Positions 1 to 64,000 of a DNA stretch of 64,000 nt are shown here, in pieces (the first letter of the stretch is position 1; the number at the start of each line of letters is the position of its first letter). The stretch is from positions 5,518 through 69,517 of the forward strand of contig CAYLNK010000001.1 of the NCBI GenBank assembly GCA_964384675.1, read 5' to 3'. The stretch comes from an uncultured Holophagales bacterium. GTDB taxonomy: Bacteria; Acidobacteriota; Thermoanaerobaculia; UBA5066. The translations under genes and the position numbers were made by a program. Under the pieces are notes generated by a model, which was not told the DNA's origin, searched no databases, and worked only from the letters and a program-made list of their open reading frames with translations.

Positions 1-1233
1 GTCGCCGGCGCGGGCTGCTCGCTCGAGGTCCTGCCCGCGATCACCGACCTCGCGGGAGTCGTCGGCACTCCGATCCCGACGACCGTCTTCACGGGCGTGA
101 AAGGGACGCCGCCGTACCAGGTCGCCTCGACGCTCCTCTCCAGCCCGCTCGCCGGCGTCACGCTGTCGTCGGACCGCATCTCGGGTACGCCGCAGGCGCC
201 GGGCACGCTCCGGTTCCGGATCGACGTCACCGACGCGGCGGGATGCGCCGCGTCCCTCACCGCGACCCTCACGGTGACCCAGCCGGCCTGTCCGACTATC
301 GCGGTGACGGGGCCGCCCCCCGCGCTGCCGGTCGGCACGGTCGGCTCACCCTACGCGCAGGGGTCCCCGTTCACCGCCACCGGCGCGACGGGCCCGTACA
401 CCTACGCGGTCGCGAGCGGGACTCTCCCGGCCGGGCTGAGCGTGGACGGCGATCTCCTGAAGGGGACGCCGACCCAGTCGGGCGCGTTCCCCTTCTCGCT
501 CGTGGCGACCGACGTCCCGACCGGCTGCGCGAGCTCGCCGAAGGGCTACAGCCTGCAGGTGAACGCCTGCGTGCCGATCGGAATCGGCCCGGCGACGCTC
601 CCGGGTGGCGTGATCGGAACGCCGTACCAGCAGGCGCTCTCACCCGTGGGTCCGACGTACTCGTCGTCCGACCTTCCGGGCTGGCTCTCCCTGAGCGCGG
701 CCGGCGTGCTCTCCGGAACGCCCCCGGCCGCCGGGAGCTACCCGTTCACCGTGACCGCGAACCAGTCGGGCTGCCTGGGGACGAAGGGCTACACGATCAC
801 GGTGACGCAGCCCTCCGCGGACCTCACGATCCTCGCCGTGACCCAGAGCCCGGACGTCATGCCCTCCAGCTCGGGCGGTACCCTCTCCGTGCAGGTGCAG
901 AACCAGAGCGGCAGCGCGACCCAGGGCAACGTCGACGTCACGCTGGCGTTGAACGTGGTCCAGGCCGCCGCGAAGCTCGGCTACAAGGACCTCCAGACGG
1001 CGGGCTGGGAGACCGTCTTTCCGACGACCCAGGGCTCGACGACCATCGTGGTGCGCCGGACGGCGCCGCTCGCGGGAGGCGCCACCGCCACGGTGGTGAT
1101 CGGCGTCGGCGTCTTCGGGGGCAGCCAGATCGGTGGGCCCTTCCCGAACAACACCGCGCTGGTGTCCTACGGGGCCGACCCCGTCGCGGGGAACAACCAG
1201 CAGACGTTCAACATCGAGATGGACCCGAATTGA
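1..1233 (+). CDS. Secreted protein with repeated putative-Ig (He_PIG-like) domains and a C-terminal CARDB-like domain; 5' end lies outside the window.
   Basis: Frame 1 is open from nt 1 (VAGAGCSLEVLPAITDLAGVVGTPIPTT...). The motif ...LPAGLSVDGDLLKGTPTQSGAFPFSLVATD... repeats, matching the He_PIG pattern. The C-terminal DLTILAVTQSP...GNVDVTLAL resembles CARDB. Stop TGA at 1231-1233. Confidence 0.6.
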   Translation, partial: VAGAGCSLEVLPAITDLAGVVGTPIPTTVFTGVKGTPPYQVASTLLSSPLAGVTLSSDRISGTPQAPGTLRFRIDVTDAAGCAASLTATLTVTQPACPTIAVTGPPPALPVGTVGSPYAQGSPFTATGATGPYTYAVASGTLPAGLSVDGDLLKGTPTQSGAFPFSLVATDVPTGCASSPKGYSLQVNACVPIGIGPATLPGGVIGTPYQQALSPVGPTYSSSDLPGWLSLSAAGVLSGTPPAAGSYPFTVTANQSGCLGTKGYTITVTQPSADLTILAVTQSPDVMPSSSGGTLSVQVQNQSGSATQGNVDVTLALNVVQAAAKLGYKDLQTAGWETVFPTTQGSTTIVVRRTAPLAGGATATVVIGVGVFGGSQIGGPFPNNTALVSYGADPVAGNNQQTFNIEMDPN

Positions 1234-1265
1234 GGAGGGTCACGCCCCGGGGTGCCGCCCTCTTC

Positions 1266-2666
1266 ATGCTCCTCGCCGGAGGCCCGGCGCTGGGGCAGTA
1301 CGAGCTCGCGGGCCTCTCCCAGACGCAGGCCAACCTGACGAACCCGGGCGCGAAGTCGCTGGCGCTCGGCGGCGCCTTCGTCGCGCTCGCCGACGACGGC
1401 ACGGCCGCGTTCGTGAACCCGGCCGGCATCGCGGATACCACGGCGTGGCAGGCCGGCGTGGCGGTCAAGTCCTTCCGGTTCCAGCCGGACCTCACGCCCG
1501 GGCTCTTCGAGGGGGCGGCGGGGCAGTTCGCGGCCCTGCCGACCACCTCGGTCACCGTCTCGAGCCGGGTGACGGACGTCGACTTCGCGTCGGTGAGCGG
1601 TCCGCTCATCCCGAACAAGCTGGCCGTCGCCCTCTATCGCTCCGTCAACTTCAGGTACCGGTTCACGCTCGACCAGGACCTCCTGCTGTTCGACTTCAGG
1701 ATCGCCGGCACCAACCCGGTCAGCCGCGTCTCCACGTCGGAGGCGGGCGCCGTCGACCTCACCAACGAGCTGTACGGCCTGAGCCTCGGCACGAAGCTCG
1801 ACCTCGATTCGCTCTCCCTGGGAACGCTCGGGCTCGGGGCCGGGATCACCGTGTCGAAGCTGAGCCTGGACCTGTCCGGGCCGGGTCCCGGCTACCGTGT
1901 GACGTTCCGGAGCTTCGGGGGGGGAGCGCCGGCCACGGCGACGGTCGTGTCCGAGGTCGACGACAGCTGGAAAGCCGGCCTCACGCTCGGGCTGGTCTGG
2001 CGGCTGCTCGAGGAGCCGCGGCTGTCGATCGGGGCCTCCTACCGGAGGAACCCGTCGCACGAGGTGGCGTACACCGCGCGCTCCTTCGGGCTCGAGTTCC
2101 GGTGCACCGACGGACGGCCGGACGCCTTCGGGTACATCGGGTGCGGGTCGATCAAGACTCCGGACGACGCCTCGTTCGGCGTCGTCCTGGGCCTCCGGCA
2201 CCTCTTCGTCGCGGCCGAGGTGCAGCGCGTCCTCTACTCGCAGCTCGGTGACGGCTGGACGCACCTCTTCCGCTACAACGACTTCGCGGGGCGCTTCGCC
2301 GTGCCGCGAGCCGAGTACTCCGACGCGACGGTCCTCAGGGTGGGCGTCGAGTACGGGATCGAGCTGGGGCGCTCGACGCTCTACCTGCGCGCCGGCGCCT
2401 TCCGGGAGTCGGCCCACGGCGCCCGGATCCGGCTGAAGAAGGACGACGCCCTGCCGCCGGGCGTCCCCGACGACGGCTCGGACGCCCAGTTCCAGGGGTT
2501 CCAGGTGGATCAGGCGCTCGCCGGCGTCTACAACGGCGGAAGCGCCCAGAACCACGTCACCGGAGGTCTCGGCGTCTCCGTGGGGCGCGGTCTCTCGCTC
2601 GACGTCGCCATCGACCACAGCCGGCAGCTCCAGAGCCTGTCGGCCTCGCTCTTCTATCGGTTCTGA
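1266..2666 (+). CDS. Outer-membrane beta-barrel transport protein of the FadL/OmpP1/TodX family.
   Basis: The N-terminus has signal-like AALFMLLAGGPALGQ followed by GAKSLALGGAFVALADDGTAAFVNPAGIA, matching the FadL hatch/NPA motif. The C-terminus ...SLFYRF ends in Phe, typical of OM barrels. Start is ATG 1266 or in-frame TTG 1230 with GAGGAGGG nearby. Track ORF 243..2666 is an over-extended N-terminus. Confidence 0.6.
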   Translation: MLLAGGPALGQYELAGLSQTQANLTNPGAKSLALGGAFVALADDGTAAFVNPAGIADTTAWQAGVAVKSFRFQPDLTPGLFEGAAGQFAALPTTSVTVSSRVTDVDFASVSGPLIPNKLAVALYRSVNFRYRFTLDQDLLLFDFRIAGTNPVSRVSTSEAGAVDLTNELYGLSLGTKLDLDSLSLGTLGLGAGITVSKLSLDLSGPGPGYRVTFRSFGGGAPATATVVSEVDDSWKAGLTLGLVWRLLEEPRLSIGASYRRNPSHEVAYTARSFGLEFRCTDGRPDAFGYIGCGSIKTPDDASFGVVLGLRHLFVAAEVQRVLYSQLGDGWTHLFRYNDFAGRFAVPRAEYSDATVLRVGVEYGIELGRSTLYLRAGAFRESAHGARIRLKKDDALPPGVPDDGSDAQFQGFQVDQALAGVYNGGSAQNHVTGGLGVSVGRGLSLDVAIDHSRQLQSLSASLFYRF

Positions 2667-2710
2667 CCGGGCTATCATCGGGGAGGCCCCGACGGCGGGT
2701 CGCGAGGGAC

Positions 2711-3127
2711 GTGATGGAGCTACAGGAAGTCGAGATGACCGAGGCGCAAGAGCGCCTCTTCGCCCAGGGGATGATCGCCGTGGCGCGTTGCGACGGCGCG
2801 ATCGATCCGCGGGAGGCCGAGCTGATCTCCGAGCTCTCGGCGGGCGACCTCGAGTCGCTTCCCGATCCGGAGCCGGCGGCCCTGTCGGCGAATCTCACCG
2901 GCGACGCCGCGCGGCTCTTCCTCAGGAGCTGCTACCTGGTGGCGCTCGTCGATCAGAGCCTCTCGGACGCGGAGAAGGGCCTGATCGACGGCTACGCGGC
3001 GGCGCTCTCCGTCCCCACCGAGGAGGTGGAGGGGATCCACCAGTCCGTGAAGGAGTTCCTGATCGCGCCCCTGACGCGCCTCGCCAACGTCGAGGTCGCC
3101 GCCGAGGTGGCGCGGAAGATGGAGTGA
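2711..3127 (+). CDS. TerB-like (tellurite-resistance TerB / DjlA N-terminal domain) small protein.
   Basis: 138 aa. MMELQEVEMTEAQERLFAQGMIAVARCDGAIDPREAELI... shows a paired helical repeat (D-G-x-I-D-x-x-E) typical of the TerB fold. Starts at GTG 2711 / ATG 2714. Confidence 0.45.
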   Translation: MMELQEVEMTEAQERLFAQGMIAVARCDGAIDPREAELISELSAGDLESLPDPEPAALSANLTGDAARLFLRSCYLVALVDQSLSDAEKGLIDGYAAALSVPTEEVEGIHQSVKEFLIAPLTRLANVEVAAEVARKME

Positions 3128-3159
3128 CGCCGGCGAGACCGGACGGCGGCGGATGAAGA

Positions 3160-3181
3160 GGGCCGGGTCCGTACCCGGCCC
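3160..3181. terminator. Putative bidirectional intrinsic terminator hairpin between the convergent TerB-like gene and fumC.
   Basis: GGGCCGGGT-ccgt-ACCCGGCCC is a perfect 9-bp GC stem with a 4-nt loop. It lies in the 62-nt gap between two convergent stop codons. There is no strong T-tract, as is usual in high-GC genomes. Confidence 0.35.
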
Positions 3182-3189
3182 CCCGGCTC

Positions 3190-4584
3190 TCACTCCCCGG
3201 GCTGCGTCATCCTCGCGGGGACTATCCAGCGGTCGAAGTCCTCGCTCGAGAGGTGCCCGAGCGCCAGGGCCGCCTCCTTCAACGTGGTTCCTTCCTTGTG
3301 CGCCTTCTTCGCGATTGCGGCCGCCTTGTCGTAGCCGATGTGCGGGTTCAGCGCGGTGACGAGCATGAGGGACCGGGCGACCAGCTCGGCGATGCGAACC
3401 TCGTCGGCCTCGATCCCCTCGGCGCAGTGGAGCCGGAAGCTGCGGCAGCCGTCGGCGAGGAGCCGCACCGACTCCAGGAAGTTGTGGATCATCACCGGCT
3501 TGTAGACGGAGAGCTCGAAGTTCCCCTGGCTCGCGGCGAACGCGATGGCCGCGTCGTTGCCGTATACCTGCACCGCCACCATCGTGAGCGCCTCGGACTG
3601 GGTGGGGTTGACCTTGCCCGGCATGATCGAGCTGCCCGGCTCGTTCTCCGGGATCCGGATCTCGCCGAGGCCGCTGCGCGGGCCCGACGCGAGCCAGCGC
3701 ACGTCGTTGGCGATCTTCATGAGCGAGCCGGCGAGCGTCCGCAGCGCTCCCGACGCGAACGCGAGGCCGTCGTGGGCGGCGAGCGCCTCGAACTTGCTCG
3801 GCGCGCTCACGAACGGGTATCCGGTCATCTCGCCGATCCGGCGCGCCATCCGTTCGGCGTACTCCGGGTGCGCGTTCAGGCCGGTGCCGACCGCCGTTCC
3901 GCCGATCGCGAGCTCGTACAGGTGGGGCAGCCCCTGCTCGACGTGGGCGATCCCGTGATCCAGCTGCGACACCCAGCCGGAGATCTCCTGCCCCAGGGTG
4001 AGCGGAACGGCGTCCATCAGGTGGGTGCGGCCGATCTTGACGACGTCGGCGAGCGCCTTCGCCTTGGCGTCGAGCGTGTCGCGCAGGGCCCTCACCTCGG
4101 GGAGGAGCCTCTCGTGCACCTCGCAGACCGCGGCGATGTGCATCGCCGTCGGGAACGTGTCGTTGGACGACTGCGAGCGGTTGACGTCGTCGTTCGGGTG
4201 GACCGGCTTCTTGCTGCCGAGGACGCCGCCGGCCATCTCGATGGCGCGATTGCTGATGACCTCGTTGACGTTCATGTTGGTCTGCGTGCCGCTGCCCGTC
4301 TGGAAGACGACGAGGGGGAAGTGGGCGTCGAGCTTCCCGTCGATCACCTCGCGCGAGGCCGCCTCGATCAGCTTCGCCTTCTCGAGGTCGAGCAGGCCCA
4401 GGTCACGGTTCACGCTGGCCGCGGCGTACTTGAGCACGCCGAACGCCTTGATCATGGGGCGTCCGAAATGGATCTCGCCGATCTCGAAGTTCTGGAGCGA
4501 ACGCTGCGTCTGCGCGCCCCAGTAGCGGTCCGACCGGACCGCGATCTCGCCCATGGTGTCCTTCTCGATTCGCGTCTCGCTCAT
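3190..4584 (-). CDS. fumC: Fumarate hydratase class II.
   Basis: 464 aa, full length. Carries the [16 protein letters not shown] signature and aligns throughout to FumC/aspartase-family lyases ([29 protein letters not shown]...). Confidence 0.95.
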
Positions 4585-4753
4585 GGCGGGATCTTACTGC
4601 CGGCCCCTCCGCGCTCCCGCTTCCGCGCGCGGTGTTTCGAATCGTTACAGCTCGCGTGTCGGGCGACCCTGGACCCGTGGCTGTAACAAGCACGTCTTCA
4701 GTCGTTTAAGCGCTGCCGAGGAGCCGGGTATCACCCTTGCTGAGACTGGATCC

Positions 4754-4981
4754 ATGGCGCAGATCACCCTGCAGGTCCCGGACGGCCTCCTCGACGGTCA
4801 GTTCCGCACGCCAGAGGAGCTCGGGCGCGAGATCCGGCTGGCGGCTGCCCTCCACTGGTACGAATCGGGCCGTGTCTCGGAGGAGAGCGCCGCCGCGCTC
4901 GCCGCGCTGCCGCGTCCCGAGTTCCGCAAGGCCGTCACCGGGGACGTCGCCACCGGCTTCCTCGTGGACCTGGACGGGTGA
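4754..4981 (+). CDS. UPF0175-family small protein (antitoxin-like); no partner toxin present.
   Basis: 75 aa from ATG 4754: MAQITLQVPDGLLDGQFRTPEELGREIRLAAALHWYESGRVSEESAAALAALPRPEFRKAV... This matches the UPF0175 helix-turn-helix antitoxin-like pattern. The upstream part of track ORF 4553..4981 overlaps the fumC start and is rejected. Confidence 0.5.
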   Translation: MAQITLQVPDGLLDGQFRTPEELGREIRLAAALHWYESGRVSEESAAALAALPRPEFRKAVTGDVATGFLVDLDG

Positions 4982-4988
4982 CCCGGGC

Positions 4989-6476
4989 CTAGGCCGGAGC
5001 CTCGACTGCGGCCGACGGCGGCCGCAGCTCGCGGGTCTCCTCGTGGTACTCGTCGTCGACGTTCACCGACCAGAGGTCGTGTGCCTCACCGTACAGGTTC
5101 CTCACCGCGTACATCGCCGTGACCATCGCGTGGTCCTGGTTGTTGTAGCGGTGCATGCCGTTGCGGCCGATCAGCTGGAGGTTCGGGAGCCTCGACCCCA
5201 CGAACGCCTTCACGACGTCCACCGCATCACGGTACCCGGGGTCGTACATCGGGTACGTCTTCTTCATCCGAACGACGGCGCCGTCGATCCGGTTCGCGCC
5301 TGCCGGCACGAGGCCCGTCTGGGCGATCTCCCGCGCGGCGAGGTCGATGAGGTCGGCGTCGCTCCGGTTCCAGATCGGGTCGGTCTCGAAGCAGAAGTAC
5401 TCGAGGCCCAGGCACGTGACGCCGGGGCGGGGGAGCAGGCCGGGGGACCAGTTGTTGAAGTTCTGGATCCGGCCCACGGACAGCTCGGGGCTGTGGATGT
5501 AGACCCAGTTGTCGGGGAAGAAGCCGTCCCCCTCGAACATGACCGCCACGAGGATGAAGTCGCGATACCGGAGGCGCTTCGCGGCCGCGACCACGTCGGC
5601 GGGCGGCGCCGGCGAGAGCGAGGCGACGAGCTCCGAGATCGGCATCGACGACAGGTAGGCGTCGCCCTCGTGGCGCTGGCTGCCCGCGGCGCCCGACGTG
5701 CCCGGTGTCTCGATCCCGGTGACGCCCCGGCCCGGGGCCCAGTGGATCCTCGAGACCGGTCGGCGGAAGAGGACCCGGCTCCCCGCGGTCTCGAGGTTCC
5801 GGTGCACGGTCTCCCACATCTGGCCCGGGCCCAGGCGCGGGTAGTCGAACCTGTCGATGAGGGTCTTGACCGTCGGGTCCTTCTTCACCGCGTGCCAGAC
5901 GGCCTTGACCAGCGAGAGCCCGCGGATCCGCTGGGCCGCCCACTCCGCCTGGATCTCCTTGCAGGAGACACCCCACACCTTCTCGGTGTACGTCTTGAAG
6001 AAGATCGAGAAGAGCCGCTTGCCGAAGCGGTTCGAGACCCAGGTCTCGAGGTCCTCCTCCGGCTTCGTCGGCGCGAGGCGCGCCCGCAGGTAGCTGGCGA
6101 GGATCAGCACGCTCTCGGCAGGACCCAGGCCGAGGAAGGCCTCGACCGGCTTCAGCGGGTAGGAGAAGAACTTCTTGCGGTACAGGATCCGGGACAGCCG
6201 CGGCACCCGCAGGAAGTCGTGCGCGAGGACCTCGTGCCAGAAGGCCGTCACCTCCGGCACCTTCGAGAAGAAGCGGTGCCCGCCGATGTCGAACCGGTAC
6301 CCCTGGTGCTGGACGGTGCGGGCGATCCCGCCGACGACCTCATCCTGCTCGAGCAGAGTCGAGGTGCCGCCGTGGCGTTCGTTCTCCCAGGCGGCGGTGA
6401 GGCCGGCGGGGCCGGCGCCGACGATCACCAGGTGCTTGGGGTCCAGGGCCGGGTTTCGGGGACGGTTCAGGGGCAC
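4989..6476 (-). CDS. FAD/NAD(P)-dependent oxidoreductase (amine-oxidase / protoporphyrinogen-oxidase-like fold).
   Basis: The N-terminal dinucleotide-binding motif KHLVIVGAGPAGLTAAWE...EQDEVVGG is present. I assign the start to GTG (MPLNRPRNPALDPKHLVIVGAG). The long upstream in-frame stretch (to 8264) is GC-rich low-complexity and overlaps the next gene. Confidence 0.7.
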   Translation of the reverse strand: MPLNRPRNPALDPKHLVIVGAGPAGLTAAWENERHGGTSTLLEQDEVVGGIARTVQHQGYRFDIGGHRFFSKVPEVTAFWHEVLAHDFLRVPRLSRILYRKKFFSYPLKPVEAFLGLGPAESVLILASYLRARLAPTKPEEDLETWVSNRFGKRLFSIFFKTYTEKVWGVSCKEIQAEWAAQRIRGLSLVKAVWHAVKKDPTVKTLIDRFDYPRLGPGQMWETVHRNLETAGSRVLFRRPVSRIHWAPGRGVTGIETPGTSGAAGSQRHEGDAYLSSMPISELVASLSPAPPADVVAAAKRLRYRDFILVAVMFEGDGFFPDNWVYIHSPELSVGRIQNFNNWSPGLLPRPGVTCLGLEYFCFETDPIWNRSDADLIDLAAREIAQTGLVPAGANRIDGAVVRMKKTYPMYDPGYRDAVDVVKAFVGSRLPNLQLIGRNGMHRYNNQDHAMVTAMYAVRNLYGEAHDLWSVNVDDEYHEETRELRPPSAAVEAPA

Positions 6477-6520
6477 TCCTCGCGCGGCGGATGATAGGGG
6501 AGAGACGCCCCGAATGCCCG

Positions 6521-9073
6521 TCAGTCGATCGGGGCCATCTCCACGTAGCTCCCATCGCCCGTGCCCTGGCCTGGCGCGGCGCCGTCGTTGATGACGCCGT
6601 AGGCGCCGAAGTCGCCCGCGGGGCTCGCCGTGATCCGTACGTACCCCTGGGTCACGCCGTAGCCCGAGAGGATGCCGTCGATCTGGGCCCAACCATATCC
6701 GCCGCCCGGCAGGGTGACCGATTCCCTCCCCACGGAAACGCCGCGGGCGCCGTCGAAGACCTCGACGTCGAAGGTGCGTGGCGCGAAGCTCAGGCTGTAG
6801 AGCCCGAGGTTGGAGCGAACGGAGCCGTCGTGCCGGAGGCCCATGACCAGGGCCGAGCGAATCGCGGGGGCCTGTGGGCCGTAGCTCACGCCGTAGCGGC
6901 CGCGGCCGTCCTCCGAGGGCGTGGTCACACGGGCCATGAAGGCGCCGCCGCTGAAGGCGTGGATCGGGTCCCCGTCCGTGATACCGCCGTTCAGGACGCC
7001 CGCGTTCGTCGTTCCTCGGGCGGGGAGAGGGACTCCCTTGGACCGGAGATAGTCGAGGAGGGACGGGAACCTGGCCTGTCGGACCTCGATCGGCTCGGTG
7101 TACGTCAGGAGGGAGGTCGGCGCCGGCAGCGACGGGTAGTAGTCCAACACCAGGAAGAGCCCGGGCGAGGTGACCCTCGAGTCCGCGACGACCACTTCCG
7201 TCTCGTAGCTCGGCGTCTCCACCACCACCGGAAGGGGCGCGGCCGTATCGCCCCTCACGTAGGAGCCGTCCCCGGTGACGTTGTCGTTGATCACGGCGTA
7301 AGCCAGGAAGGGATCCGTTCCCGCGACCCTCGTCACGCGCGCGAGGCCTTCGCCGAGACCGCTCCCCGCGAGCACGGAGTCGAGCTGGCGCCACTGCCCC
7401 GGCGCGAGCTCGATCGCCGGGAGCACCTTCGGTTCGCCCGCCGGTGGGTACAGCGTGACCTGCAACGTGATCGGAGCGTCGAGTCCCGCGTGCACGACCG
7501 CGAGATTCGATCGGTCCTGGTCGTTCTCCCGAAGCCCGAGGAGCGCCGGGCCGAGCGCGCCGTAGGGCTCCGCGCGACTCACGTTCACCGCCGGGTAGGC
7601 GAGGCCGGCCCGACCGCGGCCGGACGGTGTCGTGGTCCTCGCGAGCGCACCTGCCGCCGTGGGCGACGACAGGCCCGAGAAGAGGAGCCGCAAGGTTCCC
7701 CCCTGGCCCGGGCCCTCGGGAATCGAGAGCCCCTTCCCGCGCAGGTAGGCGATCGCGTCGGTGAGGACCAGCTGGCGTCCCGAGCCGAGGCTCTCCTCGA
7801 TCGTGCCGCTCCCCGTCGCGCCGAGCACCGTCGCGGCCGTGTACGTCATCACGACCCGGATCGGCGTCGTGCCGGCGTTCGTCAAGGTCAGCTCGGTCGT
7901 GAATCGCGTCCCGTTCCTCCCCGTGACGTCGAGGACGATGGGGACGATCCTCTCGACGCCGATCCCGGCGGCGTCCGTGATCTGGTAGATCCTCCCGCCG
8001 TTCCCGTCCGCGACGTACAGCTCGCCGGCCTCGTCCTCGCCGAACGTGGTGATGCCGTAGGTGGTCTTGATCAGCGCTCTCGACTCCCACTGCCCTTGCC
8101 TCCGCCTCAGGCCCCAGATCCGGCCGCTGCAGTAGTCGCCGTACAGGTAGACGCCGTACAGGCGCGGGTAGAGGGAGCCCCGGTAGACGAAGCCCCCGGT
8201 CACGGAGCAGCCGTCCGAGTGGCTGTACTCCACCACGGGCGGCGTGAGCCCCGCAGACGGGCATCCGCTCGACGGGTTGTAGCAGTGGGTTCCCTCCCGG
8301 AGCCGCCAGCCGTAGTTCTCGCCGCCGCCGCTAGCGGCGGGTTGGACGTCGATCTCCTCCCACGCCCCCTGGCCCACGTCTGCGATGAAGAGGTTCCCGG
8401 TCAGTCGGTCGAACGAGAAGCGCCACGGGTTGCGGAGGCCGTACGCCCAGATCTCGGGGCGCGACGAGGCCGCGTGCGCGAACGGGTTCGACGGCGGGAT
8501 GGCATAGCCCTGCGCCGGGCTCACGTCGATCCGCAGGATCTTCCCCAGGAGGGTCGTCAGGTCCTGGGCCCGGTTCTGCGGGTCGCCGCCCGAGCCTCCG
8601 TCCCCTGTCCCGATGTACAGGTATCCGTCGTCGGGGCCGAAGGCGAGCTGGCCCCCGTTGTGGTTCGAGTACGGCTGGGGAATCGTCAGGAGGATCTCCT
8701 CGCTGCCGGCGTCCGCCGCGTCTCCCGCCGCCCGGTAGCGGGCGATGACGGTGTCGCCGTTCCTGTCGGTGTAGTCCGCGTAGACCCGCTTGGAGGAGTC
8801 GATCGCGATCGACAGGAGCCCGCGTTCGCCGCAGCAGCTCACCTTCGAGGAGAGGTCGAGGTACGGGGTGGGAAGGAGCTGGCCGTCCTTCATCACCCGC
8901 ACCTGCCCGGTTTGCTGCACGACGAAGAGCCGCCCGCTGCCGTCCCGCGCGCTGGTGACGTGAGTCGGGGCGTTCAGGCCCGACGGCACCTGGCGGAACG
9001 CCAGCTCGGGCCACTCGTCCGCGAGGGCGGGGAGGGTGGCGAGCAGGAGGATCGCGGTCGGGAGCGCGCGCAT
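6521..9073 (-). CDS. Secreted PQQ-dependent sugar dehydrogenase-like beta-propeller (GSDH/YliI-like) fused to two C-terminal copies of an uncharacterised ~235-aa domain.
   Basis: Signal peptide MRALPTAILLLATLPALA. Residues 20-370 resemble soluble aldose sugar dehydrogenase (YLYIGTGDGG, GLRNPWRFSFD). Residues ~374-607 and ~612-850 are two repeats sharing motifs with the C-termini of the genes at 20092 and 57711. Confidence 0.75.
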   Translation of the reverse strand: MRALPTAILLLATLPALADEWPELAFRQVPSGLNAPTHVTSARDGSGRLFVVQQTGQVRVMKDGQLLPTPYLDLSSKVSCCGERGLLSIAIDSSKRVYADYTDRNGDTVIARYRAAGDAADAGSEEILLTIPQPYSNHNGGQLAFGPDDGYLYIGTGDGGSGGDPQNRAQDLTTLLGKILRIDVSPAQGYAIPPSNPFAHAASSRPEIWAYGLRNPWRFSFDRLTGNLFIADVGQGAWEEIDVQPAASGGGENYGWRLREGTHCYNPSSGCPSAGLTPPVVEYSHSDGCSVTGGFVYRGSLYPRLYGVYLYGDYCSGRIWGLRRRQGQWESRALIKTTYGITTFGEDEAGELYVADGNGGRIYQITDAAGIGVERIVPIVLDVTGRNGTRFTTELTLTNAGTTPIRVVMTYTAATVLGATGSGTIEESLGSGRQLVLTDAIAYLRGKGLSIPEGPGQGGTLRLLFSGLSSPTAAGALARTTTPSGRGRAGLAYPAVNVSRAEPYGALGPALLGLRENDQDRSNLAVVHAGLDAPITLQVTLYPPAGEPKVLPAIELAPGQWRQLDSVLAGSGLGEGLARVTRVAGTDPFLAYAVINDNVTGDGSYVRGDTAAPLPVVVETPSYETEVVVADSRVTSPGLFLVLDYYPSLPAPTSLLTYTEPIEVRQARFPSLLDYLRSKGVPLPARGTTNAGVLNGGITDGDPIHAFSGGAFMARVTTPSEDGRGRYGVSYGPQAPAIRSALVMGLRHDGSVRSNLGLYSLSFAPRTFDVEVFDGARGVSVGRESVTLPGGGYGWAQIDGILSGYGVTQGYVRITASPAGDFGAYGVINDGAAPGQGTGDGSYVEMAPID

Positions 9074-9120
9074 GAGGCTTCTCTCCGGGAAGTGTTCCGG
9101 GATAACGGTACGCTCCCGCC

Positions 9121-10326
9121 ATGACGAAGACGCACGACGTCGTGGTCGTCGGCGGCGGGCTCGTCGGCCTCGCCACCGCGCGGGCCCTCCTCGAGGCGAG
9201 GCCCGGCCTCTCGCTGACGGTCCTCGAGGCCGAGGGGGGCGTCGCGCCCCACCAGTCCGGCCACAACAGCGGCGTCCTCCACTCCGGCCTCTACTACGTC
9301 CCCGGCTCGGCCAAGGCGCGGCTCTGCCTGGACGGGCGCGAGCGGATGGTCCGCTACTGCGCGGAGCGGGGGATCGCCCACGCGATCAGCGGCAAGCTCG
9401 TCGTGGCGACGCGGAGCGACGAGCTGTCGCGCCTCGACACGCTGGCCGAGCGTGCCGCGGCCAACGGGCTGGCGGGCGTGGCCCGCCTCGGCCCCGAGGG
9501 GATCCGCGAGCACGAGCCGCACGCCACGGGCCTCGCGGCGCTCTTCGTGCCCCAGGCCGGCGTCGTCGACTACACGGGCGCGGCTCGAGCGATGGCCCGC
9601 GAGATCGAACCCGCGGGCGGGACGGTACACACGGGCGCGCGGCTCCTCGGCCTCACGCGGGCGGAGGGCCACCTGGTCCTCGAGACGGAGGCGGGGGAGA
9701 TCCACGCGCGATTCCTGGTCGCCTGCGCGGGCCTGGAGGCCGACCGGGTCGCCCGCCTCGCCGGCCTCGAGCCCGAGGTCTCGATCGTGCCGTTCCGCGG
9801 CGACTACGTGGAGCTGGTGCCGGAGCGGCGCGAGCTGGTGCGCGCGCTCGTCTACCCCGTGCCCGACCCGCGCTTCCCGTTCCTGGGCGTGCACTTCACC
9901 CGGCGCGTCGACGGCCGGGTGGAGGTGGGGCCGAACGCCGTCGTGGCGTTCTCGCGCTCGACGTACTCCCGCGTCGCCCTGTCGCTCGACGACGCTCGCG
10001 AGACCCTCGCGTTCCCCGGCTTCTGGCGCTTCGTGGGACGGCACCTCGGCACCGCCGTCTCCGAGCTCCGGCGCGGCTTCTCCCCGGCCGAATTCGCCGC
10101 GGCGGCGCGGGAGCTGATCCCGGACCTCGGCGACGACGACCTGGTGCCGTCCGGCTGCGGGATCCGGGCCCAGGCGATGCGCGAGGACGGCGCTCTCGTC
10201 GACGACTTCGCGTTCGCCGAGGGGGAGTCGATGCTGCACGTCCTGAACGCGCCGTCCCCCGCCGCCACCGCGTGCCTGTCGATCGGCGAGGAGGTCGCCC
10301 GGTGGGTCGCCGCCCGGCTCACCTGA
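9121..10326 (+). CDS. lhgO: L-2-hydroxyglutarate oxidase/dehydrogenase.
   Basis: 401 aa. HDVVVVGGGLVGLATA...HQSGHNSGVLHSGLYY...FRGDYVEL...PSPAATACLSIGEEV aligns end-to-end with E. coli LhgO (YgaF). Confidence 0.9.
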   Translation: MTKTHDVVVVGGGLVGLATARALLEARPGLSLTVLEAEGGVAPHQSGHNSGVLHSGLYYVPGSAKARLCLDGRERMVRYCAERGIAHAISGKLVVATRSDELSRLDTLAERAAANGLAGVARLGPEGIREHEPHATGLAALFVPQAGVVDYTGAARAMAREIEPAGGTVHTGARLLGLTRAEGHLVLETEAGEIHARFLVACAGLEADRVARLAGLEPEVSIVPFRGDYVELVPERRELVRALVYPVPDPRFPFLGVHFTRRVDGRVEVGPNAVVAFSRSTYSRVALSLDDARETLAFPGFWRFVGRHLGTAVSELRRGFSPAEFAAAARELIPDLGDDDLVPSGCGIRAQAMREDGALVDDFAFAEGESMLHVLNAPSPAATACLSIGEEVARWVAARLT

Positions 10327-10367
10327 TAATCCGCCGCCGGATGAGAGAGAAGAGGAAGGGTATGGGT

Positions 10368-11513
10368 ATGAAGCGTATCGTCGTTCTCGGCTCGGGCCTG
10401 GTCGGCTCCCTGATGGCGAAGGACCTCGCCGCGGACGAACGGTTCGAGGTCGTCGCGGTCGACCGGAGCGAGGAGGCGCTGGGGCGCCTGGAGGCGGCGC
10501 GCCTCCCGCGGCTCTCGACGCGGCTGGCGGACCTGGCGTCGCCGATCGAGATCACCAAGATCATCGCCGGCGCCGACGTCGTCGTCGGCGCCGTCCCGGG
10601 CTTCCTGGGGCACCGGATGCTCCGCACCGTGATCGAGGCCAAGAAGCCGGTGGCCGACATCTCGTTCGCTCCCGAGGACCCGTTCGCGCTGGAGGCGCTG
10701 GCGGTGCAGCACGGCGTTCCGGTCGTCGTGGACTGCGGAGTCTCACCCGGCCTCTCGAACCTGGCCGCGGGACGCGCGGCGGCCCTCATCGAGGACCTCG
10801 ACCGCGTCCAGATCCTGGTGGGCGGCCTGCCGTTTCGCCGGGTCTGGCCGTACGAGTACCGGATCGTCTTCTCGGCGACCGACGTGATCGAGGAATACAC
10901 CCGCCCCGCGCGCGTTATCACCGACGGCGTGATGGTGACCAGGCCGGCCCTCTCCGAGGTCGAGACGTTCGACTTCCCGGTCGTCGGGACGCTCGAGGGC
11001 TTCCTGTCGGACGGCCTGCGGACCGTGCTGACGACCGTCCGCGCGCGGAACCTCGAGGAGAAGACGCTGCGGTACCCGGGGCACGCGGACCGGATGCGGA
11101 TGCTGCGCGAGACCGGCTTCTTCGGCGAGGAGCCGGTGGACGTGCGCGGGCTGCCCGTCGTCCCGCGCGCCCTCACCGAGAAGCTCCTCTTCTCGGCCTG
11201 GAAGCTCCCGCAGGGGGAGGAGGAGTTCACGGTGCTGCGCGTCGTGTGCGAGGGCCGGGCCGACGGCGTGAGGGTGCGCCGCACCTACGAGCTCTTCGAC
11301 CGGACCGACGCCGCCACCGGCACCTCGATGGCGCGCACCACCGGCTACCCGTGCACCATCGCCACCCGGCTCCTCGCCGACGGCGCGATCGTGAAGCCGG
11401 GGATCCACCCGCCCGAGCTGATCGGCCGCAACCCGATCCTGTACGTGGCGATGACGGAGGGGCTGGCCGCCAAGGGTGTGACGTTCACCGAACGGGCCGA
11501 GGAGATCGTCTGA
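10368..11513 (+). CDS. Saccharopine dehydrogenase family protein (NAD(P)-binding).
   Basis: MKRIVVLGSGLVGSLMAKDL... Rossmann N-terminus plus saccharopine-DH C-terminal domain. ATG 10368 is preceded by AGAGGAAGGG about 8 nt upstream. In-frame ATGs at 10341/10362 are alternatives. The upstream part of track ORF 9036..11513 is out-of-context overlap with lhgO. Confidence 0.8.
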   Translation: MKRIVVLGSGLVGSLMAKDLAADERFEVVAVDRSEEALGRLEAARLPRLSTRLADLASPIEITKIIAGADVVVGAVPGFLGHRMLRTVIEAKKPVADISFAPEDPFALEALAVQHGVPVVVDCGVSPGLSNLAAGRAAALIEDLDRVQILVGGLPFRRVWPYEYRIVFSATDVIEEYTRPARVITDGVMVTRPALSEVETFDFPVVGTLEGFLSDGLRTVLTTVRARNLEEKTLRYPGHADRMRMLRETGFFGEEPVDVRGLPVVPRALTEKLLFSAWKLPQGEEEFTVLRVVCEGRADGVRVRRTYELFDRTDAATGTSMARTTGYPCTIATRLLADGAIVKPGIHPPELIGRNPILYVAMTEGLAAKGVTFTERAEEIV

Positions 11514-11557
11514 AGGACGAGAAGCTCGGGAAGGACGGCAAGCCGAAGCCGCCGAAA

Positions 11558-13402
11558 GTGCAGCGGCTGAAGGCGATCCTGCCGGACGTCTGGGCGCTGG
11601 TGAAGCCGCGCCGTGGGCTCCTCGCGGCGGGGCTCGTCCTGATGGCGATCAACCGCGTCTCGGGGCTGGTGCTCCCGGCCTCCACGAAGTTCCTGATCGA
11701 CGATGTCATCGGGAAGCGCCGCACGGACCTCCTGGTGCCGATCCTCCTGGGCGTCGTCGCCGCGACGATCCTCCAGGGCGTCTCCTCGTTCACGCTCACC
11801 CAGATCCTCTCGAAGGCGGCCCAGCGCCTGATCACCGAGCTGCGCCAGAAGGTGCAGGCGCACCTGGGGCGCCTCCCGGTCGCGTACTACGACGAGAACA
11901 AGAGCGGCAACCTCGTCTCGCGCGTCATGAACGACGTCGAGGGAATCCGGAACCTGATCGGGACCGGACTCGTCGAGTTCCTCGGCGGCCTCCTCACCGC
12001 CGCCCTCGCGCTCGGCGTGCTGGTGAAGATCAGCCCGCCGCTCACGGCCCTGGCGTTCGGCGTCCTCGTGCTCTTCGGCGGCGTCGTCGCCAAGGCGTTC
12101 GCGTCGATCCGCCCGATCTTCGCCGAGCGCTGGAAGATCCAGGCCGAGGTCGTGGGACGCCTCACCGAATCGATCGGCGGGGTGCGCGTCGTGAAGGGGT
12201 ATCACGCGGAGGCGCGCGAGGAGAGCGTCTTCGCGAGCGGCGTGAAACGCCTCCTCGACAATGTCCTGAAGACCCTGACCGCGACCTCGGTGATGGGCCT
12301 CTCCTCGACGGTGCTCCTCGGCGTCGTCGGCGCCGCGGTGATGTTCCTCGGGGCGCGCCAGATCCTGGCGGGAAGCCTCACCCTGGGCGGTTTCTTCACC
12401 TACACGCTCTTCCTCGGTTTCCTGATCGCCCCGATCTTCCAGATCGTCTCGATCGGGACGCAGCTGACCGAGGCGTTCGTCGGCCTGGAGCGGACGCGCG
12501 AGATCCTGTCGGAGCGCCCCGAGGACGCCGACCCGCGCCGCACCGTGTCGCTCCCGCGCGTCGAGGGAGCGATCACGTTCGAGGACGTCTCGTTCTCCTA
12601 CGAGGCCGGGAAGGAGGTCCTGCACGGCGTCTCCTTCCGGGCCGAGCCCGGCACGGTCACGGCTCTGGTCGGGCCGTCGGGCTCCGGCAAGTCGACCATC
12701 ATCAGCCTGGTCGCGGCCTTCCACGACCCGAAGGGGGGCCGCATCACGGTGGACGGCGTCGACCTCGGGACGGTGAAGCTCGACTCGTACCGCTCGGCGC
12801 TGGGCGTCGTCCTGCAGGAGACGTTCCTCTTCGACGGCACGATCCGCGAGAACGTGGCGTTCGCGCGTCCCGAGGCCACCGAGGAGCAGGTCCTCGAGGC
12901 GTGCCGGATCGCGCGCGTCGACGAGTTCGCCGAGGGCTTCGAGAAGAAGTACGACACGATCGTCGGCGAGCGAGGCGTGAAGCTCTCGGGCGGGCAGCGG
13001 CAGCGCGTCTCGATCGCCCGGGCGATCCTGGCGAGCCCGCGAATCCTCATCCTGGACGAGGCCACCTCCAGCCTGGACTCGGAGTCCGAGGCGCTCATCC
13101 AGGCCGGCCTCTCGTACCTGATGAAGGGACGCACCACGTTCGTCATCGCGCACCGCCTCTCGACGATCCGTCGAGCCGACCAGATCCTCGTCGTGGAGAA
13201 GGGGCTGATCGCCGAGCGCGGGACCCACCCCGAGCTGTACGCGGCGGCCGGCCGCTACCGGGAGATGTACGACCGCCAGTACGAGGTGGAGTCGAACCTC
13301 TTCCTCGCGCCGGGCGAGGGGGATGCCGTCCCGGAGCCGGAAGCCGACGAGAAGAAGGCGGCCGAGCCGGTGATCAGCGCGGCCGCCATGCTGGGGCGCT
13401 GA
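11558..13402 (+). CDS. ABC exporter, fused permease/ATP-binding protein (MsbA-like).
   Basis: Six predicted TM segments, then Walker A GPSGSGKST, signature LSGGQRQRVSIARA and Walker B ILILDEATS. I propose a GTG start (MQRLKAILPDVWALVKPRRG...), typical of the ABC-exporter N-terminus. There is no canonical start between the upstream stop (11513) and this GTG in frame, so the start is uncertain. Confidence 0.8.
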   Translation: MQRLKAILPDVWALVKPRRGLLAAGLVLMAINRVSGLVLPASTKFLIDDVIGKRRTDLLVPILLGVVAATILQGVSSFTLTQILSKAAQRLITELRQKVQAHLGRLPVAYYDENKSGNLVSRVMNDVEGIRNLIGTGLVEFLGGLLTAALALGVLVKISPPLTALAFGVLVLFGGVVAKAFASIRPIFAERWKIQAEVVGRLTESIGGVRVVKGYHAEAREESVFASGVKRLLDNVLKTLTATSVMGLSSTVLLGVVGAAVMFLGARQILAGSLTLGGFFTYTLFLGFLIAPIFQIVSIGTQLTEAFVGLERTREILSERPEDADPRRTVSLPRVEGAITFEDVSFSYEAGKEVLHGVSFRAEPGTVTALVGPSGSGKSTIISLVAAFHDPKGGRITVDGVDLGTVKLDSYRSALGVVLQETFLFDGTIRENVAFARPEATEEQVLEACRIARVDEFAEGFEKKYDTIVGERGVKLSGGQRQRVSIARAILASPRILILDEATSSLDSESEALIQAGLSYLMKGRTTFVIAHRLSTIRRADQILVVEKGLIAERGTHPELYAAAGRYREMYDRQYEVESNLFLAPGEGDAVPEPEADEKKAAEPVISAAAMLGR

Positions 13403-13474
13403 AGGGGCGACGGGAAGGGACCGTCCAGGCCGCTCGGGGTCGCGCCCGATCCTCCCCACGCGGCGCGGCCAGAT

Positions 13475-13488
13475 CGTTTGACCTCAAA
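13475..13488. promoter_or_regulatory. AT-rich palindromic motif cGTTTGAccTCAAAt, copy 1 of 3; putative operator about 90 nt upstream of the sps start.
   Basis: GTTTGA-CC-TCAAA(t) is an inverted repeat, AT-rich in a ~70% GC genome. It sits in the 171-nt intergenic region upstream of sps-susy. Near-identical copies are at 32279 and 35171. Confidence 0.4.
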
Positions 13489-13573
13489 TGAAATGGGCGC
13501 TAGCCTCTTCGGCGATGGAGGCGACCCACGGGGAGAGCGCCCGCCGGAATGAGCCGTCGCGGATCGGCGCCGC

Positions 13574-15745
13574 GTGACGTCCCGCGCGCTCCCCCCGCTC
13601 CGGATCCTGCTGCTGAGCGTGCACGGTCTGGTTCGGGGCCGTGAGCCGGAGCTGGGCCGCGACGCCGACACGGGCGGGCAGATCACCTACGTGCTCGAGC
13701 TCTCCCGGGCGCTGGGTCGACACCCGCGTGTGGCGCACGTCGACCTCGTCACCCGGCTGATCGAGGACGAGCGTCTCTCGGCCGACTACGCGCGGCCGTT
13801 CGAGGAGCTCGGGCCCCGCGCCCGCCTGGTCCGGCTCCCGTTCGGTCCCCGGCGCTACCTCCGGAAGGAGGTGCTCTGGCCGCACCTCGGGCAGCTCGTC
13901 GACCGATGCCTCGACTTCCTGCGCGAGCAGCCGACGCTGCCCGACGTCATCCACACCCACTACGCCGATGCCGGATGGGTGGGGAAGGAGCTGTCGCACC
14001 TCCTGGGGGTGCCTCTGGTCCACACCGGGCATTCGCTCGGACGCTGCAAGAAGAAACGGATGCTCGATGCCGGCCGGGCGGACGGAGCCCTGGAGAGGCA
14101 GTTCAGCTTCAGGCGCCGGTTCGCGGCGGAGGAGGAGGCCCTCGAGCAGGCCTCACTGGTCGTCGCCTCGACCCAGGACGAGGTGAGCCAGCAGTACGCG
14201 CTCTACGAGGCGTTCCAGCCGCGGCGTTGCACCGTCATCCCTCCCGGCGTCGACACGTCCCGCTTCCGCCCGCCCCAGGGTCGCGGCTCTCGGGGTCTGC
14301 CGTGGATCGACCGGTTCCTGTCCGAGCCCGACAAGCCGCTCCTCGTCGCGGTCGCTCGCCCCGCGCCGAAGAAGAACCTGTCGACCCTCGTCGCGGCGTA
14401 CGGAGAGGACCCCGAGCTCCAGGCGATGGCGAACCTGGCCGTCGTGGCGGGGACCCGGGACGACCTGACGCAGGCGGAGGAGCCGGCTCGCGGCGTGCTC
14501 CTCGAGCTCCTTCTCCTGATGGACGGGTACGACCTGTACGGCCACCTGGCGCTGCCGAAGCGACATGGGATGCGGGACGTTCCCGAGCTGTACCGGCTGG
14601 CGGCCGAAAGGGGTGGGATCCTCGTGAACCCCGCCCTCACGGAGCCTTTCGGGCTGACGCTCCTGGAGGCGGCGGCGAGCGGCTTGCCCGTCGTCGCGAC
14701 GCGGGAGGGCGGACCGCGGGAGATCGTCGCGAACTGCCGGAACGGGCTTCTGGTCGACCCCCTGGACCGGGAGGGCCTGCAGGCCGCGCTCAAGGACGCG
14801 CTCTCCGACGAAGTGCGCTGGCGCCGCTGGGCCCGGAACGGGTTGAAGGGGGTGCAGCGAACGTATACCTGGGACGGCCACGTCGAGAGCTATCTGAAGG
14901 CCTCCGATCGCGTGCTCCTGCGGGAGAGGAAGAGGGCTCGCCGGCGCGCCCACGCCGGAATCGGCCGCGCGGCCGCGGCGTGCCTCGTCGGAGCGGACCT
15001 CGTCCTCCTCACGGACATCGACGAGACCCTCCTCGGCGACGAGAAGGGTCTGGAGACCCTTCTCGACTGGCGGAGACGGGAGCAGGCCCGGGTGGTGTTC
15101 GGGGTCGCGACCGGCCGCACGCTCCGGCGTGCCCTCGCGATCCTCGAGGAGTGGAAGGTGCCGGCGCCCGACCTCCTGATCACGTCCGTCGGAACCGAGA
15201 TCCACTACGGACCCGACCTCGTTCCCGACGACAGCTGGACCAGGCACATCCGCCACCTCTGGCGACGGGACGCCATCGCGGGCGCGCTCGCGGGGACGGC
15301 GGGCCTCGAGCCGCAGGCCGACGAGAACCAGGGGGAGCTCAAGCTCAGCTACAACGTGGACGCGGCGCGCATGCCCTCCGTGGAGCGCCTGTACACGAGG
15401 CTGCGCGAGCGCGATCTCCTGGCTCGCCTCGTCTATTCGCAGGGCAAGTACCTGGACGTGATCCCGCTCCGGGCCGGCAAGGGACAGGCGCTCCGGTACC
15501 TGGCGTACCGGGAGAGCCTTTCTCCGCGCCAGTTCGTCGTCGCCGGGGACTCCGGAAACGACGCCGACATGCTCCTCGGTGACACCCGGGCGGTCGTGGT
15601 GGGCAACTACAAGGCGGAGCTCGAGCCCCTCCGCGGAAGCGAGCAGGTCTACTTCGCGTCGCAGCGGTACGCGCGCGGGATCCTGGAGGGACTGTCGTTC
15701 TACGGGGTCCTGGGATCGCCCGTGGAAGGTTGGGTGGCTCCGTGA
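13574..15745 (+). CDS. sps: Sucrose-phosphate synthase (GT4 domain) with a C-terminal sucrose-phosphatase-like HAD domain.
   Basis: 723 aa. The N-terminus LRILLLSVHGLVRGREPELGRDADTGGQITYVLEL and ...LTEPFGLTLLEAAASGLPVVATREGGP are characteristic of SPS. The C-terminus carries HAD motifs DIDETLLGD and GDSGNDADML (SPP-like). GTG start at 13574. Confidence 0.9.
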   Translation: MTSRALPPLRILLLSVHGLVRGREPELGRDADTGGQITYVLELSRALGRHPRVAHVDLVTRLIEDERLSADYARPFEELGPRARLVRLPFGPRRYLRKEVLWPHLGQLVDRCLDFLREQPTLPDVIHTHYADAGWVGKELSHLLGVPLVHTGHSLGRCKKKRMLDAGRADGALERQFSFRRRFAAEEEALEQASLVVASTQDEVSQQYALYEAFQPRRCTVIPPGVDTSRFRPPQGRGSRGLPWIDRFLSEPDKPLLVAVARPAPKKNLSTLVAAYGEDPELQAMANLAVVAGTRDDLTQAEEPARGVLLELLLLMDGYDLYGHLALPKRHGMRDVPELYRLAAERGGILVNPALTEPFGLTLLEAAASGLPVVATREGGPREIVANCRNGLLVDPLDREGLQAALKDALSDEVRWRRWARNGLKGVQRTYTWDGHVESYLKASDRVLLRERKRARRRAHAGIGRAAAACLVGADLVLLTDIDETLLGDEKGLETLLDWRRREQARVVFGVATGRTLRRALAILEEWKVPAPDLLITSVGTEIHYGPDLVPDDSWTRHIRHLWRRDAIAGALAGTAGLEPQADENQGELKLSYNVDAARMPSVERLYTRLRERDLLARLVYSQGKYLDVIPLRAGKGQALRYLAYRESLSPRQFVVAGDSGNDADMLLGDTRAVVVGNYKAELEPLRGSEQVYFASQRYARGILEGLSFYGVLGSPVEGWVAP

Positions 15746-18135
15746 TCGAGCCGCTGAGACGTTTCGCCGCCGAGCACCGCGACGCGTTCACCCAGCTCCT
15801 GGAAGGGCTCTTCGAGCCGGGCCGGCCGGTCCTCCTGCGGTCGGATCTCCTGCGGGCCTTCAGGACCGTCGAGCACGAGTACGCCCGCTGCGCCCTGGGC
15901 GGGACGGCGCTCCACGGTCTCGTGACGCGGGGGCAGGAGGTTCTCCTCAAGAGTCCCTGGGCGCTCTTCGCGCTGCGCGAGGCCGTCGGCCGCTGGCACT
16001 ACGTCCGCGTGCACCGGGAGAACCTCGTCCCGGAGCCGATCACCGCGACCGAGTTCCTCCGTTTCAAGGAGCACCTGGTCCTGTCGCCGGACGACGAGGC
16101 CTTCGAGCCGCTCGAGCTCGACTTCGCCCCGTTCGAGCGCGGCTTCCCGAAGCTGACCGAGGCGCGCTCGATCGGTCAGGGAGTCGCCTTCCTGAATCGG
16201 AAGCTGTCGAGCGACCTCTTCACCGACGGCGGTGAGGGACGGGAGAGGCTCCACGACTTCCTCGGCCTTCACGCGATAGACGGGCAGAGCCTGCTCCTGC
16301 TCGGGCCGTTCCCCTCCGTGTCGGAGCTGCAGGAAGCGCTCCGGGCCGCCCGGGAGGTGCTGGAGGGGCTCGATCCCGTGCTGCCGTGGGCCGAGGTGGC
16401 GGACCGGCTGGCCGGCCGCGGCTTCGCCCCGGGCTGGGGAGACACGGCGGGGCGGGCCGCCGAGACGATGGCGTTGCTCGTGGACCTCCTCGAAGCGCCG
16501 TCGCCCGACGCGCTGGAGCGATTCCTGGCCCGGATCCCGATGATCTCCCGTCTCCTCGTGCTGTCGCCGCACGGCTTCTTCGGCCAGGACGACGTGCTGG
16601 GACTGCCCGACACGGGCGGCCAGGTGGTCTACGTCCTCGACCAGGTGCGCGCGCTCGAGCGGGAGATGCGCGAGCGGCTCGCCCGCCAGGGCGTGGCCGT
16701 GGAGCCCCAGATCGTCATCGTGACGCGCCTGATCCCGGAGTCTCGCGGCACGACCTGCCACGAGCCGCTCGAGCGGGTCGCGGGCTGCCTGAGCACGCGG
16801 ATCCTGCGGGTCCCGTTCAGGAGGAGGAGCGGCGAGGTGGTCCGCCATTGGATCTCCCGCTTCGAAGTGTGGCCGTACCTGGAGCGCTTCGCGCGGGAGG
16901 TGGAGAACGAGGTGATCGCCGAGCTCGGAGGTCGGCCCGACCTGGTGGTCGGGAACTACTCCGACGGCAACCTCGTGGCGACGCTCATCGCCCAGCGCCT
17001 CGGGGTCACGCTGTGCACCATCGCGCACGCGCTCGAGAAGACCAAGTACCTGCTCTCCGCCCTCCACTGGAAGGAGATGGAGCCGCAGTACCACTTCTCC
17101 TGCCAGTACACGGCCGACCTCGTCGCCATGAACGCCTCGGACTTCATCATCGCCAGCACCTACCAGGAGATCGCCGGTACCGCCGACGCGGTGGGTCAGT
17201 ACGAGAGCTACCAGACGTTCACGATGCCCGGGCTGTATCGTGTCCGGGACGGCATCGACGTCTTCGACCCGAAGTTCAACGTCGTCTCGCCCGGCGCGGA
17301 CGCCGACGTCTACTTCTCGTTCCGCGAGGCCGACCGGCGTCTGCGCGGGCTGACGTCCCGCATCGAGGAGCTGGTCCTCGGGCACGACGCTTCCGGCGAC
17401 TGCCGGGGCGCGCTCGACGCGCCGGGCAAGCCGATCGTCTTCACCATGGCCCGGCTCGACCGGATCAAGAACCTCACCGGTCTCGTCGACTGGTACGGCG
17501 CCTCGCCGAGGCTCCGCTCTCTCGCCAACCTGCTGGTCGTCGGGGGGAGCATCTCCCCGGACGCCAGCGGGGATCGGGAGGAACGTGAGCAGTGCGAGCG
17601 GATGCACGAGCTCTTCGAGCGCCACGGTCTCGACGGGCAGGTGCGCTGGGTCGGGAAGCGGCTCCCGAAGCTGCTGGCCGGGGAGCTGTACCGGTGGATC
17701 GCGGACCGGCGGGGCGTCTTCGCTCAGCCCGCGCACTTCGAGGCCTTCGGCCTGACCGTGATCGAGGCGATGGCGTCGGGGCTGCCCATGTTCGCGACGT
17801 GCTACGGCGGGCCGTCCGAGATCGTCCAGCAAGGCCGGTCCGGCTTCCTCCTCGACCCGGACCGGGGTGCGGAGGCCGCCGACCAGATCGCCGCCTTCCT
17901 GGAGGACTGCGCCGCCGACCCGGCGAAGTGGGACCTCCTGTCCGCCGGCGCCCGGGCGCGGGTCGAGGAGCGGTACACGTGGAAGCGGTACGCCGAGCGG
18001 ATGATGACCCTCTCTCGCATCTACGGGTTCTGGAAGTTCGTGAGCCGCCTCGAACGGCAGGAGACGGTCCGGTACCTCGAGATGTTCCACCGGCTGCAGC
18101 TGCGACCCCTCGCGGCGGCCGTCCTCGAGTCGTGA
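15742..18135 (+). CDS. susA: Sucrose synthase.
   Basis: About 798 aa. LVLSPHGFFGQDDVLGLPDTGGQVVYVLDQVRALE...HFEAFGLTVIEAMASGLPMFATCYGGPSEIV is diagnostic of SuSy. GTG 15742 overlaps the sps stop TGA 15743-15745 (GTGA overlap). TTG 15730 is an alternative start. Confidence 0.9.
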   Translation: MIEPLRRFAAEHRDAFTQLLEGLFEPGRPVLLRSDLLRAFRTVEHEYARCALGGTALHGLVTRGQEVLLKSPWALFALREAVGRWHYVRVHRENLVPEPITATEFLRFKEHLVLSPDDEAFEPLELDFAPFERGFPKLTEARSIGQGVAFLNRKLSSDLFTDGGEGRERLHDFLGLHAIDGQSLLLLGPFPSVSELQEALRAAREVLEGLDPVLPWAEVADRLAGRGFAPGWGDTAGRAAETMALLVDLLEAPSPDALERFLARIPMISRLLVLSPHGFFGQDDVLGLPDTGGQVVYVLDQVRALEREMRERLARQGVAVEPQIVIVTRLIPESRGTTCHEPLERVAGCLSTRILRVPFRRRSGEVVRHWISRFEVWPYLERFAREVENEVIAELGGRPDLVVGNYSDGNLVATLIAQRLGVTLCTIAHALEKTKYLLSALHWKEMEPQYHFSCQYTADLVAMNASDFIIASTYQEIAGTADAVGQYESYQTFTMPGLYRVRDGIDVFDPKFNVVSPGADADVYFSFREADRRLRGLTSRIEELVLGHDASGDCRGALDAPGKPIVFTMARLDRIKNLTGLVDWYGASPRLRSLANLLVVGGSISPDASGDREEREQCERMHELFERHGLDGQVRWVGKRLPKLLAGELYRWIADRRGVFAQPAHFEAFGLTVIEAMASGLPMFATCYGGPSEIVQQGRSGFLLDPDRGAEAADQIAAFLEDCAADPAKWDLLSAGARARVEERYTWKRYAERMMTLSRIYGFWKFVSRLERQETVRYLEMFHRLQLRPLAAAVLES

Positions 18136-18231
18136 GGAAGCCGGCGCGGGCCCTGGGGCGGGGCGAGGTCGAGGTGGACGATCACTGACGAGCCTCGAGC
18201 CGCGGCAGTAGCCACGGGTGCCGCGGCGGCC

Positions 18232-19992
18232 GTGGCTCGCCTGGGGAATCGCCTGGCGCCCTTCGTGGTCCGCCTCCGGAAGGAGGCGCGCCGCTTCCCG
18301 GCGGTACCGCTCGTCCTGATCGGGGCGGGCTGCGGGCTCGTCGCGGTGCTCTTCCACCACGCGCTCCAGCTGGGGCGAGCTCTCCTCATCGACGCCGCGC
18401 TGGCGTCCCCGCGCCCGCTCGTGAGAGCCGCGCTGGTCCTGCTGCTCCCCACGGCGATGGCGGGGCTCCTGGCCCTGGCGGTCCGGCGGCTCTCGCCCGG
18501 CGCCGGCGGCGGCCTGGCTCTCGTCCGGCGCGCTTACGCGCAGCGCCCCGAGATCCTGAACGGCCGCACGTTCGTCGGAGCGTTCCTCGCCAACCCGCTG
18601 TCGCTCGGCGCGGGGACGCCGCTCGGTCCGGAGGGACCCACGGTCGTCCTGACCAGCACGTTCAGCTCGGGGATGGCCCGCCTCGTCGGCCTCCCCTCGC
18701 GGGCCGTCCGGGGGATGATCCCGATCGGGACCGCGGCCGGCATCTCCGCGATCTTCAACACGCCGATCACCGGTGTGGTGTTCGGCCTGGAGGAGGTCGT
18801 GGGAAGCGCGTCCCGCGGGGTCCTGGGCGGCTCGCTGGTGGCCGCGGTCGCGGCGGCCGTGGTGCAGCGTCAGGTGCTGGGCGGGGAGCGCCTTCTCCCC
18901 GCTTCGGCGGCCACGTGGAAGGACCCCCGGGAGCTCGTCGGCTTCGCTCTCGTCGGTCTCGTGGCCGGCGGTGTGGCCGGCTTCGTGCCGCGTCTCGTGC
19001 CGTGGCTCCGGTCCGTCCTCGAGACGTCGCTGGCCCGCCTCGGGCGTTCCGCGGTGGTGGTGCGCGGCTGCGTCGCCGGGCTCGGCGTCGGTCTGCTGGG
19101 GCTCGTCTCTCCCGAGACGCTCGGCACCGGCTACCGGCCGATCTCGGCCTGGCTGACCGGAGGCGGGACCGCCGGTCTTGCGGTCGTCGCCTTCCTCGCC
19201 AAGTCGGCCGGCCTGGTCGTCGCGCTCGCCGGGCCTCTCGTCGGAGGTGTCTTCGCGCCGTCTCTCTTCATCGGGGCTTCACTGGGGGCCGCCACGGGAC
19301 ACGCCGCTCATCAGCTCTTCCCGGGCGCGCCGATCGATCCGGCGGCGTACGCCCTGGTGGGGATGGGCGCCTTCTTCGCGGGCTTCCTGAGGACGCCTCT
19401 GGCCGCGGTCCTCATCGTCTTCGAGCTGACCGGCGACTACGCCCTCGTCCTGCCCCTGATGCTCGCCGTGGCGATCTCGAGCGTCGTGGCGCGGCGAATC
19501 TCGCGACGCACGCTCGTGGAGCAGCAGCTCGAGGACGAGGGGGTCCACGCGGCGCCTGCCGGAGGCGACCCGTTGTCGTCCGTCCTCGTCTCCGAGGTGA
19601 TGTCCCGCGCGCCGGTGACGGTAAGGCGCGACCAGACGCTCCTCGAGGCGGCCCGGAGCGTCGCGGGAACCAACCACCCGGTCTACCCCGTCGTGGACGA
19701 CGGAGGCTGGTGCCTGGGCCTGCTCGAGGGAAGGGACCTCGACGCCGCGGCCCGGGAGGGGCGCCTGGAGAGCCTCGTCGTCGGGGACGTGATGCGCGGG
19801 GTCCCGGTCTTCGCGACGCCGGAGGAGCCGGTGGACCGGATCTCCCTCCGGCTCGGCACGCACCACGTCACCCGCTGTCCTGTGGTCGCGTCCCACGAAG
19901 AGCCTCGGCTCGTCGGCTTCCTCGGCCCGTCCGATCTCCTGCAGGCGAGGGTGAAGGGCACGTCGGAGATCGGCGACTCGACCCTCTCGTGA
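18232..19992 (+). CDS. ClC-family chloride channel / Cl-(F-)/H+ antiporter with a C-terminal CBS-domain pair.
   Basis: Motifs GPEGP and GGVFAP. There are multiple TM helices. The C-terminal tandem CBS domains include VSEVMSRAPVTVRRDQTL and VGDVMRGVPVFATPEE. GTG start at 18232. Confidence 0.85.
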   Translation: MARLGNRLAPFVVRLRKEARRFPAVPLVLIGAGCGLVAVLFHHALQLGRALLIDAALASPRPLVRAALVLLLPTAMAGLLALAVRRLSPGAGGGLALVRRAYAQRPEILNGRTFVGAFLANPLSLGAGTPLGPEGPTVVLTSTFSSGMARLVGLPSRAVRGMIPIGTAAGISAIFNTPITGVVFGLEEVVGSASRGVLGGSLVAAVAAAVVQRQVLGGERLLPASAATWKDPRELVGFALVGLVAGGVAGFVPRLVPWLRSVLETSLARLGRSAVVVRGCVAGLGVGLLGLVSPETLGTGYRPISAWLTGGGTAGLAVVAFLAKSAGLVVALAGPLVGGVFAPSLFIGASLGAATGHAAHQLFPGAPIDPAAYALVGMGAFFAGFLRTPLAAVLIVFELTGDYALVLPLMLAVAISSVVARRISRRTLVEQQLEDEGVHAAPAGGDPLSSVLVSEVMSRAPVTVRRDQTLLEAARSVAGTNHPVYPVVDDGGWCLGLLEGRDLDAAAREGRLESLVVGDVMRGVPVFATPEEPVDRISLRLGTHHVTRCPVVASHEEPRLVGFLGPSDLLQARVKGTSEIGDSTLS

Positions 19993-20091
19993 CGAGGCCG
20001 TGAGACTCGTGGGCCGTGGTGTAGCATCTGATGAACAACCGTTTGGGCACGAACGATCGCGGCGGAGCCGCAACTCGGGAGGAGCCGTCCC

Positions 20092-23000
20092 ATGGACCTG
20101 ACGACTCGAGGCAGACGTGTCGCATCCCTGGCGAGAGGCCCCGCGCGAATCCTCCTCCTCGCCGGCGTGGTCCTCGCCGGCTCCCGGGCACACGCCCAGA
20201 CCGTGACGTCGTTCACGGCGAACCCGCTGGCGGTCCCGCCGCGAGGGATCACCCAGCTCTCGTGGACCTCGACGGGCGCCACCCATTGCCTCCTCAACTG
20301 GGCGGCCGCGACGGCCTCGGGGACCTTCGGGAACGGGCCCGCCAACGGAGGGTTCACGGCGACGATGCCCGACGTGGCGATCACGTTCACGCTGATCCCG
20401 TACGCGGGGGCCGTCGCCGGTACCCCCAAGAGCGTCACGGTGGACGTGACGGTCGTGACGTCGATCACCGCGACACCTCCGACGGTGACCCCCGGCGGGT
20501 CGACGGTCATCGCCTGGACCACCACGGGGGCCACCTACTGCGAGATCCAGTACACCTCGGCGTCCGGCGGCGGGGGCGCGGGTAACCAGCCCGCCAACGG
20601 ATCGCGATCCTACAACCCCATCGAGACGACGACCTACAAGGTCACTCCGTACTTCGGGGGTGTCGGGGGTGTCGGAGGCGTCGCCGGCACTCCGGCCAGC
20701 GTCACCGTCACCGTGATGGAGGAGACCCTGGCGGTGGTGACGTCGATCACCGCGACGCCTCCGACGGTCAGCCCCGGCGGCGCGACGGTGATCGCCTGGA
20801 CCACGTCGGGCGCCACTTCCTGCACGATCAGCTACACCTCGGCGAGCGGCGGCGGGGGCCAGGGTCCCCTGCCTGCCAACGGGTCTCTCCCTTACAACCC
20901 CGTCGAGACGACGACCTACACGGTCACCCCGTACGCGGGCGTCACCGTCGGAGTCCCGATGAGCGTGACGGTCACGGTGACCCAGGCCGCGACGCCCGTG
21001 ATGACGTCGTTCACGGCGACGCCGTCGACGATCGTCCCCGGGGGTTCGTCCGTCCTCTCGTGGACGTCCACCGGCGCGGCGGACGTCCTCCTCGAGCCGG
21101 GTATCGGGCCCAGCCCCGCGAACGGCTCGGTCACGGTGACGCCATCGGCCACCACCACGTACAAGGCCACGGCCTACACGGCAATGGGGGTCGGCTCCAC
21201 ACCCCTCACCACCACGGTGACCGTGGGTCCCGCCAGCATGAAGGTGCCGGTCGTCACGAACGTCCGCGCGTCCCAGCTCCCGGACGGAACCGGGGACGTG
21301 CGGATCGACTACGACCTCGAGGTCCCCGCGGGGGCGACCACGGCCGCCACCAGCCTCCTCATCTCCCCGGATGGGGGCCAGACGTTCCCGATCGTCCCCG
21401 TCGCCGGCGCGCTGGTGGGAGACGCCGGAGCCGCGATCGCGGCGGGGGCCCGTGTGATCGGCTGGAAGGCGAGCCAGACGCTCCCGAAGGTCGACGCCTT
21501 CTACGTCGCCGCCGTCGAGGCCCGGATCGACGGCACCGCTCGCGCGGTCTCGGCGCCGTTCCGCATCAATCTCCAGAACTCGAAGCTGCCGACCGCCGCG
21601 TTCAGCTTCAGCCCGGCCAGCCCGAAGGCGGGAGAGTCGGTGACGTTCAAGGACGAGTCGCGTCTCTGTCCGACCAGCGCCGCGTGCGGCGCCTCGATCG
21701 CCTGGGACTTCGGGGACGACGGGACGGTCGACTCGCGCAGCGCCACCGTCGCCAAGACGTTCGCGGCCGGGGCATCGGTGAGGGTGAAGCTGACGGCGAC
21801 GAACTCCTACGGGTCGGACTCCACCGTCCGGACGGTGACGGTCGCCCCGCCCGCGGCGACGCCGGTCGTGACGCGTGTGCGCCGGACGCCCGCGGGCGTC
21901 TACCTCGACTCGAACGCGTTCGACGTGGAGCTCGCGGCCGACGTCACCTGGAACGGCGCTCCCGGGACGGTCGAGTTCCGGCTCCCGGGGAAGCCGGCGG
22001 TCAGCAAGACCGGGACGGCGACGGGCGCGAGCCACAAGTTCCGCTCGCCGACCGACTTCAAGACGGGCTTCACGGCGACCGAGGTCACCATCACGGCGGT
22101 CAACGCCGCCGGGGCGCGGAGCGCGCCGTTCACGGAGTCGGTGTGGGTCTTCCCGTGGCCCTCGTGGCTGAACGGCCTGGGCGGCGTCTCGGTCACCCAG
22201 AACGGGCAGGGGACGACCTTCTCTCGCACGTTCCAGATTCCCTCGTCCCCCCTCTTCGGGACCATCACCATCCCGAGCGCCGTCCCGTTGCTCGACGGCG
22301 AGAGCGGGCTCACCGAGACGTACTGCCGCGGCACCGTCTCGGCGTCGACGTACGGGACAGCCAGCGGCTACGCCCGATGTGATACGGGGTTCGCCGTCGC
22401 CGGCAAGGAGGTGGACGGCAACTTCACCCTGGACGGCACGTTCAGCCTCGGCGCGCCCAAGGGGTTCAAGCTCGATCGGCTGGAGATCACCGGGTCGCTG
22501 AGCGGCACGGTGAAGAAGGAGAAGAAGCTCGGCGAGGTCTTCCCGAAGCTGAAGAAGCTCGAGAAGAAGAAGATCATCGGCGGCCCGATCAAGAGGCTGA
22601 ACGAGACCGTGACGCTCTCGCTCGAGGCGAGCCCGTACCTCGAGGCGAACCTGCTGCTCGTCGACCGGAACGGGACCGTCGACTGGAGCGGGACGCTCGC
22701 GGCCGGCCTCGAGCTGAAGGTGATGGGCCGGATCAAGATCATCCCCGGCGTCCAGGGCCGGGTCTGGATCTCCGGGAAGGGGGACGTCGTCCTCGGCTTC
22801 CAGGCGCCGGTCCTCCGGAGCTACGTCCTCAACGCCGAGCTCGGGGCCGCCCTCGAGATCAACTTCTTCATCTACAAGGACGAGTTCTCCGCCAAGGTCG
22901 ACGTGACCTGCTCCGGTTCGGCCACGAAGGCGTTCGGCTGCAAGCTCGACGCGTCCACACGGCCGGGGGAGGACCTCCTCGCGGCCGGCGACACCGACGG

Positions 23001-26000
23001 CTTCCGCGTGATCCCGCGGACGTACGAGCTCTTCGGGCCGGCGGTGCGGGTCGTCGACCGTCCGCGGCTTCGCACCATGGCCGGGACGCTCACGGGGACC
23101 TCCGGGACCTCGCTCGTGGAGAACGTCTTCGCGGGGGCCGCGCCCCAGCTCGTCCCGCTCGGAGACGGGACGTCGCTCCTCCTCTTCGTGGAGGAGAACC
23201 TCTCGCTGCCGCGCCAGCAGGCGCCCGACGTCGCCTGGTCGATCCTGACCAACGGGTCGCCCTCGGCGCCCCAGAAGATCGCCGCCGACACCCGGCTGGA
23301 GAGCGAGCCGGTCGTGGCGCGCGACGCGGCCGGGAAGGTGGTGGCGGCCTGGACCCGCATCAAGGGCTCGAACGCGGCGGCGCCGGTCACCGACGAGGAC
23401 CTCGCCGCCTTCAACAAGAGCCGCGAGGTCGTCACGTCGGTCTATGACGTCGCGGCGCGCCGCTGGAGCGAGCCTGTCGCCCTCACCGACGACGACGCCT
23501 TCGACACGGGCCTGGTGATGGGCTCCGACGGGCAGGGTCGCGTGGTGCTGAGCTGGCTCTCGATCCCGGACGGCAGCTTCGAGTCGTCGGCCGACTCGCC
23601 GGCCCGCGTGAGGTCGGCGACCTGGAACGGGCAGAGCTGGTCCGCGGTCGCCGATGCCGCCACCGGCCTCGTCGGGGCGCGAAGCCTCGCGGGAGGCTTC
23701 GGGAACGGCAAGGGGGCGCTGGCCGTAGTGCGTGCCGTCTCCGACACGTCCGACTCGATCGACGTCGTCCGATTCACCGCCGGCACCTGGAGCGCGCCGC
23801 AGGGCCTCCCCGGCGCGGGACAGGTGAATCGTTCGCCGGCCGTCGCGTTCGACGCCACGGGCCGGCTCCACGTGGTCTGGAACCGCGACGGGGACCTCGT
23901 GCACTCGATCGATCTCGGCTCGCCGGCCGTGGTGCGGCAGGGCAGCGACTCGATCTCCCTGCTGGGGCCCGTCCTCGCACCCACGCCCGACGGCGGGCTC
24001 GTGCTCGTCTGGACCGAGGCGGGCAAGGACCGGCCCGCGCAGCTGGCCGGCCTCGTCTTCGACCCGAAGACCGGCTCCTGGAGCCGTGACCTGGGCCTCT
24101 CGGCCGACCCGGGCTCCATGGCCTCGGCCGTCGCGTTGTCGGTGGAGCCGCAGGGGACCGTCAAGATCTCGTACCTCTCGACCCAGGCCGTTTCCCGTGA
24201 CGTGACCCTGGAGGACGGGACCGTGATCGCCATTCCCGAGGAGGGGCGTCACGACATCACCGTCCTCGAGGTCCCGATCGTCACCGACCTGGCCGTCACC
24301 GAGGGATCGGCGAAGACCGAGCCCGTCCGCCCCGCGCCCGGCGAAGCCGTGGTGCTGACGGCCGAGGTCCGCAACTCCGGCAGTCTCCCCGTGGCGACTC
24401 CGGTCAAGGTCCGGGTGCTGGTCGGCGCGAACGAGGCGACCGCCTCGACCGTCGGCGAGACCGTCCTGCAGGCGCCGCTGCCCGGAGGCGAGCGTCGCTC
24501 GGTGTCCGTTCCCTACACGTTCCCGGCCTCGGGCGGCGCGACCTTCGTCGTCGTCGACCCTGAGAACGAGGTGCCCGAGTTCACGAAGGCGAACAACAGG
24601 GCCACCGTCTACACCGACAACCGGCCTCCCGTCGCCGTCGCCTCGGCCGACAGGACCGTCGGTGCCGTTCCGCTCGGTGTCGGCTTCTCCGCGAGTGAGA
24701 GCGCCGACCCCGACGGGGACTCCCTGAGCTACGTTTGGGACTTCGGCGACGGCTCGGCGCCCGCGAGCGGCGCCAGCGTCTCGCATTCCTTCACGCGGGG
24801 CGGTGTCCGGGCGGTCTCGCTCACCGTCACCGACAGCCGGGGCGCCTCCTCGACCGCGGTCGTGACGATCACGGCGGGCGAGAGCATCCCCGCCATCGAC
24901 ACGGTCAGTCCCGCCTCGGGCCCCACGGCCGGCGGGACGACGATCACCATCAGCGGCTCCCGCTTCGGCGCCGGCGCGCGCGTGCTCATCGGGGGCGCCC
25001 CGGCCCGATCGGTCAAGGTCGTCGACGCCACGACGATCGTGGCCGAGACGCCGTCGAGCGAGGCCGCGATCGTCGACGTGACCGTCGTGAGCGGGGACGG
25101 CGCGGCGTCCACGGCCCCGGGCGTCTTCCAGTACGTCCCCGGCACCGCCACTACCGAGCAGCTGGTCCCGATCGTCCTCGACGTCGACACGGGCCGGGAC
25201 CACTTCCGCTCCCAGGCGACCCTCACCAACCGCGGCACGACGCCCGTGACCGCCCGGCTCACCTACACGCCCACCTTCAGCGATCAGAAGGGCGGAGGGT
25301 CGATCGACGTGACGCTGGGCGCGGGCCAGCAGCGCGTCCTCGACGACGTCCTCGGATACCTCAGAGCCCAGGGCCTCCCCATCCCGCAGGCCAGCCAGGC
25401 TGCCCCTCAGGGGGGCACGCTGGCCCTTCGCTTCTCCGGGGCGTCCTCCGTGGACGCCGTGGCGATGACGACCCGCACCGGAGCCGAGACCGCTGCACCG
25501 CAGCCGGTCGGACGGGCCGGCCTGGCCTACGCCGGCGTCCCGTCGTCCCGGGGCGTCACGACGGAGGCCACGCTCTTCGGCCTGCGGCACGACGAGAAGG
25601 ACCGCAGCAACGTCGCCATCGCCAACACCACCGGCGACCCGCTGCGGGTCCGCGTCATCGCCGCGTCCGGCTCCGGCGACGGGAAGAAGGTCGTCGTCCG
25701 CGACGCGCTCGACCTTCCACCCTTCGGCTGGGCCCAGCTCTCCAGCGTCCTCGCGACGGCCGGCATCACCCAGGGCTGGGTCACGGTCGAGCGAACGGGA
25801 ACGACCGGCGCCTTCGCCGTCTACGGGGTCGTCAACGACAACGGGACCGGCGACGGGTCGTACGTCTTGCCGACCGTCCGGGGCGTGTCGGGGTCCTCGA
25901 TCACGGTCCCGGCCCTCGTCGAGACGGGCGCGTTCGAAAGCGAGCTCGTGCTGGCCAACCGCGGCACACGGCCGGCGCTCCTGACGCTTCGCTACCTCGA

Positions 26001-26706
26001 GTCCCTCTCCCCGAACGAGGGGGCCGGCGGCACGGCGAGCCTCACGCTCCAGCCGGGGACCCAGCTGATCATCCCGAGCGCCATCGACGACCTCCGGAAG
26101 CGCGGTCTCGCCATCGGCGCCCGCGACGCGGCCGGGTACGTCGGCGCGCTGCGGGTGACCGTGAGCAGCGCCGCCCTCGAGGACGTCTTCGCCGGGGCCC
26201 GCACCGCCTCGCCCTCTCCCGCCGGCGGACAGTTCGGTCTCTTCACGCCGGGTGTCTACGAGGGGCAGGAGGCCGGCGCCGCCGCCTACCTCTACGGGCT
26301 CCGGGCCGACTCGATCAATCGCTCCAACGTCGCGGTCGTCCACGCCGGGAGCGAGGACAGCTCACCCATCACCCTCGAGATGCAGGCGTACGACGGCGAC
26401 CGCCAGGGCGCCCCCGCGGGCTCGCCCTGGACCGCGACGCTCGTTCCGGGCCAGTGGTTCCAGGCCTCGAACTTCCTTTCGATCTCCGGGGTCTCGAACG
26501 GCTGGGTCAAGATCACCCGGACCGTCGGGGCCTCGCCCTGGATCGCTTACGGGGTCGTCAACGACGGCGGCAAGCCGGGCGAGCGTACGGGCGACGGCGC
26601 GTTCGTCCCCATGGTGACCGACATCCCCACGAATCCGCCGGCGACCGTCGCGGCGAGGTCAGGGCCGCCCGAGCCTCGTTCGAAGGTCGGGGCGCAGACT
26701 CGATGA
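20092..26706 (+). CDS. Giant secreted multidomain protein (2204 aa): Ig-like tandem repeats, PKD, CARDB-like and IPT/TIG domains, plus two C-terminal copies of the uncharacterised ~235-aa domain.
   Basis: RBS GGGAGGAG lies 8 nt upstream of ATG 20092. Signal peptide ARILLLAGVVLAGSRAHAQ. Four ~90-aa repeats follow (VTSITATPPTV.PGG.TVIAWTT.GAT.C.I.YTSASGGGG...TTTY.VTPY). PKD at IAWDFGDDGTVDS and VWDFGDGSAPASG. IPT/TIG at IDTVSPASGPTAGGTTITISGSRFG. The C-terminal repeats are at nt 25156-25866 and 25885-26621. Confidence 0.85.
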   Translation: MDLTTRGRRVASLARGPARILLLAGVVLAGSRAHAQTVTSFTANPLAVPPRGITQLSWTSTGATHCLLNWAAATASGTFGNGPANGGFTATMPDVAITFTLIPYAGAVAGTPKSVTVDVTVVTSITATPPTVTPGGSTVIAWTTTGATYCEIQYTSASGGGGAGNQPANGSRSYNPIETTTYKVTPYFGGVGGVGGVAGTPASVTVTVMEETLAVVTSITATPPTVSPGGATVIAWTTSGATSCTISYTSASGGGGQGPLPANGSLPYNPVETTTYTVTPYAGVTVGVPMSVTVTVTQAATPVMTSFTATPSTIVPGGSSVLSWTSTGAADVLLEPGIGPSPANGSVTVTPSATTTYKATAYTAMGVGSTPLTTTVTVGPASMKVPVVTNVRASQLPDGTGDVRIDYDLEVPAGATTAATSLLISPDGGQTFPIVPVAGALVGDAGAAIAAGARVIGWKASQTLPKVDAFYVAAVEARIDGTARAVSAPFRINLQNSKLPTAAFSFSPASPKAGESVTFKDESRLCPTSAACGASIAWDFGDDGTVDSRSATVAKTFAAGASVRVKLTATNSYGSDSTVRTVTVAPPAATPVVTRVRRTPAGVYLDSNAFDVELAADVTWNGAPGTVEFRLPGKPAVSKTGTATGASHKFRSPTDFKTGFTATEVTITAVNAAGARSAPFTESVWVFPWPSWLNGLGGVSVTQNGQGTTFSRTFQIPSSPLFGTITIPSAVPLLDGESGLTETYCRGTVSASTYGTASGYARCDTGFAVAGKEVDGNFTLDGTFSLGAPKGFKLDRLEITGSLSGTVKKEKKLGEVFPKLKKLEKKKIIGGPIKRLNETVTLSLEASPYLEANLLLVDRNGTVDWSGTLAAGLELKVMGRIKIIPGVQGRVWISGKGDVVLGFQAPVLRSYVLNAELGAALEINFFIYKDEFSAKVDVTCSGSATKAFGCKLDASTRPGEDLLAAGDTDGFRVIPRTYELFGPAVRVVDRPRLRTMAGTLTGTSGTSLVENVFAGAAPQLVPLGDGTSLLLFVEENLSLPRQQAPDVAWSILTNGSPSAPQKIAADTRLESEPVVARDAAGKVVAAWTRIKGSNAAAPVTDEDLAAFNKSREVVTSVYDVAARRWSEPVALTDDDAFDTGLVMGSDGQGRVVLSWLSIPDGSFESSADSPARVRSATWNGQSWSAVADAATGLVGARSLAGGFGNGKGALAVVRAVSDTSDSIDVVRFTAGTWSAPQGLPGAGQVNRSPAVAFDATGRLHVVWNRDGDLVHSIDLGSPAVVRQGSDSISLLGPVLAPTPDGGLVLVWTEAGKDRPAQLAGLVFDPKTGSWSRDLGLSADPGSMASAVALSVEPQGTVKISYLSTQAVSRDVTLEDGTVIAIPEEGRHDITVLEVPIVTDLAVTEGSAKTEPVRPAPGEAVVLTAEVRNSGSLPVATPVKVRVLVGANEATASTVGETVLQAPLPGGERRSVSVPYTFPASGGATFVVVDPENEVPEFTKANNRATVYTDNRPPVAVASADRTVGAVPLGVGFSASESADPDGDSLSYVWDFGDGSAPASGASVSHSFTRGGVRAVSLTVTDSRGASSTAVVTITAGESIPAIDTVSPASGPTAGGTTITISGSRFGAGARVLIGGAPARSVKVVDATTIVAETPSSEAAIVDVTVVSGDGAASTAPGVFQYVPGTATTEQLVPIVLDVDTGRDHFRSQATLTNRGTTPVTARLTYTPTFSDQKGGGSIDVTLGAGQQRVLDDVLGYLRAQGLPIPQASQAAPQGGTLALRFSGASSVDAVAMTTRTGAETAAPQPVGRAGLAYAGVPSSRGVTTEATLFGLRHDEKDRSNVAIANTTGDPLRVRVIAASGSGDGKKVVVRDALDLPPFGWAQLSSVLATAGITQGWVTVERTGTTGAFAVYGVVNDNGTGDGSYVLPTVRGVSGSSITVPALVETGAFESELVLANRGTRPALLTLRYLESLSPNEGAGGTASLTLQPGTQLIIPSAIDDLRKRGLAIGARDAAGYVGALRVTVSSAALEDVFAGARTASPSPAGGQFGLFTPGVYEGQEAGAAAYLYGLRADSINRSNVAVVHAGSEDSSPITLEMQAYDGDRQGAPAGSPWTATLVPGQWFQASNFLSISGVSNGWVKITRTVGASPWIAYGVVNDGGKPGERTGDGAFVPMVTDIPTNPPATVAARSGPPEPRSKVGAQTR
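20197..21235 (+). repeat. Intragenic tandem repeat array of about 280 nt (4 units) encoding Ig-like ~90-aa modules in the giant gene.
   Basis: Units begin near 20197, 20452, 20735 and 21001. Units 2 and 3 are about 80% identical at nucleotide level (gtgacgtcgatcaccgcgacaccTccgacggtgacccccggc vs gtgacgtcgatcaccgcgacgccTccgacggtcagccccggc). Confidence 0.6.
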
Positions 26707-26716
26707 AGAGCCTCTC

Positions 26717-27775
26717 TCAGGAGTCGAGCCTTCGGCCCGTCGCGGCGTCGAACCAGTGGAGGCTGGCGCGCGGGATCCGGACCGAGAGCGTTCCGTTGGA
26801 GGAGCGGATGCGCGTCAGGGCCCGGAGGCGGAGCCGCCCGATCCGGATCGTCAGGAGCGTGCGGTCCCCCTGTGGCTCCTCCAGCTCCACCGTGCCCTCG
26901 AGCCCGTCGTCGAGCGGCCCCTCTCCCACCTCCACGTCCTCGGGACGGATCCCGGCGCAGAGCTCCGTCCCGTCGCGCAGCCCCGGCGGGAGCGGAAGGC
27001 GTGTCCCTTCCGAGACGAACTCCGTTCCTTCGGCCCTTCCCCTCCAGACGGTCATCCGCGGTGACCCGACGAAGGTAGCGGTGAAGAGGTCGGCCGGCCG
27101 CCGGTAGAGCTCCTCGGGCGGGGCGGCCTGGAGCACCTTTCCGTCCTTCAGCGCCAGGACCTCGTCGGCGAGGCTCATCGCCTCCGACTGGTCGTGTGTG
27201 ACGTAGAGGACGGTGGCACCGAGCCGCCGGAAGAGCGACTTCAGCTCGGCGCGCATCTCCTCGCGAAGGAGGGCATCGAGGTTCGAGAGCGGCTCGTCCA
27301 TCAGGTAGAGGCGCGGCCGCCGGATCAGTGCGCGTCCGACGGCCACCCGCTGCTGCTGCCCTCCCGACAGCTCGGCGGGGTGGCGCGAGAGAAGGCCCGT
27401 CAGGCCGAGGAGCTGCGCCGTCTCGGCGACCCTCTGCGCGATCTCCGCGCGCGGCAGGCGCCGGACCTCGAGCGCGAGCGACAGGTTGCGGGACACCGTC
27501 AGGTGCGGGTAGAGGGCGTAGCTCTGGAAGACGAAGCCGACGTCGCGTGCGCCGGCATCGACGCCGTCGAGGGGGCGGCCGTCGAGCGTCAGCGTCCCCG
27601 ACGTCGCGGTCTCCAGGCCGGCCACGACCCGCAGCAGCGTCGTCTTCCCGCACCCCGACGGGCCGAGGAGCGCGAGGACCTTCCCTTCTGCGGCTCGGAA
27701 CGAAACGCCGTCCAGGGCGCGTGTCCCGCCCGCGAACACCTTGGTCAGGCCGGTGCCGACGAGCTCGCCCGGCAC
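26717..27775 (-). CDS. Sugar ABC importer ATP-binding protein (MalK/UgpC family).
   Basis: Walker A LLGPSGCGKTT, signature LSGGQQQRVAVGRAL, Walker B LYLMDEPLSNLD, and a C-terminal MalK-type regulatory/TOBE domain. Proposed GTG start (MPGELVGTGLTKVF...) lies 2 nt after the upstream permease stop. The longer track ORF (to 28405) overlaps the permease. Confidence 0.85.
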   Translation of the reverse strand: MPGELVGTGLTKVFAGGTRALDGVSFRAAEGKVLALLGPSGCGKTTLLRVVAGLETATSGTLTLDGRPLDGVDAGARDVGFVFQSYALYPHLTVSRNLSLALEVRRLPRAEIAQRVAETAQLLGLTGLLSRHPAELSGGQQQRVAVGRALIRRPRLYLMDEPLSNLDALLREEMRAELKSLFRRLGATVLYVTHDQSEAMSLADEVLALKDGKVLQAAPPEELYRRPADLFTATFVGSPRMTVWRGRAEGTEFVSEGTRLPLPPGLRDGTELCAGIRPEDVEVGEGPLDDGLEGTVELEEPQGDRTLLTIRIGRLRLRALTRIRSSNGTLSVRIPRASLHWFDAATGRRLDS

Positions 27776-27777
27776 GC

Positions 27778-28623
27778 TCAGCCCTTCACCGCGCCGCGCG
27801 TCAGCCCGCTCGCGATGCGCCGCTCGAAGAGGAGGACGAGGAGGACGAGCGGCACGGTCGCCACGACGACCGCCGCCGAGAGCTGTCCCCAGGGGACCTC
27901 GAACGTCGAGGAGCCCGTGACGCTCGCGATCCCGGCCGTCACGGTCTTCCTCGCGTCGCGGGTCAGGAACGTCAGCGCCAGCAGGAACTCGTTCCACGAG
28001 TAGATGAAGACGAGGATCGCCGCCGTGACCGCGGACGGCGCGGCGAGCGGCAGGTGGATCCGGAAGACGCGCCGCGCGGGACCGAGCCCGTCCAGGACGG
28101 CGGCCTCGTCGACCGCGCGGGGGATCTGGCGGAAGCCGCTCTCGAGGATCCAGACCGAGAGCGGGAGGTTGAGCAGCGCGTACGGGAGGATCAGGGCGAT
28201 CGGGTTGTTCAGCCACCCGAGCGCCCGCACGGCCTCGTACGTCGGGAAGAGGAGGAGGATCGGAGGAACGAACGCGAGCGCCAGGAGCGCCACGAGCCAG
28301 CGCTCCCGCGCCCGGACCGTGGCGCGGGTGAGCGCGCCGGCCGCCAGGGCGCCCAGGGTCACCGACAGCAGCGTCGACACCGCCGCAACCACCGCGCTGT
28401 TCCATAGGTACGTCGCGAACGGCTTCCTCGTGAACAGCGCCTCGACGTGGCGGAGCGTGGGCGGGCTCGGCAGGTAGACGGTCGGCACGCGGGTGATCTG
28501 GGCGTCCGGCTTCAACGCCGTCAGGACCTGCCAGACGCCGGGCGCCAGGCTCCAGACCACGAGGAGCCCGACGGCGAGGCCGGGAAGGAGCCGGCGCACC
28601 TTCCCTTCCGCAACGGACGTCAC
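27778..28623 (-). CDS. ABC sugar importer permease (MalG/UgpE-like).
   Basis: About 281 aa with 6 TM segments. EAA loop DEAAVLDGLGPARRVFRIHLPLAAP. GTG start (MTSVAEGKVRRLLPGLAVGLLVVWSL) overlaps the upstream stop (GTGA). The remainder of track ORF 27778..32055 is artefact. Confidence 0.85.
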   Translation of the reverse strand: MTSVAEGKVRRLLPGLAVGLLVVWSLAPGVWQVLTALKPDAQITRVPTVYLPSPPTLRHVEALFTRKPFATYLWNSAVVAAVSTLLSVTLGALAAGALTRATVRARERWLVALLALAFVPPILLLFPTYEAVRALGWLNNPIALILPYALLNLPLSVWILESGFRQIPRAVDEAAVLDGLGPARRVFRIHLPLAAPSAVTAAILVFIYSWNEFLLALTFLTRDARKTVTAGIASVTGSSTFEVPWGQLSAAVVVATVPLVLLVLLFERRIASGLTRGAVKG

Positions 28624-30635
28624 GTCCGCCTCCAGCGGGGTCGGGCGAGCCGCACCACCGCGCCCGCCAGGAGGGCCGCGGGCAGGAAGCCGTTGACCGC
28701 GATCCAGGCTCCGTGCGCGGGGTCGAGGTAGCGGAAGTAGGTCTGGAACGCGTAGAGAGAGACCGTCTCGGTGGAGCCGCCCGGGCCGCCGCCGGTCATC
28801 ACGTAGACGATGTCGAAGGCGCCGTACGCCTGGACCGCGCGGAAGAGCGCCGCCGCCAGGATCGACGGCGAAAGGAGCGGCAGGACGACGTGCCAAAAGC
28901 GCGGCCATGCGCCGAGCCCGTCCATCCGCGCGGCCTCCAGCACCTCGCCCGGGATCCCCTGCAGGCCGGCGAGGATGATCAGCGCGACGAATGGCGTTGT
29001 CTTCCAGACGTCGGCCACCACGAGGGCCGCCATCGCGGTGCCGGGCGAGCTCAGCCAGGCGATGGGCCGCGAAACGAGACCGAGGCGTCCGAGGAGGTCG
29101 TTCGCCACGCCGAAGGAATCGTTGAAGATCCAGGCCCACGCCAGGGCCATCACCGCGGTGGGGAGCGCCCAGGGCAGCAGCGTGAGGGCCCGTACGAGTC
29201 CCCGGCCGCGGAAGCGAAGGTGGAGGAGCAGCGCGATCCCGAGGCCGAGGAGCGTCTCGAGCCCCACCGACGCCGTCGTGAAGAGCGCGGTGTTCCGGAG
29301 CGACGAGAGGAACCGCCCGTCGCGCCACGGCCGGAGGGCTCCGCTCTCGGCCCCGCCCGGCGCCAGGAGGAGACGCGTCTCCCGGGCCGCGGCGCCGAGG
29401 GCCTCGGACGGGGTCGCGAGACCCGCGAGGGCGGCGCTCAGGTGTCGCTGGAGGATGTCCGACGCCATCGCGTAACGGGGGATCACGGGGCGCGCCAGCG
29501 CCGCCTCGTGGATCCGCAGAAGCTCGGGAAGGAACGGATTCGCGGCGAGGAGCGTCGGGTCGCGGTACGCCTCGGCGAGCGCGGGGGCGTAGCCCGTCTC
29601 GCGACAGAGAGCCCGCTGGCCGGGGAGCGACACCACGTGACGGATGAAGTCCATCGCGAGCCGGGGGTGACGGCTGAAGCGTGAGACGCCGAGGCCCCAG
29701 CCGCCGAGAGTCCCCGCGCTCTCGCCTCCCGGCGTGTGCACCATCGGGACGACCCCGACCTTGCCGGCCACCGGCGAACCGGGCGCCTGGGCGAGGCGCC
29801 AGACGTACGGCCAGTTGCGCAGGAAGACCGCGCGGCCGTCCTGGAAGAGCCGCCGGCTCTCGTCCTCCTTGTAGGCGGTCACACCGGGCGGGCTGATCGG
29901 GTCCTGCCCGGAGCGGCACCTGCGGAGGAACTCGAGCGCCTGGGTGGCCTCCTTCCGGTCGAGGCCGACCTCCAGCGTGTCGGGGTTGACCCAGAAGCCT
30001 CCGAAGCCGCGCAGGACCTCCTGGTAGTCGCACACCAGCCCCTCGTACTGGCTTCCTTGCCACACGAAGCCCCAGAGCGCGGGTGGCTTCTGGAGGGCGC
30101 GCGCGGCCCGCTCGAGGTCGTCGAACGTGAGCGGCGGGGGGAGCCCGGCGGTCTCCAGGAGGTCTCGGCGATAGAAGAGCACGCCGACGTCGGTGCGCAC
30201 CGGGATGCGGTACAGGTGCCCGCGATAGCGGCCCGCGTCCACCGCCGCGGGCAGGAGCCTCGCGAGGTCGCCGGCGGGGAAATCCGCCTCCAGCGGGAGC
30301 AGCCACCGCGCGAACTTGGGCGTCCACGTCACGTCCATGTAGACGAGGTCGAGGGACTCGTCGCCCGCCACGAGCGAGGACGTGTAGAGGTTCTCGCGCA
30401 GGTCCGTGGCGTTCGGACCCTCCACGACGTCCACCGCGACACCGGGACGCGACGCCTCGAAGTCCTTCGCGATCCGGACCCAGACGTCCCGGTCGCTCGC
30501 GAGGACCAGGAACGAGAGGCGGCGCGTCTCGCCGGGCGGCCCGTCCGCGCGGACGGGGAGGGCCGCTGCCACGATTGCCGCGGCGGCCAGGAGACGCGTC
30601 GCGAGTCGGCGAACGGTCGTGGCGCCGGGCGTCAT
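28620..30635 (-). CDS. Natural fusion of a family-1 extracellular solute-binding protein to a MalF/UgpA-type permease (671 aa).
   Basis: N-terminal signal peptide MTPGATTVRRLATRLLAAAAIVAAALPVRA and an SBP_bac_1-like domain of ~420 aa run uninterrupted into permease TM2-TM6. The permease part carries the EAA loop EAARMDGLGAWPRFWHVVLPLL. The usual TM1 and first periplasmic loop are absent. Confidence 0.75.
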   Translation of the reverse strand: MTPGATTVRRLATRLLAAAAIVAAALPVRADGPPGETRRLSFLVLASDRDVWVRIAKDFEASRPGVAVDVVEGPNATDLRENLYTSSLVAGDESLDLVYMDVTWTPKFARWLLPLEADFPAGDLARLLPAAVDAGRYRGHLYRIPVRTDVGVLFYRRDLLETAGLPPPLTFDDLERAARALQKPPALWGFVWQGSQYEGLVCDYQEVLRGFGGFWVNPDTLEVGLDRKEATQALEFLRRCRSGQDPISPPGVTAYKEDESRRLFQDGRAVFLRNWPYVWRLAQAPGSPVAGKVGVVPMVHTPGGESAGTLGGWGLGVSRFSRHPRLAMDFIRHVVSLPGQRALCRETGYAPALAEAYRDPTLLAANPFLPELLRIHEAALARPVIPRYAMASDILQRHLSAALAGLATPSEALGAAARETRLLLAPGGAESGALRPWRDGRFLSSLRNTALFTTASVGLETLLGLGIALLLHLRFRGRGLVRALTLLPWALPTAVMALAWAWIFNDSFGVANDLLGRLGLVSRPIAWLSSPGTAMAALVVADVWKTTPFVALIILAGLQGIPGEVLEAARMDGLGAWPRFWHVVLPLLSPSILAAALFRAVQAYGAFDIVYVMTGGGPGGSTETVSLYAFQTYFRYLDPAHGAWIAVNGFLPAALLAGAVVRLARPRWRRT

Positions 30636-30644
30636 GGCGCAACC

Positions 30645-32258
30645 CTACACGGCGGTCCCGGCAGCCGGCACCAGGTGGATCGTCCGGGTCGGGAACGCGA
30701 ACGAGCTGCCCTCCGACTCCACGATCGCCATCAGCTCGAGGAGCATCGCCTGGCGGATCCCCAGGAACTCCCCCCAATCGGTCGTGAGGAACCAGGCCAT
30801 GACGAGGACGTTCAGCGAGGAGTCGCCGAACCCCTGGAACGCCACGGTCACCGAATCGGGCCAGATCTTGGGGTGCTCGCGCAGCGCCGATTCGATCCGG
30901 GCGAGGATCCGGCGCATCTGGTCGGAGCTGGTGTCGTAGGTCAGGCCGATGTCCACCGCCAGCCGCAGCCGGTCGCGCTCGGCGAACGACTCGATGCGCT
31001 GCTCGGCGAGCCGTCCGTTCGGGATGGAGACGAGCGTGCGGTCCAGGGTGCGGATCCGCGACGACCGCAGGCCGATCCGTTCCACGACCCCGAAGACGTC
31101 TTCGACCTTCACGAGGTCTCCCTCGCGGAATGGCTGGTCGACCCCGATGGAGACGGAGCCGAAGAGGTGCTCCACCGTCTTCTGCGCCGCCAGCGCGAGG
31201 GCGAGGCCGCCGATTCCGAGCCCGGCGAGGAGGCTCGCCACCGGATAGCCCAGGGTCGCGAGGGCCGAAACGACGGCGAGCGCCGAGAGCAGGACCTTGG
31301 CGATCCGGGTCGAGAGAGGCACGAGCCCGCGGACCGAGGGCCGCTGCGCGGCCCACGTCGAGCCGGTGACCGCCTGGCCGGTGAGGTCCACCGTACGGAG
31401 CGCGGCCCAGAAGACCACGAGGAGGAGGCCGGAGACGCGGAGGCTCCCGACGAAACGCTGTGCCGGGGCGTAGAGCGAAAGGGCGGCGAGCGGAAACGGA
31501 ACGACGACGAGGCTCCAGGCGAGCGCCAGGGGGCGCCCCAGGCGTGCGAGGAGCGTGTCGTCGAGCGTCGACTCGGACCGCGCGGCCATGCGCCCGAGCA
31601 GCGTGGTCGTGACTCTCCCGAGCGGCAGTCCGGCGCCGTAGCTCAGGAGGAGGACGAGCGGGAGCGCGAGCCACTGCCACCACAGGAGCTCGCCCGGGCC
31701 CGGCCTGAGGAGCGGCGCCGGGAGGTGCTCGAGCACCCACCGGTTCCCCACGGCGCCGTACTGGACGTCGATCCGGCCGACGGTGGCACGCGTGAAGAGC
31801 CAGCGGGCTCCGTCCGGTCCCGAGCGCCTCACGAGCCTCACGGGCTGACGGACCCCGCCGGCGAAGGGGAGCGTGGTCAGCTCCTCGACGCCCGCCGGCA
31901 GCCCGTCGTCTTCTCGGCCCTCCGGGAGCGCCGAGAGGTCGTCGGGCTCGAGCCACACGTGGGCGTCCAGAACCGCTTTCAGCCGGCGCGCCAGCTCGGG
32001 GCCCCGGGACACGTCCGCCGCGGGAAGCTCGAGGTATCGGGCCGCCTCCTCCCACCGTCCCGCCCGCGCCAGCTCGAGATACGAGATCACGGCGGCACGC
32101 GGGGAATCGGGCGAAGGGCGGTCCGCGGGCTCGGTCGCGGCTGGCGTGGGCTCGGGAGGACCTGCCGCCCGGAGGGGCGGCCCGAGGATCACGGCGAGCG
32201 CCAGGACGCTCGCGACGCGCACGCGGCCATGGCGGGGGAGCCGAACGGGGGGCGTCAT
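30645..32258 (-). CDS. Mechanosensitive ion channel, MscS family, with an N-terminal periplasmic domain.
   Basis: 537 aa. Signal/TM then periplasmic region. TM helices lead into the MscS core (...GIGGLALALAAQKTVEHLFGSVSIGVDQPFREGDLVKVEDVFGVVERIGLRSSRIRTLDRTLVSIPNGRLA...). Confidence 0.85.
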   Translation of the reverse strand: MTPPVRLPRHGRVRVASVLALAVILGPPLRAAGPPEPTPAATEPADRPSPDSPRAAVISYLELARAGRWEEAARYLELPAADVSRGPELARRLKAVLDAHVWLEPDDLSALPEGREDDGLPAGVEELTTLPFAGGVRQPVRLVRRSGPDGARWLFTRATVGRIDVQYGAVGNRWVLEHLPAPLLRPGPGELLWWQWLALPLVLLLSYGAGLPLGRVTTTLLGRMAARSESTLDDTLLARLGRPLALAWSLVVVPFPLAALSLYAPAQRFVGSLRVSGLLLVVFWAALRTVDLTGQAVTGSTWAAQRPSVRGLVPLSTRIAKVLLSALAVVSALATLGYPVASLLAGLGIGGLALALAAQKTVEHLFGSVSIGVDQPFREGDLVKVEDVFGVVERIGLRSSRIRTLDRTLVSIPNGRLAEQRIESFAERDRLRLAVDIGLTYDTSSDQMRRILARIESALREHPKIWPDSVTVAFQGFGDSSLNVLVMAWFLTTDWGEFLGIRQAMLLELMAIVESEGSSFAFPTRTIHLVPAAGTAV

Positions 32259-32278
32259 CGCCCCACCTTAGCGCGACC

Positions 32279-32294
32279 TTCGTTTGACCTCAAA
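32279..32294. promoter_or_regulatory. Palindromic motif tCGTTTGAccTCAAAC, copy 2 of 3; about 25 nt upstream of the mscS start codon and just downstream of marR.
   Basis: Perfect inverted repeat GTTTGA-cc-TCAAAC, AT-rich, in the 67-nt mscS upstream region. Confidence 0.4.
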
Positions 32295-32325
32295 CCATCA
32301 CCGGCTCGGCTTCGCGACCGGCACC

Positions 32326-32871
32326 TCAGCCCGCGCCGGAGCCCTTCTCGTCGCGACGCTTTCCGGCGTCCCTCCGAAGCCCCCGTTCCAGGGACCCGGC
32401 GAGCGACGCCAGCACCTCGCTCGTGACGGCGATACTCTCGGCGGGAATACGGGCGAGGGCGCTCTCGACGGCCGCCTCGATCGTTCCGGCCGAGCGCCTG
32501 TCCACCGCACGCCCCTTGGCGGTCAAGCTGAAGAGCGCCAGGCGGCCATCCCGGGGATCGCCCTTTCGCTCGACGAAACCGCCCTTCTCCAGGCGCGCGA
32601 GGACCCCGCTGAGCGTGCTGGGGTGAAGGAGGATGGTCCGGGCGAGCCGCCCGGCCGGGATCCCCGGGAAGCTCCCGATGATCCGGATGGCCAGCCGCTG
32701 CGGCCCGGTGACGCCGACGGAGCGCAGCATCCGTTTGGAGCTTCGTTGCAGGCCGTGGTCGAGCGCCCACAGCAGCCGCAGGAACTCGAGGGCGCTCCCG
32801 AGCGGCGGGACGTCCCGCTCCGCGGCGGACGTCCGCCGGCGTGCGCCTGGGGGGGACTTCAGGGACGACAT
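32326..32871 (-). CDS. MarR-family transcriptional regulator.
   Basis: About 181 aa. Winged-HTH region ...LRLLWALDHGLQRSSKRMLRSVGVTGPQRLAIRIIGSFPGIPAGRLARTILLHPSTLSGVLARLEKGGFVERKGDPRDGRLALFSLTAKG... The 5' end of track ORF 32326..35478 is artefact. Confidence 0.8.
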   Translation of the reverse strand: MSSLKSPPGARRRTSAAERDVPPLGSALEFLRLLWALDHGLQRSSKRMLRSVGVTGPQRLAIRIIGSFPGIPAGRLARTILLHPSTLSGVLARLEKGGFVERKGDPRDGRLALFSLTAKGRAVDRRSAGTIEAAVESALARIPAESIAVTSEVLASLAGSLERGLRRDAGKRRDEKGSGAG

Positions 32872-34994
32872 GGCGCGAGGATTTTTGCACGCCGGATCGA
32901 GCTCGTTGCCCTGAGGGCGACCCCGGCGATTCCCGCTGCGACGGCCCACCAGCCGGGGAGGCTGAGCGGATCTCGAGGGGGCGCTGGCGGAGCGATCCGC
33001 CGCGGCAGACGCTCGAACACCACGAGCGCAGGAGGCTGCCCAACCTCTCCCAGCGGCCGGCCAACGCCGCCGGGGAAACGTCCCTCGAGGACGGGAAGCA
33101 GGTCCCTCTCGTCGTACAGCAGGACCGCGGCCGGCGGCGTGAGATCCAGGCGCCCGCTCAGGACGTCCTGGCGGGTCGCGTCGCGGCCGTTCTGGTCCGC
33201 CCCGAAGAAGCGGAACGGATGCTCGCTCCAGCGGAACTCGTGGCTCACGAGGTAGACCCGAGAGCCGGAGGGGAGAGCATCGACGTATCGCGCTCCCCGG
33301 GCGCGGGGACCTTCGCCGCTGCTGGCGAACCCGACGTAGACCTCCCAGTTCTGGATTCCGAGCGGGACCAGACCTGCGACCAGGGCCGCGACGCCGAGCC
33401 GCCGTGAGCTCGGGCCGTCGGGCAGGAGACCGGACACGGCCTGAACCGCCCCCAGCGCCGCGAGGAGAGACACCGCCGGAAGGGCGATGTTCAGGTGCGG
33501 CCAGTACGGCGGATCGGCCGTGAGGACGCCTCCCAGGAAGAGCGTCAGAAAGACCCACAGGACGGCGACCGCGCGCGACAAGTTCCTCGGCCGGGCCAGG
33601 GCGAAGCCGGTTCCGAGGACGAGGAAGATCGAGGCCGGCGCACTGACCATCGGACGTCGCAGGCTGAAGTGGGGGCTTCCGTCGCCGAACAGGTGGAACG
33701 TCAGGAAGGTGTCGCGCGCCTGGTAGAGGAGGACCTCTAGGACGCTGCCCGCCTCGTACTTCGCCATCGTGTGCGAGAGGACGTACGGGTTCCAGATCGC
33801 GACCTCGGTGCCGCGCCCGGCGAAGGATGCGAAATCGGTGGCCGGGATCGCGATCTTGGGACCGAAGACGACCAGCGTCGTCGTCGCGAGAAGCGTCCAG
33901 CCGCGCCAGGCCCGCCTGAACCCGCCCCGGTCGAAGAGCGCCTGCCAGAGGGCGGTGGCGGCGACCAGTACCGGCCCGACCCGGCTGGAGTCGTAGTTGA
34001 ACAGTCCGAACGACAGAACGGCTCCCGAGAGCGCGAACGCGAGCGGCGCCCCGGTCCTGAGCCCCGCGATGAGGAGCACCAGCGCGAGCGTGAGGCACAG
34101 CGTGGCGATCGGCCCGAACAGCGTACGGCTGAAGTGGATGTGGGTGTAGCTGATGGCGAGCAGCCCGGATGCGACGAGCCCTTCGGCTCGCCCGAACAGG
34201 GCCCGGCCGAGGAGGTACAGGATGGGGATGGTCGCGGTCCCGGCGAGCACCGAAGGCATGACGAGCCCGTAATAGTCCCGACCGAACAGGCGCATGCCGA
34301 GCGCGATCACCTGGTGCATGGAGGCGGGGTGCTGCGAGGCGGCCAGGCCCAGCCACCGGCCGGGCTCCGTCGCCATCATCTCGAGCGTGACGTTCCCCAT
34401 CAGGGCGATGTCGGGATGGACATGCGCCGGCAGGTCGGCGACGTCGTGGCAGCGGAGCCAGAAGCCCGCGAGCGTGACGACGGAGACGAGGCCCCACTCC
34501 CACGCCGGATGGCCCACGACCCCGAGGAAGCGCCGGTCTCTCAGGGCGATAGGGAGCAGGAGCAGGACGATCGCCGCCAGCCAGAGCCACCTCACTCCGG
34601 GTGACTCGCCGGAGCGGACGAAGAGCGTGACGGAGCTGGCGTAGCAAAGCCCCGAGGCCGCGAGCGCCGCCGCGATGGCGGGGCTCCGCGCGCCGCAGAT
34701 CGCCTGCGTCGGGACAGTCAGCGAGCCGATCGTCCCGTGCGCCTGAAACGCTCTGGTGGCCGCGGCGACTCCGGCCAGGAGAAGGAGAGAGGCCGCCGTG
34801 TAGCGGGGCGGCCAGTCCCAGGTCTGGGTGTCCCGGTTCCGGGTCAGGAGCTCGCCCGTGAACAGGTACTGGGCCACGAACGCGAGCGCCAGGGCGACCC
34901 CGATGAGCAACGGCCGCCGCCGGTCGGGGCCCGGCCCCACGGCAGCCAGGATGTTGCCCGGTGCGAAGACCGTCGCCTCGTCGCTGCTCCGCAC
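32859..34994 (-). CDS. Large polytopic membrane protein, putative GT-C-fold glycosyltransferase (ArnT/PMT/GT39-like), with a C-terminal periplasmic domain.
   Basis: 711 aa, at least 12 hydrophobic helices, with an Arg/Asp-rich first loop. It overlaps the marR start by about 13 nt. The family assignment is weak. Confidence 0.45.
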   Translation of the reverse strand: MRSSDEATVFAPGNILAAVGPGPDRRRPLLIGVALALAFVAQYLFTGELLTRNRDTQTWDWPPRYTAASLLLLAGVAAATRAFQAHGTIGSLTVPTQAICGARSPAIAAALAASGLCYASSVTLFVRSGESPGVRWLWLAAIVLLLLPIALRDRRFLGVVGHPAWEWGLVSVVTLAGFWLRCHDVADLPAHVHPDIALMGNVTLEMMATEPGRWLGLAASQHPASMHQVIALGMRLFGRDYYGLVMPSVLAGTATIPILYLLGRALFGRAEGLVASGLLAISYTHIHFSRTLFGPIATLCLTLALVLLIAGLRTGAPLAFALSGAVLSFGLFNYDSSRVGPVLVAATALWQALFDRGGFRRAWRGWTLLATTTLVVFGPKIAIPATDFASFAGRGTEVAIWNPYVLSHTMAKYEAGSVLEVLLYQARDTFLTFHLFGDGSPHFSLRRPMVSAPASIFLVLGTGFALARPRNLSRAVAVLWVFLTLFLGGVLTADPPYWPHLNIALPAVSLLAALGAVQAVSGLLPDGPSSRRLGVAALVAGLVPLGIQNWEVYVGFASSGEGPRARGARYVDALPSGSRVYLVSHEFRWSEHPFRFFGADQNGRDATRQDVLSGRLDLTPPAAVLLYDERDLLPVLEGRFPGGVGRPLGEVGQPPALVVFERLPRRIAPPAPPRDPLSLPGWWAVAAGIAGVALRATSSIRRAKILAPCRP

Positions 34995-35170
34995 GCCGGG
35001 TCAGCTGGCCGTCACGTGGAATTGGCCGCGCCGTCTCAGATGACCCCTGCGGGACGCGGTGCGACGCTCGCCCGCTGCCAGGAGCGGAGCGAACCGGGCC
35101 GGAGCGAAGGGAGCCGTCACCGGGTATGGCACGTTCTCGATCTCTCCTGGCGCGCGATCGTAGGCGCATT

Positions 35171-35186
35171 TCGTTTGATGTCAAAC
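35171..35186. promoter_or_regulatory. Palindromic motif TCGTTTGAtgTCAAAC, copy 3 of 3, in the divergent promoter region between the GT-C-like gene and the MpgS-like gene.
   Basis: Perfect inverted repeat GTTTGA-tg-TCAAAC, about 90 nt upstream of ATG 35276. Confidence 0.4.
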
Positions 35187-35275
35187 TATCGAAGGTCCTC
35201 TGCGGTCCGGTCCGGTCGCGGCGCGCGGTTCCGAACGGGATTCGCCCGGTCGCCCGGGCCGGGCCACAATCAGGC

Positions 35276-36496
35276 ATGAGCGATTTCGCGCAGAACGGCA
35301 TCGTCACCACGCTCACCCGGCTCGGGAACCGACCGCTCGTGGAGCTGGAGGACGCGCTCGTTCGCCACACCCGGCGCAACCGGGCCGCGCTCCTGATCCC
35401 CTGTCTCGTGTCGGAGCTCGACCGTCCGGCGCTCGCTCGCATTTGCGACGAGATCTCCCGGGCGCCGTACCTCGACACGGTCCTGATCTCCCTCGACCGG
35501 GCCGACGAGGCGGGCTACCGGCGTGCCCTGGACTACTTCCGGGCGGTCAAGCGGCGGACCGTCGTCCTGTGGAACGACGGTCCCGGGGTGACGACGCTGG
35601 TCGAGAAGCTGGCGCGAGCGGACCTCCAGCTCGGCGAGCGGGGAAAGGGCCGGGCCTGCTGGATGGCGTTCGGGTACCTCCTGGCGCAAGGGAACATCGA
35701 GTCCATCGCGCTCCACGACGCGGATGTCCTCGACTACGACCGCGCGACCCTGGCGCGGCTCCTCCTGCCCGTGGCCGATCCGCTCCTGACCTTCGACTTC
35801 TGCAAGGGCTACTACGCGCGGTTCACGGACCGCCTGAACGGCCGGGTCTCGCGTCTCTTCGTCGGACCGGTGCTCGGCGCGTTCCGGGCGCTCCTGGGGA
35901 CCAATCCGTACATCGAGTTCCTCTCCTCGTTCCGCTACCCTCTGGCGGGCGAGTTCGCGCTCTCGGCCGACCTCGCCCGGCAGGTGAGGGTGCCGGCGGA
36001 CTGGGGGCTCGAGATCGGGATGCTCTCCGAGGTTTTCCGGCACCGCTCGGCCCGGCGGATCTGCCAGGCCGACATCGCCGACCGCTACGACCACAAGCAC
36101 CAGTCCCTGTCGCAGGACGATCCGGCCGTGGGCCTCCACCGCATGGCGGCCGACATCGCCCAGCACCTGCTGCGAACGCTCGCCGCGGCGGACGTCGTCC
36201 TTTCGGAGGGGGGGCTCAAGTCCCTTCTGGCGTCGTACCAGCGCCGCGCCGAGGACGCGGCCTCGAGCTTCTACGCCCTGGCCAAGGTCAACGGGCTGGT
36301 GTTCCCGAGGCACGAGGAGGAGATGGCCATCTCCACCTTCGCGCGGGCCCTCCGGAGCGGCGTCGAGCAGTTCCAGCTCGATCCTCTCGGAGCGCCGCTC
36401 ATCCCGAACTGGGCGCGTGTGCTCTCGGCGGTTCCCGACGCCGGAGACCAGCTCCTCGAAGCGGTCGTCGCCGAGGGAGGCATCCTGAACGGCTGA
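35276..36496 (+). CDS. mpgS: GT55-like glycosyltransferase, putative mannosyl-3-phosphoglycerate (or glucosyl-3-phosphoglycerate) synthase.
   Basis: Blocks similar to archaeal/bacterial MPGS: ...ALLIPCLVSELDRPALARICDEISRAPYLDTVLISLD..., GKGRACWMAFGYLLAQGNIESIALHDADVLDYD (GKGEGM...FVDADN in MPGS) with a DXD motif. The N-terminal part of track ORF 34961.. is rejected. Confidence 0.6.
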   Translation: MSDFAQNGIVTTLTRLGNRPLVELEDALVRHTRRNRAALLIPCLVSELDRPALARICDEISRAPYLDTVLISLDRADEAGYRRALDYFRAVKRRTVVLWNDGPGVTTLVEKLARADLQLGERGKGRACWMAFGYLLAQGNIESIALHDADVLDYDRATLARLLLPVADPLLTFDFCKGYYARFTDRLNGRVSRLFVGPVLGAFRALLGTNPYIEFLSSFRYPLAGEFALSADLARQVRVPADWGLEIGMLSEVFRHRSARRICQADIADRYDHKHQSLSQDDPAVGLHRMAADIAQHLLRTLAAADVVLSEGGLKSLLASYQRRAEDAASSFYALAKVNGLVFPRHEEEMAISTFARALRSGVEQFQLDPLGAPLIPNWARVLSAVPDAGDQLLEAVVAEGGILNG

Positions 36497-36523
36497 GGTC
36501 CGAAGCGTCGCGAGGCAAACCGT

Positions 36524-37222
36524 TCAGACGTGGCGGATGCCGGACTCCTCCTCCTCGGCCCGCAGCTTCTTCTCGAGCCACGCCTTGGCCAGGTCGCGGC
36601 CTCCGAGCCCGAACGCGAGCGCGAAGGTCAGCGCCAGGGATCCGGCCGTGATCGAAAAGGCCGCCACCAGGATCGACCGCCCGACGCCGAGGTGGTCGAG
36701 CGCGGCGGCGACGAACGAGATCACGACGAACAGGTAAGCGGCCCGGGCGCCGGTCCGGGCCCAGGGCAGCCCCGAGTTGACGGCTCCGAGGAGGACGCTG
36801 CGTCTCACCAGCGCACCGACCCCGAACCCGACGATCGCCAGCAGCACCGCGCCGAGGAAGCGCGGCAGGAAGCCCACTCCTTCCGAGAGGACGTCGCGGA
36901 GCGCGCCCGGCTCGAGGGCGTTCACGCCGACGGCGAGCCCGACGACGACCGCGGTCCAGAAGGACGCCTCCCCGACGACGCGCTCCGGCTCGGCGCGCAG
37001 CCCCGCGGCCCTCAGGATCTGGCGCGACGACGAGGGCTCGCCGGCTCGCGCCCGGCGCCGCACGCGACCCACCGCCTGGAGGATGGCGCGGAGCAGGACG
37101 CCTGCCGCCAGACCGACCACGAGCGAGACCGCGAGGACGGTCACCGCCGGGACGATCGAGAGGAACGCGTCGAGGAGGCGCTCCAGGGCGAGGACGATCT
37201 GGGTACCCAGGTTCTTTGCCAT
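36524..37222 (-). CDS. Small integral membrane protein with repeated 'conserved TM helix' segments (mechanosensitive-channel-related family).
   Basis: About 232 aa. MAKNLGTQIVLALERLLDAFLSIVPAVTVLAVSLVVGLAAGVLLRAIL... RBS GGAGGTGA lies 5 nt upstream of the ATG. Start is 2 nt after the upstream gene's stop. The long 5' part of track ORF (to 38086) is rejected. Confidence 0.6.
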   Translation of the reverse strand: MAKNLGTQIVLALERLLDAFLSIVPAVTVLAVSLVVGLAAGVLLRAILQAVGRVRRRARAGEPSSSRQILRAAGLRAEPERVVGEASFWTAVVVGLAVGVNALEPGALRDVLSEGVGFLPRFLGAVLLAIVGFGVGALVRRSVLLGAVNSGLPWARTGARAAYLFVVISFVAAALDHLGVGRSILVAAFSITAGSLALTFALAFGLGGRDLAKAWLEKKLRAEEEESGIRHV

Positions 37223-37224
37223 GG

Positions 37225-38508
37225 TCACCTCCGGTCCGGGGCACCGCCCCAGAGCGCTTCGAGCTCGCTCTTGCCTCGCTCGTAGGCGAGGGCGAGCTCC
37301 TCGAGACGGGCCTCGGCGTCGTCGGCCGTGCCGGACTCCGTCTCGGCGACGAACGTCGCCACCTTTCCGAGGTACAACGGGACGAGAGAGCGGATGAGCG
37401 TGGCGGTCGGGAGCGCCCTCCTCCGGTATCCGGCGGCCGACTCCGCCACGATCCGGACCCAGGTTTCGTCGCCGAGCGACACCGCGGGCGCCTGCGCGGC
37501 CTCGCGAATGCCGTCGAGAGACGCCGGAGAGAGGAAGGCCTCCCAGACCGGCGGCAGGTCGTGAGCCGCCTGGCGGAACAGGGCCAGGAGCCGGTCGAGC
37601 CGCACGGGGACAGGCTCCAGCCCCACGGTGTACGGGAACCCGAAGACCGGGACGGCCGTCGAGCCGCGAACGCCCCTCCAGACCGCCTCGTGACGCTCCA
37701 TGAGCTGGAAGAGCGTCGAGACGACCTGGACCAGCATCGGCGAGAGGTCGGAGCCGGGGTCCTTCGGGTCGTGGATCTTCGCGCCGAGGAACGCCTGGGC
37801 GACCCGACGTCCCTCGGCCAGCGCGGTGGTCGTCATGAAGACGTCGATGCCGAACTGGGCGACGGGACCTTCCCAGTCCTCGAACTCGAGGAAGCGGGCC
37901 GCGAGGCCGCCGGAGAACCCGAAGTCGCCGCCGATCGGCTGGCGCACGCGCTTCCCGTAGAGCGCGCGCGTCAAGGGGTAGACGATCGTGTTGGTGATCG
38001 TCCCGTCGTACCGGTGCCGGCCGTACAGCGGCGCCACGAACTCGAAGCCGTGACGCGTGATCGGCTCGAGCAGGAGCTCGACCCACTCGGGCGTGATGCT
38101 CCGGAGGTCGCTGTCGACGACGCAGCAGGCGCGCGCCTCGAGCTCGGCGGCGATCCGGAAGATGGTCCGGAACGCGCTCCCCTTGCCCGGGATCCCGTGG
38201 TACGGGGTCACGATCCGCTCCGTCGACGTGGACGGGACCGCGTCCACGAGGATCTCGGCGAGGCTCCCCACCTCGGTCCGCTCGACGATCTCACGGGTCC
38301 GGTCGGTGGAGCCTCCGTCGGAGTTGACCAGGACGGCTCGGGCGTCGGGGAAGTGGCGGGCGAGTCCGGCCACGACGGCCCGGACGACGTGACCGATCGT
38401 CTGGGCGTTGTTGAAGGACGGGATCCCGACGAGGATGTCCGCCCGGCCGATGCGCGCCAGGGCGGAGGCCACCTCGGGGGAGAGCGGCGGCAGGCTGGCC
38501 CCGCTCAT
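37225..38508 (-). CDS. gpgS: GT81-like glycosyltransferase, glucosyl-3-phosphoglycerate synthase (GpgS)-like.
   Basis: GT-A fold N-terminus ILVGIPSFNNAQTIGHVV, then NSDGGSTDRTREIV...GKGSAF...VVDSDL (DXD), similar to mycobacterial GpgS. ATG start at 38508 overlaps the upstream MpgP stop (ATGA). Confidence 0.65.
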   Translation of the reverse strand: MSGASLPPLSPEVASALARIGRADILVGIPSFNNAQTIGHVVRAVVAGLARHFPDARAVLVNSDGGSTDRTREIVERTEVGSLAEILVDAVPSTSTERIVTPYHGIPGKGSAFRTIFRIAAELEARACCVVDSDLRSITPEWVELLLEPITRHGFEFVAPLYGRHRYDGTITNTIVYPLTRALYGKRVRQPIGGDFGFSGGLAARFLEFEDWEGPVAQFGIDVFMTTTALAEGRRVAQAFLGAKIHDPKDPGSDLSPMLVQVVSTLFQLMERHEAVWRGVRGSTAVPVFGFPYTVGLEPVPVRLDRLLALFRQAAHDLPPVWEAFLSPASLDGIREAAQAPAVSLGDETWVRIVAESAAGYRRRALPTATLIRSLVPLYLGKVATFVAETESGTADDAEARLEELALAYERGKSELEALWGGAPDRR

Positions 38509-39272
38509 CGAGACGCCCCGAGGAGGGACCTCACGGCCTCGGCCCATCCGGCCCCGCCCGGGAGGGCCGCGCGTCGGCCCGCCGGCACCTCGGCGGCGAG
38601 CCGGGGGTCGACGTCGCCCGCGGCGCCGGGGACGAGGACCGCGACGTCACAGAGAGCGAGGAATCCGGCGTCGTTCGGTGCGTCGCCCAGACCCGCGACG
38701 GGGCGGGCCACGATTCCCCCCGACAGGAGGAGGCGGACGGCGTCCTCCTTCCCGTGGTCGCCGGAGAGGTGCCAGAAGATCCCTCCCCGCGTCAGCCGAG
38801 TCCCCGGCAGCCGACCCGCGACCCGGGTGAGCTCGGGTCCCGCGTCGGGCGGCGCGAGGAACGGCAGGCCCCACCGGCGCGCGAGCATCGCCGGGAGACT
38901 CCGTTCGGGGAGGCCCGTCCGCGCCACGAGCTCGGCGGTCGACAAGGTGGAGACCGACCGCAAGGGCAGGCCGCAGAGCTCCGAGAGGCGTGAGAGGCGC
39001 TCTTGAAGGGCGCTCATGGGCAGTGCCGAAGGATGCACCTCGGCCCGGCCGGACGCCACGATGCCCGCACCGTTCTCGAAGCTGCCGATCCCGCCGAGAT
39101 CGAGCTCGGAGAGGAGATCGCGCAGCTCGAGCTCGGTCTTGCTGGTCAGCGGGACCACCGGGATGCCGCGCCTCCGGAGAGCGTCGACCGCCGCCCGGGC
39201 CTCGGCTCCGAGGACCCCTCCGCGGTCCAGGAGGGTACCGTCCAGGTCGGTGAGGACGGCGCCCAGCTCCAT
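38505..39272 (-). CDS. mpgP: HAD-IIB hydrolase, mannosyl-3-phosphoglycerate phosphatase family (MpgP/YedP/GpgP-like).
   Basis: MELGAVLTDLDGTLLDRGG...IPVVPLTSKTELE...GLGDAPNDAGFL. HAD motifs I, II and IV are arranged as in MPGP. Confidence 0.8.
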   Translation of the reverse strand: MELGAVLTDLDGTLLDRGGVLGAEARAAVDALRRRGIPVVPLTSKTELELRDLLSELDLGGIGSFENGAGIVASGRAEVHPSALPMSALQERLSRLSELCGLPLRSVSTLSTAELVARTGLPERSLPAMLARRWGLPFLAPPDAGPELTRVAGRLPGTRLTRGGIFWHLSGDHGKEDAVRLLLSGGIVARPVAGLGDAPNDAGFLALCDVAVLVPGAAGDVDPRLAAEVPAGRRAALPGGAGWAEAVRSLLGASR

Positions 39273-39275
39273 TCC

Positions 39276-39428
39276 TCAGATCCCCAGGATGAGCTTGATC
39301 ACGAACATCAGCGCGATCGTGCCGAAGAAGAAGACGGCGGCCTTGATCCGGTCCTTTCTCTCGTCCGTCTCTTCTCCCGCGGGACGCCCGGCGGGCTCCG
39401 GTCCGCTCTCTTGCTTCTGCGTCGACAT
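39276..39428 (-). CDS. Small (50 aa) tail-anchored membrane protein; not in the ORF track because it is below the length cutoff.
   Basis: MSTQKQESGPEPAGRPAGEETDERKDRIKAAVFFFGTIALMFVIKLILGI*. Strong RBS GAGGAGGG lies ~5 nt upstream of the ATG. The stop is 3 nt before the mpgP ATG. Charged N-terminus with a single C-terminal TM helix. Confidence 0.4.
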   Translation of the reverse strand: MSTQKQESGPEPAGRPAGEETDERKDRIKAAVFFFGTIALMFVIKLILGI

Positions 39429-39479
39429 CCGTCCCTCCTCACCGCCCGGCCGTAGCGACCGAGCGAGCCGTGAAACACG

Positions 39480-40739
39480 TCATCGCCCGCGGGCTTCGGG
39501 ATCGCCCGGGGAGTCGTCCGACATCGCTTCCGACACCAGGTCGGAGAGCGGTGTGCTTTTCCGTGGCCGCGAGACCATCGGAGTCTTCACCAGGAGCGCT
39601 CTGAGGGCGGGCGGCGAAAGGAACGTCGTCACGATCACCATCAGCGCGACCGAGCCGTAGAGGCCGCTCGAGAGCACTCCCGCCGCGAGCCCCAGCTGCG
39701 CGAAGATCAGCCCGACCTCCCCCCGGGGCACCATCCCCACACCGATGACGAGCCGGCGCAGGGGCCGCCCGAAGGCCGCGTAGCCGGCCAGGACCTTGCC
39801 GACGATCGCGACGAACGTGAGGAGCAGCCCGACCAGGAAATACGGCCGGGAGGCCGCGTCGAACGGGCTCAGGGCCTTCAGGTCGACGGCGGCCCCGACC
39901 GAGACGAAGAAGATCGGGATGAAGAACTGGGCGATGTCGTGGACCTCGTGCTCGATCTCCCGCCCTCGCTCGGTGCGAGCCAGGACGAGGCCCGCCGCGA
40001 ACGCACCGATGATGAGCGCGGAGCCGACGAGCTGAGCCAGCCACGCCAGCGCGAAGGCGTAGACGATGGAGGCGAAGAACAACGCCTTGGCCACCCGAAG
40101 GCGCGCGATCCACCGGATGAGGTACGGTGCGAGCCAGGAGCCGATCACGACCGCCAGGGCCACGAACCCGAAGGCGATCGCGAAGAGCTTGCCGATCCCG
40201 AAGGCGCTCATCTTCTCGCCCGCGGCCACCGCGCTCACGACCGCGAGGAGGACGAGCCCCAGGACGTCGTCGATCACAGCCGCGCCGAGGATCACCTGGG
40301 ACTCGTCGCTCTCGAGGTGCCCGAGGTCCGACAGGACGCGCGCGGTGATCCCGACGGAGGTCGCCGTGAGGGCCGCGCCGAGGAAGACGGCGACGGTGGG
40401 CGGGTAGCCGAGCAGCCATCCGACCCCGGCGCCTGCCGCGAACGGCAGGACCACGCCGACGAGGGCGACCGCCGACGAGGCCCCGCCCACCGAGAGCAGG
40501 CGCCGAAGATCGGTCTCGAGCCCGATCAGGAAGAGCAGCAGGACGACGCCGAGCTCCGACAGGAGATGCAGGACGGGCTGGTGCGGGTCCACGAGGTGCA
40601 GGCCGGAGACGCCGACGACGATCCCGCCGAGCATCTCCCCGAGGACGGCCGGCTGCCCGATCCGCTCGGCGAGCTCGCCGAACACCTTGGCGGCAACGAA
40701 GACGACCAGGAGGGAAAGGAGAAGATCGGCTGCGGTCAT
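39480..40739 (-). CDS. Monovalent cation:proton antiporter (CPA2 family, KefB/NapA-like Na+(K+)/H+ exchanger).
   Basis: 419 aa, about 12 TM helices. Characteristic segments GEMLGGIVVG, LLLFLIGLETDL and GAALTATSVGITARVL. The overlapping ORF 39439..40776 in another frame is rejected. Confidence 0.9.
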   Translation of the reverse strand: MTAADLLLSLLVVFVAAKVFGELAERIGQPAVLGEMLGGIVVGVSGLHLVDPHQPVLHLLSELGVVLLLFLIGLETDLRRLLSVGGASSAVALVGVVLPFAAGAGVGWLLGYPPTVAVFLGAALTATSVGITARVLSDLGHLESDESQVILGAAVIDDVLGLVLLAVVSAVAAGEKMSAFGIGKLFAIAFGFVALAVVIGSWLAPYLIRWIARLRVAKALFFASIVYAFALAWLAQLVGSALIIGAFAAGLVLARTERGREIEHEVHDIAQFFIPIFFVSVGAAVDLKALSPFDAASRPYFLVGLLLTFVAIVGKVLAGYAAFGRPLRRLVIGVGMVPRGEVGLIFAQLGLAAGVLSSGLYGSVALMVIVTTFLSPPALRALLVKTPMVSRPRKSTPLSDLVSEAMSDDSPGDPEARGR

Positions 40740-40764
40740 CGACGTTCGCTCCCATCGAATCCGG

Positions 40765-40787
40765 AGCGTTCCTCACGCTCCGGCTCT
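40765..40787. terminator. GC hairpin CCGGAGCG-ttcctca-CGCTCCGG between the DinB-like gene and the antiporter gene; possible terminator or attenuator.
   Basis: Perfect 8-bp inverted repeat with a 7-nt loop in the 143-nt intergenic gap. No T-tract. Confidence 0.25.
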
Positions 40788-40882
40788 CACGGCGCGAACG
40801 GCGGCCCGACCGTCTGCGGTTCCTGCGGGACGCCCGTCCCGCACCCGGCTCGATTGTAGGCCAGTCGTCCGGCGGCCCCGCC

Positions 40883-41386
40883 TCAGCCCGGACGGACGGT
40901 CCGTCCCGATGCCGCGGCGAGGATCTCGCCGACGATCTTCAGGTGGTGCCCCGTGTGGATCCGCGCGAACCGCACCGTCTGCGTCGCGGTCAACCCGCCG
41001 AAGTACGGGTGGCGCATCACGGGCACGCGCGCCGCGAGGAGCACCGGCCGGTCGACCACGGCCTGGAGCGCCCCGACGCATCGCCGGTGTGACTCGGCCA
41101 GCGCGTCGGACGTCACCTCCCGCCCCACGAGGGCCTCCGGCGACTTCCCCTTGCCGCGCGGGATCCAGCCGAGCGTCAGCACCAGGCGCCCACGCCAGTC
41201 CAGGGGCGGCATCGCCTCTTCCGACGGCTTCGCGACCCGCTTCAGCATCCCGGTGCCGACCCGGAGGACGTGGTCGAGGTGCTGGGCCGCCGACCAGGCC
41301 GAGACGCCCGGCGCCGACGGGAGCGGCCCCGCGACGAGGGTCGCGATGCGGTCGAGCTGGACGCGAAGGGTGTCCAGATCGCTCAA
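40883..41386 (-). CDS. DinB/YfiT-like (DinB_2 superfamily) four-helix-bundle protein.
   Basis: C-terminal ~167 aa: ...QHLDHVLRVGTGMLKRV...HRRCVGALQAV...RHPYFGGLTATQTVRFARIHTGHHLKIVGEIL carries the His-rich DinB pattern. The N-terminal ~260 aa of track ORF (to 42169) is low-complexity overlap with the aminoacylase gene. Likely TTG start overlaps the upstream stop (TTGA). Confidence 0.5.
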   Translation of the reverse strand: MSDLDTLRVQLDRIATLVAGPLPSAPGVSAWSAAQHLDHVLRVGTGMLKRVAKPSEEAMPPLDWRGRLVLTLGWIPRGKGKSPEALVGREVTSDALAESHRRCVGALQAVVDRPVLLAARVPVMRHPYFGGLTATQTVRFARIHTGHHLKIVGEILAAASGRTVRPG

Positions 41387-42981
41387 CGGGACGCCGGGGC
41401 CCTGGTCCCCGGCCCGAGCAGCGGGCGACCCGGACGGGCTCGTGTGATCTTCCCGCCGTCCACCACGAGCGTGCCGTTGACGGCCACGTACGGAAAGCCC
41501 GCCGAGTAGCGGTTGGGCTCGGCGAACGTCGACACGGCCCGCACCGCGGCGAGGTCGAACGCGACGAGGTCGGCCGCCATCCCGGACTTCAGCAGTCCCC
41601 GGTCGCCGAGCCGCGCGCGAGCGGCCGGGAGCGAGGTCATCTTGCGAACGGCCTCCTCGAGCGGCAGGAGCTTCTCGTCGCGGACGTACGTGGCGAGGAT
41701 CCGCGCCGTCGAGGCCCAGCCGCGGGGATGCGAGCGCTCCTGCGAGTAGATACCGTCCTCGGCCGAGGCGGGGGAGTCCGTGCAGAAGGCGACCAGGCGG
41801 TGCTTCACGCCGGCCCGCACGTCGTCCTCGTCCATGACGAACGTGATGCAGTACGTGCCGGCCCTGTCCGCGGCGACGATGTCCATGATGGCGTCGCGCG
41901 GGTCCTTCCCCTCGGCGCGGGCGATCTCCTCGATCGTCTTGCCCTCGTACGCCTTCAGGGAGGGGCTCAGCACGGCCGACACGAGAATGCCCGCGGGCCC
42001 GCCCGCGCCGACGTACTGGTTCGACCAGGCGTCGGAGTCCTCGGCCATGTCCCTCTTCGCGCGTTCCCGCAGGGCCGGGTCCTTCAGGCGCGCGAGCAGC
42101 GGATCGCGTCCGCCCTCGCGGATCCAGGGAGGCAGGCAGGCGTCGAGGCCGTTCGAGGCGGCGGTCCACGGATACTGGTTCGCCGCCACGTCGAGGCCCT
42201 CGGCGCGCGCCTTCTCGAGCCGCGCCAGGACACCGGGGAGCTTCCCCCAGTTCCGCTTGCTGGAGGTCTTCAGGTGCCAGACGTCCGCGGGGATCCGCGC
42301 CTCACGGGCGATCCGGAACACCTCGTCTAGGGAGGCGTCGACGGCGTTCCCCTCGGAGCGCTGATGGGTGAAGTAGACGCCCCCGTACCGGGCGGCCACC
42401 CGCGCCATCGCGATGATCTCCTCGGTGGAGTTGTACATGTCGGGGACGTACTGGAGCGAGGTCGAGACGCCGAGGGCCCCCTCCTCCATCGCCCGCGCGA
42501 CGATCGCCTCCATCTCGGCGAGCTCCTTCGGCGTGGCGCGCCGGTCCACCTTCCCGATCACGAGGTCGCGTACGCCGCCGAGCCCCACGAAGGTGCCGAG
42601 GTTGAGCGTGGGCGGGGTGCGGCGGAACCGGGAGAGGTAGTCGGCCAGGGACGTCCAGTCGGGACGGAGGCCGTAGCGCTTCCAGACGTCCTCGCTCTCG
42701 GCGATCTGCCGGGCGTTCGTGGGCGCGATCGACGAGCCCTCGCCGGTCACCTCGGTCGTGATCCCCTGGGTGATCTTCGAGGCCGCGCGGCGGTCCACCA
42801 GCGCGGCGTACTCCGACTGGCCGAGGAGGTCGATGAACCCCGGCGCCACGTGGAGCGCCGAAGCGTCGATCCGGCGCCCGGCGCGGGACTTCCGGTCCTC
42901 GGGGAGATGCCCGACCGCCGCGATCCTGTCGCCCCGCACCGCGACGTCGGCCCGGAACGCGGGCGCACCCGTTCCGTCCAC
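41383..42981 (-). CDS. N-acyl-D-amino-acid deacylase (D-aminoacylase), amidohydrolase superfamily; true start probably upstream of the track start.
   Basis: VDGTGAPAFRADVAVRGDRIAAVGHL...APGFIDLLGQSEY... aligns with D-aminoacylases. The family N-terminus (..DLVLEGGLVVDG..) and a Tat-like signal peptide are encoded in frame upstream of GTG 42981, to about 43095, without an ATG/GTG/TTG. Confidence 0.8.
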   Translation of the reverse strand: MDGTGAPAFRADVAVRGDRIAAVGHLPEDRKSRAGRRIDASALHVAPGFIDLLGQSEYAALVDRRAASKITQGITTEVTGEGSSIAPTNARQIAESEDVWKRYGLRPDWTSLADYLSRFRRTPPTLNLGTFVGLGGVRDLVIGKVDRRATPKELAEMEAIVARAMEEGALGVSTSLQYVPDMYNSTEEIIAMARVAARYGGVYFTHQRSEGNAVDASLDEVFRIAREARIPADVWHLKTSSKRNWGKLPGVLARLEKARAEGLDVAANQYPWTAASNGLDACLPPWIREGGRDPLLARLKDPALRERAKRDMAEDSDAWSNQYVGAGGPAGILVSAVLSPSLKAYEGKTIEEIARAEGKDPRDAIMDIVAADRAGTYCITFVMDEDDVRAGVKHRLVAFCTDSPASAEDGIYSQERSHPRGWASTARILATYVRDEKLLPLEEAVRKMTSLPAARARLGDRGLLKSGMAADLVAFDLAAVRAVSTFAEPNRYSAGFPYVAVNGTLVVDGGKITRARPGRPLLGPGTRAPASR

Positions 42982-43090
42982 GACCAGACCACCTTCGAGG
43001 ACGAGGTCGTCAGCCGGGGGCTGCGTGCCCGACGCGGCGCCCAGGAAGACCAGCGCGGCGGCGCCGGCCGCCGCCGCGAGGAAAGGCCGT

Positions 43091-43363
43091 CTAATAGCGA
43101 TCGCGCGGCGGGCGGTCGGAGGCCGCCTTCGGGCGCGCCTCGTTCACGCGGATCGTCCGTCCGTCGTGCTGCGAGCCGTTCAGCGCCTGGATCGCCCGCT
43201 GGGCGTCGGCATCGCTCATCTCGACGAAGCCGAATCCTTTCGACCTTCCGGTCTGACGGTCCATCACCACCGTGGCCGACTCCACGCCGCCGTACCCCTC
43301 GAAGAGGGCGCGGAGGCTGGCGTCGTTGACGGAATACGCGAGATTCCCGACGTAGAGCTTCAT
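43091..43363 (-). CDS. RNA-binding protein with a single RRM (RNP-1) domain.
   Basis: 90 aa. MKLYVGNLAYSVNDASLRALFEGYGGVESATVVMDRQTGRSKGFGFVEM. RNP-2 LYVGNL and RNP-1 KGFGFVEM are present. The 5' part of track ORF 43091..46027 is antisense artefact. Confidence 0.8.
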   Translation of the reverse strand: MKLYVGNLAYSVNDASLRALFEGYGGVESATVVMDRQTGRSKGFGFVEMSDADAQRAIQALNGSQHDGRTIRVNEARPKAASDRPPRDRY

Positions 43364-43435
43364 CTCGAGAGTCCTTTCGGGCGGTTGCTGGCCTGGAAGA
43401 TTATCACGCCGCACTCTTGGTACTCTCCCCGGCCT

Positions 43436-44665
43436 ATGGCCGAGATCCGACCGTTTCCCTCGGGACGTCCCGCGCCGGCGCTCGCCGCGCGCGTGGCGTC
43501 CGTCCCGTACGACGTGATCGACACCCCGGAGGCGCGGGAGCTGGCGAAGGGGAACGACGTGTCGTTCCTCCACGTCTGCCGGCCCGAGATCGACCTGCCC
43601 GAGGGGACCCCCCTCTACGCCGACGAGGTGTACGCGAAAGGGCGGGAGAACCTCGACCGCTTCTACGCGAACGGCACGCTCGTCGCCGACGGGACGCCGC
43701 GCCTCTTCGTCTACCGCCAGACCTGGCGCGGGCGCAAGCAGGACGGCCTGGTCGCCACCTGCTCGGTGGACGACTACGACGCCGACGTGATCAAGAAGCA
43801 CGAGAAGACGCGGGCCGACAAGGAGAACGACCGCGTGCGCCACGTGCTGACGCAGTCGGCGCACGCCGAGCCGGTCTTCCTCACGTACCGGGCGGCGGAC
43901 GACGTCGATGCGCGCGTCGCCACGATCACCGCGACCCCGCCGGAGTTCGACTTCCTCGCGCCGGACGGCGTCGGGCACACGCTCTGGCTCGTCCCCGAGG
44001 CGGACGCGGCGTTCTTCGTGGAGCGCTTCCGCGCGATCCCGATGCTCTACGTCGCCGACGGCCACCACCGCTGCGCGTCGGCGTCGCGGGCGCGGGCGGC
44101 CCTCCGCGAGAAGGACCCGAGCCTCTCGCCGGAGCATCCCGTGAACTGGTTCACCGCGACGATCTTCCCCGACCGGGAGCTCGCGATCCTGCCGTACAAC
44201 CGCCTCGTGAAGGACCTCCACGGGCGCACGCCGGACGGGTTCCTGGGGGAGGTGTCCAAGGCGTTCCGCGTGACCGAAGGAGCCGGCGCCGAGCCGGAGC
44301 GGAAGGGCGAGGTGCGGATGTACCTGGGCGGGCGCTGGCTCGGGCTGACGCCGCTCGCGCCCGTGGACGCGAGCGACCCGATCGGCTCCCTCGACGTCTC
44401 CGTCCTCCAGGACCGGCTGCTGGCGCCGCTCCTCGGAATCGGGGACCCGCGCACCGACAAGCGGATCGACTTCGTGGGGGGCATCCGCGGCACCGGCGAG
44501 CTCGTCAAGCGGGTCGAGTCCGGCGCCTTCGCGGTCGCCTTCTCGATGTTCCCGACGACGCTCGGAGAGCTGATGGCGATCGCCGACGCCGGCGCCACGA
44601 TGCCACCCAAGTCGACGTGGTTCGAGCCGAAGCTCCGCTCCGGCCTCTTCGTCCATCGATTCTGA
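43436..44665 (+). CDS. DUF1015-family conserved protein.
   Basis: About 409 aa from ATG 43436. MAEIRPFPSGRPAPALAARVASVPYDVIDTPEARELA...MLYVADGHHRCASAS... matches the DUF1015 pattern. Frequently found next to serA. The upstream part of track ORF 42719.. is rejected. Confidence 0.7.
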   Translation: MAEIRPFPSGRPAPALAARVASVPYDVIDTPEARELAKGNDVSFLHVCRPEIDLPEGTPLYADEVYAKGRENLDRFYANGTLVADGTPRLFVYRQTWRGRKQDGLVATCSVDDYDADVIKKHEKTRADKENDRVRHVLTQSAHAEPVFLTYRAADDVDARVATITATPPEFDFLAPDGVGHTLWLVPEADAAFFVERFRAIPMLYVADGHHRCASASRARAALREKDPSLSPEHPVNWFTATIFPDRELAILPYNRLVKDLHGRTPDGFLGEVSKAFRVTEGAGAEPERKGEVRMYLGGRWLGLTPLAPVDASDPIGSLDVSVLQDRLLAPLLGIGDPRTDKRIDFVGGIRGTGELVKRVESGAFAVAFSMFPTTLGELMAIADAGATMPPKSTWFEPKLRSGLFVHRF

Positions 44666-44749
44666 AGTACCGCGGGGGAGCCTACCGCCTTCGGCGGGCT
44701 GGCCGCCGCACCCCTCCGAGCCGCCGGAAACCCACCCGGGAGTCGTGAA

Positions 44750-45955
44750 ATGAGAGTTCTCGTCGCGGACAAGTTCGAGGAATCGGGGATCCAGGGCCTC
44801 CGGGGGATTGGCTGCGAGGTGATCTACGAGCCGAAGCTCGAGGGCGACTCCCTGGGGGCGCGCCTCGCGGAGACGGCGGCGGAGGTGCTCGTCGTCCGCT
44901 CCACGAAGGTCGGGGCCGCCGAGATCGAGCGCGGGGCGGCCCTCGCGCTGATCGTGCGGGCCGGCGCCGGCGTGAACACCATCGACCTCGCCGCCGCCTC
45001 CCAGCGCGCCGTCGCGGTGTCGAACTGCCCGGGGAAGAACTCGATCGCGGTGGCCGAGCTGGCCTGGGGGCTCCTCCTCGCGCTCGACCGGCGGATCGCC
45101 GACCAGACGGCCGACCTGAAGGCCGGCATCTGGAACAAGGCGGAGTACAGCAAGGCGAGGGGCCTCGCCGGCCGCACGCTCGGCGTGATCGGCACCGGCT
45201 CCATCGGGCGCGAGGTGATCGCCCGGGCGAAGGCGTTCGGGATGCCGGTCGTCGCCTGGAGCCGCTCGCTGGACGCGGCCGGCGCCGCGGCCCTGGGCGT
45301 GGCGCGGGCCGAGTCGATCCACGAGCTGGCCCTCGCCTCGGACGCCGTCTCGGTTCACCTCGCGCTGACGAAGGAGACGCGCCTCCTCCTCGACGCCTCG
45401 TTCTTCGGAGCGATGCGGGCGGGCGCGCTCTTCGTGAACACCAGCCGTGGCGAGGTCGTGGACGGCGCCGCGCTCCGGGCCGCCGTCGACGAGAAGAAGA
45501 TCCGCGCGGGGCTCGACGTCTTCGAGACCGAGCCGTCGGGCGGTACGGGGACGTTCGAGGACCCGGTCGTCGTGCTGGCCGGCGTCGTCGGAACGCATCA
45601 CGTCGGCGCCTCCACCGAGCAGGCGCAGAACGCCATAGCCGCCGAGACGGTGCGGATCGTGGCCGCCTTCAAGTCGACGGGCTCCGTCCCGAACGCCGTC
45701 AACCTCCTCGACCGGACCCCGGCGACGCATCTCCTGTCGATCCGGCACCGCGACCGCGTGGGCGTGCTGGCCCACATCTTCGGCGAGCTGCGCGAGGCCC
45801 GGATCAACGTGGAGCAGACCGAGAACGTGGTGTTCGCCGGCGCCGAGGCGGCGTGCGCGCGGGTCCAGGTGGACCGGGCGCCCGAGCCCGAGGTGCTGGA
45901 GAGGATCCGCAGCGGCCACGAGGACGTCCTCTCGGTCACTCTCACGAAAATCTGA
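44750..45955 (+). CDS. serA: D-3-phosphoglycerate dehydrogenase with a C-terminal ACT domain.
   Basis: 401 aa. 2-hydroxyacid dehydrogenase NAD-binding motif GVIGTGSIGREVA, then ACT-like C-terminus HLLSIRHRDRVGVLAHIFGELREARINVEQ. Confidence 0.9.
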   Translation: MRVLVADKFEESGIQGLRGIGCEVIYEPKLEGDSLGARLAETAAEVLVVRSTKVGAAEIERGAALALIVRAGAGVNTIDLAAASQRAVAVSNCPGKNSIAVAELAWGLLLALDRRIADQTADLKAGIWNKAEYSKARGLAGRTLGVIGTGSIGREVIARAKAFGMPVVAWSRSLDAAGAAALGVARAESIHELALASDAVSVHLALTKETRLLLDASFFGAMRAGALFVNTSRGEVVDGAALRAAVDEKKIRAGLDVFETEPSGGTGTFEDPVVVLAGVVGTHHVGASTEQAQNAIAAETVRIVAAFKSTGSVPNAVNLLDRTPATHLLSIRHRDRVGVLAHIFGELREARINVEQTENVVFAGAEAACARVQVDRAPEPEVLERIRSGHEDVLSVTLTKI

Positions 45956-46074
45956 CCCGCGCAATCGTGCCGGAACATCAGCCCGGCGCATTAACGCCTT
46001 TTTCGGGCGCGGCGGCCGGCGGCTCATAATTCTCTCCGAGCCGCGTCTCCTGGGCGCGCGGAGGGAGAGAAGGC

Positions 46075-47913
46075 ATGAGTGACGCGTTACCGGCCCGTAC
46101 GCTCCTCGACTACTTCAAGCACGCCGCCTCGAGCGGGAAGGCCGAGCTCCTGGTCTCGAAGGTCAACGGCGCCTGGACGCCGGTCTCGGCCGAGGAGTTC
46201 GGCCGCAAGACACGCGGCTTCTCGCTCGGGCTCGCGTCGCTGGGGGTCGACCGTGGCGACCGGGTGGCGATCCTCTCGGAGAACCGGCCGGAGTGGCCGA
46301 TCACCGACTTCGCCACGCTCGCCCTCGGCGCCATGACGGTGCCCATCTACACGACGTACTTCGCGCCGCAGGTGGAGTACATCCTGCGGGACTCCGAGGC
46401 GAAGGTCATCGTCGTCTCGAGCACGGCCGAGCTCGCCAAGGTGATGGACGGGCGCTCCCGCTGCCCGGACCTCCAGTTCGTGGTGCTGGTCGAGGGGGAC
46501 GTCCCGAACCAGCCCGGCGTCGTCACGTTCGACAGCGTCATCCGGCGAGGCGAGCAGATCCTCAAGCAGAACCCCAACGACTTCGAGGAGCGGATGTCCA
46601 CGGTCGAGCCCGAGGACTTCGCCACCATGATCTACACGTCGGGGACCACGGGGGAGCCGAAGGGCGCGGTCCTCTCCCACGGGAACTTCGTCTCCAACGT
46701 GAAGACCACCTCCACGCTCTTCGAGGCCAGCGACCAGATGGTGGCCCTCTCCTTCCTGCCGCTCGCGCACGTCTTCGAGAGGATGGGGGACTACCTCTAC
46801 TTCTCGCGGCGGGTCACCATCGCCTACGCGGAGTCGATCGAGAAGCTGGCGGACAACTTCGCCGAGATCAAGCCGCACTTCTTCGCGGCTGTGCCGCGTG
46901 TGTACGAGAAGATCCTGGCCCGGGTGATGGCGGCCATCGAGCAGGCGCCCACCCTGCGCCGCAAGATCTTCGAGTGGGGGACGAAGACCGGCAAGGACTA
47001 CGCCGCGCTCGTCGAGCACAAGCAAGCGGTCCCCGGCTTCCTCGACTTCAAGTACAAGCTGGCCGACAAGCTCGTCTTCTCGAAGATCAAGGCGCGTCTC
47101 GGCGGCCGCTTCCTCTTCGCGATCTCGGGAGGCGCGCCCCTTTCGAAGGAGGTGGCCGAGTTCTTCTGGGGCGCGGGCGTGCAGATCTTCGAGGGGTACG
47201 GGCTCACCGAGACGAGCCCCGTCCTCACCTGCAACCGGCCCGGCGACTACCGGCTCGGCACGGTCGGCAAGCCGCTCCCGGGCGTGACCATCAAGCTGGC
47301 CGAGGACGGCGAGGTGCTGGCCAAGGGTCCGAACATCATGTGGGGCTACTGGAAGAAGCCGGAGGAGACCGCCAAGGTGTTCGACCCGGAGGGTTGGTTC
47401 CACACCGGCGACGTCGGGGTGATCGACAACGACGGGTTCCTCACCCTGACCGACCGGAAGAAGGAGATCCTGGTCAACTCGAACGGCAAGAACATCGCGC
47501 CGGCGCCGATCGAGGGCGCTCTCAAGATGGTCCGCTACGTCGGCTCGGCCGTGCTGATCGGCGACCGCCGCAAGTTCCTCTCGGCCCTCATCGTCCCGAA
47601 CTTCGAACGGCTCGAGAGCTGGGCCATCGCGAACGGGGTCGACTTCCGGTCCCGGGACGACCTGATCCGGAGCCCGAAGGTCCGCGGCCTCTACCAGCAG
47701 GCGATCGACATCATCAACGGTGACGAGCCGTCGGAGAGGTGCATCCGCGCCTTCGCCCTGGTGGGAACCGACTTCTCGATCGAGGGCGGAGAGCTGACGC
47801 CGACGCTGAAGGTGAAGCGCCGCGTGATCGTCACGAAGTACAAGGAGCTGATCGACGCGATCTACGACCAGGCCGAGGCGCAAGGGGTGGCGCTCTCGGC
47901 CGAGGAGGAGTAG
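46075..47913 (+). CDS. Long-chain-fatty-acid--CoA ligase (AMP-dependent synthetase/ligase).
   Basis: RBS GGAGGGAGAGAAGG precedes ATG 46075. AMP-binding signature IYTSGTTGEPKGAVLSHGN; GYGLTETS; ...GWFHTGDVGVIDNDGFLTLTDRKKE. Confidence 0.9.
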   Translation: MSDALPARTLLDYFKHAASSGKAELLVSKVNGAWTPVSAEEFGRKTRGFSLGLASLGVDRGDRVAILSENRPEWPITDFATLALGAMTVPIYTTYFAPQVEYILRDSEAKVIVVSSTAELAKVMDGRSRCPDLQFVVLVEGDVPNQPGVVTFDSVIRRGEQILKQNPNDFEERMSTVEPEDFATMIYTSGTTGEPKGAVLSHGNFVSNVKTTSTLFEASDQMVALSFLPLAHVFERMGDYLYFSRRVTIAYAESIEKLADNFAEIKPHFFAAVPRVYEKILARVMAAIEQAPTLRRKIFEWGTKTGKDYAALVEHKQAVPGFLDFKYKLADKLVFSKIKARLGGRFLFAISGGAPLSKEVAEFFWGAGVQIFEGYGLTETSPVLTCNRPGDYRLGTVGKPLPGVTIKLAEDGEVLAKGPNIMWGYWKKPEETAKVFDPEGWFHTGDVGVIDNDGFLTLTDRKKEILVNSNGKNIAPAPIEGALKMVRYVGSAVLIGDRRKFLSALIVPNFERLESWAIANGVDFRSRDDLIRSPKVRGLYQQAIDIINGDEPSERCIRAFALVGTDFSIEGGELTPTLKVKRRVIVTKYKELIDAIYDQAEAQGVALSAEEE

Positions 47914-47919
47914 GCGGCC

Positions 47920-48492
47920 TCAGAGCCGCGCGGCGAGCTTCCGGAGCATCCGGGTCGAGCCCGGCTCGTTCATGAGGCGGGCCGCCTCGTCCAGGTCGAA
48001 CCAGGCGAGCGCCACGGACTCGGCGTCGTCCCGAAGGATCTCGTCCGGGCGTTCGGTCAACGCCGCGTAGCGGACGTCGTGGTGAAGGTGGTGCGGCTCG
48101 CCCTTCGCCGCCGGGATGTCGTGGACGTGGACGTCGAGGATCGACGGGGAGAGGAGCGTCAGGTCGGAGAGGCCCGACTCTTCCTGGCCCTCCCGCAGGG
48201 CGGTGATCGCGGCGTCGCGGTCCCCCTCGTCGTGGCCGCCCATCTGGAGCCAGCGGCCGAGGCGACGGTGGTGGTGGAGGAGCACCTTCCCCGTGGCGCG
48301 GCAGGCGATGAAGACGCTGCCGGTGACGTGGCCCGGCGCGTAGTGCCGGCGCGAGAAGCACTCCGGCGACGACTCCACGAGGGTGACGATGGCGTCGCGG
48401 TCGCGCGCCTCCTCGGCGTCGGCGGGGACGAGAGCCAGCAGGGAAGCGCGAAGCGCGGCGCGGGGCGGGTCCAGCGGACCGGGCTCGGTCAC
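47920..48492 (-). CDS. NUDIX hydrolase.
   Basis: About 190 aa. NUDIX box GGHDEGDRDAAITALREGQEESGL. GTG start overlaps the amidohydrolase stop (GTGA). The 5' part of track ORF 47920..50235 is rejected. Confidence 0.75.
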   Translation of the reverse strand: MTEPGPLDPPRAALRASLLALVPADAEEARDRDAIVTLVESSPECFSRRHYAPGHVTGSVFIACRATGKVLLHHHRRLGRWLQMGGHDEGDRDAAITALREGQEESGLSDLTLLSPSILDVHVHDIPAAKGEPHHLHHDVRYAALTERPDEILRDDAESVALAWFDLDEAARLMNEPGSTRMLRKLAARL

Positions 48493-50141
48493 CGCCCCGC
48501 CTCGAAGACGACGCGCCCACCCACGACCGTCAGCTCGACCGGAGTCGTCAGGATCTTCCGCGGGTCGCTCGCCTCGGCGGCGAAGAGGTCGGCCCCGAAG
48601 ACCACCAGGTCGGCCAGCTTTCCTGGCTCGAGCGTCCCCTTCCGGTCCTCGGTCCCCTCCGCGTACGCGCTCCCCCGGGTGTAGAGGTCGAGGGCCTCCG
48701 CCAGCGTCAGCTTTTCCTCCGGCTTGAACCCTCCCTTCGGGCCGCCGCCGTCCGGCGCCTCGCGGGCCACGGCCGAGTAGAGGCCGCGCCGCGGGTCGAG
48801 CGGCTCGACCGACCAGTCGGTGCCGAAGGCGACGTGGATCCCCCTGGCGAGGAAGGCGCGCGCGTTGTAGGCGTCCTTCAGGCGCTCCTTGCCGATCCGC
48901 TTCTCGGCCCAGCGCATGTCGGTGGTGGCGTGCGTCGGCTGGATCGAGGCGATGACGCCCAGGTCGCGGTAGCGGTCGAGGTCCGCCGCGCGCACCACCT
49001 GCGCGTGCTCGATCCGGAAGCGCCGGTCGCGGCGCCCGTGCTTCGCGACGATCGCCGCGACGGCGTCGAGCACAAGCGCGTTGGCGCGGTCGCCGATGGC
49101 GTGGACGGCGAGCTGAAGTCCGTGGCGGTCGGCCTCCTCCACCATCCGGGAGAGCTCGGGGATCGGGGTGACGAAGAGGCCGGACGTCTTCGGGTCGTCG
49201 GCGTACGGCGCGAAGAACGCCGCGGTGCCGGCGCCCATCGAGCCGTCGGCGTACAGCTTCACGGCGCCGACGCGCACCCAGTCGTCGCCGAGCCCGGTGG
49301 AGACGCCCCCGGCGATCAGGGCCGGGAGCGTCTCGGCGGCGCGCCAGACGTTGATCCGCGCGGTCAGCTCGCCGGCCCGCGCCAGCTCGACGTAGGTCCG
49401 GAGGGCGTCGGCGTCGGAGGCGTCCTGCAGCGACGTGACGCCGAGCCGGGCGGCCTCCTTCAGGGCGCCCCGCACGGCGCGGAGGTTCTGCTCGTGGGTC
49501 GCGGGCGGGACGACCTTCGCCACCAGATCGATCGCGTTGTCCTTCAGGATTCCGGTCGGCTCGCCCGCGGCGTCCCTCACGATCGTGCCGCCTTCGGGAT
49601 CGGGCGTCGTGCGGTCGATCCGGGCGGCCGCGAGTGCCGCTCCGTTCGCGAGCGCCATGTGCCCGTCGACGCGGTCGACGAGGACCGGGTTGTGGGGTGT
49701 GACGCGGTCGAGAGACGCGCGAGCGGGCGGCCTCTTCGACGGCCACGTCTCGTGGTCCCAGCGCCCGCCCAGCACCCACTCGCCCTTCCTGAGCCCCTTC
49801 ACGTGCTCGCCCACGCGGCGGGCCATCTCCTCCTCGTCGCGCGAGCTCCGGAGGTCCACGGAGAGGAGTCCGTGCCCGCTGGAGAGGACGTGGGTGTGCG
49901 CGTCGTTGATCCCCGGGACGACGAGCCGCCCGGCGAGGGGGACGACGCGGGTGGTCTTGCCGATCCACGGGGCGACCTCGGCGTCGGAGCCGATCGCGAC
50001 GATGCGGCCGTCGGCGATGGCGACCGCGGTGGCGGCCGGAAGGCCCTTGCCGGGCCAGATCTTCCCGCCGGTGAGGACGAGCGTGGCCTCGCGGGGGAGG
50101 GCGAGGAGAGCCGGGAGGACGAGCGACAGGCCGATCACCAT
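48489..50141 (-). CDS. Secreted amidohydrolase-family protein (Amidohydro_3 / YtcJ-like).
   Basis: Signal peptide MVIGLSLVLPALLALP. Metal-binding motifs INDAHTHV, ...AVHAIGD..., FGTDWSVEP. 550 aa. Confidence 0.85.
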   Translation of the reverse strand: MVIGLSLVLPALLALPREATLVLTGGKIWPGKGLPAATAVAIADGRIVAIGSDAEVAPWIGKTTRVVPLAGRLVVPGINDAHTHVLSSGHGLLSVDLRSSRDEEEMARRVGEHVKGLRKGEWVLGGRWDHETWPSKRPPARASLDRVTPHNPVLVDRVDGHMALANGAALAAARIDRTTPDPEGGTIVRDAAGEPTGILKDNAIDLVAKVVPPATHEQNLRAVRGALKEAARLGVTSLQDASDADALRTYVELARAGELTARINVWRAAETLPALIAGGVSTGLGDDWVRVGAVKLYADGSMGAGTAAFFAPYADDPKTSGLFVTPIPELSRMVEEADRHGLQLAVHAIGDRANALVLDAVAAIVAKHGRRDRRFRIEHAQVVRAADLDRYRDLGVIASIQPTHATTDMRWAEKRIGKERLKDAYNARAFLARGIHVAFGTDWSVEPLDPRRGLYSAVAREAPDGGGPKGGFKPEEKLTLAEALDLYTRGSAYAEGTEDRKGTLEPGKLADLVVFGADLFAAEASDPRKILTTPVELTVVGGRVVFEAGR

Positions 50142-50216
50142 GCCGCGAGGTTACCTTCGACCGGGGCGGGAGCGGAGCCTGGATCACGACCTCGGGCCGG
50201 CGGCCTAAGATGGGAC

Positions 50217-53200
50217 GTGCGCGGTGCGGCGGCATTCCTGAGCGTCGGGCTCGCCCTGGCCGGCGCGGGGCGCGTCGCGGCGGCCGCCGGCGTCCTCCCT
50301 CCGGATCCGCGCTACGTTTTCGAGCACGTCGGCGAGGAGAAGGGCTTCGCGACGCGGACGGTGGTCTCCCTCTGCCAGGACCGCGAGGGGTTCCTCTGGG
50401 TCGGCACGCTGAACGGTCTCCATCGCTTCGACGGCGCGTCGTTCCAGCTGCTCTCCGGCCCGGGGGGCGTGCCCGAGACGGCCGTCTACTCCGTGCGAGA
50501 GGCGCCCGACGGCACGCTCTTCGTCTCGACCGGCGCGGGCCTCTACCAGCGCGCCCGTGGGCGGTTCGAGAAGGTGTCGCTCCCCGCGCAGGCGGATTCG
50601 CTGGAGGCCTTCGAGCCTTTCGCCTTCGACGGACGGGGGCGCCTCCTCGTGGCCACGTCGTCGGGCCTCCTCCGCCGCACGGACGGCGTCATCGAGCCGA
50701 TCGGCCCGCCCCTGCCGGTCTCGGCCGTTCACGCCTCGCCGGCGGGCGAGCTCTGGTGCGCGAGCGGCACACGGGCCTTCAGGCTGACGCCGACCGGTGC
50801 GGTCGCCCACGAGGTCTCCGGCCTCCCGGGAGACGCGGTCCGGTCGTTCGCGTCCGCTCCGGACGGTACCCTCTGGATCCGGACGGCCCGCCACCTCCTG
50901 CGGCGGGACGGGGATCGCTTCGTGCTCGACGACGACGGTCTGCCGGGCGGAAACGACTACGGCGGGCCGTTCGCCGACCGGTTCGGGGAGCTGTGGGTCC
51001 CGACCCCGGTCGGACTCTACCGCCGCGAGGCGGGGCGCTGGCGCCGGCTCGGACGCGCGCAGGGGATGGGAGCCAACGCCGTGATCGCCGTGACCGAGGA
51101 CCGCGAGGGAGCGCTCTGGATCGGTTTCGGCGGCGCGGGCCTCGACCGGTGGCCGGGACGGCGCCTCTGGTCGGCCTGGGGCGCCGAGGAAGGCCTTCCG
51201 AACGAGGTCGTCTGGGGGATGGTGCGCGACCCCGCGGGTCGGCTCCTCATCGCCACGAGCGACGGGCTCGCCATCGTCGATCCGGGGCGGCCCGGGATCC
51301 GTGTCGTGAACGAGAGAGACGGCCTGGCCGGCCGGACGGTGCGCCACCTCGCCGCCGCGTCGGACGGCTCCGTCTGGGCCCTCTCGGTGCCCGGAGGCCT
51401 CTCGCGAATCGATCCTTCGCGGGGGACCGCGCGCGCGATCCACGATCTCCCCGAGCCGCCCGTCAACGTCTCGGCGTCGCCCGACGGGACGCCGTACCTG
51501 GTGAGCCGGAACCACGTCTTTCGGCTCGGGGACCGTCTCCTCGAGCTGCCGTTCCCGTCCGGGCTCGAAGGGATGGCGGGCCGCCTGGTCGCGGCGAACG
51601 GCGGCGTCCTCTGGGAACGGAGCCGCTCGGGGCTCTTCCGCTTCGACGGGACGCGCTGGAGGCTCTTCACCGAAGCCGACGGCCTCCTCCCCGGCGCCGT
51701 CGACGAGGTGGGCGCGGTGACCGCGGACGAGGCCTGGGTTCGCTATCGCTCCTCACCGGCCATCTCCCGGGTGCGGCTCCGCGGAGGCGGGCTCGACGTC
51801 CGGCATTTCCGGCGATCCGACGGGCTCCTCGACACCGCGCCGTTCTTCATCGGCCGCGACGCGGGCGGGCGGGTCTTCCTCGGAGGCGAGAACGGGATCT
51901 CCGTCGTGGCGCCGGACGGACGGGTCCGGAGCCTCACCCGCGCGGACGGGCTGATCTGGAACGACTGCTCCGACGGGGCGTTCCTGGCGGAGCCGGACGG
52001 CAGCGTGCTCGTCGGCACCAGCCGGGGGCTCGCGCGGTACGACCCGACCGGAGGGGAGGAGCTTCCGGGGGCGCCCGCGGTGGCGTTGACCTCGGTCACG
52101 CTGGGCGGGCGGGAGGCGATCCCCGGAGGGGAGGTGCCGTGGAGCCGGCGCCTCCTGGTGGCCCGGTTCGCGGCGCTGACGTACCGCAGCCGCGGCGACG
52201 TGCGCTTCCGGTACCGGCTCTCGGGCCTCGAGTCCGAGGCGACCGAGACCGCGCTGCGGGAGGCGCGCTATCCGGCCCTGCCGGCCGGCACCTATCGGTT
52301 CGAGGTGTCGTGCCGCTCCGCCGCCGGGCTCTGGAGCGCACGTCCGGCCGCCTTCGATCTGACGATCCTGCCCCCGTGGTGGCAGACGTGGCCGTTCCGG
52401 CTCGGCGTCGCGGTCGTGGTCCTCGCGGCCGGCGCCGGGGCGGTCAAGCTGCGTGTGGCCCGCCTGGAGCGCCGTCAGGCGCAGCTCGAGGCGCAGGTGA
52501 CGGAGCGGACGCGCCTCCTGGACGAGCGGAATCGCGACCTTCAGCGGGCCAACCTGCGGCTCGGGGAAGCCCAGAAGCGGCTGGCGGACCTGCAGCTGAG
52601 CGCTCCCGACAGCCTCGGCAGCCTGGGCGACTGGGGGCGCCGGCTGGCCGGGGAGACCGCGCGGATGGCCGGGCTCGAGGCGCTCGACGTCTTCCGCCGC
52701 AACGGTGAGACGGTGACGCCGCTCTTCCCCACGACACGCCCGGTGCCGTCGGCGGACGAGCTGCGCGCCGCGGCGGGATTCGGCGGGGCCGCCCCGCGGG
52801 GGACCGGACTGGTTCCGGTCCTGGGTCCGACCGGAGAGCTGCACGGCGCTCTCGCGATCGACGGTTCGCTGGACCGTCTGGGCGACGTCGAGCGTCAGCT
52901 CCTCGAGACGCTGGCGCGCCACCTCGGGACGACCCTCGACATGGCGAGCCTGCGGCGCAGGCTACAGGACGCCCAGAACGAGAGGGAGGCGAGCCGGGTG
53001 GAGCTCCATCGCAGGGGGATCGACACGCTCCGCGAATGCCCTCGCTGCGGCCGCTGCTACGACCAGCGTCTCGAGCGGTGCGAAGCGGACGGCGCGGAGC
53101 TCGCGTCGACGCGGCTGCTGCCGCTCCGGCTCGGGGGCCGCTACCGGCTGCGCCGGCTCCTCGGCGAGGGCGGCATGGGAGCCGTCTTCCTGGCCGTCGA

Positions 53201-54038
53201 CGAAGCGACGGGCTTGCGACGGGCGGTCAAGATCGTGCGGGCCGAGCACCTCAACGACGTGGTCGTGAGGACGCGGTTCGAGCGCGAGGCGCAGCTGGTG
53301 GCGCGTATCGCTCACCCGGGCGTCGTGAGCCACGTCGACTCCGGCGAGCTGCCGGACGGCTCGAGGTTCCTCGTCATGGAGCTTCTCGAGGGCTTCGACC
53401 TGGGACGGATCCTCGAGGCTCGCGGTCCCGGCACCCCAGCCCAGGTGGCCGAGGTCCTGCGCCAGGCCGGTGCGGCCCTCCAGGCGGCGCACCTCCTCGG
53501 CGTCCTGCACCGCGACCTGAAGCCGTCGAACCTGTTCCTGCAGCCGCGCCCGGATGGCTTCGAGGTGAAGGTCGTCGACTTCGGCCTCGCCAAGTCGATG
53601 GGCGAGAAGAGCAAGGCCACCCAGACGGGCTTCGTGGTCGGGAGCCCGATGTACATGTCCCCCGAGCAGATCCGGGAGGAGAGCCTGGACGGACGCTCCG
53701 ATCTTTTCTCGCTCGCGTCGGTGGGCTACGAGCTCCTCACCGGCGTGGCCCCCTTCGAGGGTCCGAACGTCGCGGAGATCTTCACCCGCATCCTCCAGCA
53801 GGCGCCGGCATCGTTCACCAGGTACCTGCCCGGCTTCCCGCCCGACGTGGAGGCGGTCTACACCTCGGCCTTCGAGAAGAAGCCGGCGCGACGTCCCGCC
53901 GGGGTCGGAGCCTGGGTGGCGCGCGTGGTTCCGGCGCTGGAGGGCGTTCCGCCGACCGTGTCCGGCTGGCCGATCCCGGCGATTCGTGCCGAGGCGGCGG
54001 CGTTCGTGTCCGGGTTCGTTGCAGAATCCGCCGGATGA
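50217..54038 (+). CDS. Transmembrane sensor Ser/Thr protein kinase: signal peptide, two-component-regulator-propeller repeats, Y_Y_Y domain, TM, GAF-like domain, Cys4 zinc-ribbon-like motif, C-terminal Hanks-type kinase domain.
   Basis: GTG start with signal MRGAAAFLSVGLALAGAGRVAAAAG. Repeated G(L/I)xRFDG propeller motifs. Y_Y_Y: DVRFRYRLSGLES...GTYRFEV. TM: WPFRLGVAVVVLAAGAGAV. Zinc-ribbon-like CPRCGRCYDQRLERC. Kinase: LLGEGGMGAVFLAVD...AVKIV, HRDLKPSNLFL, DFGLAKS, GSPMYMSPEQ. Confidence 0.8.
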   Translation: MRGAAAFLSVGLALAGAGRVAAAAGVLPPDPRYVFEHVGEEKGFATRTVVSLCQDREGFLWVGTLNGLHRFDGASFQLLSGPGGVPETAVYSVREAPDGTLFVSTGAGLYQRARGRFEKVSLPAQADSLEAFEPFAFDGRGRLLVATSSGLLRRTDGVIEPIGPPLPVSAVHASPAGELWCASGTRAFRLTPTGAVAHEVSGLPGDAVRSFASAPDGTLWIRTARHLLRRDGDRFVLDDDGLPGGNDYGGPFADRFGELWVPTPVGLYRREAGRWRRLGRAQGMGANAVIAVTEDREGALWIGFGGAGLDRWPGRRLWSAWGAEEGLPNEVVWGMVRDPAGRLLIATSDGLAIVDPGRPGIRVVNERDGLAGRTVRHLAAASDGSVWALSVPGGLSRIDPSRGTARAIHDLPEPPVNVSASPDGTPYLVSRNHVFRLGDRLLELPFPSGLEGMAGRLVAANGGVLWERSRSGLFRFDGTRWRLFTEADGLLPGAVDEVGAVTADEAWVRYRSSPAISRVRLRGGGLDVRHFRRSDGLLDTAPFFIGRDAGGRVFLGGENGISVVAPDGRVRSLTRADGLIWNDCSDGAFLAEPDGSVLVGTSRGLARYDPTGGEELPGAPAVALTSVTLGGREAIPGGEVPWSRRLLVARFAALTYRSRGDVRFRYRLSGLESEATETALREARYPALPAGTYRFEVSCRSAAGLWSARPAAFDLTILPPWWQTWPFRLGVAVVVLAAGAGAVKLRVARLERRQAQLEAQVTERTRLLDERNRDLQRANLRLGEAQKRLADLQLSAPDSLGSLGDWGRRLAGETARMAGLEALDVFRRNGETVTPLFPTTRPVPSADELRAAAGFGGAAPRGTGLVPVLGPTGELHGALAIDGSLDRLGDVERQLLETLARHLGTTLDMASLRRRLQDAQNEREASRVELHRRGIDTLRECPRCGRCYDQRLERCEADGAELASTRLLPLRLGGRYRLRRLLGEGGMGAVFLAVDEATGLRRAVKIVRAEHLNDVVVRTRFEREAQLVARIAHPGVVSHVDSGELPDGSRFLVMELLEGFDLGRILEARGPGTPAQVAEVLRQAGAALQAAHLLGVLHRDLKPSNLFLQPRPDGFEVKVVDFGLAKSMGEKSKATQTGFVVGSPMYMSPEQIREESLDGRSDLFSLASVGYELLTGVAPFEGPNVAEIFTRILQQAPASFTRYLPGFPPDVEAVYTSAFEKKPARRPAGVGAWVARVVPALEGVPPTVSGWPIPAIRAEAAAFVSGFVAESAG

Positions 54039-55171
54039 CACGGGCCCCCCGGGTGCTGTTCGCGACGATGAGCGCGCCGTCCGCCGAGGGCCAGGGCGGG
54101 CATCACCGTTCGTACCAGATCGTGCACGACCTCGGGGCGCTGGTAGGACCCGGACGGGTGACCACCCTCTGTCTCTCTGAGGAACGGGGGCCAGCCACCG
54201 GCGCGCAGAGGCTCTCCTGGAAGAGGAGGCGGCTCTCGGACCTCGTGAGGAACCGGCGACGGGTCCGGGGCGGGTCCGACTACTCGCCTCGGGCCTACGT
54301 GCAGGAGGCCGGTCTCGAGGAGTACAGGCGCGCGCTCGACCCGGAGCGGCCGGACGTCTGCCTCACCGATCACTCCGGGATCGCCGCCGGACTCCTGCCC
54401 ATGAACGAGCGCGCCGGGATCCCGACGGTGATCCTCCCGCAGAACATCGAGTCGCTCGACTGGGTCCGGCCCGGCCGGCTGGCCACGGCGATCGCCGACC
54501 TCGGTGACGAGCTGTCGATCCTCTCCGCGTGCGTCGCGCGGCTCTGCATCTCCCGCGTGGAGGCCGGGTTCCTCGGCGGACTCGGCCTGCCGTCGCGCTA
54601 CTACCCGTACCGGCCCGTCGCCGACCTGGAGTCCACGCTGCTCGGGATCCGGGCCGAACGGGCGGTGCGCCGTGAGCCGGGCTTGCTCCTCCTCCTCGGC
54701 TCGGCGGTTCACCGCACCACGGGCGAAGCGTTCGCGTGGCTGCTCCGCGGGATCCGGGAGCACGGCCTGCCGCCGGGGGTGACGCTCCTGGTGGCGGGCA
54801 AGTCGACGGAGTCGCTGCTCCCCCGGGGAGAAAGCGTGCCCGGGGTGGAGGTGCTGGGCACCGTCACGCCGGCGGCGCTTCGAGGGGTGCTCACTCGTGC
54901 GGCCGCGGTACTGGTCCCGCAGCGCCGGGGATTCGGCGCGCTCACCCGGCTCTCCGAGATGTCGTGCGCGGGGATCCCGTATGCGGTTTCGGAGCATGCC
55001 TGCCTGGCGCTCGACCTTCCGCCGGGCGCCACACCCGTCGGCGACGACGTGGCCGAGTGGCTGGCCGTCATGGGGGAGATGGCGCGGGGAGAGGACACAC
55101 CGCTGCCCGAGTATGTCGCCTGGCGGGACCGTCAGCGCGGCCTGCCGGGCGACGTCTTCCGGCCTTCCTGA
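54035..55171 (+). CDS. Putative GT-B glycosyltransferase (group-1/GT4-like, divergent), translationally coupled to the sensor kinase gene.
   Basis: ATG 54035 overlaps the upstream stop (ATGA). N-terminus VLFATMSAPSAEGQGGHH is like the GT4 Gly-rich start. C-terminus ...RRGFGALTRLSEMSCAGIPYAVSE resembles the E-x7-E/GFG motif region. The upstream part of track ORF 53036.. is rejected. Confidence 0.5.
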   Translation: MTRAPRVLFATMSAPSAEGQGGHHRSYQIVHDLGALVGPGRVTTLCLSEERGPATGAQRLSWKRRRLSDLVRNRRRVRGGSDYSPRAYVQEAGLEEYRRALDPERPDVCLTDHSGIAAGLLPMNERAGIPTVILPQNIESLDWVRPGRLATAIADLGDELSILSACVARLCISRVEAGFLGGLGLPSRYYPYRPVADLESTLLGIRAERAVRREPGLLLLLGSAVHRTTGEAFAWLLRGIREHGLPPGVTLLVAGKSTESLLPRGESVPGVEVLGTVTPAALRGVLTRAAAVLVPQRRGFGALTRLSEMSCAGIPYAVSEHACLALDLPPGATPVGDDVAEWLAVMGEMARGEDTPLPEYVAWRDRQRGLPGDVFRPS

Positions 55172-57633
55172 TCGTCGTCGTCCACGCGGGGGGAGACGAA
55201 CGCCGCGTTGACGGGGGCGGGCATCACCGAGCCGGCGCCGCGCACGCTCTTCCAGATCGCCTCGTTCAGCGGGATATCCGGCGCGGCGTCCTCGCGCGTC
55301 AGGTCCCACGAGCCCGACTCGGCCTGCATCGGCGCACCCTCCTCGTTCCTCTCGTAGAGCGGAAGGGTGGCCGGGCGGTGGCGGTACGGCGTGAGGTCCG
55401 GCGTGTCCCGGAAGGCGTTGGACATCGGCGTCGCCGACGCGTCGTGCTGCGACAGGGGGGGAAGTCCGAGGATCAGCTCGATCGTGCGCAGGACCGAGGT
55501 GGTCGAGTAGAGCGTGGAGTCGACGGCGCCGCCCCGCCGCGTGTAGGGCGAGACGACGAGCGCGATCGACCGGTGGGCGTCGACGTGGTCGGACCCGTTC
55601 TGGGCATCGTCCTCCACCACGAAGACGGCGGTCTCTTTCCAGAACGGCGTCGCCGAGAGGGCCTCGACGAGGCGGCCGAGCGCCAGGTCGTTGTCGGCCA
55701 CCATGGCCCGCGGCGTCAGCGCCCCCCGCTTCGTGCCCGCGGTGTGGTCGTTCCCGAGCCGCACGATCGAGAGGCGCGGCAGCTCCCCCTTCGCCACGTA
55801 GTCCCGCAGCTCCTTCAGCCAGAGGTCCACGCGGGCGTTGTCGGTGATGTCGAGGTCGAAGCCGGGGTAGAAGGGACAGGTCACGCCTTTCAGGACTCTG
55901 CCTTTCCCCTCGACCAGACCGCCGGGGGCCGGGGCCTCGGGACCCTGCTCGGGCGCGACCCCGACGAACTCCCCGTAGTTGCGGATCGAGAGGCCCGCGC
56001 GCGCGGCGGCATCCCAGAGATAGCCCGCGGTGGGCGCCGGAGCGTCGTCGTCGCCCTCGAACCAGTACGCGAAGCCGTTCCCGGCGTAGAGCGGGGGCCA
56101 CACCTTCTCGGTGAGGTCGGTGGCGTAGGCCGCCGTCGACCAGTTGTGCCCGTCGGCCGAGACCTCGGCGTCACAGTAGAAATCGTCGAGGAGGACGAAC
56201 TCGTCGACGAGGGCGTGCGCGTTCGGGGTGACGTCCTTCCCGAAGATCGTGATCGACGGGTCGCCGTTGCCGCGGGGGACGTCGCCCAGGACCTGGTCGT
56301 ACGTCCGGTTCTCACGGATGACGTAGACGACGTGGCGGATCGGCGTCGGCTCGCCCGGGAGCGACGGGATCACGCGCGAGGGACGCGCCGGGGAGGCGCC
56401 GCGCGCCGCCGGCTTCCGGTTCCGGTAGGCGCGCACGGTCAGGGCCGCGAGCTCGCGCGTGGACGGGACCGGGATGCGCGAGAGGCTGCCGGGCAGGTGC
56501 CGGATGTCGCCTTCCGGGTGCGCGCCCCGCGATCCCAGGTCGGGACCGGTGGCGCGGTTCTGCATCGAGCCGCTCCCCTTGGCGTTGGCCGCGTAGAGGG
56601 TCCGGCCGTCCGGCGCGAGCGCCAGCGCCGACGGGTACCAGCCGGACGGGATGAAACCGGTCGCGCGCGCGGCGACGGGCCCCTTCGAGAGGTCGACCAC
56701 GGCGATGGCGTCGTCGTCCGCGTTGGCGACGTAGAGCGTCCGCCCGTCCGGCGAGAGGGCGAGCGCGTTCGGCGTGGATCCGTCGGGGAGCGTGTCCGCC
56801 GACGGGGTCCCCGGTCCGTCGGGACCCATCGCCACCGAGATCTGCCGCACGACCCGGGGGCGCGCGAGGTCGATCGCGGCCACCCAGTTGCGGTTCGCCT
56901 CGGCGACGTAGAGCGTCGCGCCGTCGGGGGAGAAGACGAGGTCGCACGGGTGATCGGCGGTGGGGACCGTCGCGACGACGCGGCCCTCGGCCGCGTCGAC
57001 GAGGCTGACCGTCGCCCCGGCCCAGCTCGAGACCGCCACCAGCCGTCCGTCCGGCGACAGCACCGGACGGTACGGGAACCGCCCCACCGGGATTCCGGGT
57101 CCGACGGCGCCGGTCGCGAGATCGACCCGTACGAGGTCGTTCCGGAGGATCCGGGCCACCCAGAGCGAGCGTCCATCGGCCGTGACCGCGAGCCCGGAAG
57201 GGATCGATTCCTCGGCCGGCCGCCCGCCGCTCACGTCGATCGGGGTCTCCGGGACCAGCCGGTCGTCCTCGATGCGGAAGACCAGCACGTCGCCGCCCTT
57301 GGCCCCCGAGAGGAACGCCCGTGCGCCGTCCGGAGTGACGGCGAGCCCGAGCCAGGAGCGCATCGCCGGCGCGACGTGAAGCACGCGCCCGGACGTCGTG
57401 TCGAGGAGCTGGAGGCGCTGGTCGTCCGAGCCGGTGGACGCGACCAGGAGACGCTTGCCGCCCGGCACGACGGCGACGGCGAACGGCGAGGTCGCGACCG
57501 GTGTCTGGGCGCCGGTCGGCGTGAGGGTCCGGCCGTTGGGGAGGGGGATCTCCAGAGGGCGCGGGGCGAGCGGGCGCTGGGCGGCGGCGAGGCAATCGGC
57601 GAGGAGGAGCGCGAGCGGCAGCAGGCGGCGCAT
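55132..57633 (-). CDS. Secreted bifunctional-type protein: YncE/YVTN seven-bladed beta-propeller fused to a phosphoesterase-family (phospholipase C / AcpA acid phosphatase-like) domain.
   Basis: Signal MRRLLPLALLLADCLAAA. Repeated ..SPDG(R)TLYVA.. blades. C-terminus IRENRTYDQVLGD...LGNDHTAG...VVEDDAQNGSDHVDAHR is typical of PF04185 phosphoesterases. Its 3' end converges on the upstream gene with a 40-nt overlap. Confidence 0.8.
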   Translation of the reverse strand: MRRLLPLALLLADCLAAAQRPLAPRPLEIPLPNGRTLTPTGAQTPVATSPFAVAVVPGGKRLLVASTGSDDQRLQLLDTTSGRVLHVAPAMRSWLGLAVTPDGARAFLSGAKGGDVLVFRIEDDRLVPETPIDVSGGRPAEESIPSGLAVTADGRSLWVARILRNDLVRVDLATGAVGPGIPVGRFPYRPVLSPDGRLVAVSSWAGATVSLVDAAEGRVVATVPTADHPCDLVFSPDGATLYVAEANRNWVAAIDLARPRVVRQISVAMGPDGPGTPSADTLPDGSTPNALALSPDGRTLYVANADDDAIAVVDLSKGPVAARATGFIPSGWYPSALALAPDGRTLYAANAKGSGSMQNRATGPDLGSRGAHPEGDIRHLPGSLSRIPVPSTRELAALTVRAYRNRKPAARGASPARPSRVIPSLPGEPTPIRHVVYVIRENRTYDQVLGDVPRGNGDPSITIFGKDVTPNAHALVDEFVLLDDFYCDAEVSADGHNWSTAAYATDLTEKVWPPLYAGNGFAYWFEGDDDAPAPTAGYLWDAAARAGLSIRNYGEFVGVAPEQGPEAPAPGGLVEGKGRVLKGVTCPFYPGFDLDITDNARVDLWLKELRDYVAKGELPRLSIVRLGNDHTAGTKRGALTPRAMVADNDLALGRLVEALSATPFWKETAVFVVEDDAQNGSDHVDAHRSIALVVSPYTRRGGAVDSTLYSTTSVLRTIELILGLPPLSQHDASATPMSNAFRDTPDLTPYRHRPATLPLYERNEEGAPMQAESGSWDLTREDAAPDIPLNEAIWKSVRGAGSVMPAPVNAAFVSPRVDDDDQEGRKTSPGRPR

Positions 57634-57710
57634 CGACCCGGAGATTACTGCCCGCGCGCCGGATCCCGGTTTCGGGCGACAATCGCGCGGCCACTCATGG
57701 AGGGCAACCG

Positions 57711-60098
57711 ATGACACGCCCCTCGAGCAACCGGTCGATCCTCGTCCGCTCCGCGTGCGCCGCGACGGCTCTCGTCCTGCTCACGCTCGGCGCGGCTGCC
57801 GCGCCGGCGGCGCTGATCGTGAACGTCGTGGCGAGCCCGACGAACGTCCCGATCGGGCAGCCGGTGGCGTTCTCGGCCACCGTGACGGGCGGGGTCTCGC
57901 CGTTCCTGTACACCTGGAACTTCGCGGACGGAGGGAGCGCCAGCGGGGCGCTCACCGTCCACACGTTCGCGTCGGCCGGTCCGTTCAACGTCAAGTGCAC
58001 GGTGCGCGATTCCAGCCAGCCCGCGCAGATCGCGACGGGCAGCGTCACGGTGCGCGTCTCCAAGCCGCCGGACCCGATCGACTTCCAGGTGAAGGACACG
58101 GCAACGGGGGCGCTCCTTTCGTACTCGGAGGCGACGGGCTGGCGCGCCGTCGTCGGGGAGAACCTGACGTTCGTGCCGGTTCCGGCCGTCTCGACGCCCC
58201 TCTGGAGCTTCGGTGACGGCTCCAATTCGTTCGAGTCGCAGCCGGTCCACGCGTTCGAGAAGGCGGGCTCCTACACCGTCACCCTCACCGGGAGCGGGCA
58301 GACGAAGAGCGCCCTGGTCCTGGTGGAGACGCAGGCGGGTCCGCCCCTGACCGGCGCCTTCACCTACCGCTATGTCGACGGAGGCACCGTGGACCGGAAC
58401 GCCGTCGTGGCCGGGCGCTCGGTGCGCTTCTCGGCCTCCGATCCGGCGGACACCTATCTCTGGAGCTTCGGCGACGGCGGCGCGGCGGGCGCCCGCGAGG
58501 TCGACCACGCCTTCGGGGTGCCCGGGCTCTACACGACGAGCCTCGCGGTCACGCGTGGCGGCTCGCCTTCGGCGGCGAGCAGCGTCACCTTCGTGGTCGT
58601 GGGGCCGGGCGTGGTCACCGACACGTGGGTCCTCCCGGGTGTCGCGTTCAGCGACGGGCTGAACGGCGCCCTCTGGCAGTCCGACGTGACGCTGTTCAAC
58701 CCGAGCCCGACGCAGCCGATGACGGTGAGCCTGGCGTTCGCCGACGCCCGGCAGCCGCTCGCCGACCCGTCGCAGCTCGTCTACTTCCCCATCGTCGTCG
58801 ACCGGCAGCGGAGCGTGCGGTTCGTCAACGTCCTCACCGGCTACCCGTTCTACGCGTCGAAGGGAAGCTACGGCGCGCTTTTCCTGCGGGTGGCGAACGC
58901 CGACCAGTCCCCGGTCGTCACGGCCCGGACCTACAACACCGGTGACGGCAGCGGCACGTACGGCCTCGCCGTCCCGTCGCTCCCGGTCACGTCCGGCATC
59001 TCGGCGTCGAGCCCTCGCGCGGCGCGCACGCTGCTCGGGCTGAAGGAGAACGCCTCGGCGTACACGAACCTGGCCGTGGTCAACCTGGGCGGGGACCCGG
59101 CCGTCGCCGACGTGGCCTTGCTGGACCCGGCGGGCAGCCCCCTCGGCGTCCCGGTGCGCTTCGCGCTCGGACCGTACGGCGTGGCCCAGGTCGGACGGAT
59201 CCTGGCGGCCGCCGGCGTGACCGCCTCGGCCGACACCTTCGTCGCCGTCGTCACGCTCGTGTCCGGGACCTCGGTCGTGCCGTACGCCAGCGTCATCGAC
59301 GTCCTCTCGAAGGACCCGATCGTCGTCAATCCGGTGTCGACCCCCGCCTCCTCGTACCGCCTGCCGGGCATCGTGAGGACTCGCGGCCAGGGGAGCACCT
59401 TCTTCCGGAGCGACTTCTATCTTCACAACCCGTCCACCCAGATCCGGAAGCTGAACGTGTCGTACTCGTACCGCTCCGGTGACGGACCGCGCTTCGTCGC
59501 CTCGAACGTGCTGATCCTCCAGCCGCTGCAGACGATCGAGCTCGACGATTTCGTGAAGGAATGGCTCAAGCTCCCGCCCTCCGACACGGCCAGCTACGTC
59601 GACGCCTTCGTGGACGTCACCCCGGCGGCCGGAGATCCCGCCGGGGAGGCGGTGCTCGTCCTCGGCAAGACGTACAACTCGCAGCCGACCGGCTCGACGG
59701 GTCTCCAGGTCCCCGGGTACACCGCTGCCGACGCCGCTTCGGCGGCCGGCCCCGCCCGGCGCCTCCTGATGACCGGGCTGCAATCGACCGCGGCGTACCG
59801 CACGAACCTGGCGTTCTTCCTGGCCTATCCCGGAGCGACCGGCAGCGTCAGCGCGATGCTGCGGCTCTACGACGGATCGGGCGCGCTGGTGAGATCGCTT
59901 CCGATCACCCTCGACGACTTCACCAGCTTCGTCCAGAAGGGGGACTCCGAGCTGTTCGGCGGTCTCAGCGGCGACCGGACGCGGATCACGGCGGTCCTGG
60001 AGGACCCCACGGGCAGCGCTCCGGTCGCCGCATACGCCACCGTGCTCGACCAGGTCTCGGGGGACGCGGTCCTCGTCGTGGGCAAGCCGCAACCGTGA
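57711..60098 (+). CDS. Secreted protein with three PKD domains followed by two copies of the uncharacterised ~235-aa domain.
   Basis: Signal MTRPSSNRSILVRSACAATALVLLTLGAAAA. PKD: YTWNFADGGSASG, LWSFGDGSNSF, LWSFGDGGAAG. C-terminal repeats at nt ~58620-59336 and 59337-60095 share motifs with the genes at 6521 and 20092. Confidence 0.8.
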   Translation: MTRPSSNRSILVRSACAATALVLLTLGAAAAPAALIVNVVASPTNVPIGQPVAFSATVTGGVSPFLYTWNFADGGSASGALTVHTFASAGPFNVKCTVRDSSQPAQIATGSVTVRVSKPPDPIDFQVKDTATGALLSYSEATGWRAVVGENLTFVPVPAVSTPLWSFGDGSNSFESQPVHAFEKAGSYTVTLTGSGQTKSALVLVETQAGPPLTGAFTYRYVDGGTVDRNAVVAGRSVRFSASDPADTYLWSFGDGGAAGAREVDHAFGVPGLYTTSLAVTRGGSPSAASSVTFVVVGPGVVTDTWVLPGVAFSDGLNGALWQSDVTLFNPSPTQPMTVSLAFADARQPLADPSQLVYFPIVVDRQRSVRFVNVLTGYPFYASKGSYGALFLRVANADQSPVVTARTYNTGDGSGTYGLAVPSLPVTSGISASSPRAARTLLGLKENASAYTNLAVVNLGGDPAVADVALLDPAGSPLGVPVRFALGPYGVAQVGRILAAAGVTASADTFVAVVTLVSGTSVVPYASVIDVLSKDPIVVNPVSTPASSYRLPGIVRTRGQGSTFFRSDFYLHNPSTQIRKLNVSYSYRSGDGPRFVASNVLILQPLQTIELDDFVKEWLKLPPSDTASYVDAFVDVTPAAGDPAGEAVLVLGKTYNSQPTGSTGLQVPGYTAADAASAAGPARRLLMTGLQSTAAYRTNLAFFLAYPGATGSVSAMLRLYDGSGALVRSLPITLDDFTSFVQKGDSELFGGLSGDRTRITAVLEDPTGSAPVAAYATVLDQVSGDAVLVVGKPQP

Positions 60099-60142
60099 GG
60101 CGGCGCACCGGGGCTGGGCCCCGCTCGCGGTAGATTCGGGGG

Positions 60143-62050
60143 ATGAGCAGCACGCGGCTCGGCCGATACGCCCTCAAGAAACGCCTCGGATCGGGCGGCA
60201 TGGCCGAGGTCTGGGAGGCGTTCGACGAGACGCTCCACCGCACCGTCGCGGTGAAGGTGATCCGTCCCGCCATCTCGGGCGCGCCGGAGTTCGTGGAGCG
60301 GTTCCTCCGCGAGGCCCGGGTCGTCGCGAACCTGGAGCACCCGAACATCGTCCCCGTCTACGACTTCGGCAACGAGGGGGAGACCGCGTACCTCGTCATG
60401 CCGCTGGTCCCGGGCGGGACGCTGAAGGACCGGATGCGGGGTCCGATGGACCCGGCCTCGGCTCTGGACGCCATCGCCGCGATCGCCGCCGCCCTCGACC
60501 ACGCGCACGGCAAGTCGGTGCTTCACCGGGACGTCAAGCCGACGAACGTCCTGGTGGACCAGATCGGACGGCTGGTGCTCGCCGACTTCGGCCTGGCCAA
60601 GAGCACGATGGTCAGCTCCGAGCTGACCTCGACCGGGATGGTCGTCGGCACACCGGTCTACATGTCGCCCGAGCAGGCGCTCGGGCAGCAGGTGGATGGC
60701 CGCTCCGACCAGTACGCTCTCGCCGTTCTCGCCTTCGAGCTCCTGACCGGCCGGATCCCGTACGTCGCCGCGACGCCGATCGCGTTCCTCCAGCAGCACC
60801 TCCACGCGCCGCCCCCGGCCGCCACGTCGGTCAACAAGGCCCTTCCGCCCGCCGTGGACGCCGCGCTCGCGCGCGGCCTGGCCAAGCGCCCCGAGGAGCG
60901 CTACGACAGCTGCACGGCGCTCGCGGCGGCCATCGGCGAGGCGCTCGGAATCACGCTGGCGACGGCGCGCTGGCGGCCGACGGCCGGAGGCGGCCGACTG
61001 GCGTCCAGCTCCGTGCCCGCCCCGGCAACGCCGACTCCCGAGTCCGAGTCCGCGACGATCGTCCACCCGTCGTCGGGCCGCGTCTCACGTGCGTCGGCCA
61101 GCGGGGCCGCCACCCGGGCGACGGGGCAGACGTCGCCGACTCCGCCCCCCGTCACGCCGCCTCCGCTGCCGCGGGCCGTCCGTGGACCGATACCCTCGCC
61201 GCCACCCGAGCCGGTGGCCGAGCTCCCACGGTCCGGGACGATGCCGGCGCCCGCGCTTCCCTCCGAGTCCCGGCGGATGTCGATCCTGCCGCTCTTCCTG
61301 GTCCTCGCCGCCGTCGGGGCTCTGATCGGCTACCAGATCTACTCCGGCCGGAAGCCGGCCGGGCCCGTGGAGACCCCGGTCGCCACGCCGGTGCCCGCCT
61401 CGACCGTGCCGCCGGGAGCCCCGATCGTCCCCCTGGCGACCCCGGTCCCGACCGCCGTGCCGACGGTCGAGCCGACCGTGCCGCCGATCACGATCCGGGA
61501 GGTCGGGGCGACACCGGTCCCGGGCGAGCCCGAGCCGACACGGCCACCGCGAGCGCACCCCACGGCGCCTCCGCCCACGGAGCGCCCGCCGGAAGATCGC
61601 CCCCGGGGCGGGGCAACCCCGGTCGCCGAGGACCGGCGAGGGCCGTTGCGAAAAGGGGAGAAGCGCACCGGCGAAGCCACGGTCCCGTTCCGGCCCGGCG
61701 AGCGTGTCCCGGTTGGCGCGAAGATCGGGGACGCCACGATCCTCTGGGTCGAGGTGAAGGACATGCCGGACGACTCCGACTACCGGAAGGCGGAGAAGGA
61801 CCCGGAGCGGACCCACAAGATCACCGTCACCTTCACGTACGCCAACGCGGACGACGAGCACGACTACAAGTGCGACTACGGCGTGTCCCTTCTGGACGGC
61901 GCAGGGCGTGAGGTCGGCGCGGGCCAGCAGGATCGCTCCCTCAACAAGGGGGAGCGGAGCGACACCAACCGGATGTCGGTGAAGGGGCGCACCGCCGATT
62001 TCAAGTCGGTGCGGTCGATGCGCCTGAGGTTCCGGATGGAGGCGGACTAG
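60143..62050 (+). CDS. Hanks-type Ser/Thr protein kinase: N-terminal kinase domain, Pro-rich linker, single TM, extracytoplasmic C-terminal domain of unknown function.
   Basis: LGSGGMAEVWEAFD...AVKVI, HRDVKPTNVLV, DFGLAKS, GTPVYMSPEQ. TM ILPLFLVLAAVGALIGYQIY, then a Pro/Thr/Val-rich region and a ~150-aa C-terminal domain. Confidence 0.9.
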   Translation: MSSTRLGRYALKKRLGSGGMAEVWEAFDETLHRTVAVKVIRPAISGAPEFVERFLREARVVANLEHPNIVPVYDFGNEGETAYLVMPLVPGGTLKDRMRGPMDPASALDAIAAIAAALDHAHGKSVLHRDVKPTNVLVDQIGRLVLADFGLAKSTMVSSELTSTGMVVGTPVYMSPEQALGQQVDGRSDQYALAVLAFELLTGRIPYVAATPIAFLQQHLHAPPPAATSVNKALPPAVDAALARGLAKRPEERYDSCTALAAAIGEALGITLATARWRPTAGGGRLASSSVPAPATPTPESESATIVHPSSGRVSRASASGAATRATGQTSPTPPPVTPPPLPRAVRGPIPSPPPEPVAELPRSGTMPAPALPSESRRMSILPLFLVLAAVGALIGYQIYSGRKPAGPVETPVATPVPASTVPPGAPIVPLATPVPTAVPTVEPTVPPITIREVGATPVPGEPEPTRPPRAHPTAPPPTERPPEDRPRGGATPVAEDRRGPLRKGEKRTGEATVPFRPGERVPVGAKIGDATILWVEVKDMPDDSDYRKAEKDPERTHKITVTFTYANADDEHDYKCDYGVSLLDGAGREVGAGQQDRSLNKGERSDTNRMSVKGRTADFKSVRSMRLRFRMEAD

Positions 62051-64000
62051 ACAGGGGTCTCGCCCCGATCGCTTCGCGCACACGCGCGACGAGGTGGGCC
62101 GGGGAGAACGGCTTCTCGAGGAAAGCCGTTCCGTCCATCCCGGGAAGGGCTCCGTCGCTGAAGCCCGACATGAAGATCACCTTGAGCTCCGGGAGCTGAC
62201 CCGTCAGCTCCTCGGCCAGGCCCGGCCCCGTCATCCCGGGCATCACCGCGTCCGTCAGCAGCAGGTGGATCGGGTTCCAGTGGGCGGCGGCCACGGCCAA
62301 AGCTTCCTCTCCCGACGCGGCCTCGAGTACCTGGTAGCCGGAGGCGCGCAGGGTTCGCGCGGCGAACGTGCGTGTCGATTCCTCGTCCTCGACCAGGAGG
62401 ATCGTCTCGGCCCCGCGCTCCGCGGGGGGGGAAGGGCGCGCGGACACGCCCCGATCCTCGCCGCAGGGGAGGTAGACCTTGAAGACCGATCCGCGACCCG
62501 GCTCGCTGTACACGCCGATGTGTCCCCCGCTCTGCTTCACGATGCCGTAGACGGTGGAGAGGCCGAGCCCCGTGCCGCGTCCCGGCTCCTTCGTCGTGAA
62601 GAAGGGCTCGAAGATGCGGGGCAGCACGTCCGGCTCCATTCCCGTGCCCGTGTCCGACACGGAGATCAGGACGTACGGTCCGGGCGCGACATCCAGGTGG
62701 TGGCGTGTGTAGTCGTCCTCGAGCTCGACCTCGAGCGTCTCGATCGTCAACGTGCCGCCGTCCGGCATGGCGTCCCGGGCGTTCACCACCAGGTTCATCA
62801 GCACCTGCCCGAGGAGCCCGGGGTCGGCGCGGACGTGCCCGGGCACCGGCGCCAGCCGGACCCGGAGCTCCACGGACGGGCCTGCCAGATGGCCCAGCAG
62901 CTTCTCCAGCCCGGTCACGACCGCGTTGACGTCGACCAGCACCGGCTCGACCGGCTGGGACCTGCTGAACGCCAGGAGCTGCCGGGTCAGCGCCGCGGCG
63001 CGCTCTCCCGCCTTCCGGATCTCGTCCAGATCCTCGTGCAGCGGGGAGCCGGGCTCCGCACGCAGCTGGATGGCCTCGCTGTAGCCGAGGATCGGGGTGA
63101 GGAGGTTGTTGAAGTCGTGCGCCACGCTACCGGCGAGCTGACCCAGCGCCTCCATCTTCTGTGACTGGCGGAGCTGCTCCTCCAGCAGCCGGCGATCCGT
63201 GACGTCCAGGAAGGAGACCAGGACGGCTGCCTCCGACGAGGCCCCGGGGCGTCTCAGCTGCTCGGTGGTCACCGAGATCCAGCGGCGGCGTTCGCCCGGT
63301 GTCTCGACGCCGATCACCACGTCGTTGGAAGGAGTTCCTTCCCGCCGGGTGACGGCGCTCGGCAGGTCGTCCGGCGGGAGGGGCGAGCCGTCCTCCGCGA
63401 AGAAGCGAAGGCCGAGCTCCGACGGCTGACGGCCCAGGCAGTGGAGCGCCCGGCGCCCCAGGATCCGCTCGGCGGCCGGGTTCACGGTCTCGATGTCGCC
63501 GGCGGCATCCAGCACGATGACTCCGACGGCCAGCGAGAGGACCAGGGTGCGGTACCGCTCCTCGCTGAAGAGGAGCGCTTCCTCGGCCTGGCGCCGGGCG
63601 ACGACCTGACCACACTGACGCGCCAGGTCCGAGAGGGCCTCCAGGTCCTCCGGGGAGAGGAGCGGCGGCTCACCGTCGACGTGCAGCGCGAGGACACCCA
63701 CCGTGCCCGCATCCCCGATCATCGGGACCGAGACGGTGGATCGAAACGGCGTCCCGGCCGAGACGTCGGCGGGTGCGAGGTCCACCAGGGATCTCCCCGC
63801 CCTCCAGGCGCGGCCGGCCGGCTCTTCGCCGGGCGCCAGCGTCCGTTCGCCGTCGAGGGGCCCCGCGGTGGTCCGGCTCCAGCTGGAGAGCCGGGTCAGC
63901 ACGTTGCGACGGGGGTCGACGAGCCACAGCTCTCCCAGGTCGGCCCGCAGGGCCGCGGCAAGGCTCTCCAGGAGCCTGGGAGCCGCCTCCTCCAGGGTCG
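62001..64000 (-). CDS. Hybrid sensor histidine kinase (GAF-PAS-HisKA-HATPase_c-REC); 5' end extends beyond the window.
   Basis: The frame stays open upstream of the track start (…LLESLAAALRADLGELWLVDPRRNVLTRLSS… continues the GAF domain to nt 64000). H-box HDFNNLLT; G-box GTGLGLSTVYGIV; receiver LLVEDEESTR...LLLTDAVMPGMTG. Its 3' end overlaps the 3' end of the STK gene by 50 nt (convergent). Confidence 0.85.
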   Translation of the reverse strand, partial: TLEEAAPRLLESLAAALRADLGELWLVDPRRNVLTRLSSWSRTTAGPLDGERTLAPGEEPAGRAWRAGRSLVDLAPADVSAGTPFRSTVSVPMIGDAGTVGVLALHVDGEPPLLSPEDLEALSDLARQCGQVVARRQAEEALLFSEERYRTLVLSLAVGVIVLDAAGDIETVNPAAERILGRRALHCLGRQPSELGLRFFAEDGSPLPPDDLPSAVTRREGTPSNDVVIGVETPGERRRWISVTTEQLRRPGASSEAAVLVSFLDVTDRRLLEEQLRQSQKMEALGQLAGSVAHDFNNLLTPILGYSEAIQLRAEPGSPLHEDLDEIRKAGERAAALTRQLLAFSRSQPVEPVLVDVNAVVTGLEKLLGHLAGPSVELRVRLAPVPGHVRADPGLLGQVLMNLVVNARDAMPDGGTLTIETLEVELEDDYTRHHLDVAPGPYVLISVSDTGTGMEPDVLPRIFEPFFTTKEPGRGTGLGLSTVYGIVKQSGGHIGVYSEPGRGSVFKVYLPCGEDRGVSARPSPPAERGAETILLVEDEESTRTFAARTLRASGYQVLEAASGEEALAVAAAHWNPIHLLLTDAVMPGMTGPGLAEELTGQLPELKVIFMSGFSDGALPGMDGTAFLEKPFSPAHLVARVREAIGARPLSSPPPSGTSGASTAPT

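Follow-up and report, generated by a model that had tools for sequence, protein, structure and literature searches.

In the 64,000-nucleotide stretch of DNA from an uncultured Holophagales bacterium analyzed here (the window), a gene coding for an exported amidohydrolase lacks any canonical start codon at the position where its orthologs begin. We think that this gene is nevertheless intact and expressed, with a probability of about 0.78, translation starting from an AUU codon (ATT 43095-43093) that overlaps the stop codon ending the preceding gene rbp. The product would be a 570-amino-acid precursor, carrying a signal that is likely of the Sec type, and initiation would likely occur by termination-reinitiation after translation of rbp.

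Between TGA 43146-43144 and GTG 42981, the minus-strand reading frame of the amidohydrolase is uninterrupted; this GTG is the first ATG, GTG, or TTG of the frame and the start employed by gene callers, and a codon-by-codon read encounters none of these three codons among the 54 situated in between. The near-cognate codons within these 54 are just ATC 43101-43099, ATT 43095-43093, and CTG at 43053, 43044, and 42987. An earlier note on this DNA, with whose coordinates and translation of the upstream frame our reading matches, had already stated that a canonical start is lacking upstream of GTG 42981, and this is confirmed. Its figure of about 38 codons back to a TGA is correct for the distance between GTG and ATT, whereas the TGA is 54 codons away. 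The surrounding DNA has a GC content of 72%, a context in which open frames arise by chance. The features of the locus are compiled in Table 1.

Table 1. Features of the rbp-amidohydrolase locus and of related junctions; coordinates refer to the window unless a contig is named.
Feature	Coordinates	Strand	Description
Corrected CDS, putative exported Amidohydro_3-family protein	41383..43095	-	570 aa, ATT 43095 to TGA 41385-41383; PF07969; query coverage by orthologs (563-576 aa) up to 100%
Signal peptide, predicted	43027..43095	-	About residues 1-23, I/M-RRPFLAAAAGAAALVFLGAASG; homologous to MKRxxxAAAxxAAAFFLL of the orthologs
Peptide GTQPPADDLVLEGGLVVDGTGAPAFR			Within the predicted extension, upstream of Val39; preceded by S
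β-Strand 1 of the conserved N-terminal domain	42982..43005	-	Residues 31-38, LVLEGGLV; strand in the AlphaFold model; wholly upstream of the called GTG
GTG (Val39)	42979..42981	-	Start chosen by gene callers, giving a 532-aa product (P0001); probable mis-call
rbp, 90-aa RRM-type RNA-binding protein	43091..43363	-	ATG 43363, TAG 43093-43091; PF00076 (RRM_1), E = 2.9e-22
ATTAG junction	43091..43095	-	Base 43093 common to the proposed start ATT 43095-43093 and the rbp stop TAG 43093-43091; motif TATTAG
DinB_2-family gene, downstream	40883..41386	-	TTG start within a -4 overlap (TTGA, 41383-41386) with the stop TGA of the amidohydrolase gene
Second start-less junctions	L006:2359-2420, L008:2408-2470, L091:1411-1470		rbp ends with CGC-TGA; an in-frame CTG overlaps the stop (CTGA)

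Several lines of comparison indicate that the extension upstream of Val39 is coding. Alignments with Pfam, NCBIfam, and PDB entries begin at residues 24-31 of the extended protein (those with NCBIfam models at residues 27-31), about 8-15 residues before Val39, and the D-aminoacylase of A. faecalis (1M7J) is aligned from query residue 29 (DDLVLEGG...), corresponding to residue 9 of its chain. An AlphaFold2 model based on 37 sequences (pTM 0.87) places β-strand 1 at residues 31-38, in a block with a pLDDT of about 98, and a helix of low confidence at residues 5-20, within the signal-peptide region; as judged from this model, a start at Val39 would remove the entire β-strand 1. Nearly all of the 120 best homologs consist of 563-576 amino acids and possess an N-terminal signal peptide, typically MKRxxxAAAxxAAAFFLL, with MKR(A/P)(F/L) at its beginning. 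When the ortholog P0031 (MKRPFLAL) is aligned with the window (IRRPFLAA), the Met of the ortholog falls on the ATT codon, and counting from this ATT, 28 residues precede the domain, the median of the orthologs being 27. The comparison of ortholog starts, which the earlier note had proposed as a check, thus aligns their Met with ATT 43095, and the 38 codons from there to GTG encode a signal-peptide region of 28 residues and the first β-strand. That a signal peptide and the conserved strand DDLVLEGGLV are encoded upstream of the sole canonical start had been claimed from the window alone, and alignments, orthologs, and structural model all agree with it.

The predicted signal is short (about 23-28 amino acids) and comprises a positively charged n-region, (M)RR, a hydrophobic h-region, and a plausible c-region (GAAS-G). 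The Kyte-Doolittle maximum of the h-region, over 12 residues, amounts to 2.23, the median of the orthologs being 2.38. The earlier note had regarded the signal as a twin-arginine type on the basis of RRxFL. RRPFL is indeed similar to the core of the Tat motif (S/T-R-R-x-F-L-K), but the classification is not supported: the Tat profile TIGR01409 gives 14.2 bits and remains below its cutoff of 16.7, and Pfam TAT_signal finds no match, the sole Pfam match, PF10399, being below its own threshold. Among 110 full-length orthologs, which start with MKR in 51 cases and with MTR in 15, an RR in the n-region is encountered in just 3 and RRxFL in none. According to these counts, the twin arginine is specific for this lineage, and it seems more likely that the signal is of the Sec type, in which a Lys has been changed to Arg in this lineage.

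Besides the window, five further assemblies were compared (Logan SRR10823759, JGI 3300028842, Logan SRR19226371, SRR31809896, and Ga0268298). The sequence CGCTATTAG is invariant in all six, i.e., in the window, L001 to L004, and L092, five of which come from named different samples and which together represent three diverged lineages. A pattern scan of metagenomes, in which all four bases of TATT were left free, retrieved one relevant contig (L092, from Ga0268298) and one chance match (L093), and no variant with ATG at the position of ATT. L003/L092 and L004 constitute distinct lineages with amino acid identities of 94.6% and 93.3% to the window and a dS of about 0.26. Comparison of the lineages yields dN/dS ratios of 0.10-0.13 over the mature part (about 530 codons) and of 0.16-0.39 over the 38-codon extension, in which neither an indel nor a stop codon has appeared at an extension dS of 0.33-0.40. 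These ratios indicate that the extension is under purifying selection. The invariance of TATTAG is equally well explained by constraint on the Tyr and stop codons of rbp, and conservation of ATT by itself is no proof of its use. When other genes of the window were inspected for a codon-position GC pattern ahead of their called starts, no convincing further start-less gene was found; with no other evident non-canonical start in the window, such starts do not seem to be a habit of the whole lineage.

Of the other in-frame near-cognate codons, ATC 43101 and the CTG codons at 43053 and 43044 might serve for initiation instead, although we consider this improbable. The ATC (43099..43101, minus strand), which the earlier note had listed together with ATT as a candidate initiator, is replaced by ACC in L003, lies inside the coding sequence of rbp, and is situated two codons 5' of the position of the ortholog Met; it was therefore rejected, whereas ATT 43095 is retained on account of the ortholog Met, the pre-domain length, and its invariance. 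Initiation at CTG 43053 would yield M-VFLGAASG, in which the charged n-region is missing and half of the hydrophobic core is left, so that a functional signal peptide would not be formed.

There is also little chance that GTG 42981, or a codon close to it, is the true start of a 532-residue cytoplasmic enzyme without signal peptide and that the upstream frame is a relic. This GTG is the sole canonical start and is chosen by all gene callers, and chains of the 1M7J type from A. faecalis have just about 8-20 residues in front of the first conserved strand, which is too short for a signal peptide. However, the whole first β-strand would be lost with such a start, and the GTG is not conserved, as it reads GTC in L003, where gene callers take the preceding GTG. 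Furthermore, the signal peptide retained in the supposed relic is typical in both length and hydrophobicity, and the extension, as outlined above, has been kept free of indels under purifying selection.

Directly upstream of the amidohydrolase gene, in the window as in many relatives, lies rbp, whose product scores above the cutoff of the model NF058537 (Rbp_regulator) with 115 versus 100 bits. Both genes are co-directional, and the first gene's stop codon overlaps the putative start codon of the second. The earlier reader had overlooked rbp as well as this overlap of ATT with TAG, and the residues listed there upstream of ATT, TRRARRRPPTARRAIA, correspond to the 3' end of rbp read in another frame. 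With its 5 nt, the overlap belongs to a -5 class (ATTAG) and displays neither the -4 (NTGA) nor the -1 (TRATG) spacing; being outside these common coupling spacings, it counts against coupling. In the 20 nt located 5' of ATT (CCGCCGCGCGATCGCT), there is no purine-rich Shine-Dalgarno (SD) sequence. The lack of an SD sequence, together with the overlap of AUU and UAG, makes it most likely that initiation is due to ribosomes that have terminated on rbp. Folding of the mRNA around the junction gave a minimum free energy of -58.1 kcal/mol, which is not distinguishable from that of shuffled sequence (z = 0.82) and thus lends no support to a coupling element of the unfolding type.

According to the proposed mechanism, ribosomes that have just finished translation at the UAG of rbp would reinitiate at AUU, the P site being shifted by just 1 nt from UAU to AUU, and AUU would be decoded as formylmethionine by the initiator tRNA; the resulting precursor would carry a cleavable signal peptide. 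The arrangement likely originated from the loss of a spacer of 16-52 nt between rbp and the amidohydrolase gene, which is known from relatives, and would then have been fixed by the overlap itself, as a canonical NTG would lengthen Rbp. A change of ATT to ATG turns the rbp stop TAG into GAG and extends Rbp from 90 to 117 amino acids (27 additional residues). As any NTG at this position destroys the stop codon in this manner, a reversion to a canonical start would be blocked. More generally, stop codons cannot begin with G, and a -5 overlap is therefore impossible with ATG, GTG, or TTG; this incompatibility with start codons ending in G would account for the persistence of the unusual codon. 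AUU is a poor initiator, against which IF3 discriminates in E. coli, and the output from the amidohydrolase gene could be very low. In E. coli reporters, initiation at AUU reaches about 1-2% of that at AUG (bioRxiv 10.1101/063800), and for this reason expression is probably low and tied to the translation of rbp. Coupling by termination and reinitiation that depends on overlapping genes has been described (PMC12548453, PMC6728339), and among the papers searched for reinitiation at non-AUG codons in bacteria, none was directly on point.

The same junction would permit a programmed +1 frameshift at UAU-UAG-A, fusing Rbp to the amidohydrolase and making a separate start unnecessary. The amidohydrolase frame is indeed +1 relative to that of rbp, and the shift site would coincide with a stop codon, as is the case in prfB. 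We regard such a shift as very improbable, however, since tRNA-Tyr is unable to re-pair on AUU, an SD-like stimulator is absent, and the signal peptide would end up in the interior of the fusion protein. In addition, relatives have separate genes with spacers of 5-52 nt and starts of their own, and no fusion of about 660 amino acids occurs among the 120 best homologs, which comprise 527-576 residues except for the 708-residue P0081.

Pseudogenization commonly begins with loss of the canonical start, and the gene might accordingly be viewed as decaying, its start having disappeared upon deletion of the spacer. This explanation is very unlikely as well, given a dN/dS of 0.10-0.13 over about 530 codons at a dS of about 0.26 in three lineages, zero stop codons or frameshifts, and a downstream DinB_2-family gene that is still coupled through its TTGA overlap. 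Errors of sequencing or assembly that mask a frameshift or an ordinary start (ATG or GTG) are usually the first suspicion for MAG-derived sequences. A sequencing error had been raised as an option in the earlier note, and an unrelated relative (L018, an MFD-series MAG) does appear to have a frameshift at the start of the gene. Such an error is hardly conceivable here, as the identical ATT is found in the window and in five further assemblies, which stem from different samples and projects and comprise lineages that differ at about 5-7% of their residues.

Expression from AUU, which we favor over all of these alternatives, would take place within a compact transcription unit, since rbp, the amidohydrolase gene, and dinB_2 are packed without spacers and thus appear to form one tight operon. 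A scan of positions 40700-43700 for promoters and terminators, which is uninformative for this phylum, gave no match.

In many relatives from the Acidobacteriota/Thermoanaerobaculia, rbp and the amidohydrolase gene have remained adjacent, and a divergently oriented DUF1015 gene usually lies upstream. In the nearest relatives with canonical starts, the amidohydrolase begins with TTG 16 nt (L085), with ATG 28 nt (L086), or with ATG 52 nt (L087/L088, following GGAGGG) past the stop codon of rbp, and these canonical starts in close relatives indicate that the adjacency is ancestral. The C-terminus of Rbp (...RY-stop) is common to the window and L087. Evidently, the lineage of the window has lost the spacer, and the two genes now overlap.

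A second group lacking a canonical start consists of L006 (JBDTTJ010000279), L008 (CAWIUK010000009), and L091 (JGI 3300055024), in which no ATG, GTG, or TTG occurs before the signal peptide (...PLPLKRILAAA-PIAAFFLL...). Sister lineages L013 and L017 employ an ATG three codons later, in place of which L008 has ACG and both L006 and L091 have CCG, and the start region is alignable without indels across both subclades (L006/L008/L091 and L013/L017). These sequences are consistent with initiation at a stop-overlapping CUG in L006, L008, and L091. It is a tentative idea, and rather a doubtful one, that termination-reinitiation on an abutting, well-translated rbp may render a canonical start dispensable, and that for this reason two separate start-less lineages have arisen, one with AUUAG and one with CUGA. 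The 527-residue P0042 was considered as a further start-less case and discarded: in L089 (1385-1395) and L090 (620-630), a GTG in the proper frame follows the stop codon of rbp at a distance of 5 nt, and the call of P0042 from the equivalent internal GTG therefore represents a truncation by the gene caller.

With respect to its enzymatic identity, the protein is clearly a relative of D-aminoacylases, as it matches PF07969 (Amidohydro_3; E = 3.4e-18) and 1M7J (E = 6e-80) and displays the Amidohydro_3 fold with an N-terminal β-domain. In this respect the designation as D-aminoacylase in the earlier note is justified as far as kinship is concerned, whereas the specific label is not, for the HxH motif and the Cys ligand of characterized D-aminoacylases (1M7J, 3GIP) are missing from the query. 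Both HxH and the Cys of TGNCG provide metal ligands in 1M7J. LLGQSE takes the place of the HxH following PGFID, both in the query (window 42790-42850, minus strand) and in 114 of the 120 orthologs. In the query, TGNCG has become TGE-G (TGEGSS, window 42735-42760), and at least 87 of these orthologs display a motif TTEVTGEG; the Cys is also missing from most of the orthologs showing the motif. The best NCBIfam model, NF006560 (amidohydrolase family protein), yields 200.9 bits and stays below its cutoff of 340. An annotation as D-aminoacylase is thus probably wrong in detail, the metal site seeming to be altered, and exported amidohydrolase of unknown substrate would be a defensible name.

Comparison with known systems makes it well supported that the locus joins a documented class of conserved non-canonical starts, with the ATTAG overlap with an upstream stop codon as its distinguishing detail. 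For EbpA of E. faecalis, an ATT start mis-annotated as a downstream ATG is described as having been deduced in silico, then verified by mutagenesis, the rare codon attenuating expression (abstract of PMC4447247). As in ebpA, a secreted protein is concerned, for which a canonical codon farther downstream has been annotated as the start and an upstream ATT is proposed; in contrast to ebpA, whose ATT the abstract of PMC4447247 does not tie to any upstream stop, the ATT of the window overlaps an upstream TAG, lacks an SD sequence, and is a prediction. Passages on infC and pcnB of E. coli report conserved AUU starts of low efficiency (bioRxiv 10.1101/063800, PMC5499595). Conservation of AUU, its proposed reading by initiator tRNA, and a low efficiency would be shared with our case, but nothing points to a role of an exported amidohydrolase in the sensing of IF3. 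The AUU of infC, for its part, serves autoregulation by sensing the level of IF3. For Deinococcus, the abstract of PMC2830850 describes an ATC start of dnaA and a CTG start of rpsL proven by N-terminal proteomics; these resemble the start proposed here in being conserved near-cognates of a high-GC bacterium missed by gene callers and differ from it in that ours is derived from sequence comparison, and an overlap with a stop codon is absent from that abstract. Stop/start coupled pairs with NTGA (-4) or TAATG (-1) spacing (PMC12548453, PMC6728339) are likewise co-directional and overlapping and need no SD sequence, and the TTGA at 41386 provides a pair of this kind in the same operon; unlike them, the junction with rbp has a -5 overlap (ATTAG), and its dependence on the translation of rbp is a proposal.

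The identical protein, together with its 90% cluster, is encountered on 23 contigs, and every public call that we found there (P0001 and the cluster) is 38 residues short and thus devoid of the signal peptide and of one strand; predictions of localization and fold made from such truncated entries would consequently be wrong. The locus overturns nothing known but seems to offer a natural example of a conserved AUU with comparative evidence from several wild populations. Together with the second start-less lineage, it provides a testable case for the tolerance of reinitiating ribosomes toward near-cognate codons. If our reading is true, near-cognates overlapping stop codons might constitute a systematically missed class of bacterial starts, used by post-termination ribosomes that escape the discrimination of start codons.

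Two minor observations concern frames at or near such junctions. In the frame of rbp, an ORF of 978 amino acids beginning with ATG extends over window positions 43091-46027 (minus strand); it seems to be a shadow ORF of high-GC DNA, antisense to a DUF1015 gene (about 43436-44665, plus strand) and to a 2-hydroxyacid dehydrogenase gene (44750-45955, plus strand), the real rbp being its last 90 codons. In L018, around 2420-2440, just 24 codons separate the opening of the frame (…*KSCCLAVLVG…) from the mature domain, at a place where relatives have MKKLL…; this suggests an indel of 1 nt, either a genuine frameshift or a fault of the assembly.

Follow-up and report, generated by a model that had tools for sequence, protein, structure and literature searches.

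The locus described here raises two questions: whether a Reg_prop/Y_Y_Y sensor is genuinely joined, within one polypeptide, to a C-terminal Ser/Thr kinase, and whether that kinase and the glycosyltransferase encoded immediately downstream form a functional unit. An earlier note had proposed both. The predicted protein runs, in order, from a signal peptide through a double Reg_prop propeller, a Y_Y_Y domain, one TM helix, a helical linker, a GAF-like fold, a 43-residue helix and a Cys motif to a Hanks kinase; the features are collected in Table 1, with coordinates in the window (the whole stretch of 64,000 nucleotides that was analysed).

Table 1. Features of the receptor kinase locus, with window coordinates and the basis of each assignment
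Feature	Position	Strand	Basis
Receptor Ser/Thr kinase gene, 1273 aa, GTG start, TGA stop	50217..54038	+	Open frame, translation, GC3 ~0.9
N-terminal signal peptide or anchor, residues 1-27, MRGAAAFLSVGLALAGAGRVAAAAG	50217..50297	+	Hydropathy peak at residues 4-24; basic residue, hydrophobic run, Ala-rich end
Periplasmic double beta-propeller, Reg_prop repeats, residues about 30-650	50304..52166	+	Pfam Reg_prop; phmmer to solved HTCS sensors
Y_Y_Y (Ig-like) membrane-proximal domain, residues 656-718	52182..52370	+	Pfam PF07495; aligns with C-terminal part of 4A2L
Single TM helix, residues 721-747, WWQTWPFRLGVAVVVLAAGAGAVKLRV, then basic cytoplasmic stretch	52377..52457	+	Strongest hydropathy peak of the protein, residues 725-749
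Charged helical juxtamembrane linker, residues 746-792	52452..52592	+	Sequence; alignable in all orthologues
Reduced GAF-like domain, residues about 795-890	52599..52886	+	AF2 (pLDDT ~90 there); Foldseek PDB
Long continuous helix, ~43 residues, 888-930, from GAF-like domain to putative zinc ribbon	52878..53006	+	DSSP helix, model positions 96-138
Putative zinc ribbon, C941-x2-C944-G-R-C947-x7-C955-x2-D958	53037..53090	+	Conservation; modelled as short beta hairpins
Hanks-type kinase domain, residues 976-1240	53142..53936	+	Pfam Pkinase, solved relatives, alignment
ATGA overlap, next gene's start codon over the kinase stop codon	54035..54038	+	Sequence
378-aa GT-B fold protein, GT4-like, no Pfam model for the family	54035..55171	+	GC3 0.89, AF2, Foldseek

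One gene for sensor, adaptor and kinase

Sensor, adaptor and kinase are encoded by one real, uninterrupted gene. The frame is open on the + strand from the GTG at 50217 to the TGA at 54036-54038, the third-position GC stays between 0.86 and 0.96 in the windows that start between 50250 and 53700, which cover the main part of the gene, and the frame of highest third-position GC passes to that of the downstream gene at about 53850-54000. It follows from this continuity and the late switch that the gene contains no frameshift, the event that the earlier note had named as able to separate the propeller and Y_Y_Y from the kinase; the pattern is unbroken from the one to the other. A JGI gene call on an identical contig (L008) agrees, giving the same 1273-aa (P0001) and 378-aa products.

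The sensor and its membrane anchor

The ectodomain is a sensor of the HTCS type, as had been proposed. In Pfam, the Reg_prop repeats score 78.8 bits (cut-off 20.4) and Y_Y_Y (PF07495) 37.3 bits (cut-off 26.6), and phmmer aligns the region to the solved Bacteroides sensors, with E-values of 3.5e-27 for 4A2L (the periplasmic domain of BT4663), 5.2e-25 for 3V9F and 5.5e-19 for 3OTT/3VA6. In BT4663 (4A2L/4A2M) and BT4673 (3OTT/3VA6), the homologous sensor likewise comprises two Reg_prop propellers and a Y_Y_Y domain, beyond which one TM helix connects it with a signalling enzyme in the cytoplasm. There the likeness ends: in the present receptor a GAF-like/zinc-ribbon adaptor leads to a Hanks Ser/Thr kinase as the output, and its host belongs to the Acidobacteriota rather than the Bacteroidota. 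Moreover, Pfam finds no HisKA, HATPase_c, REC or AraC-type HTH domain in the receptor at E<=0.1, and it is, therefore, not a member of the HTCS class. The closest ectodomains overall (P0007-P0092, 33-42% identical across roughly the N-terminal 60% of the chain) are those of Reg_prop/Y_Y_Y diguanylate cyclases and histidine kinases from Acidobacteriota, Myxococcota and Proteobacteria, whose own outputs are GGDEF, with or without EAL, or HisKA-HATPase-REC, where the receptor has the kinase cassette instead.

Hydropathy peaks solely at residues 4-24 and 725-749, and basic residues follow the TM helix; the sensor of ~690 residues that lies between the signal peptide and the TM helix is thus predicted to be extracytoplasmic, and we infer that the signal peptide is cleaved. 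The motif PPWWQTWPF is kept among the aligned receptor orthologues. Beyond the membrane, the charged juxtamembrane linker probably forms a coiled coil.

The adaptor and the kinase

The linker leads into a segment for which the earlier note had suggested a GAF domain, an assignment that probably holds at the level of the fold, although not at that of the Pfam gathering score: GAF_2 reaches 19.6 bits, under the cut-off of 28.6, and matches over profile positions 74-136 only. The AF2 model of residues 795-975, built from seven sequences, has a pLDDT of 82.5, and the best 50 PDB matches that Foldseek returns for it are almost all GAF domains, including those of PDE6, PDE2A, PelD, phytochromes, DevS and KdpD (E 4.6e-4 to 2e-2, TM 0.4-0.55). 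On the basis of this seven-sequence model and these modest E-values, we describe the segment as a reduced, GAF-like fold of ~95 residues.

A cysteine motif (CPRCGRCYDQRLERC, residues 941-955, 53037-53081) does indeed precede the kinase, but its spacing is not the C-x2-C-x9-C first proposed; it reads C-x2-C-x2-C-x7-C, followed by x2-D, and could be viewed as CPRCG plus C-x2-D-G with one extra Cys. Translated in all six frames, the window contains this motif only once; it is unchanged in seven orthologues and conserved to 90% or more across 150 proteins with the cassette. No Pfam family matches this region of the receptor, and we regard the Cys4/Asp motif as a putative metal-binding zinc ribbon. 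It resembles, by description only, the site in Mycobacterium tuberculosis PknG, where a rubredoxin domain adjoins the kinase; PknG is a soluble protein in which two CxxCG knuckles form a rubredoxin fold, whereas the motif of the receptor is C-x2-C-G-R-C-x7-C-x2-D and follows a GAF-like domain.

The output domain is a Hanks kinase with a full set of catalytic residues, and it is predicted from them to be active. Pkinase (PF00069) scores 143.4 bits over residues 976-1199 (cut-off 31.7), and the domain contains a G-loop (983-990), the VAIK-type Lys1005, the alpha-C Glu1024, HRDLKPSN (1098-1105), DFG (1121-1123) and an APE-like SPE (1148-1150). Among eight aligned sequences G983-G988, K1005, E1024, H1098-N1105, D1121-F-G and P1149-E1150 are all invariant, so that the HRD (1098-1100) and DFG motifs previously picked out by eye are joined by every other catalytic residue. 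The closest solved kinases are PknB, PknA, PknE and StkP (E 5e-50); in common with these, the domain is an RD kinase and belongs to a membrane protein with an extracytoplasmic sensor. The activation loop carries a conserved T-x-T (TQT at 1135-1137) as in PknB, where it contains the phosphosites. The topology, however, is inverted relative to these proteins, with the sensor first and the kinase last, and PASTA domains are absent: the NCBIfam PknB_PASTA model (NF033483) reaches 250.2 bits where 450 is required, matches the kinase part only and finds no PASTA repeats. In bacterial receptor Ser/Thr kinases, the kinase almost always comes first and the sensor last. That a C-terminal kinase is unusual, as the earlier note had remarked, is borne out by a 2025 atlas of bacterial Ser/Thr kinases, in which a TM segment lies N-terminal to the kinase in only one of 42 families.

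Distribution and reuse of the output cassette

The same architecture does occur in other genomes: the full receptor is present in 14 GTDB species genomes, all of them Acidobacteriota (Thermoanaerobaculia, 'Holophagales'), and in six metagenome clusters. All of the genomes that carry it are metagenome-assembled genomes (MAGs) of uncultured organisms.

The part of the protein that follows the membrane is far more widespread. A profile of the linker retrieved 541 clusters (at 50% identity), 103 of them at E<=1e-30, and in nearly all of the best 150 of the 541 the kinase follows the linker directly. As judged from these sequences, the helical linker, GAF-like domain, long helix, putative zinc ribbon and PknB-like RD kinase constitute a conserved, widely reused output cassette, in which ribbon and kinase stand a fixed ~20 residues apart. 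Its inputs include propellers, REC, GAF, PAS, dCache_1-HAMP, 7TMR-DISM, HisKA_7TM-PAS, CHASE2, VUPS and TPR, with REC receivers accounting for 28 of the 66 scanned. Fusion to so many other inputs of the two-component type indicates that the cassette is a general adaptor, by which sensor modules are connected with Ser/Thr phosphorylation. This reuse formed no part of the earlier reading of the locus.

Receptor Ser/Thr kinases with the sensor outside and the kinase at the C-terminus are a known kind, of which the propeller version is a new variant; a propeller receptor of this topology was not found described in the searchable literature. Whether the cassette as a whole defines a large and hitherto undescribed family is, in our judgement, an evenly balanced matter: on that reading, the cassette, mainly acidobacterial, would mark receptors of eukaryote-like topology (sensor first, kinase last) and would have replaced the histidine kinase or GGDEF output behind at least 10 kinds of two-component input, including REC, such that His-Asp phosphorelays would feed directly into Ser/Thr phosphorylation, and the gene in the window would be the propeller-input member. 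The proteins with the cassette indicate that two-component sensors (propellers, Cache-HAMP, 7TMR-DISM, PAS and REC) can be connected to Ser/Thr phosphorylation via one conserved adaptor, and they offer a defined system in which to study the switching of a Hanks kinase by signals from across the membrane or from REC; the Cys motif beside the kinase is a candidate metal- or redox-sensitive control point. In the Acidobacteriota, a major phylum of soils that has received little study, these proteins are likely to join two-component signalling directly to Ser/Thr signalling.

Proposed mechanism and alternative explanations

Taken together, the protein is likely to be a receptor Ser/Thr kinase of type-I topology, in which an exported sensor acts through one TM helix on a conserved adaptor-kinase cassette, with the glycosyltransferase as a recent neighbour; the signalling steps themselves we infer. 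The receptor would work as a dimer. A ligand bound outside the cytoplasm, for which the analogy with BT4663 makes a glycan the likeliest candidate, would alter the spacing of the membrane-proximal ends of the Y_Y_Y domains. This change would cross the membrane by way of the TM helices and travel along the coiled coil to the unit of GAF-like domain, long helix and zinc ribbon, which may set how the two kinase domains are placed relative to each other. These could then trans-autophosphorylate on the T-x-T of the activation loop (1135/1137), and the active kinase would phosphorylate cytoplasmic substrates. For BT4663 itself, signalling of a scissor type has been described (Lowe et al. 2012, cited in PMC8534201).

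Two alternatives concern the identity of the gene. With a GC content of 72%, the window is rich in long spurious ORFs: those at 50210-52708 and 53036-55171 (frame 2), together with the upstream part of that at 48834-54038, were rejected as high-GC shadow ORFs. The long frame might similarly be a shadow, or else an assembly chimera of a sensor gene and a kinase gene, were it not that the codon-position GC pattern is unbroken over the entire gene, that the order sensor-linker-kinase is repeated in independent assemblies (20 loci), and that about 48 cassette clusters of at least 1150 aa stand among the 149 other clusters listed; the probability of an artefact is, accordingly, negligible. It is also very improbable that the kinase serves in anti-phage defence, as do those of the PD-T4-6, MADS or PglW kind. 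The PADLOC PD-T4-6 models, which carry no listed cut-offs, score up to 256 bits, and mad6 and PglW match too; in NCBIfam, the models for MAD6 and PglW likewise give matches. Every such match, however, is confined to the generic kinase domain (~970-1250), the NCBIfam scores fall far short of their cut-offs (MAD6, 121 bits versus 460; PglW, 66 versus 990), and the NCBIfam PknB model scores as well. Moreover, the protein is a receptor with a periplasmic sensor, and its gene neighbours are of a housekeeping nature (amidohydrolase, NUDIX and acyl-CoA ligase) and have no PADLOC matches.

A further alternative accepts the receptor but places the main sensor in the cytoplasm: the GAF-like/zinc-ribbon unit would respond to a small molecule, redox state or metal, and the N-terminal modules would only localize or modulate the kinase. 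The constancy of the cassette behind varied inputs and the invariant Cys cluster immediately ahead of the kinase are in keeping with this; small-ligand binding is common among GAF domains, and in M. tuberculosis the kinase PknG is regulated through the Cys4 metal site of the rubredoxin domain adjoining its kinase. We nevertheless consider it unlikely, since a GAF-like domain trimmed to ~95 residues leaves little room for a canonical pocket, and since the inputs are classical signal-receiving modules, REC and Cache-HAMP included, which argues that signals enter upstream and that the cassette transmits them.

The predicted downstream glycosyltransferase

The receptor with its exported sensor is followed by a gene whose start lies inside the kinase stop codon, just as had been reported, and whose product was thought to be a divergent GT-B glycosyltransferase. 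Its assignment depends on structure prediction: the 378-aa protein has no Pfam family at E<=0.1, no NCBIfam match and no sequence match in the PDB, and Glycos_transf_1 or Glyco_trans_1_4 is recognized by Pfam in just two of 67 homologue clusters. The AF2 model (pLDDT 91.8, pTM 0.90) gives 286 PDB matches at E<=1e-3 in Foldseek, headed by MshA, GlgM, PglA, WbnH, PimA and BshA (E ~1e-9), and confidently predicts a glycosyltransferase with the two-Rossmann-domain GT-B fold of the GT4 type, as in the retaining enzymes MshA, PimA, BshA, PglA and WbnH. It seems to differ from these in the EX7E motif, of which the first Glu is replaced while hhalign places the invariant E308 on the second Glu of a GT4 enzyme (at a probability of only 19%), and the protein has an invariant set of its own (G21, R25, Q28, E159, S173, E176 and R209).

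The ATGA overlap was taken by the earlier note to imply obligate co-expression and a kinase-regulated glycosylation step. The former is retained for this genus-level lineage only, where the two genes are, as the overlap indicates, co-transcribed and probably translationally coupled; a general link is not, and nor is the glycosylation module. The glycosyltransferase gene follows the kinase gene only in the window (and the identical L008), L003 and L023, the last two of which share the overlap and encode kinases and glycosyltransferases 86-88% identical to those of the window. It is missing beside the receptor at the 18 other loci (L001, L002, L004, L005 and all 14 GTDB genome loci), and a comparison of 20 loci turned up no gene family that is repeatedly found next to the receptor. 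The three more distant homologues of the 378-aa protein that were examined all lie inside polysaccharide clusters, with GT2, GT4 and sulfotransferase genes, and in the flanks shown no called gene has a kinase Pfam family. The glycosyltransferase gene, from a family of polysaccharide synthesis, is a recent arrival beside the kinase gene and not a conserved partner. That the receptor kinase phosphorylates and controls its product, so making a glycosylation step answer to a signal from the envelope or from glycans, seems decidedly unlikely in the light of this distribution, the more so as stop-start overlaps are common in operons. In its favour are the retention of the 4-bp overlap in three related contigs, which leaves room for a functional link that may be specific to this lineage, the credibility of the GT-B enzyme as modelled, and the binding of glycans by Bacteroides sensors of the same type, given which a loop with glycans as both input and output would be plausible. 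In its own right, the 378-aa protein marks a GT-B family that lies beyond present Pfam coverage.

Gene structure of the receptor kinase

The reading frame of the receptor kinase runs uninterrupted from a GTG at window position 50217 to a TGA at 54036-54038, and its GC3 stays at 0.86-0.96 in 300-nt windows starting at positions 50250-53700; around 53850-54000, the highest-GC3 frame shifts to that of the next gene, which encodes a 378-aa protein, starts at an ATG at 54035 within ...GGATGA... and ends at 55171. As GC3 is steady up to this switch, the sensor part runs into the kinase part without a frameshift. For an identical metagenome contig, JGI calls these two genes as well, with products of 1273 and 378 aa and an overlap of 4 bp; together with the continuity of GC3, this places sensor and kinase in one gene, as the earlier note had it, rather than in two split by a frameshift.

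The window has a GC content of 72% and contains many long spurious ORFs. Shadow ORFs due to this composition occupy 48834-54038, 50210-52708 and 53036-55171, and a mechanical ORF list includes ORFs of 1734 and 711 aa that are longer than the true genes, the real starts being at 50217 and 54035. A consensus scan of 49900-55500 for promoters and terminators returned no promoters and one antisense terminator-like site, which is at chance level. At its 3'-end, the 378-aa gene overlaps a convergent propeller-phosphoesterase gene (55132-57717, minus strand) by 40 bp (55132-55171), and this overlap is likewise present in loci L003 and L008, the latter being identical to the window.

Domain organization

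By every sequence test, the predicted product is a Hanks kinase equipped with a Reg_prop/Y_Y_Y sensor (see table). In the hydropathy profile, residues 4-24 and 725-749 are the sole hydrophobic stretches, and KLRVARLERR comes after the second; the topology that follows is a signal peptide, ~690 residues in the periplasm, a single TM helix and a tail in the cytoplasm. The ectodomain is homologous to solved sensors of the Bacteroides hybrid two-component systems (HTCS), namely, 4A2L/BT4663 (E 3.5e-27), 3V9F (5e-25) and 3OTT/3VA6 (5.5e-19). The kinase domain is nearest to PknB, PknA, PknE and StkP (E 5e-50). In the activation loop, T1135 alone of the T-x-T motif is invariant: two of the eight aligned sequences have Ser or His in place of the second Thr.

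Sequence features of the 1273-aa receptor kinase
Feature	Residues	Evidence or remark
Reg_prop repeats	ectodomain	Pfam 78.8 bits, cut-off 20.4
Y_Y_Y	656-718	Pfam 37.3 bits, cut-off 26.6
GAF_2	846-908	Pfam, sub-threshold match
Pkinase	976-1199	Pfam 143.4 bits, cut-off 31.7
Kinase elements	G-loop 983-990, K1005, E1024, HRDLKPSN 1098-1105, DFG 1121-1123, SPE 1148-1150	every catalytic element kept
Activation-loop T-Q-T	1135-1137	

Within the linker between the TM helix and the kinase, residues 795-975 were modelled with AF2 (mean pLDDT 82.5, ~90 across the globular part). In the model, a small domain of alpha/beta type is followed by a helix of 43 residues, with short hairpins where a Cys motif lies. 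The best Foldseek matches of the model in the PDB, with a top E of 4.6e-4, are almost all GAF domains (PDE6, PDE2A, PelD, phytochromes, DevS and KdpD), so the GAF assignment is probably right at fold level, for a reduced domain. The motif itself, C941-x2-C944-G-R-C947-x7-C955-x2-D958, comprises a CPxCG knuckle and a C-x2-D-G knuckle with one additional Cys.

Most of what the earlier note had read from the sequence is borne out by these analyses: the Pfam matches for the Reg_prop and Y_Y_Y ectodomain and for the C-terminal Hanks kinase all exceed their cut-offs, the catalytic elements of the kinase are complete and invariant in all eight aligned sequences, and the Cys4 motif between the GAF domain and the kinase is present and unchanged across seven orthologues, with a spacing other than the C-x2-C-x9-C given there. 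The GAF domain of the note is likely at the level of the fold; the Pfam match to GAF_2 is below threshold.

A reusable output cassette

A profile of the GAF-like and putative zinc-ribbon segment, searched against 1.84 billion cluster representatives, matched 541 proteins at E<=1e-3, 103 of them at E<=1e-30. Among the 150 of these 541 that were listed and aligned (P0001, identical to the receptor, and 149 others), the kinase domain directly follows the linker in nearly all complete proteins, and conservation is 90% or more at all four Cys, at the Asp and, where the kinase joins, at L962, P969, R975 and Y976. About 48 of the 149 have at least 1150 aa, the size range of the propeller receptors. 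A Pfam scan of 66 shorter, non-propeller proteins found a Response_reg receiver in 28, at the N-terminal start (e.g. P0190, P0200, P0215 and P0219); these are response regulators with a Hanks Ser/Thr kinase as output. GAF inputs were found in eight of the 66 and 7TMR-DISM inputs in five, with one case each of HisKA_7TM plus two PAS, dCache_1 plus HAMP, CHASE2, VUPS and TPR. Among the clusters looked up, few bear an organism name; one is Holophagaceae and one a 'Deltaproteobacteria' MAG. The cassette of GAF-like domain, putative zinc ribbon and kinase is a reusable output unit, interchangeable between inputs; since it stands behind so many of them, it is the unit that matters, and in the window gene its input is the propeller.

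Distribution of the receptor

The complete domain order recurs in the full-length relatives P0001, P0002 (86% identity), P0003-P0006 (47-50%; among them a Thermoanaerobaculia MAG protein that NCBI names 'protein kinase') and P0015 (34%). The next-best ectodomain relatives end in GGDEF or HisKA-HATPase-REC outputs; the kinase cassette therefore occupies the usual place of these modules. When one genome per GTDB species was scanned for the same architecture, as the earlier note had suggested, 14 receptor loci were found, all in Acidobacteriota MAGs (labelled Thermoanaerobaculia, Thermoanaerobaculales, 'Holophagales' or Acidobacteria). By tblastn, 13 of them keep the order sensor, linker, kinase; in the other, L022, the N-terminal part is unmatched.

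In L016 (Acidobacteriota MAG contig), two linker-kinase copies (4585-6042 and 6844-8301) lie 2.2 kb apart with identical tblastn statistics, the result of tandem duplication or of a repeat in the assembly. In L012 (Thermoanaerobaculia MAG), the receptor kinase has a second propeller-type sensor gene (9194-11299, minus strand) within a few kb, suggesting local expansion of Reg_prop sensors.

The adjacent, predicted glycosyltransferase

The 378-aa protein has no Pfam, NCBIfam or PADLOC match, and the profile of its family has none among PDB sequences at E<=1. The family consists of ~67 clusters, mostly unannotated, with a GT1-type Pfam match in two; because its members include P0152 and P0154, from MAGs labelled Hodarchaeota (Asgard archaea) and Kiritimatiellae, this Pfam-less GT-B family is phylogenetically broad, yet it is without a curated model. 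The AF2 model of the protein is confident (pLDDT 91.8, pTM 0.90) and resembles the GT4-type GT-B enzymes MshA, GlgM, PglA, WbnH, PimA and BshA (E about 1e-9). In an hhalign comparison with a bona fide GT4 enzyme, which has a probability of just 19%, the invariant E308 falls on the second Glu of EX7E, and the first Glu is missing. All three homologues examined (41-47% identity) lie within polysaccharide-synthesis clusters, with GT2, GT4, WbsX and sulfotransferase neighbours. Given the fold model and these clusters, 'divergent GT-B glycosyltransferase', as the gene was initially described, is sound.

Only the window/L008, L003 and L023 have the glycosyltransferase gene 3' of the kinase with the same ATGA overlap. 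Its products in L003 and L023 share 87-88% identity with that of the window, and the kinases of L003 and the window share 86%. Where kinase identity is ~50%, the amidohydrolase on the upstream side may remain syntenic (L001), and the gene downstream of the receptor is FdhD in L001, NUDIX in L002 and TauE in L004. No glycosyltransferase homologue was found within the flanks of L005 or of any of the 14 genome loci. Clustering of neighbouring ORFs from 20 loci gave no recurrent partner gene (FHA, PP2C or regulator), the single apparent recurrent cluster being antisense shadow ORFs within the kinase gene. The other neighbours in the window (amidohydrolase, NUDIX hydrolase, acyl-CoA ligase, propeller-phosphoesterase and PKD protein) do not suggest a pathway.

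Thus, the overlap, which the earlier note took to imply obligate co-expression, is confirmed and points to co-transcription within a single genus-level clade, where translation is probably coupled too; with the glycosyltransferase absent at other receptor loci and no recurrent partner, it does not amount to a conserved kinase-glycosyltransferase system. The further proposal of a possible kinase-regulated glycosylation step finds no support in these loci.

Proposed mechanism and alternatives

A sensor homologous to those of HTCS lies outside the membrane and a complete RD kinase inside, with a single TM helix and the conserved adaptor as the connection. The receptor would act as a dimer, in which binding of a ligand to the propellers (probably a glycan, by analogy with BT4663) changes how far apart the Y_Y_Y ends lie; the BT4663 sensor closes like scissor blades upon ligand binding (Lowe et al. 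2012, as cited in PMC8534201). The change would be relayed via the TM helices, a coiled coil, the GAF-like domains and the long helices, and the putative zinc ribbon, fixed 20 residues ahead of the first kinase strand, would position the N-lobes. PknB trans-autophosphorylates its T-x-T loop; the receptor kinases presumably do likewise and would next act on their substrates.

We regard this overall picture of sensor, adaptor and dimer mechanism as probable. It is unlikely that the adaptor is itself the main sensor of redox state, metal or ligand, and slightly less likely still that there is a specific regulatory link from kinase to glycosyltransferase, to which the overlapping genes might point and against which their confinement to one clade argues. 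A defence kinase, a reading rejected on NCBIfam and PADLOC evidence, is highly improbable. The same applies to the long ORF being an artefact: a frameshift or an assembly chimera of sensor and kinase was rejected on the continuous GC3 and on the recurrence of the sensor-linker-kinase order at other loci.

Relation to known systems

The receptor belongs to neither HTCS nor PknB-type receptors, though it would work like them: it differs from the former in having no HK, REC or HTH domains, and from the latter in having no PASTA repeats and scoring under the PknB equivalog cut-off. In a 2025 atlas of ~300,000 bacterial STKs, only one of 42 families typically has a TM segment on the N-terminal side of the kinase, and Acidobacteria, GAF, zinc and propellers are unmentioned; Galperin's 2005 census covers neither propellers nor kinase topology. 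Literature searches on propeller-kinase and zinc-ribbon/GAF-kinase architectures found no description, and the public database names of these sequences are generic ('protein kinase', 'ligand-binding sensor domain-containing protein'). The sensor-kinase combination, and above all the GAF-like/zinc-ribbon adaptor common to REC-, Cache-, PAS- and 7TMR-type inputs, appears undescribed. In bacterial signalling, modular exchange of outputs is to be expected; what would interest specialists is that the topology is inverted, that the adaptor is conserved and that REC is fused to a Ser/Thr kinase.

Other genes in the window

A second Hanks kinase (60143-62050, plus strand) has the ordinary layout with an N-terminal kinase, and its 3'-end overlaps by ~50 bp a convergent GAF-PAS-HisKA-HATPase-REC hybrid histidine kinase (62001-63902, minus strand). 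A sucrose-phosphate-synthase-like GT4 fused to a sucrose-6F-phosphate phosphohydrolase (13574-15745, plus strand) is directly followed, with an overlap, by a full sucrose synthase with SUS_N, EPBD and GT-B_Sucrose_synth (15730-18135, plus strand), the two forming a sucrose synthesis/cleavage pair. Additionally, the window encodes a giant 2204-aa protein with CARDB, PKD and TIG domains (20092-26706, plus strand) and further surface-type proteins with He_PIG and PKD (97-1233 and 57711-60098).
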